Shown here piece after piece: positions 1-39,531 of a DNA stretch of 39,531 nt. Source of the stretch: a virus (lineage: Duplodnaviria; Caudoviricetes). Under the pieces are notes generated by a model that worked only from the letters and a program-made list of their open reading frames with translations, was not told the DNA's origin and did not search any database. Location: positions 1 to 39,531 of IMG/VR virus record IMGVR_UViG_3300037506_000146. One strand, given 5' to 3'. The first letter of the stretch is position 1. The number at the start of each line of letters is the position of its first letter. The position numbers were made by a program, and so were the translations under genes.

Positions 1-99
1 CAACCCCCGATAAGAGCGATGTAAGGACTAGGTTTGGTTGTTGTTCTTTAGCCGTGTGTGGAATTACCGGTTGATCGAATGACTGATTTACAGAACATA

Positions 100-290
100 C
101 CGATCCACCGAACCTAGGAATACGTCTAGTGTTGTTTTCTTTCAGGGTGGTATTGCGAGTGATCGAATTACCGATCCTCCGAACCATCCGATCCTCCGAA
201 CCATCGATCCATCCGAACCATCGATCCATCCGATCCTCCGAACCATCCGAACCATCCGAACCAGGAATACGTCTAGTTGTTGTTCTTTGT
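100..290. repeat. Degenerate 8-9 bp tandem repeat array (CCGATCCT / CCGAACCAT / CGATCCAT) flanked by two copies of CCGAACC(T)AGGAATACGTCTAGT
   Basis: About 11 units at 171-263; longer direct repeats at 108-130 and 256-277. Confidence 0.9.
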
Positions 291-420
291 CTGTGTGTTA
301 TTTGGCTCTATAGATTCGTTTAGTGGATGAAATTATGGTTCATTGATAAGAATTGTTAATGATTTATTTTTTTTTGGTTTATGCCTGTATAATATATTAT
401 TAATAAAAAGATTATGCATA

Positions 421-562
421 TATAATTAAACTTACTAGTAATTAGACTTATCCATAATATTACTGAAAAGAAAAAAAAAAATATAATATATACAATTAAA
501 CTTACTAGTAATTAGACTTATCCATAATATTACGTAAAAGAAAAAAAAATATATAATATATA
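421..562. repeat. 70-bp tandem duplication in the AT-rich region
   Basis: 421-490 and 491-560 are near identical (AATTAAACTTACTAGTAATTAGACTTATCCATAATATTAC plus A-tract); each contains the palindrome TTACTAGTAA. Confidence 0.95.
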
Positions 563-594
563 TAAGGGGTGATTAATAAAAAAGCGAGAACTCG

Positions 595-633
595 CTCGTA
601 TTTGGATCGGCAGGAATCCGAACCGAATACGAG
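595..633. repeat. Imperfect 16-bp inverted repeat / hairpin
   Basis: CTCGTATTTGGATCGG (595-610), 7-nt loop, CCGAACCGAATACGAG (618-633); 2 mismatches. Confidence 0.75.
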
Positions 634-834
634 AGGATGAGATGATTTTTTGGTGAGAATTACCCACTTAAAAATTGAGTGTGTAACGAACATACCTACA
701 AAGGCTATAACACTCGTATTGGGTCGGTTGGTATGATCGAACCTGCATTGCCTATTGCCTAGGTTACAGGACGTATTTGGGGCATATCTGCAAGTACTGA
801 ACTCTCTACTAGGACTGTATTAGAGTCTGTAAAA

Positions 835-863
835 TTGTGGGTTTATTGATTCTTTTGTATAAT
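835..863 (+). promoter_or_regulatory. Putative sigma70-type promoter
   Basis: TTGTGG (835-840), 17 nt, TATAAT (858-863). The AT-rich context lowers specificity. Confidence 0.5.
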
Positions 864-876
864 ATTTTGTGGTCAA

Positions 877-901
877 AATGAGAATGATTATCATTCTCAT
901 T
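877..901. promoter_or_regulatory. Fur-box-like perfect palindrome
   Basis: AATGAGAATGAT-T-ATCATTCTCATT. The core GAGAATGATTATCATTCTC (880-898) matches 16/19 of the canonical Fur box GATAATGATAATCATTATC. Confidence 0.7.
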
Positions 902-1079
902 CTAATTCATTAATTATTTCTATACACAGTAGTCCATCTATACAAATTACTAATATCAAAATTTCTTATCAATCAGAATTGTTTGATTTGAAAATTGTAT
1001 GGTTTACAATTCGTTAATTAAAATTATTAATTCTTTAATTTAAGAGTCTTTGTTAATTAAATTTATTAATTATTTACGT

Positions 1080-1095
1080 TGATAATTGATTATCA
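1080..1095. promoter_or_regulatory. Second Fur-family-like site (7-2-7)
   Basis: TGATAAT-TG-ATTATCA: perfect Fur half-sites but with a 2-nt rather than 1-nt spacer. Confidence 0.35.
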
Positions 1096-1359
1096 CTCGT
1101 ATTAAGTCAATTTATATATAAGAGGCGGGTAATTAGATTTATTAATATATGCGTTCCTTATCACAAATAAATTGATATATAAGGATACCTTATCGTCTAT
1201 TGTTTGAGTTCAAACAGTCCTTGCTCGTCCTAAAAAAGTGTGATTTTTACCGCGTGCGCTTAGTCACCTAGTACATGGTAGTACATTTAGTTACGAACAA
1301 CATTAAAGTACGGACATAGGGGGGTTGACTTTTGGATTGATTTTGCATAACACGACCTA

Positions 1360-1434
1360 ACAATTTTTACATAAATTTCTTTCAAGAATATAAATACCCT
1401 CACAATTTTTACATAAATTTCTTTCAAGAATATA
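1360..1434. repeat. 33-bp exact direct repeat, 42-bp period, just upstream of the first virion-arm gene
   Basis: ACAATTTTTACATAAATTTCTTTCAAGAATATA at 1360-1392 and 1402-1434. Confidence 0.95.
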
Positions 1435-1467
1435 GATACAGTCAGACCGTGCTACTCATGGAGTGAG

Positions 1468-1824
1468 TTGAATGAGTACAATACAATGCCGAACCCTCCT
1501 GAGTATGAAGAGGCCCGTAGAAAGGCCAACTACGGCAAAGAGCAAGGAATATCGCCGCTCAGTGCGCATGTGGCGCTCAGTGCGTTAGCGAGTGTCAACA
1601 CCTTAACGGTGCCTGATGGTGGAGCGAGAAAGCTGTTGTTTCAAGTGACGACCGGGGCTGTGCGCGTCACGTTTGATGGAACAACACCAACGGCAAGTGT
1701 TGGATTTCGGTTTGCCACAGATGCAACGGCGGTACCCACGTTTTTTCACGTGTCATCGAGCACCGTGATCAAGGTGATTGAAGAGACAGTCGGATCCGTG
1801 GTGCAGTATCAATGGTGTAATTGA
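1468..1824 (+). CDS. Small beta-rich protein, probably virion-associated
   Basis: 118-aa ORF with GGAG upstream (start could be ATG 1486); Thr/Val-rich strands (VRVTFDGTTPTASVGF); coupled to the next ORF by TGATG. Confidence 0.7.
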   Translation: MNEYNTMPNPPEYEEARRKANYGKEQGISPLSAHVALSALASVNTLTVPDGGARKLLFQVTTGAVRVTFDGTTPTASVGFRFATDATAVPTFFHVSSSTVIKVIEETVGSVVQYQWCN

Positions 1825-1988
1825 TGATTTGGGAAACGGGATTTAAGCGCTTAGAGCTGCCAGAGATTGGGAAACCCAGAGGGGGTGGAGCAGGTTCAAC
1901 TGTATTACCTCCAGAGGAATACCGCATCGTGGATGAGGTTGACGATTTTTTGATTACAGAGACAGGCGATTACCTGGTGTGGGTGTAG
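1824..1988 (+). CDS. 54-aa protein missing from the ORF track; probable fibre-associated peptide
   Basis: ATG 1824 overlaps the upstream stop; translates MIWETGFKRLELPEIGKPRGGGAGSTVLPPEEYRIVDEVDDFLITETGDYLVWV*; fills the gap exactly. Confidence 0.75.
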   Translation: MIWETGFKRLELPEIGKPRGGGAGSTVLPPEEYRIVDEVDDFLITETGDYLVWV

Positions 1989-1994
1989 AGAACG

Positions 1995-3872
1995 ATGGCA
2001 AACAAACGATATGACCAACTAACGGCCCTTTCGGGTACAGTCAGCTTGCTGGATTTGGTGACGTTGTGGGACACATCCACCAATACGACGGTACAAACGA
2101 CGGTGCAGAAGTTAGCGGATGCCGTACCGACCCAACAGCATACACATGTCAAAGCAGATGTAACCGACTTTGCACATACACATCCAAAGTCTGAGATTAC
2201 AGATTTTGCCCATACCCATCCAAAAGCAGACATCACAGACTTTGCACATACACATCCAAAGTCTGAGATTACAGATTTTGCACACACGCATGTCAAATCG
2301 GATGTCACCGATTTTTCACATACACATCCAAAGTCTGAGATTACAGATTTTGCACATACCCATGTCAAATCGGATGTAACCGATTTTGCACATACACATG
2401 TCAAAGCAGATGTCACGGACTTTGCACACACGCATGTCAAAGCAGATGTAACCGACTTTGCACATACCCATGTCAAATCGGATGTAACCGATTTTGACCA
2501 TGGTCATGTCAAAGCGGATATTGTCGATTTTGCACACAGTCATTCAGATGCAACGGCAAGTGCGTCTGGGTTTATGTCGTACACCGACAAAAACAAACTG
2601 GATGGGATTGCAGCCGGTGCAACGGCGAATGCCACCGATGGGTTTTTGCTAAACCGGGCGAATCACACGGGAACACAACTCGCCTCAACCATTTCTGACT
2701 TCACCGAAGCCACCCAAGATGCCGTTGCATCAGCACTCACAGACACGTCAACCATTGATTTTACCTATAACGACACGAGCAACACGATCGCGGCTGACGT
2801 ATTAGATGCCTCGATCTCCAATGCCAAGCTGCGGCTATCGAGTGCCACGACGGTCATCGGTCGAAGTGCCAATACAGCCGGTGCTCCAGCCGATATAGCC
2901 GCCACGGCTGACGGTCAGGTATTACGGCGATCGGGCGGGACACTAGGGTTTGGCGTGCTTAACATCGATGATCTCAATGATGTCGTAATCACATCACCCA
3001 CGAGTAACCAGGTGATTAAATACAACGGTACCAATTGGGTGAATGGGTCAGATGATGGGGGTTCTGGGAGTGGTGATAACATTTCCGTCAATGGCACAGC
3101 AGCCATCGATGCTGATTTTGATGACACAACACCAGCCGCACCGGCGAATGCGCGCAATGTCAAGTGGCAAAAAGACACGAACTCACCCAACAATATCAGC
3201 GCTTACATCAATAAGACCGACTGGAACGCACTAACGCCGCTGACGACCAAAGGGGATTTGGTGATCAGCGATGGAACCGACCCGATCCGGGTCGCTGTTG
3301 GATCCAACAACCAACTGCTGGTGGCTGATTCGGCTCAATCGTCTGGGGTTCGCTGGACAGATGCACCATCTGTATTGACCAGAGCGAACACGTTGCAAAC
3401 GGTGGTAAACACAACCACAGAAACCTCTGTATTTAGCTTTTCGGTACCGGGTAACACGCTTGGAACAACCCGCATGATGAGGTTAACGTTGCTTGGTGAT
3501 ATCTTGAACAACTCCGGGGCAACCGTCACCTTTACACCCAGAATTAAGTTTGGAGCAACAACCCTATATGCTGATGCTATCTCATTGTCAACAAGTGGGA
3601 ACCGACGTGGTTTTTGCGCAACGATCTACTTAAGTGCTCAAAATGCAACGAACGTACAAACACTTGGTGGACACTTAACGCTAAGTGGTAATGGCACAAC
3701 TACGACGGGTATTGGTGACTTTGGAGCATCGTCAACAGGGGACACTGCGATTTCGGGTTCAGCGGCCATCGATAGTACCGCTGCACAGACCTTTACGGTG
3801 ACCATCCAATTTGGTACCGCTAATGCAAATACAGACTTCAGAAGACAGTACGCAATTCTGGAGTTGCTATAA
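1995..3872 (+). CDS. Tail/head fibre protein with 12 HxH repeats
   Basis: 625 aa, Thr/Ser/Gly-rich; 12-aa repeats HTHxKxD/ExTDFA; fibre-type motifs GFMSYTDKNKLDGI, ANHTGTQLASTISDF, LTTKGDL. Confidence 0.85.
   Translation: MANKRYDQLTALSGTVSLLDLVTLWDTSTNTTVQTTVQKLADAVPTQQHTHVKADVTDFAHTHPKSEITDFAHTHPKADITDFAHTHPKSEITDFAHTHVKSDVTDFSHTHPKSEITDFAHTHVKSDVTDFAHTHVKADVTDFAHTHVKADVTDFAHTHVKSDVTDFDHGHVKADIVDFAHSHSDATASASGFMSYTDKNKLDGIAAGATANATDGFLLNRANHTGTQLASTISDFTEATQDAVASALTDTSTIDFTYNDTSNTIAADVLDASISNAKLRLSSATTVIGRSANTAGAPADIAATADGQVLRRSGGTLGFGVLNIDDLNDVVITSPTSNQVIKYNGTNWVNGSDDGGSGSGDNISVNGTAAIDADFDDTTPAAPANARNVKWQKDTNSPNNISAYINKTDWNALTPLTTKGDLVISDGTDPIRVAVGSNNQLLVADSAQSSGVRWTDAPSVLTRANTLQTVVNTTTETSVFSFSVPGNTLGTTRMMRLTLLGDILNNSGATVTFTPRIKFGATTLYADAISLSTSGNRRGFCATIYLSAQNATNVQTLGGHLTLSGNGTTTTGIGDFGASSTGDTAISGSAAIDSTAAQTFTVTIQFGTANANTDFRRQYAILELL
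2139..2543 (+). repeat. 36-bp coding tandem repeat (11 full units plus a 12th HxH)
   Basis: HTH/HGH/HSH every 12 codons from aa 49 to 183. Confidence 0.95.
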
Positions 3873-4148
3873 GTGCTATTTTTAACGTCAGTATATAGGT
3901 GGAAAAATGAAGTGAATTGGTTAGATATTGCGTCAAAATCTGTACCACTTTTTGCCACAGGCATATCGTTTACCATTGCGATATTTGGTCTGGCACTCAG
4001 TATCCATATTCGGTTAGACCGTTTGGAACGACAGTCACAAAGCAACAACGATAAACTTAATCTTATTGAAGCCAGGGTTGTGGAAGATCATTACAACATA
4101 CGAGAACTTAAAAATAAACGTGATTGTGTCGGTTTAGGAGAAAAGTGA
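3873..4148 (+). CDS. Single-TM plus coiled-coil protein, possible holin or lysis accessory
   Basis: Hydrophobic VPLFATGISFTIAIFGLALSIHI followed by a heptad-like tail; real start may be GTG 3912. Confidence 0.55.
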   Translation: MLFLTSVYRWKNEVNWLDIASKSVPLFATGISFTIAIFGLALSIHIRLDRLERQSQSNNDKLNLIEARVVEDHYNIRELKNKRDCVGLGEK

Positions 4149-4483
4149 TGATTGATCTTGCGAATTTAACGGGTGCTCAAGAATTTGAAAAGAATAAAAA
4201 AGCGGTCAAGCAGGCAAGAATTGCAGAGGTAACCAGCCTGATCGTCAGCTACAATTTAACGTTAGACGATATTGAAGATTATTTAGATACACCAACAGCG
4301 TCCGAGAAATTGTCCTATTTCAACCGGGAATACACCAAATCGGAAACGCAACGAGCGCTAGCGGCTAGGGCACAGGAAGCACGGAAAATTCAGGCTGAGC
4401 GCGATCGCACAGATAAGGAAATCAAGCGGTTGGAAAAAGAACTGAAGTTATTGCAAGAAAAGAGAAAAAATACTGAGGCTTAA
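4148..4483 (+). CDS. Hypothetical coiled-coil protein
   Basis: ATG 4148 overlaps the upstream TGA, with AGGAG upstream; charged helical C-terminus. Confidence 0.75.
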   Translation: MIDLANLTGAQEFEKNKKAVKQARIAEVTSLIVSYNLTLDDIEDYLDTPTASEKLSYFNREYTKSETQRALAARAQEARKIQAERDRTDKEIKRLEKELKLLQEKRKNTEA

Positions 4484-4487
4484 GTAA

Positions 4488-4961
4488 ATGGGTGGAAGCA
4501 AAAAAAGCAAAAATACTGTCGATCAAAAGACAAGACAAGAGCAGTTAGCATTAGAGCGTGAGCGTCTAGAGCTAGAGCGTCAAGCTGCTGCGGCAAGAAC
4601 GAATGAACTCTCTTTGTTGCGTCAACAAGTTGATCAACAAACCCAAGCCTACAATGCACAGTATTCGCTGTTACAACAGCAATCTGCGGAAACAGGCCAA
4701 AGAGCGTTGGAATACCAGAAACTGCTTGAAGGAATCAATGCAGCGAGTGATCAGCAAGCATCGTTAGCGTTATACGACCGAACGAGACAACAGCTTTTGG
4801 CGGATGAGTACGCTAGGTCAATCGGGTTACAAACTGGACTCATATCGAGTTCAGTCTTAAACCGTGGAAAGTTGCAAGATAAAAAACGACAACAAGCCAC
4901 ACCAAGCTATACTCAATCTGAGAAGCGATCGTTGTTATCGGGTGAAGCCAAACCCCGGTAG
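4488..4961 (+). CDS. Gln-rich helical protein, probable small internal virion/ejection protein
   Basis: MGGSKK N-terminus and Q/A-rich helices typical of small podovirus virion proteins. Confidence 0.65.
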   Translation: MGGSKKSKNTVDQKTRQEQLALERERLELERQAAAARTNELSLLRQQVDQQTQAYNAQYSLLQQQSAETGQRALEYQKLLEGINAASDQQASLALYDRTRQQLLADEYARSIGLQTGLISSSVLNRGKLQDKKRQQATPSYTQSEKRSLLSGEAKPR

Positions 4962-5008
4962 CCGAGTTGAGCCTAAAACTGCATCTCAATAACACGATAA
5001 GTGCTAAC

Positions 5009-5037
5009 GTCTCCTGTGTATTACAGGAGACTTTTTT
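5009..5037 (+). terminator. Intrinsic terminator overlapping the next RBS
   Basis: GTCTCCTGT-GTATT-ACAGGAGAC followed by TTTTTT. Confidence 0.75.
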
Positions 5038-5286
5038 ATGGTCATCAGCAAAGAGTTAAAGCGTGAATTGATGGCGTTTATGCTAACGGTTTCTGCGATG
5101 TTAGTTACAAAAAACATCAAAGACCTAGAAGCGATCCTTATGATTTTGGAAAAACTAGTAGCCATCGTAAAAAAAGAGATTGGTAAAGACGGGCATGTAG
5201 TGGGTGTTACCATGCTACCGAGCGACATGGCCGGGTCTAATGTCATGTCATTGTACGAACACATAATGTCCGATGTGCTTGATTAA
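5038..5286 (+). CDS. Hypothetical protein
   Basis: 82-aa ORF, AGGAG upstream, in operon orientation. Confidence 0.65.
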   Translation: MVISKELKRELMAFMLTVSAMLVTKNIKDLEAILMILEKLVAIVKKEIGKDGHVVGVTMLPSDMAGSNVMSLYEHIMSDVLD

Positions 5287-5322
5287 TTAGACCAGAGACT
5301 ATCCATTTGGAGGGATTAACCA

Positions 5323-5877
5323 GTGCCATCAATCAAATACCCAAAGACTTGGATCCAGGAAATCCAAGCGAGGTTTGTCCAGGGCAAATACGGTAAACCC
5401 TATGTGTATAAGGGTCGTACTACAGATGCTACACAAACCGAAATCTTCATCGAGGGAAAGACCAATCGGCGTCTTTACCTTCCCAAAGCACAAGGGGCCG
5501 GGGTTGTTTATATAACGGGTATGGCCTACAACCTAACGGACGGTAACGTGATGACAAATTGGAATCGTGCGGCGATTGCATTTGAGCGGTTAGCCAACGG
5601 TACGTTCCAACTGGCAAATGGTGTAGATTTAGACGGTGCAGGTACTGAAAATAATCCACTAGTCATCGGGACAGCCGCTACGGCTGCTACGATGATCCGA
5701 TCGGGGGCGTCTGCGAACGTACTAGCGCTTGATGTCCAGGGGATAACATCGGTGGATGACCCATTCATTCGTATTCGAGTAACAGGTCAAGCGTCTAAGA
5801 CGATCACTTGGCGGTTTGAGGCGGAACCTCACTACATCGCCTATGAAACGGAGCAGTCGTTAACCGAAGGTGTTTAA
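5323..5877 (+). CDS. Beta-rich protein, probably structural
   Basis: GTG start with GGAGG; 184 aa; stop overlaps the terminase start. Confidence 0.75.
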   Translation: MPSIKYPKTWIQEIQARFVQGKYGKPYVYKGRTTDATQTEIFIEGKTNRRLYLPKAQGAGVVYITGMAYNLTDGNVMTNWNRAAIAFERLANGTFQLANGVDLDGAGTENNPLVIGTAATAATMIRSGASANVLALDVQGITSVDDPFIRIRVTGQASKTITWRFEAEPHYIAYETEQSLTEGV

Positions 5878-7562
5878 TGGCTAGACGGAATGCCCAACCA
5901 CGCATACCCAGCCGTGAACAAAAAATCACGGCTCTATACGACTATTGGGCATTCCTTGACATGATTAGCTTTCACGGTGGTGTAGCTAATTTTGGTCGGT
6001 GTCACTTTGAGGTAGCTAGATGGAATACGAGGATAGGCGGGAAAAAACGACGATTGCACTTACTGCCACGGGGTCATCTGAAGAGCACTTTACTCTCAGT
6101 AGGGAAGTCTCTTTGGAGGATTTACCAGAATCCGAACGTCAGGCGCTTTGTTGGATGTTCTGGAAAGGAATTATCGACATCCTTTATCCGGGAAGTGAGG
6201 GCATATTTGGAAGACCCATGGCTCCAAGAACATGTCTGGAACGACCGCCCGCACATTGAAGGGCGTCTTATTCCGGTGATGGATCGTGCTGGTCGGCAAC
6301 GTCGTAGTGAAGATACAGAGGCAGAAGATAAAAAGATTGTGTGGCGCAACGATGCCATCCAGGTGTTGCGTCCAGACATCATGAAAGAGCCAACCCTGGT
6401 GGCTGGGTCTGTAGGATCGATTGCAACCGGGTTTCATTATGACGAAGTGGTTTTTGATGACATTGTTACCTTTGATAATTCGGACACACCAGAAAAACGA
6501 GAACGTCTCTTATCGTGGATCCAGGACATTGAATCCGTTCTTGACCCGGTTTGGCGTGATGAGTGGTTGGAAGAAATCCTGAAGAATGTTGGAGTACCCG
6601 ATACACACGCTCGAAAAATCAGCCAGACAGGCGGTGAAATCGATGTATTGGGTACCCGTTATGACAAAGATGATTACTACGGAAATATACTAGAACGACA
6701 AGAAGATTTAGGGTTTGAAGCCTACATCAAAAATATTTACAAGAACGGAAAAGATGATCGCGATGGGTATCTCTGGACGAACCGGATGAGCCGGAACTAT
6801 GAGGAACAGTTGCGTCAGTCCATGTCTGCTCGTCGGTTTGGGTCGCAATACCTCAATACGATCCTGGCTCCTGAAGAGCAGGTCTTATCGAGCGATCGAA
6901 TCCAATACTTACATCCATCCAGTATCAGAATTAAATCTGAAGGTATTGTTGAGATTACAAGAGGGGATAAAGAAATCCTGATCCGTCCTGTGCTGGTGAT
7001 TGATCCGGCTGCTTCGATCAACAGACGGGCTGACTATACCTGTATTGGTGTAGGTGGATGTGATGAAGACAAAAATCTCTACGTCCTAGACCTCAAAATG
7101 GGTCGCTGGAAAACCGATGAGTGGATTAAAGAGATGTATAACCTTGCCGATAAGTGGAAATTGAACGCAATCCACATTGAAACGGTTGGGTTTCAGGCTT
7201 CATTGGTGTTCACAATCCGCACCTTTTTCGCTCAATACCGCCCGATGGCCATCCGGGATTACCGCCCGTCTCAGATGATCTACGGTCGAGAGAGACGGGA
7301 CAACATCGCCACAAACAAAAAGGAACGGATCGAAGCTATCTTACAGCCCGTGTTTTCAAATTCCATGGTGTTCATGCAGAACTATCTGGGTTCGGACACG
7401 GAGCTTAAAGATCAAATCAATTTTTTCCCGCGATCCACCTCACATGATGATGCGCTAGATGTTCTGTGCATGATGGTAGAACTCGGTAGACCACCGATTA
7501 AAACAAAAATAGATAACAAAGTACTGTATTTTCGTAATAAAAAATATGGGGGATTGCGATGA
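5877..7562 (+). CDS. terL: Terminase large subunit
   Basis: Walker A-like PRGHLKST, Walker B VVFDD, coupling motif GTRY, nuclease motifs IDPA, ADYT, HDDALD; lies upstream of the portal. Confidence 0.93.
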   Translation: MARRNAQPRIPSREQKITALYDYWAFLDMISFHGGVANFGRCHFEVARWNTRIGGKKRRLHLLPRGHLKSTLLSVGKSLWRIYQNPNVRRFVGCSGKELSTSFIREVRAYLEDPWLQEHVWNDRPHIEGRLIPVMDRAGRQRRSEDTEAEDKKIVWRNDAIQVLRPDIMKEPTLVAGSVGSIATGFHYDEVVFDDIVTFDNSDTPEKRERLLSWIQDIESVLDPVWRDEWLEEILKNVGVPDTHARKISQTGGEIDVLGTRYDKDDYYGNILERQEDLGFEAYIKNIYKNGKDDRDGYLWTNRMSRNYEEQLRQSMSARRFGSQYLNTILAPEEQVLSSDRIQYLHPSSIRIKSEGIVEITRGDKEILIRPVLVIDPAASINRRADYTCIGVGGCDEDKNLYVLDLKMGRWKTDEWIKEMYNLADKWKLNAIHIETVGFQASLVFTIRTFFAQYRPMAIRDYRPSQMIYGRERRDNIATNKKERIEAILQPVFSNSMVFMQNYLGSDTELKDQINFFPRSTSHDDALDVLCMMVELGRPPIKTKIDNKVLYFRNKKYGGLR

Positions 7563-9613
7563 AAGAATACGACTACGAGATCGACGATTCCCATCTGATT
7601 GCCACAAATCTATCTGGAGACGTCAGCGGTAAGAAGAAACGAGCGATGGCGATTATCCAGTCGGTGAGAAGCATTAAAGAAGAATATGACGCAGCTCGTC
7701 GTGTGCGAGAAGACACCTGGTTGGAGTCATGGGCGGCTTATCTCGGAACGCCTCAAAGTAACCGATGGGTTCGGCAGCGCATCTCGCAAGTGGTCGGAAA
7801 TGTGCAGGCCGACTGGAGACATCAACTGACCACCAGTAAAGCGTTTGAGATTGTTGAGACCGTTAACTCTTGGCTACAGGGTGCTTTTTTTCCAAACCAC
7901 AACTGGTTTGACTTGCTGCCGAAGATGCACGTTGGGGATCCTGAATGGAAGAAGTACCTCAGGATGATGAAAAAGTATACCCATAAGAAGCTGACGGATG
8001 CGATGTTTGTGGATCATTGGGACGCCAATGTCCGACAAGCCATTATTACAGGCACATCTTGTATTGCTCTACCTTGGCGCTATGAAACGAAACATAGCTT
8101 CAGAAATGTGCTCATTCGCGATCCACACGAGGGAGACCTTGTTACGGCTCAGCCGACAGAACGAGTGGTAAAGAATGCACCTGAGCTGGAAGTACTGGAT
8201 ATGTTTGATGTTTGGTTAGACCCCGGTGCTCGAAACCCAAATGACTCTAACTTTATCCGGCGGATCATCAAAACCAAAGGGGAAGTGATCCGCCTGGTGG
8301 AAGAAGGAGTGTACGACCTGACCACCGTTAAAAAAATCCAGGAGATGAAGCCAAAAGATACCCTGCCAAACACAAAACGACATGAACTCAATGACTTTTT
8401 AGGAATCTCAAACAGTGTGGGTTATTGGTCACCGACAGACACGATCGAGATTATTGAGTTTTGGGGTGATTTACGGCTCAAAGACATTGAATACAGCGAT
8501 GTGGTGGTTGCGATCGCCGGGGATTGCTTGTTGGCATTTGAAACGAACCCATTTTGGGAAGGCAAGCCATTCATTTTTACAACCTACATTCCCGTATTAA
8601 ATTCACCTTATGGCTTGTCCGCACTCGACCCCGTGCTGGGTAACATCCATGAACTCAATATCATTATGAATCAGCGGTTGGACGGCGGTGAGCTTGCCAC
8701 CAACCCCATGTGGGAGGTGCTCAATGACGGGACGGTTGACTTAGACCAGATTTACACCGAACCCGGAAGAACCATCCCAGTCGCGCAAATGGGTGCCCTT
8801 AAACCAATCCCAAGAGATACAGACTTCCAGTACTCCATCACCGAAGAGCAGTTACTGTCCAGCAAGATCGAAAAAGCAACAGGCACCACACCCTTTATTG
8901 CCGCCGGTGTTGGCAGAAGCGGTGAACGGGTGACCGCCCAAGAGATCAACGCACAACGAGAAGCCGGTGGAAATCGATTGAATGGTATACATCGCCACAT
9001 CGAATACAATGCACTCATGCCGTTACTCAAACGAACCTATGCGTATATGCAACAGTTTGTTACTGTGCCTGAGGTGGTTCGTATTCGAGGGGAACAGCCT
9101 GGGAGTTGGGAATACCTCGAAGTAGGCCCGGGGCAGTTATCCATCGATATGGACGTGATACCGCTGGGAGCGGATCACATTGCAAATAGAGAGTTTGAAC
9201 TCAAAAATCGATTGGACTTTTTGCAAGCAGTAAGCTCAGTGCCACAAATGGCGGAGCAGTTGAACTGGACTGAAGTTTTAATAGACTTAGCCTCTAGATT
9301 TTTGGAAGAGGACTATGAACGGTTTATTAACGCTGAAGCACCTCAAGCGTATGGAGCGGCGCTACCTGACCAGACAGCAGCTCTTCAAGGTGCTGCTCCT
9401 GAAGCGCAGCCTGAGGAATCACTTGGTGGCTCTATACCTGTTGGTTTGGGTGGTGGTGGTGTTGCTCCAATATCATCTCAGGACTTATCGGCAATTGAAG
9501 AAGCAGCACAGTTTAGTGGAGGACAACCGGCGGTTGGAGCACTGAAAGCATCCATGATGGCGCAGCCGGTCGGTGACATACTGGAACAATTGCGATCAGG
9601 CTTAGGTATCTAG
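7559..9613 (+). CDS. Portal (head-tail connector) protein
   Basis: 684 aa between terminase and scaffold; portal-like motifs SPYGLSAL and RVTAQEI; low-complexity C-terminus. Confidence 0.88.
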   Translation: MKEYDYEIDDSHLIATNLSGDVSGKKKRAMAIIQSVRSIKEEYDAARRVREDTWLESWAAYLGTPQSNRWVRQRISQVVGNVQADWRHQLTTSKAFEIVETVNSWLQGAFFPNHNWFDLLPKMHVGDPEWKKYLRMMKKYTHKKLTDAMFVDHWDANVRQAIITGTSCIALPWRYETKHSFRNVLIRDPHEGDLVTAQPTERVVKNAPELEVLDMFDVWLDPGARNPNDSNFIRRIIKTKGEVIRLVEEGVYDLTTVKKIQEMKPKDTLPNTKRHELNDFLGISNSVGYWSPTDTIEIIEFWGDLRLKDIEYSDVVVAIAGDCLLAFETNPFWEGKPFIFTTYIPVLNSPYGLSALDPVLGNIHELNIIMNQRLDGGELATNPMWEVLNDGTVDLDQIYTEPGRTIPVAQMGALKPIPRDTDFQYSITEEQLLSSKIEKATGTTPFIAAGVGRSGERVTAQEINAQREAGGNRLNGIHRHIEYNALMPLLKRTYAYMQQFVTVPEVVRIRGEQPGSWEYLEVGPGQLSIDMDVIPLGADHIANREFELKNRLDFLQAVSSVPQMAEQLNWTEVLIDLASRFLEEDYERFINAEAPQAYGAALPDQTAALQGAAPEAQPEESLGGSIPVGLGGGGVAPISSQDLSAIEEAAQFSGGQPAVGALKASMMAQPVGDILEQLRSGLGI

Positions 9614-9657
9614 GTGCTAAGCGTGACAACAGTAAAACATAAATTGTCACCACACGT

Positions 9658-10458
9658 ATGAACATCAAGCAAGGGACTATACCACCAAAAATCAGCGTAC
9701 CTGAAGAAGAGGATTACTCCGTTGAACGATACGGATATTTTGAGGATGACACTGTTGAGAACCCTGAAGAAGAACAGGTAGAGACAGTTGATTCTGACAG
9801 TACAGATATCGACGCTGAAGCACAAGAAGATAAAAGTGAATTAGACCTATATATTGATGAATTAAACAAAAAAACGGGAGACTCAAACGAATCTCCCTCA
9901 CAAGAAAGCCACGATACCCAGGATACCACATACACTGAAGCTGATAAAAATTTTAACGCATCATTTGAAAAGTTGTTTGGTATGCCAGTCAATGATGCGT
10001 TGAACTTAGTGCAAGAACTGGTTGCATTTAGGGCACAAGTTGAAGCAAGCGGTGGGACAAAAGCTCTCGCTCAGATGAGTGTTGCACGTCAAGAGGAAAT
10101 ACTAAAAACCGATTGGCAGGTCGATCAAGCAGAGTTTAATCAACGAATGCGAGCAATCCGTGCGTACTTTAATACGTTACCGCCGAACAAACAACAAGCA
10201 CTAGATGATGTGGATGGGGCAAAAATTATTTGGGCAAAAATCGAAGGAGATTTGAAAAAACGGTCGATGAAAGCCACACCATCCATTAACCGTAGCTCAC
10301 GAGCTACAACCCCTCAAGGTCGTATTAATCAACCAAAACAACTCTACAAAATGAGTGATTTAGTTGAAATGTCAGACGATGAATATCGTCGTATTAACTG
10401 GTCGGATATCCCACCAGAGGCTGTCGAATACGACCCAAGTTACATCAGAGCATTTTAG
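9658..10458 (+). CDS. Capsid scaffolding protein
   Basis: Acidic disordered N-terminus, helical core; lies between portal and capsid. Confidence 0.75.
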   Translation: MNIKQGTIPPKISVPEEEDYSVERYGYFEDDTVENPEEEQVETVDSDSTDIDAEAQEDKSELDLYIDELNKKTGDSNESPSQESHDTQDTTYTEADKNFNASFEKLFGMPVNDALNLVQELVAFRAQVEASGGTKALAQMSVARQEEILKTDWQVDQAEFNQRMRAIRAYFNTLPPNKQQALDDVDGAKIIWAKIEGDLKKRSMKATPSINRSSRATTPQGRINQPKQLYKMSDLVEMSDDEYRRINWSDIPPEAVEYDPSYIRAF

Positions 10459-10477
10459 AGATTAGGAGTGAGCGAAC

Positions 10478-11464
10478 ATGCCGTATACCGTTAAAGCCCC
10501 GTCTGGAACTCCGTTTGGGTTGGCCGAAACAGCCGCCTTTCGACCGGAAATATGGGGAACTGAGTTAATCCGATATCGCCGGTCAAACTTGGTCATGGCC
10601 AACTACGTTAAGAAGATCGGCGGTAATTATGGTGCGGGCGATCGCATCCGGATGCCCCGGTTAGGACGTCTGGGTGTCCGAGCGTTTGTCCCCGGTAACC
10701 CGGTACACTACCAAAGCCGAACGGAAACCGAATGGATGATGGAAGTGGATCGATACATGGAGTCCTCGTTCCCAATCCAAGACATTGTTCGGATCCAATC
10801 CCATACCAATTTGCGCAATGAGTATACAAACGAAGCCGGTCGAGCATTAGCCGAGGACATTGATAACTTTTTACTAGCCCAACGAGCGGCGGTGATTGGG
10901 TATTCATCGTCGTCCCACATCGTATCGTCCTCACCGATCGACTATCCGACGATCTTGGCGGCGAATACCATACTCGATAAACGCAAAGTCCCCCAAGAGG
11001 GACGGGTGTTAATCGTGGGTGTGGGTCATAAAGCGGGATTGCTGAATGAACCGAAGTTTATCCACAAGGATTATGGGCAAATATCGGATATTTCTAGAGG
11101 GACGATTGGTGAGATTTTGGGGGTGCCCGTAGTCCTAACCTCGAATTTGACCATTAACTCTCTGACCGGGTATACCAATGGTGACGATGGTACCCCTGCA
11201 CCCACACCAGGGATGGCGGGGTCTCCCTATTACCCTACCCAGAGTGATTTTACGATCACTCCCCTCACTGCAAATTACTACTCAGCCATCTTATGTCATC
11301 CTGAATGGCTTGCCTTTTGGCCTCAAAAGATGCCAATGATGGACGTTGCTTGGTCAACAGATTACCAGGAATACCATGTAGTGCATACCCAAATCTATGG
11401 CGCTAAACTTTATAGAGAGGATGCTGCTGTGGTAATTAGCACGGATGAAGATGGATTAGTCTAA
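10478..11464 (+). CDS. Major capsid protein
   Basis: 328 aa, strong AGGAG RBS; HK97-type features FRPEIWG, GDRIRMP, EAGRALAEDID, KVPQEGR, IGEILGVPVVLTSN; followed by a terminator. Confidence 0.92.
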   Translation: MPYTVKAPSGTPFGLAETAAFRPEIWGTELIRYRRSNLVMANYVKKIGGNYGAGDRIRMPRLGRLGVRAFVPGNPVHYQSRTETEWMMEVDRYMESSFPIQDIVRIQSHTNLRNEYTNEAGRALAEDIDNFLLAQRAAVIGYSSSSHIVSSSPIDYPTILAANTILDKRKVPQEGRVLIVGVGHKAGLLNEPKFIHKDYGQISDISRGTIGEILGVPVVLTSNLTINSLTGYTNGDDGTPAPTPGMAGSPYYPTQSDFTITPLTANYYSAILCHPEWLAFWPQKMPMMDVAWSTDYQEYHVVHTQIYGAKLYREDAAVVISTDEDGLV

Positions 11465-11511
11465 ATTTTTCACTCAACCACCTCGATTCCCAGCAAAGGA
11501 TCGCTATACAT

Positions 11512-11540
11512 ACCCCTAGAGATTACGCTAGGGGTTTTTT
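11512..11540 (+). terminator. Post-capsid intrinsic terminator (T-phi position)
   Basis: ACCCCTAG-AGATTACG-CTAGGGGT followed by TTTTT. Confidence 0.85.
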
Positions 11541-12206
11541 ATGGCATTCACGTTAATCGATGTGGCGAATGATATCCTGCTTAAATGCGGGGAACGGCCA
11601 TTACCCAGTTTGAACAATACGATTGGTGCGATGGTCAAAAGTGCAATTCGCACCGCCTTGGTAGATGTTTGTAACCTCAGTGATTGGTATTGGGCACGCA
11701 TTGAGACGATCGCGACCACTTGGGTGGGTAACATTGCCACGTTACCTGAGATTACCCAACGCATCCGTGGAGTCGCTTATGACGCAGGCGGGGGTCGATT
11801 TGATCTGTTGTTTATCCCTGAATCGGAGTTTATTAAACTACCCGATAGCCCGTATAGTGACGCCTCTAATCGGGCGTATTACTTTAGTCCAATTACAGAC
11901 AAGCAAGTGCGTATCTCACCGTACCCAACAAACACAACAGAGCAGGCCAAAATTTGGTTTTATATCACCCAATGGGTGGACTCGCCATCCACGGACTCCG
12001 GCGTATTTACCGTCATCCCCGATCCATACTTAGAACTTGTTATCATTCGTGCTGCTTATTTGTTTGGTACGGATCGGAGTGCAGATGTGGCAAAACTCAC
12101 GGAGTTTAACAAGCAATACGAAGCTAGAGCGCTTCAATTACGGGGTCGGAACACGGCTGCAACGTCGCTCGGTGGGAACATGTACAAAGGGTGGAGAAGA
12201 GCATAA
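11541..12206 (+). CDS. Tail tubular protein A (adaptor)
   Basis: N-terminal TLIDVANDILLKCGERP resembles T7 gp11-type adaptors; follows the capsid gene. Confidence 0.8.
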   Translation: MAFTLIDVANDILLKCGERPLPSLNNTIGAMVKSAIRTALVDVCNLSDWYWARIETIATTWVGNIATLPEITQRIRGVAYDAGGGRFDLLFIPESEFIKLPDSPYSDASNRAYYFSPITDKQVRISPYPTNTTEQAKIWFYITQWVDSPSTDSGVFTVIPDPYLELVIIRAAYLFGTDRSADVAKLTEFNKQYEARALQLRGRNTAATSLGGNMYKGWRRA

Positions 12207-15200
12207 TGGCACTCGACAATTCAAATCAACAAGGGACACCGGGGCCCCTAGGTTCGACACGGACGGGATCACGAGATGATGAAGTTCTACAAACGGCGCT
12301 GTACGGTGGATTAAACACCATCAGTTCAAGGCTGAACATTCCGCTCGAAGACTCACCAGATATGAGTAATGTTTATGTGTCGCAACAGGGAGACATCGTA
12401 AAGCGATCTGGTAGTCTGAGTCTTTACAACCGATCCGGGTTAACGGATGCCTCTGGAACCACGTTAATACCGGTGGCTTATAAAAACGGTCAGATTGGTT
12501 TGCTTGCGAAAGAACAAACCAGTCTGGTGGTCTACGCTTACGAAAATAATTCCTTAATACCGGTCATTACAAAATCAAATGTGTGGTCATCAAAAGCCGC
12601 CGGGGTGCGATGTGATTTTGTCATGACCAGTGAGGTTGAACCCAGGATCATCATGACGACTGGCGTGAACGTTCCAATCCAGGTCTCATTGGTGGAACAT
12701 TCGGGATCAGCCACCACCAATGGATCCTATGCATTCACCGATGACCGATTTGCCCAAATCGCCACGACCAACATCATCTACTACCGAAACGGAGTCAGAG
12801 TGGCGAGTGGGTTTAGTGTTTCGTATTCAGGGGGAACGACAACCATCACACATGGCAGTATTGCGACGTCTGATCTGATTGATATCGTCTTTATCACATG
12901 GCAGTGGTGGTCAGAGTCGATCAAAATGGAAGGCGATCAAATCCACCAGCACACCACACGGTTTCATGTGTCGGTTGAAGATCAAAATGTGAAAATTAGC
13001 ACTCGGATTACTCAAGGGGTTCAGGAAGCCTTTTACGGGTTTTACGGGATTGAGGTACTCAAATCGACGAACTACAATGATCCATTTACGTTCAAATCTA
13101 ACTTTAAGCCCGCGTTAAGTACCGAGTGGAATCATTCGCAAGGAGGTCGTTACGATAAGGCGATCGCCGATCCCATCACTCCAGGGTTAGCCTATGTGAC
13201 CTTCGGTGATATTGAACCATACTCAGGTTCAACCCCGTCAGCACCAGACGCCGTACACTTTTTGCGGTCGGCTAAACTGACGTTTCGCGGGGGTCAAGGT
13301 CAGTCCGCGAACAAGCTGTTGGTGTATGTCAACAACCGACTCTACACCCAAAACACAAACCCAACAGCGGCAAGTGGTACACCCTCATCAAGCCCTACGT
13401 ATTATCTCAGAGATTCCGCGTGGTCTACGACGATCACCAATAATACGACGGTGGGAGCCTACGTGAGTTTTACCGCCACAAACCCAGTCGGCATGTCACC
13501 CGAATCGTTTGTTGAGATCATCAATGCCGAAGTGGATGTCAATGTTGTTGGAACCGCCGCGTTATCAGAGCGAACTGACTTTAAGGATGGGTCTATCTTT
13601 GCGGCGTACGGTCTAGGGGTCGTGGCGGACTATTCAAGAGGTAGCTTTCCACGGACAGTGACGATTTACCAAGGCCGTATCGTTTTTGGTGGTTTTCCAA
13701 ATAACCCCATGATGGTGCTGATGAGTAACGTACTCGACAGTACCCGTGCAGGAACGTTTTACAACAATTATCAAACGTCCCTAGAGCGCGGGCTATCAAC
13801 AGACGCTGTGGACGTGTTGATCGCCAATACAATTGATGACTTGATTACGGGGTTGATTGAGTATCAAAACAATTTGTTTGTCTTTACACGTAAAGCCCTC
13901 TATCGGATTCACGGCGGTCAAACGGGTACGATCACACCCACCAACACATACTTGAACTACATCGCTGCATTGGGAGCCGTTAATGCCTTATCCGTGATCA
14001 AAGTGGATAAGACCGTACTCTTTTTATCCTCATCGGGTGTCTATGACATCACACCAACCGTTGAGGCCGGGGATTACACAGCGGGTGAGCGGTCTATAAA
14101 GATCCGTAACCTGTTGTCAAGTGTCAATACCCCGTACAACGAGGGTACTGCTTGGATGATGTACGATTCATTAAATGAAGAAGTGTATGTGTCTGTCAGC
14201 GGGATCAACCAACCGTATGTCTCCGATCATCTCTACGTATATTCGACGATTCGAGAAGCATGGACAGAATACAACACAACTGGCGGGGTTTGGCACAGCT
14301 TTCATGGAGCCCTGCTGGTATCGTCGTCGAACCAGGTGACGCCGATCATTGCGTCCACCAAATACATCAGCTTTTCAACTGCCCCAAACAACATTGAATA
14401 CCTGCAACTACGTAGCTCATACTATTTTGATCAGGTGACAAATTATACAGTCAGCGGGTCTAGTGCTTTTGATATTGTCACAAACGTCCCGGTGCGTAAA
14501 TTAACGTATGTGACAAAAGCATGGAAGATGGAGTACCCAACCTCCATTGAAGAGACTGGGAATGGCCGTGGTTTCAGGATTTTGGACGTGACCAGTATCC
14601 AAGATTGTGAGGTGTATCTAAACGGTAGCAAGCTCGTATTTGGGGATGATTGGGTCAAAACCCACAAGTCCACCGTGTATTTGCTCACACTACCCGGTGA
14701 TGGTAACACGTTAACAATTGAGCAACGTGCTCAAGACAACACATACCCGGTAGTGGTGTATCGAGACAAGGTTAAACTGGCTCAGGGCGTGGATTACACG
14801 GTTTCAGAGGACGTAACTAGCGGCTGTTATAAGCTGACATTTTCATCAGGTGTCAACGGTGCAATTTTGACCTATGGAAGCCTCTATCCCAGCTATCACA
14901 AGTCTCCGTTATTTTTGCGTGAGTCCCTGCACAAGCTAAAAAACTTGACCCACTACATCGGATATTTTGATAACACCATTGGTCAGGATGTTTATAAAGA
15001 TAACGATGTCAACGCGGCGAGTTTACAAAATTACGAGGAAATTATTGGTCGATATAAGGTGCTGCTGAACTTCAACCTGGTCTTTATTTATGAGGAATTA
15101 GATGAAGGGTTTTCAACGGCTGATGTCTATGGATTTTCAGAAATTTATTGGGATGTTGCCTCGTTTGACATCACGCCGTCATCTCGACAATACAAACGGT

Positions 15201-15346
15201 TTGCCCGGATGGTGGAGCCGATCATAGGTACGAGCTACGCCTTTCAATCGATGATTTGGGCCTTTAGCGACACGGCATTTGATCTAGTCGGCTATCAAAT
15301 CACCACCAGCAGCAAATCAAAGAGTTCGCTTAGTTATGGAGATTAG
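12206..15346 (+). CDS. Tail tubular protein B (nozzle)
   Basis: About 1046 aa, beta-rich; motifs GGLN, NVYV..GDIVKRSG, FPRTVTIYQGRIVFGG; ATG overlaps the upstream TAA. Confidence 0.85.
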   Translation: MALDNSNQQGTPGPLGSTRTGSRDDEVLQTALYGGLNTISSRLNIPLEDSPDMSNVYVSQQGDIVKRSGSLSLYNRSGLTDASGTTLIPVAYKNGQIGLLAKEQTSLVVYAYENNSLIPVITKSNVWSSKAAGVRCDFVMTSEVEPRIIMTTGVNVPIQVSLVEHSGSATTNGSYAFTDDRFAQIATTNIIYYRNGVRVASGFSVSYSGGTTTITHGSIATSDLIDIVFITWQWWSESIKMEGDQIHQHTTRFHVSVEDQNVKISTRITQGVQEAFYGFYGIEVLKSTNYNDPFTFKSNFKPALSTEWNHSQGGRYDKAIADPITPGLAYVTFGDIEPYSGSTPSAPDAVHFLRSAKLTFRGGQGQSANKLLVYVNNRLYTQNTNPTAASGTPSSSPTYYLRDSAWSTTITNNTTVGAYVSFTATNPVGMSPESFVEIINAEVDVNVVGTAALSERTDFKDGSIFAAYGLGVVADYSRGSFPRTVTIYQGRIVFGGFPNNPMMVLMSNVLDSTRAGTFYNNYQTSLERGLSTDAVDVLIANTIDDLITGLIEYQNNLFVFTRKALYRIHGGQTGTITPTNTYLNYIAALGAVNALSVIKVDKTVLFLSSSGVYDITPTVEAGDYTAGERSIKIRNLLSSVNTPYNEGTAWMMYDSLNEEVYVSVSGINQPYVSDHLYVYSTIREAWTEYNTTGGVWHSFHGALLVSSSNQVTPIIASTKYISFSTAPNNIEYLQLRSSYYFDQVTNYTVSGSSAFDIVTNVPVRKLTYVTKAWKMEYPTSIEETGNGRGFRILDVTSIQDCEVYLNGSKLVFGDDWVKTHKSTVYLLTLPGDGNTLTIEQRAQDNTYPVVVYRDKVKLAQGVDYTVSEDVTSGCYKLTFSSGVNGAILTYGSLYPSYHKSPLFLRESLHKLKNLTHYIGYFDNTIGQDVYKDNDVNAASLQNYEEIIGRYKVLLNFNLVFIYEELDEGFSTADVYGFSEIYWDVASFDITPSSRQYKRFARMVEPIIGTSYAFQSMIWAFSDTAFDLVGYQITTSSKSKSSLSYGD

Positions 15347-15349
15347 GGT

Positions 15350-16408
15350 ATGGGAGAAGCAATAGCGGTTGTGGGTTTAGGGTTGTCATCCATTGGAACC
15401 GTAGCCCAAATATCCCAACAAAATAAAGCAGCACGCGCACAGCAAGACGCCTTAGATGCTCAGGCTCTGGCGTCAGAAGACCGATTGCGTCTAGCACAAG
15501 CGCACTTTGAAAGTACAAAAGCGTACTCGCAGCAAATGCGAGACCGCGAAATGCAGATCATTGATGCACAGACGCAGCAAGAACGCCAGCGTATGGAACT
15601 GGAGCGGTTACAGCAAGATCTACAAATCTCCTCGATGCAAACGCAAGCCAAACAAATTGAAGCACAAGCCAATGAGTCGGCAAATAACATTTTGGTGAAT
15701 GCGAATCAAGAGGCGGCGAATCTGATTGTCCAATCACGCAACCAAATGGCTCAATATGCTCAGGAACTACTCAAGGATAAAAAAACCAGGGCGGATGCTT
15801 TATCGTTCTTCATGGCGGCAACCCAGGGTAACGCGCTCACATCGGGCACACAGCAGGCCAACGAAGAGGCTTTACTCTCGTCTTTGCTGGACTTGTTTCA
15901 AAATACTCAAGAAGATGTGGCTACAAGGAACCGTTCGGTAGACGCCAACACAGAATACGCTGACACGATGGCAGAGTATCAGCGACAGCTCGGACAACAG
16001 ACGGCTGAGTACTACCGATCGACCGCTGACCGACAACAGCAATTAAACGAAATTGGAAACGTTTACAACACTAAAATCTTGGACTTAGAGAGCCAACGAA
16101 ACAAGATAGCCACAGAGTCGGCTTATAAGTCAGCCGCTGCGAGTGCAAACATGGGTTATTTATCCAACATGATTAGTGAGCGGTCGCAACAAGCGGCTAT
16201 TTCAGCACAACGACGTGCGATTCCTAATTATGGGTTTCTTTCGTTTTTACATAGTGCATCAGGATTACTTTCGCAAGCAGCTCCACTATTTGCGAACCCT
16301 ACTCAAAGACAGCTATCAACTCCGTCTTGGCAGCAGTACCAACAGCCATCTAAGGCAATCCAGCAAGGCGTGGATGTTCGCACGGATAATTATCCTTATT
16401 ACGGTTAA
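15350..16408 (+). CDS. Internal virion (ejection) protein, gp14-like
   Basis: Hydrophobic Gly/Ala N-terminus then Q/A-rich helices; directly follows the nozzle gene. Confidence 0.75.
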   Translation: MGEAIAVVGLGLSSIGTVAQISQQNKAARAQQDALDAQALASEDRLRLAQAHFESTKAYSQQMRDREMQIIDAQTQQERQRMELERLQQDLQISSMQTQAKQIEAQANESANNILVNANQEAANLIVQSRNQMAQYAQELLKDKKTRADALSFFMAATQGNALTSGTQQANEEALLSSLLDLFQNTQEDVATRNRSVDANTEYADTMAEYQRQLGQQTAEYYRSTADRQQQLNEIGNVYNTKILDLESQRNKIATESAYKSAAASANMGYLSNMISERSQQAAISAQRRAIPNYGFLSFLHSASGLLSQAAPLFANPTQRQLSTPSWQQYQQPSKAIQQGVDVRTDNYPYYG

Positions 16409-16421
16409 TTTTGGTGATTAT

Positions 16422-19400
16422 ATGGCAGAATCACAACTTGTTAGGGTCATCGGGATTGATTCAAATATTCCAAATCCGATGTCGCTGCAATCTCCGACCC
16501 ATCAACCCATTCCGGATGTAACCGGTCAGAAATTTGCAGAAGCTCGACAGTACCAAGAGCAAGCGTATCAAGCTCAATTAAACTCGATCAATGCGATCGC
16601 GGATGCCAAGGTAAAAGAGGCACAAAGCAGAACCCAATCGAAAGGAGCGGAGACACTTGCCGGTATTGTCGGTAACTTGACGGGTGGTCTGGCGTTATAC
16701 CAGAAGGCCCTAAAAGAGAAGCAAGAAACAGCGGATAAGAAATACGAAACCCAGGTTAAGACGCAACAAGAAGAAGGTAAGGTGCTGGCTCAAACACTCA
16801 TCCGAGACAAACTGCTTGAATTGCGATCTCAGGTTGTGTCAGGGGCATCTGAAGACGGTGTTGAAAAAACACGGGGCGATTTAGAGCTTATTCTGAACAA
16901 ACAGTTCAAAGACCTGTCACCTGAACTGAGAGACGAACTCTGGAAGATTGCGTTTAGTGGGTTGGATGAAGTGGCGTCAAAGCAAGCCGAACGCCAGTTT
17001 CAGCAGCTAAAAGAGACCAAAGAAGCCTGGAGAGATTACGAGTTAGCCAAGCTGAATGCCTCTACGGCATCGTTTAGTGTACGGTTGAGTACGGCAAAAA
17101 CAGTCGAAGAGCAGAAAGAAGCGTGGAATGGATTTTGGGAAGCATTTAATACAGGCACAGAAAAGCTTCAATTAGACGCCAAAGATAAAGCCTATATTGC
17201 AGCAAAGTTACTGACTCAAGCCGTAGAGCAATATCAAGGCGGTGAGAAAAATCGCCAATCGTTAGTCGAATCAGCAAATGCTGTTAAAGCGTTTTACGAC
17301 GAAATTCAACCGACAGTCGATAAATATAACAAAGGTGAAATTGGCGAATACGAATATCGATCAACCTTACGGTATGTAGCTACAAAGCATGGTGTGCCTG
17401 AGTTGGCCGGGAACGTACCAGACATCTTTAGTACCACCGACAAAGCGGTGGCTTATGAAAAGAATCAAGAAGCTTTGCGAAAAATGGCCCAAGACAGATC
17501 TGAGGTCATTAGCTTTGATGATGCAAACAAGGCAGAAGCCTATCATGTTGGAGCGTTGACGTATGACATCCTCCAAAACAGCCCGGAAGCTCGGATGCTG
17601 TTGTTAGCGGCCAAAGAAGGGAAAACGCCTCTGACCACCTTGCAGCGGATGGCCGTACAGGCAGCAGAAGACTTTAACAAAGATCGCAAAGAGTGGCTCG
17701 CGCTACAACAGCAATACGCTCAGTATTCGGTGCAGGTCGCTAAAGTAATCGACCAGGTAACCCCCGGTCGCTTGGGAGACCCCCAAACGATTGACCCAAT
17801 AACGGGGATACTAAAACAGGTCGAAACACAGAAAGACCCAGAAACCGGGTTGCCAATTTTGAGACCCGAAACGTCTCCAGAAGTCAGAGATGCCATCATC
17901 CGACTGAGTGAAACAGTACTGCCAGCGATGCGGGAATTACGCGATCGCTGGTTAGCCATTGGACTGAACATTGATAACCCAAAAGACAATTCGTTCATAA
18001 AACAGATGGAGGCCCAAACATCAGGGCAAAGAAAAGCGGCTGAAGAGTATGATCCAAAAAAGAAAGGGGGATCGGTACTGCCAAATTTTAACCAAGGGGT
18101 AGCAGAAGGCTACCCCGAAACACCCCCAATAGCCCCTTTTGCAAAAATTAACGGCATCAGTATTCCATTCCACGGTGGTACGCCAGTCACCGTTACGGGT
18201 GGTTATGGGTGGAGAACGCATCCAACTAAGGGAGACAAGCGGTTTCACGCTGGCATCGATTATTCAGCTACAGGCGATAATGTCAGTGCTTTGACCATCC
18301 AAGGAGGCACCGTCATCTTGGCAGATAATTGGGGTGGTTATGGCGGTACGGTCATGGTTAGAACACACGATGGACGGGTGGAGCAGTATTCACATCTCAG
18401 GAAGTTCAATGTAAGAAGTGGACAGACCATACCACCGGGTTATGCAGTCGGTTTGGTTGGTGGTGATCCAGCAGACCCCCGTGCAGGAGATTCGACAGGG
18501 CGTCACCTCCATTTTCAGGTATGGGTGGATGACGGCAGTTTTACAAATCCGCAATCTGGGACAATCGACCCAATACGCTATCTGTCAAGTATTCGACACG
18601 CCAAGCACTCACCAAGAGGGTTAGGATCACCGCCAACACAGACGGCCCCTGGACGGATGGGTAGTGGAAGCACATCAGGGTATCCAAGCAATCCACAAGC
18701 CAGCGGTGGAATGCTAAAGGTAAATCCGCGCCTGATTGTGAGACAAAGGATCATATTTAACAACTCAAATCCCATGTCAAACGGATATGCGTCAATCCAC
18801 AAACAAGATTATCAAGGTCGAAATAATCCGCAAGCCAACTATGGCTACGGTGTGATTGCCAGAGACCGTCAATTTGCCCGCAAAATTGCCTCTGTTGCTG
18901 ATTCTGTTGGCATCCCGGCTCAGTGGTTAGTGGATGTGATGGCGTTTGAGACAGGTGGTACATTTTCCCCCTCAATTCGTAATGCAGAGGGAGCAACTGG
19001 ACTCATCCAGTTTTACCCGGATGAAGTCGGTGGGATTACAAAGACCATGAATGGGCGAACCATCAACTTGCTCGAAATTGCCGGGTGGAGTCGAACCCGG
19101 CAGATGGACTTAGTTCGTGAGTATTTAGCCCCTTATAAAGGCAGACTAAACACGGTAGAAGACGTATTGGCCGTAATTTTTGGTGGTGAGGGATTGTTAA
19201 ATCAATCACCACAATCTCGTAGTAACACCAGTGACTCAAGTATTAGTTTTAGTGGGTATGTAAAACGGCTGGGTGAGCATGTTGGACGGCGATATCAGAC
19301 CAGTTATGATCGAGGACAACTCTCTATGCGGCGGGTTCACAGTTCTCCAGTTGGGGGTTGCCTACTATGTCAAAACATGATCCGGAAATACGGCGAAATT

Positions 19401-19427
19401 ATTACCCATGAGGCCCCGTTGAGATGA
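16422..19427 (+). CDS. Internal virion protein with M23 endopeptidase and lytic transglycosylase domains
   Basis: M23 motifs HAGID, YSHL, STGRHLHF, IDP; lysozyme-like VMAFETGG and ATGLIQF; start set at ATG 16422 (MAESQ), after the upstream stop. Confidence 0.88.
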   Translation: MAESQLVRVIGIDSNIPNPMSLQSPTHQPIPDVTGQKFAEARQYQEQAYQAQLNSINAIADAKVKEAQSRTQSKGAETLAGIVGNLTGGLALYQKALKEKQETADKKYETQVKTQQEEGKVLAQTLIRDKLLELRSQVVSGASEDGVEKTRGDLELILNKQFKDLSPELRDELWKIAFSGLDEVASKQAERQFQQLKETKEAWRDYELAKLNASTASFSVRLSTAKTVEEQKEAWNGFWEAFNTGTEKLQLDAKDKAYIAAKLLTQAVEQYQGGEKNRQSLVESANAVKAFYDEIQPTVDKYNKGEIGEYEYRSTLRYVATKHGVPELAGNVPDIFSTTDKAVAYEKNQEALRKMAQDRSEVISFDDANKAEAYHVGALTYDILQNSPEARMLLLAAKEGKTPLTTLQRMAVQAAEDFNKDRKEWLALQQQYAQYSVQVAKVIDQVTPGRLGDPQTIDPITGILKQVETQKDPETGLPILRPETSPEVRDAIIRLSETVLPAMRELRDRWLAIGLNIDNPKDNSFIKQMEAQTSGQRKAAEEYDPKKKGGSVLPNFNQGVAEGYPETPPIAPFAKINGISIPFHGGTPVTVTGGYGWRTHPTKGDKRFHAGIDYSATGDNVSALTIQGGTVILADNWGGYGGTVMVRTHDGRVEQYSHLRKFNVRSGQTIPPGYAVGLVGGDPADPRAGDSTGRHLHFQVWVDDGSFTNPQSGTIDPIRYLSSIRHAKHSPRGLGSPPTQTAPGRMGSGSTSGYPSNPQASGGMLKVNPRLIVRQRIIFNNSNPMSNGYASIHKQDYQGRNNPQANYGYGVIARDRQFARKIASVADSVGIPAQWLVDVMAFETGGTFSPSIRNAEGATGLIQFYPDEVGGITKTMNGRTINLLEIAGWSRTRQMDLVREYLAPYKGRLNTVEDVLAVIFGGEGLLNQSPQSRSNTSDSSISFSGYVKRLGEHVGRRYQTSYDRGQLSMRRVHSSPVGGCLLCQNMIRKYGEIITHEAPLR

Positions 19428-22246
19428 GTGTACTAGAACCAAAAGACCCAAACGAAGAAGCGCAAAAACGGGATGTGCAACCAATACGTACTGATCAGAC
19501 TGGTGTTGATGCCGCGCCGACACCGACGACCGAACCGAAACCCTCGCAACTGTTACCGACGTTAAAAGCCAATACGGTTAACGAGGGCAGTCTGAATAAT
19601 CCGTTGATAACAGGTACCGATGAAGATGGTGACCCGTTACCTCCAATGCCAGCAAAAGACCTGGTATCTCCAGACTCATACCTAGAAAAAGCAGAGGGTG
19701 ATTTATTTAATCCGAGTTTTCCGGTTCCAGTCAATATTGACTACAACACGTTTGAAGCACCCAATCCAGACTGGGATCAAAACCCATTAGATGTTATTAA
19801 AAAATCGCAAGAAGCAATTAAAAAAGAGCTTGCTAAACAAAAGGAATGGACAGATGGAAAGATCATTGAATCCATTTTTAAGGATGATATAACGTCTCCG
19901 TCTGTTAATTGGTATCCAGAGGCGTACTACGACATCAAAGAAACAAACAGAAGTGCAGATGAGTTTTTTAAAGCTTATACCACCAATCAGTTTGCTGGAT
20001 TAACTCAATCCGTTCCACCAATCACAGGTAAGGTGGGTGAGGATCACGTTACAACCGCCACGCAAAACGCCATTCAGGCCCGTGGCGGTCTAGCATCCAT
20101 AATTGGTCAAGAAATACAGAGACTACAGAAAGAAAAAGAACCTCTAGGCTTTTTTCAGGCAACGTGGGAAGGGGTTCAAGGTTTGATTCAATTACCGGGT
20201 ATTATCGTTCGTACTTTGGATGCCATTGACTACATGTGGCGGGATGCCTTTACAGGTAAATCGATAGACCGAAGAGAGGGCATTATGACCGAAGAGAACA
20301 AACGCGAAATTGCTGAAGCACTATCGTATTTATCAGCCCCGGAATCAACGGATCCGAATATACCACCACCAAAACCACAATTAGACTTAACGAAAGGTGA
20401 ATTTGGAGAATTTGGTCGTGGGTCTCTGGGATTCGCGAACTACGTCTTTAATGTCCCACAACAAGTCCTCAACTCGTTTATTTATGACGTGGCGGATGTA
20501 GCGACGCACCGTTATGAAGGAAACAACCCACTCAATAAGCGATCGCGCCTCGCTGATGCATTAAATGGTGAGGATTTAGGCTTTGGTAATGTTAATACCG
20601 AACGTCGGTACCTGACTCCTGTAACAGACCCAAACAATCCGTACCAATGGGCTGCTGGCATCATTTTGGATCTGGTGACGGGCAATATAACCGACAATAT
20701 TGTGGCTGGACTGACCGGGAGCGCACGCATAGCAAAACAAACAGCCAAACAAACAGCAGCACGGGCTCCTAACTTTGCTGCCAAAGCCGGTTCAGCGGGT
20801 GCCAAAAAGATTACGGCAACCCAAGCCCAAGAATGGATTCAAAAAGCGCAACGAGCGGCCAATAAAGTCAATGTGAGTCCAGCCAGCCGACAGGTTGCCA
20901 GAAAGACAGCAGAGCAAGCCGCTGAGGTGTTGCGTAAGATACCAAAAGAAGAGTTAGCCAAAGTCATCTCAAAGGCTGTAATGCCAGAGGGTATGGCTGG
21001 TAAATCTCCACCGGCTCTAGCTCAAACCATTAAGCTGGTTGACCTACAAGCGAGTTACACGCAAGCGGCAAAAAAATCACATGATTTGCAAGATAAACTA
21101 AGACAGGCATTGAAACGGTTGATGCGGAGCACAGAGCAGCTAGAATCAGCTCCAAATCTTGAGCGATCGCCCATTGTCTCTCAATTACAGTCGAAGCAGG
21201 TATTGGGGGGTATGGATGACCTGGACTTAAGCATCAAACCGAAACCCGTCGTCGATCCAGCGGTGAAGAGCCCAAAACCACCGCGCAATAAAGCCGCTAG
21301 AGATGGTCTAAATACTAGATTTGTGGTTGGTCGAACGTTTTATCATGGCACAAAATTGGACATTGATGACCTGTCTCGGATTAACCCGATAGATGGATCG
21401 TCACCCAATGAGTTAGGAGCAGGGGTGTACTTTACGACAAAACCCGAAGTAGCCACGCAGTTTGCCTTAGCTCACCCACAGGTCAACAAACCGCACGTAC
21501 CGACTGCACGGTATTTTGAGAACGGTAGCGGAATGGTGCATGAGGTAGGTTTGGATACCAGACGAGCACTCAATGCCAACGTCAAACCGGATGAAAACGT
21601 GCGTAAGGTGTTTGTTGATAGCGTAAAACAGTTTTTAGATCCAAAGTTGACGAGATCATACATAGCCAAAATATCCAATGCTGCGTTGGATAAATACTGG
21701 ACTGCGTTTCGCGAGACTTGGGCTGAACTCAACCCACGCATGATCCCCGAAGACAAGATGTTGACATTCCAACGGAGTGTAGCCGCTGGTATACAGGGTC
21801 TTGGTTATGACTCCATCATCAAACAGACGGCGGATGATGTCGTCGTGAATGTCTTAAAAACCGAAGGGCCATTACCGATTGAGACCCTATCCAAGGTGGC
21901 TGTTGGAACCGGCGATATGCTGGAACAAAAAGCGGCTCGGTTATCGGTAGACCGTTGGGCCGATGATCTCTTTGGTTCAGCCACATCCGCAACGAATCGG
22001 TTACAGTCCCATCTGTCGTTAGAAGCGGAAAACGCTGAACGCTTACAGTCGGCCTACCTCAAAGCAGAGCAGCAGGCGTCTGAATTGGCCGAACAGTTGG
22101 CGGATGCCGATGACAAGCTAATCGACATCGTGACCGATGAAAACAGAACCATTACGAACCGAACCGTGGATAGAGGACGGGTTGAACCCGTAGATGACCT
22201 AAAACGTAGAGGATATGCACAGGAGATAGACAAACCATGCCTGTAA
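19424..22246 (+). CDS. Large internal virion protein with an ADP-ribosyltransferase-like domain
   Basis: 940 aa; FYHGT...LGAGVYFTT...A.QFA...GYDSII motif series. Confidence 0.72.
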   Translation: MSVLEPKDPNEEAQKRDVQPIRTDQTGVDAAPTPTTEPKPSQLLPTLKANTVNEGSLNNPLITGTDEDGDPLPPMPAKDLVSPDSYLEKAEGDLFNPSFPVPVNIDYNTFEAPNPDWDQNPLDVIKKSQEAIKKELAKQKEWTDGKIIESIFKDDITSPSVNWYPEAYYDIKETNRSADEFFKAYTTNQFAGLTQSVPPITGKVGEDHVTTATQNAIQARGGLASIIGQEIQRLQKEKEPLGFFQATWEGVQGLIQLPGIIVRTLDAIDYMWRDAFTGKSIDRREGIMTEENKREIAEALSYLSAPESTDPNIPPPKPQLDLTKGEFGEFGRGSLGFANYVFNVPQQVLNSFIYDVADVATHRYEGNNPLNKRSRLADALNGEDLGFGNVNTERRYLTPVTDPNNPYQWAAGIILDLVTGNITDNIVAGLTGSARIAKQTAKQTAARAPNFAAKAGSAGAKKITATQAQEWIQKAQRAANKVNVSPASRQVARKTAEQAAEVLRKIPKEELAKVISKAVMPEGMAGKSPPALAQTIKLVDLQASYTQAAKKSHDLQDKLRQALKRLMRSTEQLESAPNLERSPIVSQLQSKQVLGGMDDLDLSIKPKPVVDPAVKSPKPPRNKAARDGLNTRFVVGRTFYHGTKLDIDDLSRINPIDGSSPNELGAGVYFTTKPEVATQFALAHPQVNKPHVPTARYFENGSGMVHEVGLDTRRALNANVKPDENVRKVFVDSVKQFLDPKLTRSYIAKISNAALDKYWTAFRETWAELNPRMIPEDKMLTFQRSVAAGIQGLGYDSIIKQTADDVVVNVLKTEGPLPIETLSKVAVGTGDMLEQKAARLSVDRWADDLFGSATSATNRLQSHLSLEAENAERLQSAYLKAEQQASELAEQLADADDKLIDIVTDENRTITNRTVDRGRVEPVDDLKRRGYAQEIDKPCL

Positions 22247-25200
22247 CACCAAAAAGTTTAGGGTGTGAACTCCCGTTACCGGATCCCCAATTACAGCGAG
22301 GGAAAGGGACATTTAATGACGCTGAATTGGATGATGTATCCCGCCGTATGGAATTATTAGCGTCACGCTTAAAGAATGCACGTAACGCTGTACAACAAGG
22401 GTTAGAGGCAGCAAGTGAACGAGCTTTAAAACTCATTTTGACGCGGTATGAAAACGCCGCCAGACTATCGCAGGTTAATAAATTAAACCCAGGTTTGGGT
22501 ACACGGGGCATCCAACATCAAATGGCACGAGATTTTGCGGTAGCCTACGACATATTCGGACTCGGCAACAAATATACGCCATCCGGGGAAGTCAGACAGT
22601 TTTTTAATCGAGCACGCCGATTATGGGAAGGCGGGGTTCATGAAGCGTTAGCCAAGATCGAGTTTATTCAAATCAACGAGAAAGCTTGGAAGCAGGTATT
22701 ACCCTTGAAACGGAAATACGGTCTAAGCGATAGTGAGTTTCGGACGATCACCTCGTTAGCTGAAGAGATCGGATGGCAGAAATACATCAATGAATACGGC
22801 GATTTGGCATCGAATGGGACAACATTACTAAAAAAACGACAGGATAACTTTCTCGATCGATTGCGTCGATTGGGGTTTGATGACGACGATGTCGTGTTGC
22901 TGTTGGACAATGCCCATAAGGTGGCTGATGTGTACCAGGAAGCGATCGCCATCGGAGCAAAAGCCGGGATTAATATCGAAACCTTGCAAGATATCGGGTA
23001 TTTTCCGAAGATCTTTTCAGCCGAAGCACTCCGACGATTTGACTGGGAAATGCTAGACGATGGTGTCAAGTTTTCAGATGGCATTACAAAAAATCTACGA
23101 GACGTATTTACATCCGCAAAAAACAGCTTCAAATTTTTAGCTGAGGATGAAGTGTTATTGGATTATTTATTTAGGTCAAAAAACCCAGAGATCTACAAGG
23201 TTCTATCAGACGAAACCGGTAAACTAATTGAAAATATTAGAGATGTTTTGGATGACTCAAAAGTATTAGGGCGTGCTCTGTTTCAACATTTAGGTGAAGA
23301 GACTGTGGATCGGCTTGTTCGCTCTAATATTTTGTCAAAAACGCCAATGACATCTGAAGAAATCTATAACCACTTAAAAACGCTTTATCCACGGTTGCCA
23401 TTTAAATTAGACGAACTAATCTCAACCGATTGGGATAGAACCGCTAAATTGTTTGAAGAGCAATTATCCAGCATGGCCGGTAAATCTGGCATGGAGTGGA
23501 TGATGGTTCGCAATGCGATTGAAAATGGTTGGGGTGTTTCAGCGGCTGAACGAGCTGCGAATCCCGGGTTGTATCGATCGTTTGTCCCACTCTCCGACTC
23601 AATACCCGCTAAGCTGCACAAGCAGTTTGGGTTATCCGATCTTGAGGCCTTTAAGAGTACCTACGTCCATCCGATTGTCAGTGACTTAAACAATGCCCTA
23701 TTGGACATCTCAACCTCGCCAACCAAGATGTCGGTATTTGGTCAGGTACTCGGAGATTTGATGACCACCTTTCGGACGATGGTGACTGCGACAACGGGAT
23801 TTGTCACCCGTCAGTTGTGGTCTCAGTTTGTCCAGGTGGGTGCAGCGGGGGGTAACATCCTGGATTATTTACCGACGCTGGTTAAGACGATCACGGCGCA
23901 CAAAGTCGGCTATAACGTATTCGATGACACCCGTAAAATCTATCGGGGGTTTGGCGGTGAGCTGGTCACCGAACGAGCCCTGTATCACCAAGCCGTTGAG
24001 CAGGGATTGGTCAATGCCTATACGGCGTTTAACGGTCAGACGGTGGGTAACGCATTTCATAGTTGGAATCCACTCAACGTGAAGCGTGGGGCGCGGTACC
24101 TTTGGAATACCGTGAACGAGTACAAATCTTGGGGGCGAGCGATCCAGGAAGTGTCTGAGATGGCCAAATACGCCATCAATGATGTGGCAGGACAACCGTT
24201 TCGGTTTTTTAACAACGTGCTTGACAACGCCTCTAAATTTTCAGTCTTAAAGAGTTTGACAGCAACCGACGCCTTTAACCGTCCTGGACTGTTTGTCGAA
24301 AAAGCCAGAGCCGCCATCCATGATGCGACGCGTCTGATCACAACAGGTCAAACGCGACATATGAATTTAGAGGAAGCCGTTGAACATATTGGTCAGTACT
24401 TTTATTGGTATGACGATTTGGGCCGTGTGGATAAATTCATTGGACGGTACATCATTCCATTTTGGGCCTATCGATCCCGCAATTTGCCCATGCAAGTGAG
24501 ACACGTATTGCGCAATCCGCATGCGTTTGCCACGTTTAACAAACTGTATGCGGCTCAAAACGCACCCATGTACCTAGAAGGTGAGGACTTCCCAGAAGGT
24601 GGAATCCCAAACCATGTTCTCAACGACAAAAATTGGTATTGGAAGATGCCAAATGGCGATTACTTCGCCTTACCCATGACCCCCATTGACCCGATGGCGG
24701 ATGCATGGAATAGTCTTGAGATTGGAGCGAATGAGGTATTACGGTCGTTTGGGATTTGGACCGAAGCCACCCAACCCAGAACACCGGATGACCAGATTAA
24801 AAAGAATATACCGTGGGATACCAGCACATCAGACGGGTATCTAGACGGGATCCTCAAGGACACGTACCAAATACACCAAGCGATCGCCTCGACGATCAAA
24901 GGGGAAGACATCCGAACCGGTCGGAGTTTGAAAGAGGATGACACCGGCCGACAATACTCCTCCTTTCTTGGCACATACATCCACCCATTAGGTCGGTATT
25001 GGTTGGAAACCTTAGTCCCGATATTAGGTACGTTGAACCGTGCAAACCCAGGCGGAATATTTGGGCTTCGCCCTGAATACGACACAAAGACAGGTGAGCT
25101 TAAAAGACCCGGTAAGCTGTCGATTTTTGGAGCCGAACGATCCGACCGGGATCGGGTTGATGACGAAGTATCCAAAACATGGTGGATCAAGATGTTACGA

Positions 25201-25566
25201 GATTATGGTGGACTAAACCCGCAATATCTGGATATCGCCTACAACATGGGATACCGCGAGGAGACCATCCGGGCCGCACTGCTCGATGGCAAAAAAACGA
25301 TCCAAAAGGCATCCCAGAACTTACCGACCATCGCAGATCCTAAGCGACGAGCGGAACAAGAGCTACGTATTGGAGCCATGAAAGCGGCATGGGCAGCTCT
25401 GGAAATAGACTATAGACGATTTTATAAGTGGCGTACGGAGCGAGGATTAAAACCACGCGCCGCTATACGTGAGCTACAGAGACAAAACATGATCATCCAT
25501 AACCTACCCGCCACACCTGATGAACAAAAGGTAATAGACGATGCCAACCGACTTAACAACAAATAA
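22237..25566 (+). CDS. Large internal virion protein (gp16 position)
   Basis: 1109 aa, helical; lies between the ejection proteins and the tail fibre. Confidence 0.72.
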   Translation: MPVTPKSLGCELPLPDPQLQRGKGTFNDAELDDVSRRMELLASRLKNARNAVQQGLEAASERALKLILTRYENAARLSQVNKLNPGLGTRGIQHQMARDFAVAYDIFGLGNKYTPSGEVRQFFNRARRLWEGGVHEALAKIEFIQINEKAWKQVLPLKRKYGLSDSEFRTITSLAEEIGWQKYINEYGDLASNGTTLLKKRQDNFLDRLRRLGFDDDDVVLLLDNAHKVADVYQEAIAIGAKAGINIETLQDIGYFPKIFSAEALRRFDWEMLDDGVKFSDGITKNLRDVFTSAKNSFKFLAEDEVLLDYLFRSKNPEIYKVLSDETGKLIENIRDVLDDSKVLGRALFQHLGEETVDRLVRSNILSKTPMTSEEIYNHLKTLYPRLPFKLDELISTDWDRTAKLFEEQLSSMAGKSGMEWMMVRNAIENGWGVSAAERAANPGLYRSFVPLSDSIPAKLHKQFGLSDLEAFKSTYVHPIVSDLNNALLDISTSPTKMSVFGQVLGDLMTTFRTMVTATTGFVTRQLWSQFVQVGAAGGNILDYLPTLVKTITAHKVGYNVFDDTRKIYRGFGGELVTERALYHQAVEQGLVNAYTAFNGQTVGNAFHSWNPLNVKRGARYLWNTVNEYKSWGRAIQEVSEMAKYAINDVAGQPFRFFNNVLDNASKFSVLKSLTATDAFNRPGLFVEKARAAIHDATRLITTGQTRHMNLEEAVEHIGQYFYWYDDLGRVDKFIGRYIIPFWAYRSRNLPMQVRHVLRNPHAFATFNKLYAAQNAPMYLEGEDFPEGGIPNHVLNDKNWYWKMPNGDYFALPMTPIDPMADAWNSLEIGANEVLRSFGIWTEATQPRTPDDQIKKNIPWDTSTSDGYLDGILKDTYQIHQAIASTIKGEDIRTGRSLKEDDTGRQYSSFLGTYIHPLGRYWLETLVPILGTLNRANPGGIFGLRPEYDTKTGELKRPGKLSIFGAERSDRDRVDDEVSKTWWIKMLRDYGGLNPQYLDIAYNMGYREETIRAALLDGKKTIQKASQNLPTIADPKRRAEQELRIGAMKAAWAALEIDYRRFYKWRTERGLKPRAAIRELQRQNMIIHNLPATPDEQKVIDDANRLNNK

Positions 25567-26692
25567 CGTACCGTTTACAACTCCAATCGGTACAACCCCA
25601 TTTACGGTGGATGTTACAAATGCAAATCTAATGGCTGATCTGACCGTAAAAGACTTTACGGTCATCGTCAACGGAGCTGTCAACCCCAACTCAAACTGGA
25701 CAAAGACGAGTCGGACGGTATTAACGTATGTCGGTACGGCCTTTGGCAGTGCTCTAGCCGCAGAAGTGAGGCGAAACACACCCTCGATGCGAGTGCAAGA
25801 GGTGACGTTCGCCAATAAGTTCAATTCGGCGCTGTGGGAAGAAGAGTTAAACCGAGTCTCTAGACGGGCCTATGAATACGCCCTCAATGGGGTAGGGCCG
25901 TCGTTTGCGGGGGTGTCTTATGTGCCCATTAACGCCGCGTATAACTATGCTGTGTGGAGTGCTGACACGGTACAGACTGCAACTCGTAGTGCAGTTGCCA
26001 ACATTATCAACACATTATCGCCATTAGAGTCACCGGTATTTACGGGCAATCCAACAGCACCCACACCCACGGCCGGTGACAACGATACGTCGTTAGCAAC
26101 CACCGCATTTGTGAATACCTATGGTACAAATCTTTTAGCCAACTCACCGGCGCTCGGAGGTAATCCGGTATCGACCACCCCCGTAGACTCCGACAGTGAT
26201 ACGTCCATTGCTACCACGGCGTTTGTCAAAAACCAACACTCCAGGTTCTTAGCGCGACGAACAACTTCAAACCAGTCGTTGACAAAAGCGTCTGTAAATA
26301 CCGCCATCTTTAACACCGAAACCTACGACACCGATAGTCAGTACGCATCAACAACGGGTATATTCACCTGTACGAAACCTGGTATTTGGTTGTTTTCCTA
26401 CGGGACTAGTGTTGTTTTTGATAGCACAGGGGGTACAACGTACACGTTTCATGACACGTACCTTAACTACAACAACAGTTCAATCATTTATCAAGGCGGT
26501 AGAACCCAGCAAAACTGGACTAGTACATCATTATCAGGGGCTACTTTTGCATCCACAGGTTCTATCATCTTGCAAATGTCTAACTCAGATACGATCCAGG
26601 TATCGGTTTATCCTGACCTAAACGGTTCATCCTCGACCGCTGCACTAGGACAAACCAGTCATTTTTCAGGGATTCGTTTATTGGCCCTCTAA
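25541..26692 (+). CDS. Tail fibre with a C1q/TNF-like C-terminal domain
   Basis: gp17 position; two SPxxxGNP...DxDTSxATTAFV fibre repeats; C1q-like FNTETYD...TGIFTCTKPGIWLFS. Confidence 0.85.
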   Translation: MPTDLTTNNVPFTTPIGTTPFTVDVTNANLMADLTVKDFTVIVNGAVNPNSNWTKTSRTVLTYVGTAFGSALAAEVRRNTPSMRVQEVTFANKFNSALWEEELNRVSRRAYEYALNGVGPSFAGVSYVPINAAYNYAVWSADTVQTATRSAVANIINTLSPLESPVFTGNPTAPTPTAGDNDTSLATTAFVNTYGTNLLANSPALGGNPVSTTPVDSDSDTSIATTAFVKNQHSRFLARRTTSNQSLTKASVNTAIFNTETYDTDSQYASTTGIFTCTKPGIWLFSYGTSVVFDSTGGTTYTFHDTYLNYNNSSIIYQGGRTQQNWTSTSLSGATFASTGSIILQMSNSDTIQVSVYPDLNGSSSTAALGQTSHFSGIRLLAL

Positions 26693-26878
26693 ATCAAACT
26701 CTGCTGGCTTTTTAGATTTTACACGGTGTCTGCCCATCAAATAGAGTTCAATGGCCGCGTCAAGCAGCAAAGCGCTTAGTGACACACATTCTTGTTTCGC
26801 GACAATTTCCAACGCGGTTTTGGTTGCTTTCGGCATCGTGACCTTTATGAGATCCGTCGTGTCTTTGTTTATTGGCAT
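26678..26878 (-). CDS. Ribbon-helix-helix (CopG/Arc-like) DNA-binding protein
   Basis: IKVTMP strand followed by helices KTALEIVAKQE and SLSALLLDAAIELYL. Confidence 0.75.
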   Translation of the reverse strand: MPINKDTTDLIKVTMPKATKTALEIVAKQECVSLSALLLDAAIELYLMGRHRVKSKKPAEFDLEGQ

Positions 26879-26938
26879 GATTTTGTAAAGTAAGGAGTTG
26901 TGCTAGTAGGCCAACATGACTATTGTAGCTAAAATCAA

Positions 26939-27292
26939 TTACTGTATCAATTGGATGATTTCAGCTTGCAGCAGAAAGTTATTTAGCCGATTCTCTTTTA
27001 GTCGTTCTAACGATCGACCTTTTGACTTACAAAACTCAGCATAAATAGACAACAGATCGCCAAGGTAGCCGTTGGCGATCTCTTCATCATATTCGTAGCA
27101 GTACAGGGGTAGATACTGGTCTTCAATTGAGTGAAAGCCCTTTTCAACAGGTATACGATAAACAATTTGATACCCATCGACGAAAGAAGCTTCTTCCATG
27201 AACGTAATCTGTATTTGCCTTTCCAGGTCTAGCCTGAACATTTTGATTTCCTCGTCATCAGCGTCGTAGGGGTCTTTTTTGTAAGAGGTCAT
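26939..27292 (-). CDS. Hypothetical acidic protein
   Basis: 117 aa; GGAG 8 nt upstream of the ATG. Confidence 0.7.
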   Translation of the reverse strand: MTSYKKDPYDADDEEIKMFRLDLERQIQITFMEEASFVDGYQIVYRIPVEKGFHSIEDQYLPLYCYEYDEEIANGYLGDLLSIYAEFCKSKGRSLERLKENRLNNFLLQAEIIQLIQ

Positions 27293-27355
27293 GGTTTTTA
27301 CTCCATATTCTTAATGGAGTAGTTGATGATCTCAGCTACTCCGTGAGCAAACGAC

Positions 27356-27931
27356 TTAAAACGGTGTGTCGTTGTGGTTTTCCGGTTGGCTATTGAGTCG
27401 ATGTCTAAGCTGCTCTCTAAAGTGACTCTTGCGCGTTTGAGGTCTTTTTTCTGGTTCTTGGTTTGATGCTTCTACTTTCTGAATAACCTTGCCTGAATAT
27501 CCAACTGCACCATCGTCCATTTCTTCTTCATACAGTGACACTCGAAGCTTTAAATCTGTCCAGTCAGAGGCTACGTCGAAATAACCATAGAGTACGTTTG
27601 AACTTCTACCATTCTGATTTTCATACAACGATAAAAAACCGACTTGATGGTCAAAGTCGATTTTGTACTGGTTTTTGATCTTTTTTTGGGCATACATCCC
27701 ACCCCATAACACTGCCTTGGTCTGATGGTCGTGTTTGGGTTCGTACAGAAACCCCGCCAAATAGGTTTCTGGACTATCGAGTCCAACCTCAAACCTGAAC
27801 AGATATTTAGAGTCCTCTTTAGTGGATGGGTAGAGGTGCATATAACCAACCTCTTTGAACTCAGAACCAGTATCTTTTTCTGGCTCTTTAGGTCGTTCAC
27901 TTCTTTTCGCTAGTCCTGTTCTAAACGGCAT
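27356..27931 (-). CDS. Probable single-stranded DNA-binding protein
   Basis: Aromatic beta-strands, disordered tail ending DTPF (SSB-like tip); directly downstream of ERF. Confidence 0.6.
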   Translation of the reverse strand: MPFRTGLAKRSERPKEPEKDTGSEFKEVGYMHLYPSTKEDSKYLFRFEVGLDSPETYLAGFLYEPKHDHQTKAVLWGGMYAQKKIKNQYKIDFDHQVGFLSLYENQNGRSSNVLYGYFDVASDWTDLKLRVSLYEEEMDDGAVGYSGKVIQKVEASNQEPEKRPQTRKSHFREQLRHRLNSQPENHNDTPF

Positions 27932-27933
27932 CG

Positions 27934-28380
27934 TTAACTCCTATATTTTTGGTATCTAAATTGTTTCCGTTCTGGTGCTGGATTTTCAGGTCTTCTCGTC
28001 GCCGTAATACCATCATCATCCTCAGCCGCTAACGCCAGCAATCCAAGCAGCGTATATCGCCTGTAGTAGGTCGATGCTCCACACACTTGATGAGCCGTTA
28101 GGTCTGGGTCTATTGCAAGCATAGACTCACAGTACGCCCCGGTTTTAATATCCACAATCCGGGATACTTGAACCAGCATACTGCCTCGTATTTCCTGAGG
28201 CTGTTCTAGATACAACCCATATTTTTTTAAGGTCGGCTCTATCAGACTCAACACAGCATTAAGCGTCACGTACTGATTGTGGTATTCCGTGTTTATTGCA
28301 TCTTTTGTGACGGTTGGTAACTCCGCTTTCACATGCATAAGCTTTTGGTAAAGCCCAATCTGATCTTCGTTCATTTTCAT
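27934..28380 (-). CDS. erf: ERF-family ssDNA annealing protein
   Basis: ERF motif GASTYYRRYTLLGLLALAAEDDDG; N-terminal KDAIN...YVTL. Confidence 0.9.
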   Translation of the reverse strand: MKMNEDQIGLYQKLMHVKAELPTVTKDAINTEYHNQYVTLNAVLSLIEPTLKKYGLYLEQPQEIRGSMLVQVSRIVDIKTGAYCESMLAIDPDLTAHQVCGASTYYRRYTLLGLLALAAEDDDGITATRRPENPAPERKQFRYQKYRS

Positions 28381-28389
28381 AGTTGGCCC

Positions 28390-30435
28390 TTATTTACATT
28401 CTTTCCAGGTTCGCCCTACTTTGGCTTCTGCGGTGATCGGAAGTCCAGGAAGTAAACTGTTTTCAGGCGTCATGCAAAATACCTGATTGAGTATGGTCTT
28501 GGCCTCTTCGTCATGGTCTTTTAAGACATCCACCACGTATTCGTCGTGGACGTTTAGAATGGGGATCCCTCCGATCTTGAGCAGTTTAATCGTCGCCTTG
28601 CTTGCCAAAATCTTAAAGATGTCAGCCGCCGTCCCTTGGATCAGGGCGTTAAATACTTGCCGTTGGGCTTCGGCTCGACGTTTACAGAGCTCTTCGACCG
28701 AGGCGTTACCGAGTACCCGGGTCGATCGATTGGACTGTCTCTCTTTCCAGCTAAATACCGGGAGACAAATGTCTGGGTAGACCAGACGCCGACCGTAGAG
28801 GGTGTGTACGACACCGCCATTTTTTGACGCCTTATCCCAAACGCGCCGTTTCAGCTCTTGGGTGGCTGGGGTTGCCGCTCTCCATTCATCCATCAACGCT
28901 TTCGCTTTTTCAACCGTACATCCAATGATGCTTGCAGCACGGGCGTACCCTGACCCGTACAAGTCGCCAAAGTTAAACGTTTTGGCAACCGATCTCGATA
29001 CGTTGGCCTCATCGGCTTTTAGCTGATGCGGATCACCTCCCGCGTGGAAACAGTCCCAAAGCACTTTGGCATCCGGATAGTCGTCTAGCTCATCTTTGAA
29101 CATGTTGACCAGGTACCAGGATAAAACTCTTAACTCAATCTGATCCAAGTCGATCCCAACTAACCGGTGATCGGGCGATCGCGCAATCACAGTGTCTCGG
29201 ATCGCATCACCAAACTCCCCACGGGCTGGAAGATTCTGAAAGTTCGGGTTGCGTGACGAAATACGTCCAGTAACGGTACCGTATTGGATCCAAGACCCTT
29301 TCAAAACTCCACCACTATCAATAAATTTGTTGATATACGTGGACATCAACTTCTCATAGACCGAGTACTCACTCAACAACTGAGCTAGTGGGTATTCTAA
29401 TGATTTTAGCACCTCTTTGTCTAGTGCCTCGTTGCCGGAGGCGGTGCGCTTCGGCGATTCAAACCCATACAGCTTTTTGAGCGCATAGAGTTTGTGAGCT
29501 AAAGAGTTCGGAGAAAAAGCCGTCCAGGCTCTATAGGTGTAGCGTTCACGATTGTCTTTTTTATCTATTTCTTTTCCTAGGTATTTAAACATACCCGGAA
29601 TGGCGTCCGACTCGTTGTCTGTTACATCATCTCCATTACGGGGATGCAGTGTCTTAGACCACTTACCGAGTGGTACGAGACCGACTAACTCAGCCATTTT
29701 CGACGTAATGAATTGATGCTTTTCCGACAGCGTTGTTTTTAGTTCTAACAACTTTGACAGATCAAAGTGAATACCCGCCGATTGCAATTGTCGGATGACG
29801 TGCAAGTAGGGTAGTTCGATCTCAGAATACAAGTTCCAGGCTTTGGCATCCTCTTGCAGTCTTGGCAAGATGTATTCGGCTAGCAGACACTGAGAGCGAG
29901 CGTCTCTTTCGCCGTACGTTTCAAGCGCGGCGGAATACTCAGAAAAATCGGGTCTAGACAACTTGCGCTCTGCAAGACCCAGACGTTGACCCCATGCCGC
30001 TAACGAGTATTTGCTATGCTTTTTAACGGGTTTGAGTGTTTTAGAGCTGATCGTTGTGACGAGTTCCTCCTCAACAGTTGGGCACAACAACCAGCCAGCG
30101 ATTAGTGTGTCATGGAATATGACGGGTTCGGGAAACCCAAATAAGGACAATACAGATATGTCGTACTCTGCACCGTGAAAACAAGGAACTAGGGTTTTTG
30201 TGGTGTTCCCTACGGTCACTTTGCGATTGGTTAAGATGTCGATCAATCCTTTTGTATGCTCGTTTGCAGGGATGGGATCACCCAGCGCCATCTTTAAGGG
30301 TACGACCCCGGACTTAAGCTCACCCTCATCTGTGCGATAGCAATACGACACCAGGTGTAAACGGGTAAGCGAATCCAGTAATCCGTCCGTTTCACAGTCC
30401 AAAATGATTACAAGTGAATGGTCTAGCTCAATCAT
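28390..30435 (-). CDS. Family A DNA polymerase with 3'-5' exonuclease
   Basis: ExoI DCETDG, TVTGRISSRNPNFQNLP, motif A DLDQIELR, motif B AKTFNFGDLYG, motif C VHDE. Confidence 0.97.
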   Translation of the reverse strand: MIELDHSLVIILDCETDGLLDSLTRLHLVSYCYRTDEGELKSGVVPLKMALGDPIPANEHTKGLIDILTNRKVTVGNTTKTLVPCFHGAEYDISVLSLFGFPEPVIFHDTLIAGWLLCPTVEEELVTTISSKTLKPVKKHSKYSLAAWGQRLGLAERKLSRPDFSEYSAALETYGERDARSQCLLAEYILPRLQEDAKAWNLYSEIELPYLHVIRQLQSAGIHFDLSKLLELKTTLSEKHQFITSKMAELVGLVPLGKWSKTLHPRNGDDVTDNESDAIPGMFKYLGKEIDKKDNRERYTYRAWTAFSPNSLAHKLYALKKLYGFESPKRTASGNEALDKEVLKSLEYPLAQLLSEYSVYEKLMSTYINKFIDSGGVLKGSWIQYGTVTGRISSRNPNFQNLPARGEFGDAIRDTVIARSPDHRLVGIDLDQIELRVLSWYLVNMFKDELDDYPDAKVLWDCFHAGGDPHQLKADEANVSRSVAKTFNFGDLYGSGYARAASIIGCTVEKAKALMDEWRAATPATQELKRRVWDKASKNGGVVHTLYGRRLVYPDICLPVFSWKERQSNRSTRVLGNASVEELCKRRAEAQRQVFNALIQGTAADIFKILASKATIKLLKIGGIPILNVHDEYVVDVLKDHDEEAKTILNQVFCMTPENSLLPGLPITAEAKVGRTWKECK

Positions 30436-30450
30436 CCTTTTGACTCCTCA

Positions 30451-30481
30451 AATAAAAAGGGGGGCAGTTATACCCCCCCCT
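30451..30481 (-). terminator. Intrinsic terminator upstream of the polymerase gene
   Basis: On the minus strand: G-run, TATAACTG, CCCCCC, then TTTTTATTT. Confidence 0.7.
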
Positions 30482-30508
30482 AGTAGTGCGATGGAATCTA
30501 CTTACATT

Positions 30509-30958
30509 CTACGCATCTACTTTTGTTTTAATAGCCGCTGTATCAGATTTGATGATAGCCGTATCAGATTTGAGGACGGTCGTATCAGATTTGAGAACAG
30601 TCGCATCTGATTTAATGTCTGTAGCGTCAGTCTTAATGGTTGTGATGTCAGTCTTAATGGTTGTGATGTCAGTCTTAATGGTTGTGATGTCAACCAACAT
30701 ATCGTTGCAAACGGATCTAGTAGCTACTATGCTTGCCGTTAATTGTGTTAACACGTTAGACATTGCTGCTAACGTGTCTTGTATCTGGTCTATTTGTTTA
30801 CCAACTCCCATAACGGTACTTTCCTCAACATCATTTTCGATTTTGTTTAACAACCGTCTTAAAACGGTTAACTCTCTGTTCAAAATTTGCATCTGAGAGT
30901 TTGTCTGTTGCAATTGCTGAACCAATTGCTCAATCGTTACTCTTGTTCGTTCATCCAT
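30509..30958 (-). CDS. Heptad-repeat coiled-coil protein
   Basis: DITTIKT x3 plus related heptads; ATG 30958 with GGAG 5 nt upstream (track start 30979). Confidence 0.75.
   Translation of the reverse strand: MDERTRVTIEQLVQQLQQTNSQMQILNRELTVLRRLLNKIENDVEESTVMGVGKQIDQIQDTLAAMSNVLTQLTASIVATRSVCNDMLVDITTIKTDITTIKTDITTIKTDATDIKSDATVLKSDTTVLKSDTAIIKSDTAAIKTKVDA
30626..30688. repeat. 21-bp exact tandem repeat x3 (coding heptads)
   Basis: GTCAGTCTTAATGGTTGTGAT at 30626, 30647 and 30668. Confidence 0.95.
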
Positions 30959-31335
30959 TCGTACTCCGTGGTTAACCACTCAGACGGAATCTCGTAACCG
31001 GTCGCGGCGATCACACCCATCTTCCGCAACTTCTCGCTCATCATTAGATGTTTTGTCCTGGGTATCCGATAGTCCTTTTCTAACAAGATTCTCAATCTTT
31101 TTTTTAGGTCTGGATTTTGTTGGAGAGCGTACCCCAACATCTTTAACCAGGTTTTGATGTGTGGGTGGTACCCCTTCAGTTCCAGATATAAACCGTTCGG
31201 TAACACGAAGTCTGGTGTGTAGCTGGTCTTCATCCAGACATCGTACATCCTCGACTTTTCCGGCAATTTGTTGAGATTCGGATAGCGTGCTAATATCGCT
31301 TGCTCGTATCTCCCCCTCGGTTTTTCTACTGCCAT
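30937..31335 (-). CDS. T7 endonuclease I-like Holliday junction resolvase
   Basis: PD-(D/E)xK motif YTPDFVLPNGLYLELKG; GAGG upstream of the ATG. Confidence 0.88.
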   Translation of the reverse strand: MAVEKPRGRYEQAILARYPNLNKLPEKSRMYDVWMKTSYTPDFVLPNGLYLELKGYHPHIKTWLKMLGYALQQNPDLKKRLRILLEKDYRIPRTKHLMMSEKLRKMGVIAATGYEIPSEWLTTEYEWMNEQE

Positions 31336-32974
31336 CGCCTACCACCTCGTTGTATTTTTGCTTGTACCAATCGAATACTAACGATATCGTTCCAGTGTCC
31401 CGTTGTGTTCGGTTTTTTGATATCTTTAGTATTGCTTTTTCTATTTCACTACTTTTATCTTCCTCCCTACTAAGTTCTATTATGTTGGAGGCTAGCTGGT
31501 TCGTATTCTGGTTACCCCAGCCTTTCCAACTCCCTTCTTCGTCCTTTGTGCCATGCGAAATGACGACGATGTGGATGCCCAAATCCCTGGATAATTCGTA
31601 GAGTTTCTTAAACGTCATCCCAATCGTATGGAACATGTCGTTACGGCTACCGCTTGACGCCGCGATCGTCAAATGATCTAGCACCACAAACTTGACATCT
31701 TTGGATCGGGCGGCATACTCAACCACCTCTGCAATCTGATCCGTAGGCATACTGCCTGTGATGCTCGTCACCTCTAGGTGCTGCATGGCCGAGTCAAAAT
31801 ACTGATCTAACGTCTCGGCTGAAATTAACGGTACCTTAGAGGAGGAAATCAACAAGATCTCCTGCATCATTTCAATAATCTTGATCACGCCGATATCGTT
31901 ACCGTCTTCTAACGGCATGTAAAGACAGTGAATACCATTCAGCAATTGTTTAACCACCAACCACCGAGCAAAGGTCGATTTGCCTTGATGGATCCCGGCC
32001 AAAATAAGAGAACACTCTCCCATGCGCCAACCGCCTAAGGCGTCATCTAACGATAAAATACCGGTCGGTAACCCGGTTCGGTATTCCGAGCTAAAGTACC
32101 GGCGATGGACATTTTTTCGCAGCTCTTCTTTATCGGAAATTGAGGCAGGTCTTCTACACGTGGCTGATTGGATGGCTAATCTGAACTCCGCTTCACGCCG
32201 ATGCAGTAAAAAATCACACGCATCTTTTGTGACCGTCTCTGATACCTGAAGTCTTGGTAAGTCAACATGATAACCAACACCCGGTTTAAGGAGATTCATA
32301 CAAGCGGCTGCCGCCTTCTGACCTTCAAGGTCGTTATCAAAGCACAAGTACACTCGTTTAAATCGTTCAAGATCAAAGAGACACTCTTTGACATAGCTCT
32401 TCGCACTCTGTGCTCCGTGCGGGATTGACCAAACAGTGTAGTCACTGTGATTGCGATCACTGAGCATCGTCATGGTCGCTAAGGCATCCTCTTCTCCTTC
32501 TGTGATGATCAGGTTTTGATCACTGGGTTTGTATTGCACGCCAAAAAAAGTGACGTGCTTTGCGTTCCCAATCCACGAGGGGGGTCGCTGATCTTTTTTG
32601 GCGTGTTTGATCTTAGCTGCAATACAACCGTACCCTGTTTTGTGGTACGGAAACGTCAAGTTACCGTGTGCATCGGTTCCAACGCCGTAGCGCTCACAAA
32701 TCCGTTGCGGGATCAAGCGACTTGCAATCCCTTGTATTTCAAGGTCTGGAATTACGAAAGACCCCAATACGAGAGGTGGTTTGTCTTCCGTGTTGGGGTC
32801 GTAGTCAATCCCTTTATCTTTAGCAAGGTTTACGTCGTAGTACCCCTCATTGCAGGTGTAACAAAACCATGTTTCACCTTTTAATCGATCATTGTAAAAT
32901 ACTGCCCTGTTATCCCGGCTCCCGCATTTTGGGCAAGGTTCGTGACGCAGGAACCGTTTTGTGCTGTCTGACAT
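30980..32974 (-). CDS. T7 gp4-like primase-helicase
   Basis: Zn finger CPKC...CYTC, TOPRIM ITEGEED and FDND, helicase Walker A AGIHQGKST, VVLDH, VISH, KNR. Confidence 0.93.
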   Translation of the reverse strand: MSDSTKRFLRHEPCPKCGSRDNRAVFYNDRLKGETWFCYTCNEGYYDVNLAKDKGIDYDPNTEDKPPLVLGSFVIPDLEIQGIASRLIPQRICERYGVGTDAHGNLTFPYHKTGYGCIAAKIKHAKKDQRPPSWIGNAKHVTFFGVQYKPSDQNLIITEGEEDALATMTMLSDRNHSDYTVWSIPHGAQSAKSYVKECLFDLERFKRVYLCFDNDLEGQKAAAACMNLLKPGVGYHVDLPRLQVSETVTKDACDFLLHRREAEFRLAIQSATCRRPASISDKEELRKNVHRRYFSSEYRTGLPTGILSLDDALGGWRMGECSLILAGIHQGKSTFARWLVVKQLLNGIHCLYMPLEDGNDIGVIKIIEMMQEILLISSSKVPLISAETLDQYFDSAMQHLEVTSITGSMPTDQIAEVVEYAARSKDVKFVVLDHLTIAASSGSRNDMFHTIGMTFKKLYELSRDLGIHIVVISHGTKDEEGSWKGWGNQNTNQLASNIIELSREEDKSSEIEKAILKISKNRTQRDTGTISLVFDWYKQKYNEVVGDGSRKTEGEIRASDISTLSESQQIAGKVEDVRCLDEDQLHTRLRVTERFISGTEGVPPTHQNLVKDVGVRSPTKSRPKKKIENLVRKGLSDTQDKTSNDEREVAEDGCDRRDRLRDSV

Positions 32975-33417
32975 TGCGCAATCAATTGTCTGTAGAGTTC
33001 TAAAGGTGTGGTTGGTTTTTTGTGATCCGTAAACCCAAGTAAGTATTTAATAAAAGTTGTACAAATAAACCCGGACGGTTCGATCCTTAATCCAGCCAGG
33101 ATCAAATCCGGTATTGATAGCTTTAAGCGCATGGTGAGTGCAGTGACAAGGCGGCCGGTCACCAGGTCAAATAACTGATCGGTTACGGGATGGATCACCA
33201 CTCGCTCCTTGACATTTTTTAATTCATCCGTCGCTGGGAGTTGTAATCCCCAACGGCTGTAGTCAATGTTGTAGGCTTTATCATCGCTGGTTACGGTGAG
33301 GGACACATGCACATAGGTCATGTCGTGTCCCAAAAGCGACCCAACTAAATACACGAGTACAGAGTCTGCGTTTCGCCAATCAACTGCATGAAAATTGACA
33401 ATAATGCTGGTGCTCAT
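32881..33417 (-). CDS. Permuted papain-like (NlpC/P60, YiiX/YaeF-type) hydrolase
   Basis: His-before-Cys order: YVHVSL ... FICTTFI ... TPLELY. Confidence 0.6.
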   Translation of the reverse strand: MSTSIIVNFHAVDWRNADSVLVYLVGSLLGHDMTYVHVSLTVTSDDKAYNIDYSRWGLQLPATDELKNVKERVVIHPVTDQLFDLVTGRLVTALTMRLKLSIPDLILAGLRIEPSGFICTTFIKYLLGFTDHKKPTTPLELYRQLIAQCQTAQNGSCVTNLAQNAGAGITGQYFTMID

Positions 33418-34090
33418 GGCTGCTCTCAGTAAACGTTTCGGCTGTCGATATTCCCAAACAATACAGATAGGTGTACACCCGCCACGTCATATTTTTAATT
33501 TTTGTGAGGGAGTATTTATCTGGATTTACGGTTACCCAGTGGTTAACAATTTGCTCTGCATCCAGTGGCTCATCTGGATTTTCAGCTTGATAACACCGGA
33601 TCATCTTTTTCGTCTCGATCAAGTATCGAGTCAGTGATTGATTGACCTGTGAGGTCAGTGACTTTTCACTGGTATGGCCAATCCCACACTTCTCAAGCTC
33701 TCTAACCATCTCAAACCAGGCGTATCGCCTACGCCATTCGGTAATAAGCAGTTGGATGCTTTTGTGCTGATTTTCTTTTATGTATCGTAAAAACATGTGC
33801 ATCCGATCAATATGTGCCTCGTAATGCATCTGTGTTCTATCCGAATCGTTGTCGTTGGGTATTTCGTACCACTCGCGCGATCGACCAATGACACGTCTAC
33901 CGTATGACTGTTTACGACCATAGTGTGTCCGACTTCTTGAGTACACCAGGTCGGACACCATAACCCAAAGCACTTGTTGCTCAAAGGCATTCAGGTTCCC
34001 AAGCCTATATTTGTCAAGTAGGGCACAGCGGTCAGCATCTGTGCCCATATATTCTCTGAGTGCATCATTGCCTAACAAAAGCCTAGTCAT
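33380..34090 (-). CDS. Hypothetical protein
   Basis: 236-aa ORF in operon orientation; no motif recognised. Confidence 0.7.
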   Translation of the reverse strand: MTRLLLGNDALREYMGTDADRCALLDKYRLGNLNAFEQQVLWVMVSDLVYSRSRTHYGRKQSYGRRVIGRSREWYEIPNDNDSDRTQMHYEAHIDRMHMFLRYIKENQHKSIQLLITEWRRRYAWFEMVRELEKCGIGHTSEKSLTSQVNQSLTRYLIETKKMIRCYQAENPDEPLDAEQIVNHWVTVNPDKYSLTKIKNMTWRVYTYLYCLGISTAETFTESSHEHQHYCQFSCS

Positions 34091-34149
34091 ACCACGAAAA
34101 ACATAAGGTCTTAATGGTGATTCTAACTAGACCACTATGCACTAGGACA

Positions 34150-34635
34150 TTACGATTCATGTTTGTGTGTTGAATCAGTGTTAACACTGATAATTGTTTC
34201 TTCTGACACAGATTTTTCAGATTGATAGTCTATTGTTTGGATTAACACTTTGGTAGTCCAATCGGGCATCCAGGCATCCAAGTAAGACCTAAAGTCGTAC
34301 TTTGTTACAAACGGACTTTTATACCAATCACCCACAAACACTAACCCGCTAATCGTCTCTGGACGGCGATTGGCGAACGTGTGAACAGAGCGTATGAATT
34401 GTACAGCGTATGCAGGCACCGACCGGTTCGCCGCCCAACGTAACGCCGTTTGTTCGTTTTCTGCGACAACCAACCACGGTTTACCATCCCAGTTCTTCAA
34501 TACTTTCCACCCACCAATACTTGATTGGTAAGCATTTTTCTGTCGTCGGATATCAGCACAATCGTAGGTCAAAAAATGGTTAGCCTTGATTTTCAACATT
34601 TGACACTGCCTTAATAATTGATTTTTGGGCTTCAC
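34150..34635 (-). CDS. Hypothetical protein
   Basis: 161-aa Trp-rich ORF overlapping the upstream gene; start uncertain. Confidence 0.6.
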   Translation of the reverse strand: MKPKNQLLRQCQMLKIKANHFLTYDCADIRRQKNAYQSSIGGWKVLKNWDGKPWLVVAENEQTALRWAANRSVPAYAVQFIRSVHTFANRRPETISGLVFVGDWYKSPFVTKYDFRSYLDAWMPDWTTKVLIQTIDYQSEKSVSEETIISVNTDSTHKHES

Positions 34636-35077
34636 TGATGTGATACAAATACTCTTCCTGGATTTGTAACCCTAGCTTTTCGGCGTGCTGGGACACAAGA
34701 TGTAATACGACCGTATCAATACCCTCACGGATTTGATTCGCTTCCTGCGCGACTTGGTGTTCTAGTGGCGCTAGGTCGTACTGGCGCAGCACGATGTCCG
34801 TGCTTTGGTCACGTTCAGCCGCATCAACGCGCGTGATGGCGTACGTCGTCGTTGGGTACACCTCATCGTCTGAGTCCACCACGATGCTATCGGGCAGCGT
34901 TTTTTTCTTGATGGACGCAGACAATAAAGACGCTTCAAAGGCAGTGTATGTAATACGAGTACCGTTAACCGTTCCAAACGTCGTACCGTATTTGCCTTCT
35001 AGCGCCCTCTTATGCCGTCTGAGGGTTTCAGCAGACACACTTAAAGAGTCTGCCAATTCTTTGTGGGATATCTTCAT
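34580..35077 (-). CDS. MerR/RacA-like HTH protein with C-terminal coiled coil
   Basis: SHKELADSLSVSAETLRRHKRAL helix-turn-helix, wing GTRITYT..E..LL, linker, then helical C-terminus. Confidence 0.75.
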   Translation of the reverse strand: MKISHKELADSLSVSAETLRRHKRALEGKYGTTFGTVNGTRITYTAFEASLLSASIKKKTLPDSIVVDSDDEVYPTTTYAITRVDAAERDQSTDIVLRQYDLAPLEHQVAQEANQIREGIDTVVLHLVSQHAEKLGLQIQEEYLYHISEAQKSIIKAVSNVENQG

Positions 35078-35205
35078 TTTTTTTTCGGTTTGTGGGGTAT
35101 GTGTGGGGTATCTGTGGGATATGTGGGGGTATTACCCACATTTTGTGGGTATATATCCCACATTTTGTGGGTATATATCCCACATTTTGTGGGATAGCAC
35201 CCACA
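35062..35205. repeat. Phased TGTGGG/CCCACA palindrome array
   Basis: CCCACA-TTT-TGTGGG at 35135, 35157 and 35179 (22-bp period); extra TGTGGG at 35062, 35091, 35102, 35113, 35122 and CCCACA at 35200. Confidence 0.95.
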
Positions 35206-35231
35206 GGTCATCTCTGAAATACAACGAGAGG

Positions 35232-35648
35232 CTACTGGCTCGGTGGGATAAGCCAGGGATACAGCTCGTGAACGTTATGCGACAGCTCACGCACAACTGT
35301 ATTAATAAGCAACACAATACAGACGTACCAAAACAGTAAACAAGTTCGTAAGAACCAAGCCATTAAAAAGTTACCTAATTTACGCCCGAATATAACTCTA
35401 AATAACCCCTTTATTGGGGTTATTATGTTGCGGTGAACAACACGATTTAGAGGTACCAAATCCCGGATTGGTAGCTCTTTTTTGAAATTTGAATACGTAA
35501 GATGTTCGACATCATGAGCCTTCAATAGAGGACAAATAATGTCCCTACCAAAAAGCAAATTTAAGGACAATTTTCGCCTAAGACTTTGCTTCCACCTTGG
35601 CGAATTAATGTATTCGTAATAGCCCGAAGAAAGCTTTTTATGACTCAT
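35232..35648 (-). CDS. Degenerate HNH-like protein with a C-terminal transmembrane helix
   Basis: YYEYINSPRWK...DVEHLTY.NF..E...DLVPL...H pattern; hydrophobic FLMAWFLRTCLLFWYVCIVLLI tail. Confidence 0.65.
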   Translation of the reverse strand: MSHKKLSSGYYEYINSPRWKQSLRRKLSLNLLFGRDIICPLLKAHDVEHLTYSNFKKELPIRDLVPLNRVVHRNIITPIKGLFRVIFGRKLGNFLMAWFLRTCLLFWYVCIVLLINTVVRELSHNVHELYPWLIPPSQ

Positions 35649-35670
35649 GTTTGTAACATAATGGAGTAGT

Positions 35671-35770
35671 GGGACATTGGGATATGGGACATTGGGATAT
35701 GGGACATTGGGATATGGGACATGTCCCGGGATATGTCCCTGGCATGTTTATAGCCGTGTCCCAATGTCCC
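35671..35770. repeat. GGGAYA repeat array (clt-like) at the 3' end of the ATPase gene
   Basis: GGGACATTGGGATAT x3 (35671-35715), palindrome GGGACATGTCCC (35716-35727), GGGATATGTCCC (35728-35739), inverted copy at 35756-35770. Confidence 0.95.
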
Positions 35771-37149
35771 TAAAAGTCCAAAACAAGGTACGTGTTTGGT
35801 GAGGTCTCCTTAACCATGCCGTGCGTTTTGGCAATATAAATACACTGTTGTACCATCTGCTTATTCCGAACGTCATACTTTTTTGCCCAATAAGAACTGC
35901 GACACATTTCATACGTAATCGTGTCACCATCTTTACTTTGCAGATAAGCGATAAACCCTAATAAGATTGATGCTTCTGCATCATTACGATCTCGCAAATT
36001 TGCAATTAACTTTTGGGCCTTACTCTCATAGTTTTCAGTTGGTTTTTTGGCGTCAGAAATAGGCAGGTCACGGTTAAAACCAGAATAATTTTGCAACAAA
36101 GGCATGGCATGCCATTTGTTCGTCTTGCTGTCAAAATACGCCCTGGTTGCAGGTGATTGATTCATTAAATCAAGCAACACATCTTTATTCGGTACGGGAA
36201 CAAATCGGGTGTTGAGAAAGCTATTTGTGGCACTCATGTTACGTGCGGACACCAGTGCGATTGTGCGATTAAACGTAGACCGAACACCGCCACTGATCCC
36301 CAGATCTTGGATGTGTGGGATCGGGGTCATCAGATACAAATACTCACGTCTACCGTTACCACTCGTAATGATGGACACCAAAAACTGCTTAAACCGAGCA
36401 AACAGCTCGGGTGACCCGGCTAACGCCATCGTGGCTAACACAGCCTCATCAAGTACCAACAGCTTGGGTGTGGGTATCTCCTGAAAATGCTGGATACCCT
36501 CCCACAACCAATCAGCGGCGACCCCTTTAGAAAGCCGGTCAATCCGACAGCGACGGACATCGTCAAACCCTTCAGTCCAGTACCCGTTCTCATTTGTTTT
36601 GTGAGCCGGGTCAATGGCCATAATGTACAACTGCGGGTATTTGGCTTTAAGCCGCCGACACACATTGCTGACCAAGATGCCTTTACCACTACCCGAAATA
36701 CCGACAATGATGGTGGATTCGGGCGTTTGAGCCATATCTTCGTCGATCCGCAGCACTGATCGCTTTGCCAGTGGTTTTGTTGGAGGTAGCACTAAGTCGG
36801 CTGGTTTGGGTTCAGGGTCTACAGTCTCAACATCAATCGCGTGAAGCTGAGTGTTTATGCTTGGACGGTAGGCTGGACACGAGTCTTCGGGTACCCAAGG
36901 GTCAGCTTCACTGTCGCCATTCGGGGGTAACAACGTTTGGTTAGGTTGTGGTTCATCATCATCGTGCTCTCTGGCATAGATGAGATCGTTTACGCCGGCG
37001 AAAACGATTAAAAAGGCGGCTGGTACGCCGCCTATCGTATAGAAGATAAAAGCACAGAGCATCATGGCTGTACCGATAACAGCGCGATCGCGCGTGATAT
37101 AGGCAAATAGCAATGGTGCTTCGCCTAAATCATTTTCGAGCTTGATCAT
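35770..37149 (-). CDS. Membrane-anchored FtsK/HerA-superfamily (TraB/SpoIIIE-like) P-loop ATPase
   Basis: N-terminal hydrophobic hairpin, Pro/acidic linker, Walker A GISGSGKG (36679-36702), AIDP, Walker B LLVLDE (36445-36462), separate ~80-aa helical C-terminal domain ending in a beta-hairpin. Confidence 0.8.
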   Translation of the reverse strand: MIKLENDLGEAPLLFAYITRDRAVIGTAMMLCAFIFYTIGGVPAAFLIVFAGVNDLIYAREHDDDEPQPNQTLLPPNGDSEADPWVPEDSCPAYRPSINTQLHAIDVETVDPEPKPADLVLPPTKPLAKRSVLRIDEDMAQTPESTIIVGISGSGKGILVSNVCRRLKAKYPQLYIMAIDPAHKTNENGYWTEGFDDVRRCRIDRLSKGVAADWLWEGIQHFQEIPTPKLLVLDEAVLATMALAGSPELFARFKQFLVSIITSGNGRREYLYLMTPIPHIQDLGISGGVRSTFNRTIALVSARNMSATNSFLNTRFVPVPNKDVLLDLMNQSPATRAYFDSKTNKWHAMPLLQNYSGFNRDLPISDAKKPTENYESKAQKLIANLRDRNDAEASILLGFIAYLQSKDGDTITYEMCRSSYWAKKYDVRNKQMVQQCIYIAKTHGMVKETSPNTYLVLDF

Positions 37150-37778
37150 GATTTATACACACCCTGATATCGCAGAGCTTGTAATATCGTCAACGCAATC
37201 CAAACGGAGGCCTCAACACCAAACAAGGCGATGGCAAACAGCACCATATTGTTAAAGTCGATGAGTGCAAAATCCCACCGACCCGCGTCCTCGTAAAACG
37301 CGGTAATACCGCCTTGGTAGGGCGGGTATTGTAAAAAGCAGACGACAAGCTCAAGGACGTAGCTCAACGCACGGAGCATTGAGAGCTGATTCCGTAACCA
37401 CACCGGTGGTTCCCAGTCCGTAAAATGAGCCAGTATTGGCGTGATCTCAATCGATTGGGTGACCGCCCATAACGTAATACCCATCAAGGCGGCAATGTTG
37501 GGCTGTATGAGAGCTCTTGCACCTTCGGCTAAATCGTGTCCGAAAAACGGTACCCACTCTAGGAGAAAATAAGGGACGACACTGATGTGACTGGCGGCTG
37601 ACTTTGCAACGGCGATCCAAGGCTGGACGTTGAGAAGGATCATAAACCCTAATCCAACCAACACCAAAAAAGAGAAAACTCTAGCCGCATTTGTTGGAGT
37701 CAACCAAACAAACGTGTTTTTAGGTTGTTTACTTGATCTCGCTGATACGTTTGGTTGTGTAGATCTGCGTCTATCCAT
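37146..37778 (-). CDS. Polytopic membrane protein (~4 TM)
   Basis: Basic N-terminus and several long hydrophobic segments; ATGA-coupled to the ATPase gene. Confidence 0.85.
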   Translation of the reverse strand: MDRRRSTQPNVSARSSKQPKNTFVWLTPTNAARVFSFLVLVGLGFMILLNVQPWIAVAKSAASHISVVPYFLLEWVPFFGHDLAEGARALIQPNIAALMGITLWAVTQSIEITPILAHFTDWEPPVWLRNQLSMLRALSYVLELVVCFLQYPPYQGGITAFYEDAGRWDFALIDFNNMVLFAIALFGVEASVWIALTILQALRYQGVYKS

Positions 37779-38170
37779 TACAAGCCTCTGTCTCTTATGA
37801 TTCGTCTTATTTGTTCAACCGGTGCGGATCGCACCGAGGTGATTAACCCACCTTTCACAATGGCAGTATACCCGCTATCCTTCGAGCACAAGGTGGTACC
37901 ATCAGGTAACAACCGTGCGCTTACTCGGTTTGTAGGATCGTAGAATGCCCTAGCCCCTTCGACTAGAGGGAACCTCTCGTCGATCAATAGACACGTTTTA
38001 GCGCGTCTAAGCACCTCACGCTCGTTCTCTTTGTCGCGCTGCTGACGCTCGTAAAACATGGACTGCTCATTTTTGGCATACTCGTTTTCCGCTATGGTCT
38101 GTCCGATACGTTTACCATTAAGCAATACCACTACAGCCGCAGAGATCCAGAAAAAAGAGGATACTTTCAC
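37778..38170 (-). CDS. N-terminally membrane-anchored protein with a two-Cys soluble domain
   Basis: GTG 38170 with GGAGG 8 nt upstream; SSFFWISAAVVVLL anchor, coiled segment, C...C domain; TAATG-coupled to the next gene. Confidence 0.8.
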   Translation of the reverse strand: MKVSSFFWISAAVVVLLNGKRIGQTIAENEYAKNEQSMFYERQQRDKENEREVLRRAKTCLLIDERFPLVEGARAFYDPTNRVSARLLPDGTTLCSKDSGYTAIVKGGLITSVRSAPVEQIRRIIRDRGL

Positions 38171-38183
38171 ATAACTAGCCTCC

Positions 38184-38216
38184 AAAAAAAAATAGAGGAA
38201 GTTGTTTATCTTCCTC
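38184..38216 (-). terminator. Intrinsic terminator just upstream of the membrane/ATPase module RBS
   Basis: Minus strand GAGGAAG-ATAAACAA-CTTCCTC-TA-T9. Confidence 0.7.
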
Positions 38217-38259
38217 CTGTTATTGACCTTGTTCAGCAGTAAGGCTAGGCAAAGTCACT

Positions 38260-38448
38260 CTAGCTATCTTTATCATGGTTTTCAATCAAAATCAGTGACA
38301 AACGATATTGCGTATGTTCGTGCAGGATAAGAGACAGTAACGCCCCAACGGATTCAATGTCAGGTTTCGACATAAATTGTTTCAGCGCTTCAACCCAGTC
38401 TTTGCTGAGGATAAGAACAGTCGATTGGTCTTCGTGTTGTTGACTCAT
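38260..38448 (-). CDS. Small protein, possible RHH fold
   Basis: TVLILSKDWVEALKQF...SVGALLSLIL strand-helix-helix pattern; ATGA-coupled. Confidence 0.55.
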   Translation of the reverse strand: MSQQHEDQSTVLILSKDWVEALKQFMSKPDIESVGALLSLILHEHTQYRLSLILIENHDKDS

Positions 38449-38720
38449 TTCTTTTGCGCTCGTTTTGTGATTTGTTCGTGCTTTGGTGTGGTACGTCTAC
38501 CAGGCTTACGCTTGCCATCCCGTAACCGCTGCAAATTACTGGGACTGTTGTTTGTGCGATCACCGTCCTTATGGTGGACAACAGAGCCGTCGTTGCGCTT
38601 GGCTCCAACCTTGTGTCGATACTCAACCCGCTTACCATGTTTGTACCGGCCATTGGCTTTGCCGATCCTTTTCATGTTTGCATTTTTTACTCTAGTCCCT
38701 CTTGTGGTCGTATTAGGCAT
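38445..38720 (-). CDS. Small basic HNH-motif protein
   Basis: VVHHKDGDRTNNSPSNL motif typical of phage HNH endonucleases. Confidence 0.75.
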   Translation of the reverse strand: MPNTTTRGTRVKNANMKRIGKANGRYKHGKRVEYRHKVGAKRNDGSVVHHKDGDRTNNSPSNLQRLRDGKRKPGRRTTPKHEQITKRAQKK

Positions 38721-38872
38721 TGATCCAGTACCTTAATGCGATTAGTAAGCACATAATCAGAAATAGCAGCGGTGACCGCTGAATCTATATCTAGCTTACT
38801 TTCTTGATCAAGGTACTTAATCAACTCAGAATAAACAGTTTCTGGCAACTCAACGACTAACGATATGTTCAT
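38687..38872 (-). CDS. Cyanobacterial DUF2811-like small (RHH-like) protein
   Basis: ISLVVELPETVYSELIKYLD...DSAVTAAISDYVLTN resembles the DUF2811 pattern as I recall it; AGAGG upstream of ATG 38872. Confidence 0.65.
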   Translation of the reverse strand: MNISLVVELPETVYSELIKYLDQESKLDIDSAVTAAISDYVLTNRIKVLDQCLIRPQEGLE

Positions 38873-38890
38873 AAAAAACCTCTGAGTAGT

Positions 38891-38921
38891 AAGAAAATAG
38901 GGGTTCAATTTGAACCCCTAT
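38891..38921 (-). terminator. Perfect 12-bp inverted repeat; terminator or operator
   Basis: ATAGGGGTTCAA-T-TTGAACCCCTAT (38897-38921), followed by TTTCTT on the minus strand. Confidence 0.65.
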
Positions 38922-38928
38922 GCGCAGC

Positions 38929-39099
38929 TTAGGGAGAAACTTTAGACAATCGTTCGATAGCAGAAGATTTAAGACGCATTAACGTTCCGTAAAATGGATT
39001 AAGCTTACACAGCGGTGGTAACTTAATACCAAACAACTTAATACGCGATATTGGACAGTCATTTGGCAACCTGACTAGTAATTGATCGATAGCTTTCAT
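38929..39099 (-). CDS. Hypothetical early protein
   Basis: ATG 39099 with GGAGG 6 nt upstream (track start 39165). Confidence 0.6.
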   Translation of the reverse strand: MKAIDQLLVRLPNDCPISRIKLFGIKLPPLCKLNPFYGTLMRLKSSAIERLSKVSP

Positions 39100-39161
39100 A
39101 ATCAACCTCCGATGTGGATTTAATAAACAAATGATCCACGTCGGTAAGATTGATTTATTTA

Positions 39162-39386
39162 TCAACGTGGATAAAATCCGAAATCGTTGTTTGCACGCAT
39201 AGTCAATACGTCAGGACACGGTGCAAACAGCTCATAATCATCCATTACGTCACTATCCAATCGTCTGAACAGAGCGGGTGATTCTGGGTAAAATTTACCA
39301 TCAAAGCGTTGGGCATAAATCCCCCACTGGTCTTCACCAGTATTCGAGATGTAAGCATATTTGAGTAGTTCAATCAGTGGTCTCAT
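39162..39386 (-). CDS. Hypothetical early protein
   Basis: 74-aa ORF in operon orientation. Confidence 0.6.
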   Translation of the reverse strand: MRPLIELLKYAYISNTGEDQWGIYAQRFDGKFYPESPALFRRLDSDVMDDYELFAPCPDVLTMRANNDFGFYPR

Positions 39387-39531
39387 GAGTCTGATTCAGC
39401 CTCTTTTGGATCGCGTCTAGGATCGGCTGATCCAGCTTAATCGCTGGATACTTATTACTGTCGAGTGTGAGTCCTCTGAAATTCATATCGGACACGAGCA
39501 TCTGCGCCAAGAAAGCCAAATCCTCAGCACG
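39370..39531 (-). CDS. Partial hypothetical protein (5' end outside the window)
   Basis: Open frame ...RAEDLAFLAQMLVSDMNFRGLTLDSNKYPAIKLDQPILDAIQKRLNQTHETTD* runs off the window edge. Confidence 0.5.
   Translation of the reverse strand, partial: RAEDLAFLAQMLVSDMNFRGLTLDSNKYPAIKLDQPILDAIQKRLNQTHETTD

Follow-up and report, generated by a model that had tools for sequence, protein, structure and literature searches.

Within the 39,531-nt stretch of cyanophage DNA analysed here (the window), three genes for two membrane proteins and a predicted ATPase overlap in series and are followed by two repeat arrays and two further genes, with all module genes on the minus strand:

38185..38217, minus strand: terminator-like hairpin, then 9 T in a row, immediately before the module (consensus match only)
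37778..38170, minus strand: gene 1, membrane-anchored two-Cys protein (130 aa from GTG 38170)
37146..37778, minus strand: gene 2, integral membrane protein of 210 aa with 3-4 hydrophobic segments (hydropathy and profile)
35770..37149, minus strand: gene 3, ATPase of 459 aa with predicted TM hairpin, linker, FtsK/HerA-type core and winged helix (AlphaFold2, fold matches)
36073..36762, minus strand: motor core of gene 3, aa 130-359, with Walker A GISGSGKG, IDPA, Walker B VLDE, GNG and Pro at the sensor Gln (model and alignment)
35773..36030, minus strand: predicted C-terminal winged-helix domain of gene 3, aa 374-459 (folded alone, pLDDT 81 in the best model)
35670..35770: repeat array 1, two opposed blocks of GGGAYAT units, beginning at the ATPase stop
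35232..35648, minus strand: degenerate HNH-like protein of 138 aa with a C-terminal hydrophobic segment (Atlas clusters, motif remnants)
35064..35196 (about): repeat array 2, 22-bp palindromic units TGTGGG-N7-CCCACA plus 11-bp direct repeats; TGGGATA is common to both arrays
34580..35077, minus strand: 165-aa protein with an HTH-like N-terminal segment (weak Pfam HTH, E 0.03-0.05)

The window is that of a Pf-WMP3/A-4L-like podophage of lytic type, and encodes terminase, portal, capsid, DNA polymerase A and primase/helicase. All of the best matches to the terminase (35-42% identity) come from phages of filamentous hosts, in line with an earlier note on this DNA that had called the layout typical of phages of filamentous cyanobacteria; the host is probably such a cyanobacterium, judging solely by these relatives. 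A DNA search of positions 19600-39531 against 401 genomes gave no CRISPR spacer or host match. The region is present in two freshwater DNA runs, with no RNA run among those listed as containing it.

Translational coupling of the first three genes, as previously proposed, is borne out by overlaps of TAATG between genes 1 and 2 and ATGA between genes 2 and 3, and the upstream hairpin with its 9 T may hold their expression low. Gene 1 starts at TTG 38185 (135 aa) or, more likely, at GTG 38170 (130 aa; GGAGG 8 nt upstream); its product has a hydrophobic stretch at the N-terminus and two Cys, and is matched at E 1e-5 by a profile of five relatives in the equivalent position. A profile built from five relatives, each lying immediately before its ATPase gene, matches gene 2 at E 4e-25, and gene 2 also has a match on a Scytonema plasmid; it had been described as having about four TM segments, and it is a membrane protein, but hydropathy gives three segments, possibly four (two at a threshold of 1.6, three at 1.5). 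Searches of PHROGs, NCBIfam and PDB sequences with genes 1-3 returned nothing useful. Profile comparisons found no link between the Nostoc-type and phage partner genes, so that the partners form at least three unrelated-looking sets.

The ATPase was modelled with AlphaFold2 from an alignment of 135 sequences (mean pLDDT 85), and the model contains helices at 22-40 and 42-61, a low-confidence linker at 70-101, a P-loop core at 130-359 and a C-terminal domain at 374-459, reproducing the order of TM hairpin, linker, motor and small C-terminal domain that had been read from the sequence. Like TraB it has a membrane anchor at the N-terminus, and like the FtsK/HerA ATPases a RecA-like P-loop core with Walker A and B; there is no alpha domain. 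Fold matches of the core (Z: VirB4 14.5, EccC 13.5, Rho 13.4, TcpA 13.2, HerA 12.9, FtsK 12.6) do not tell a DNA pump apart from a protein-secretion ATPase or Rho. The ATPase profile aligns to canonical FtsK over IDPK and both Walker motifs (E 6e-6), and searches by sequence gave no PF01580 or NCBIfam match. For the C-terminal domain the top structural matches are winged helices (Fur, Z 8.7; DpnI, 8.3), of a general kind, with no specific FtsK gamma match among those listed. The FtsK-type motor and winged helix that the earlier note expected of this protein are thus both modelled, and the module is very probably a membrane-anchored, site-specific DNA-binding module of FtsK type.

The catalytic motifs are altered. 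Across the 135 sequences the Walker A Lys (K156) is invariant and the Walker B Glu (E235) is 99% conserved, while Walker A ends in GKG, without the usual Ser/Thr, in 84% of the family. In the FtsK/HerA superfamily the arginine finger lies before strand 4 (PMC11703096). Opposite the FtsK GRG the family has GDS, with Asp in 62% and Asn in 15% of the 135 sequences at the finger slot; the phage copy has Asn (GNG), together with the Arg two places further on that is found in 35% of the family. It also has Pro at the sensor position, which is Gln in 85% of the family, and it alone departs from a 99% conserved Lys (K182A). Because the finger slot, Walker A, sensor Gln and K182 are altered, the protein may pump poorly or not at all; a non-canonical stimulatory residue could be supplied by R336 or R360, both of them conserved. 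The phage copy is under purifying selection: among the population variants listed, synonymous changes make up 22 of 40, and 9 of 13 in the motor, where 24% would be expected, and this excess together with the intact variants rules out a decayed gene. A packaging ATPase is ruled out by the presence of a terminase and portal. It had been argued that, with a terminase present, the ATPase is not needed for packaging; the terminase is indeed there, but as an argument for DNA spreading this carries little weight, since 293 phage records, chiefly of Bacillus and Mycobacterium, contain FtsK-like genes.

The arrays, HNH-like gene and HTH gene were all located, but the arrays do not precede both genes as had been described; they alternate with them, in the order array 1, HNH-like gene, array 2, HTH gene. 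Array 1 is a candidate binding site of the winged helix, and array 2 may be either a second such site or the operator of the HTH gene. TGGGAYA occurs 29 times in the window against 11 expected, a count reached in 0 of 100 shuffles, with 14 of the 29 copies within 35064-35763. Both arrays fold as strong hairpins (z -4.5), and a search of Rfam found nothing. The 138-aa gene, previously called membrane-anchored and HNH-like, has one hydrophobic segment and its nearest named Atlas clusters are HNH at 0.90, but it gave no match in a Pfam search and retains EHLTY and N..VH with most Zn-type Cys lost; we assign it as HNH-like with moderate confidence. Relatives lie near the module at four loci (L001, L023, L031, L042), no module gene lies closer than about 1.5 kb to a 60% identical copy at L120, and HNH-like genes stand downstream of the ATPase at L009, L010, L012 and L083 as well as in this phage. 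Matches of the HTH gene to a family upstream of related ATPases (E 0.005-0.07) weakly support its membership of the module.

The ATPase belongs to a large family without a name (386 representatives). Its three-gene order, which the earlier note had suggested searching for in cyanophages and cyanobacterial plasmids, is conserved on cyanobacterial plasmids and prophages, and the module is mainly plasmid-borne, with a copy on plasmid alpha of Nostoc PCC 7120. The predicted restriction to filamentous hosts emerged as a strong bias: where cyanobacterial genomes carry the septal gene fraD, the family was found in 45 of 209, against 3 of 192 of those that lack it, and, among genomes of at least 4 Mb with a plasmid-type Rep domain, in 33 of 105 against 2 of 52, the genomes in these counts not being phylogenetically independent. 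All plasmid matches (22 of 22 and 62 of 62) came from filamentous genera, whereas for a control Rep gene at least 44 of 203 matched records were from unicellular genera. One genome (G217) has a strong ATPase match (1e-108) yet no fraD, hetR or fraC match. Among the other viral carriers are two proviruses and one complete phage that encodes an integrase. A tblastn search with this ATPase and one relative matched 0 of 50,697 phage records, and scans of viral and metagenome contigs gave no further close-relative loci. In the openly accessible literature searched, the three-gene module is not described, the papers found being general or on Streptomyces.

In many relatives an element-specific array of 6-8-bp units directly follows the ATPase stop. 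A single 7-mer recurs at least seven times no more than 400 nt from the stop at 11 of 95 loci, compared with 2 of 305 other genes. The window's own locus, a duplicate and a HIP1-like false positive are among the 11; leaving out the window and the false positive, 5 of 20 clusters are array-positive. No array accompanies the 40 loci of the largest Nostoc clade, in which the tail is short. Across motor clades the unit (CGCCACA at L005 and L036, GGAACA at L059 and L060, CACGGCA at L023, L055 and L066) tracks the C-terminal domain and not the motor, although linkage alone would give co-inheritance because that domain adjoins the array. In one domain type the array sits within the coding linker. Orientation is mixed in 15 of the 16 arrays tabulated. 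An origin of the arrays in host-wide tandem heptamers (STRR) was ruled out, as the units are element-specific and scarce in the rest of their loci (0-4 copies).

The reading that we prefer, at a probability of roughly 40%, is that of a site-specific pump sending phage DNA across mature septa into the next cell. The winged helix would read array 1 behind its own gene; genes 1 and 2, in the manner of Spd proteins, would build or open a passage across septal membranes and wall; the motor would oligomerise and hydrolyse ATP through a non-canonical stimulatory residue, perhaps R336 or R360; and replicated genomes would enter sister cells before or without lysis. Fold, synteny, host bias and array speak for the pump put forward in the earlier note, while the motif losses, the non-TraB sequence and the mixed-orientation arrays speak against it. 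The canonical FtsK in the operon scaffold of phage CrV and the purifying selection also favour the pump; the lack of the module in five related phage genomes and a host assigned through relatives count against it. The further proposal that a lytic-type podophage spreads its naked genome along the filament without virions, by means of a captured plasmid pump whose active site is non-canonical and whose winged-helix/array specificity cassette can be swapped, we regard as rather doubtful.

It is unlikely that the module instead serves segregation at division, the motor binding the array as a centromere-like site and, like FtsK/SpoIIIE, clearing or pulling element DNA into the daughter cell while the septum closes, which in the phage would serve a carrier state. 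The opposed repeat blocks are closer to a centromere than to a polar loading site, the motor fold is of FtsK type, and the viral carriers with an integrase or in proviral form fit such a role, as does a protein in the same arm of related phages, absent here, with GGRHR, which we take to be a ParB-like motif (a Pfam search with it gave no clear match); but unicellular hosts divide too and almost lack the module, and several carrier plasmids already have ParA/ParB or ParM. Nor do we favour a degenerate motor that merely anchors DNA through the array at the membrane, as a tether or switch for replication or packaging: the missing finger-slot Arg, GKG, Pro, K182A and lack of an alpha domain suit it, but the conservation of the Walker A Lys and Walker B Glu and a canonical FtsK in the equivalent operon slot of phage CrV argue otherwise, and the bias to filamentous hosts would be left unexplained. 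TraB-like primary conjugation of double-stranded DNA between touching filaments, on which the phage copy would hitch-hike or spread through mats, seems improbable. Two outer membranes and sheaths separate cyanobacterial filaments, and the module has no outer-membrane channel gene; 15 of 22 plasmid matches are typed as conjugative or mobilizable through other genes, against which stand the 7 of 22 typed as non-mobilizable, TcpA among the top folds, and the transfer mediated by TraB alone in Streptomyces (PMC4447253). Superinfection exclusion, host takeover or lysis, with membrane proteins and nuclease acting on incoming or host DNA and the arrays serving only as RNA hairpins or operators, has the early-arm position, the HNH-like genes after several ATPases and the strong array folding in its favour, but is quite improbable given units that track the C-terminal domain, lie inside a coding linker in one type and are rare elsewhere in their loci, and a module mostly on plasmids.

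Septal junctions are described as small-molecule channels. If the pump reading is true, DNA also crosses septa, by a dedicated motor almost confined to filamentous cyanobacteria and along an unrecognised route for plasmid DNA in these multicellular organisms; this would account for the way plasmids come to fill filaments whose cells are polyploid, and phages would gain a means of spreading without virions and past surface defences. As plasmid alpha of Nostoc PCC 7120 bears a copy, a model strain is available in which to test this directly, and a working pump would be a tool to segregate engineered DNA in filaments. In favour of the pump, septal tubes, which lie in nanopores of about 20 nm, have a 7-nm lumen (PMC6630896); against it, the module has no wall hydrolase gene.

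Among known systems, the Saffermanviridae (Pf-WMP3, A-4L, TR020, Pf-WMP4) and CHP58 share genome layout and core genes with this phage, but the ATPase or its partners are in 0 of the 5 genomes examined. TcpA of pCW3 (PDB 6o1x), VirB4 (4ag5), EccC (4nh0) and HerA (4d2i) are alike in core fold (Z 12.9-14.5, tied within about 1.5), but at 13-14% identity, and the module lacks a relaxase, T4SS, T7SS or NurA partner. With FtsK/SpoIIIE (PDB 2ius, 6t8b) the ATPase shares a TM domain, flexible linker, RecA-like core with IDPK and winged helix; it differs in having no alpha domain, two TM helices only, a GKG Walker A and Asp/Asn at the arginine finger, and its own-element array in place of chromosomal KOPS. 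In the Cylindrospermopsis phage CrV (MH636380), gp047-gp053 likewise comprise HTH, helical and small membrane genes and then an FtsK-type ATPase, and gp048 matches a family upstream of the plasmid ATPases (E 6e-12). There gp053, known from annotation only, has canonical GKT, GRG and TQRP and no detectable BLAST similarity to the ATPase here (E 0.2), so that the same operon scaffold is occupied by a canonical FtsK.

The TraB-clt-Spd likeness that the earlier note drew holds for fold, winged helix and array, but none was found in sequence. Searches of Pfam, NCBIfam and PHROG found no homology to Streptomyces Tra/Spd, including no family match of genes 1 and 2 to Spd, and no Streptomyces plasmid is among the matches; clt consists of direct, polar 8-bp repeats whereas the arrays here are of mixed orientation; and the module sits, with altered catalytic motifs, in a lytic-type phage whose probable host is Gram-negative and has septal junctions. 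What is shared with TraB, clt and Spd of pSVH1 and pIJ101 is a membrane-anchored FtsK-type motor, a DNA-reading C-terminal domain (predicted here), element-specific short repeats, translationally coupled membrane genes in the motor's operon, and filamentous hosts. This Streptomyces system is the precedent, and SpdB2 homologues on some actinophages have been suggested to spread phage DNA (PMC4447253).

The module is real: three genes, encoding a small anchored two-Cys protein (gene 1), a transmembrane (TM) protein (gene 2) and a 459-aa ATPase (gene 3), overlap through TAATG and ATGA. The probable start of gene 1 is GTG 38170, and just 5′ of the gene there is a terminator-like hairpin plus nine T. 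Array 1, of GGGAYAT units in two opposed blocks, starts at the ATPase stop and has TGGGATA in common with array 2; the array motif is enriched in the window (29 copies versus 11 expected).

35770..37149, minus strand: ATPase gene (gene 3)
35232..35648, minus strand: HNH-like gene
about 35064..35196: array 2, between the HNH-like and HTH genes
34580..35077, minus strand: HTH gene

Population variation over array 2 (35080-35216) in DNA run X1 consisted of loose ends and a skipped stretch.

The ATPase matched nothing in PHROG or NCBIfam, with only a weak AAA_22 hit; its relatives comprise 386 representatives at 50% identity, and the nearest Atlas clusters were mostly cyanobacterial and unnamed. 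In a model built from 135 of the family sequences, a TM hairpin and a disordered linker are predicted ahead of the core (130-359), with the C-terminal domain set apart from it. Structural matches of the predicted core to VirB4, EccC, Rho, TcpA, FlaH, B204, HerA and FtsK (Z 12.6-14.5) place it near the FtsK/HerA superfamily, and such fold matches name no substrate. For the C-terminal 91 residues folded alone, the top structural rows agreed on winged helices at Z 7-8.7 only, and no Foldseek match reached an E below 0.001. The FtsK/HerA-type fold and the C-terminal winged helix of the predicted structures favour the kind of motor that the earlier note expected.

An alignment between the family profile and the canonical FtsK encoded by phage CrV (E 6e-6) fixed the register: the family has GKG for GKT and GDS for GRG, and keeps IDPK and TQ. 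The Walker A Lys (100%) and Walker B Glu (99%) are conserved, the arginine-finger slot is Asp in 62% of the family, and the window copy is more divergent still, having Ala for K182 and Pro for Q276; an arginine finger and a sensor Gln are marks of the superfamily according to PMC11703096. Most likely, the motor would sit with genes 1 and 2 at cross-walls, anchored there by its TM hairpin; its winged helix would load onto array 1, and the motor would drive DNA into the sister cell; we infer every step beyond the anatomy. Septal tubes, according to an extract of PMC6630896, have a 7-nm lumen and are plugged and gated. Duplex DNA would in principle fit a lumen of this width. The altered active site keeps alive a tether that holds DNA without pumping it. 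The canonical FtsK that CrV carries on the same operon scaffold supports a pump in the ATPase slot. The operon of CrV, a Cylindrospermopsis phage (L119:732-5171), is of the same kind, its FtsK bearing the three-helix tail known on plasmid ATPases.

Among the 95 ATPase loci with enough sequence past the stop, 11 (including the window, one duplicate and one HIP1-like hit) had at least 7 copies of one 7-mer within 400 nt of it, versus 2/305 other genes; by cluster, arrays occurred in 7/22, or 5/20 without the window and the HIP1-like hit. Array units vary from element to element, have 0-4 copies elsewhere in each locus, and track the C-terminal domain: loci L005 and L036 have a common domain (68%) and CGCCACA with motors in different clades, and the L060 motor is near-identical to those of L039, L043 and L062, yet its domain (44%) and GGAACA are common to L059. 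In a second, three-helix domain type the repeats (CGAAAC, GGTTCA) lie within the coding linker, and in the 40-locus Nostoc clade the tail is short and the array absent. A swappable recognition cassette would give this pattern, and adjacency alone also gives co-inheritance. Orientation was mixed in 15/16 arrays, and opposed repeats fit an array serving as a centromere. Nostoc-type partners precede two other divergent motor types sharing the N-terminal domain (L105:4983-7031, L106:4959-6893); therefore motor, tail and partners have each been exchanged. Four Nostoc-clade loci have a second paralogue 3′ of the ATPase, motor only, 229 aa, with an altered Walker A (L031:3754-4443).

The window, 93% complete at 39.5 kb, carries terminase, portal, capsid, tail, DNA polymerase A and primase/helicase genes. 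The terminase had been taken as an argument for DNA spreading, but it is a weak one: FtsK-like genes are common in Bacillus and Mycobacterium phages, so finding such a motor next to a terminase is by itself no proof. The host is presumably a filamentous cyanobacterium, because the phages with related terminases (LPP-2, Pf-WMP3, PP, TR020, A-4L, CHP58 and Pf-WMP4; 35-42% identity) all infect such hosts; half the window, searched as DNA against 401 genomes, matched no CRISPR spacer.

By tblastn, the window ATPase matched 22 of 72,556 plasmid records, all Nostocales or Leptolyngbya, and the PCC 7120 copy matched 62, all from filamentous genera, about half via the N-terminal domain only; of the 203 records matched by a Rep control, Acaryochloris, Synechococcus or Synechocystis accounted for at least 44. 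Consistent with the synteny anticipated earlier, a small anchored gene, a TM gene and the ATPase gene recur in this order on cyanobacterial elements, and partner profiles from L011, L012, L022, L059 and L097, made without window sequences, matched gene 2 (E 4e-25) and gene 1 (E 1e-5); we found no link from the partners of the large Nostoc clade or the Phormidesmis-type clade to those of the window. The ATPase was present on five viral contigs: a complete phage that has integrase and terminase, two proviruses whose partner families are those of the window, and two records in which no terminase matched. Because the module was absent from 5/5 related phage genomes examined and the ATPase from 50,697 phage records (tblastn), it was apparently captured from plasmids and prophages; in the motor tree, the phage copy falls among Leptolyngbyaceae-like loci, though support is weak. 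On a Leptolyngbya plasmid (L004:8781-9977) an M23 peptidase gene, a possible wall-opening partner that the window module lacks, lies three genes past the ATPase.

In one set of 401 genomes of cyanobacteria, the ATPase occurred in 48, PF17310 in 209 and the Rep domain DUF3854 in 191. We take PF17310 to be FraD, which fits its adjoining fraC in genome G001. FraD is a septal-junction component according to PMC6630896. The ATPase occurred in 45/209 PF17310-positive versus 3/192 negative genomes (33 versus 2 at E 4e-28 or better; 33/105 versus 2/52 among Rep-positive genomes of at least 4 Mb), with G001, the search centre, positive by choice, four candidates scored per genome and kin not independent. 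Of the exceptions, G275 has hetR; neither hetR nor fraC was shown in G217 and G340, which may be incomplete or truly unicellular. The proposed restriction to filamentous hosts accordingly held up as a strong bias.

Population variants of the ATPase gene exist in full-length or partial form, X1 covered 30/30 bins of 32000-39531, and 22/40 variants listed (40 of 49) were synonymous versus about 24% expected (P 5e-5), the listed replacements falling mostly in the linker; intact variants, coverage and synonymous excess rule out a decaying gene.

Elsewhere, Pf-WMP3 (L108:1855-3153), A-4L (L109:3513-4613) and TR020 (L110:2629-3840) encode a 366-432-aa early-arm protein with GGRHR/SGGHR, which we take to be a ParB-like motif; the module may replace it, because no window ORF matches. 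Near the left end (171-263, 418-562) lie a CCGAACCAT repeat array and an A+T-rich unit of 70 bp that is duplicated, a possible terminal or origin region. A 940-aa virion-arm protein (19424-22246) weakly matches ADP-ribosyltransferase (ART-PolyVal; aa 638-694, E 0.004), and a 156-aa protein between endonuclease and DNA polymerase genes (30509-30979) has 7-residue repeats from 21-bp tandem units. Host-like small genes carry DUF2811 and a Mo-nitrogenase C-terminal domain (38687-38908, 38929-39165), and one population variant has 31 other bases in place of 38874-39170.

A literature search found no published description of the module; the novel points are a clade of non-canonical motors, a test of host bias with controls, the swapping of domain and array, and a copy under selection in a lytic-type podophage. 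Of the likeness to the Streptomyces plasmid system TraB/clt/Spd first proposed, the anatomy stands, whereas the family profile, the catalytic motifs and the repeat polarity (mixed here, direct in clt according to an extract of PMC4447253) do not.
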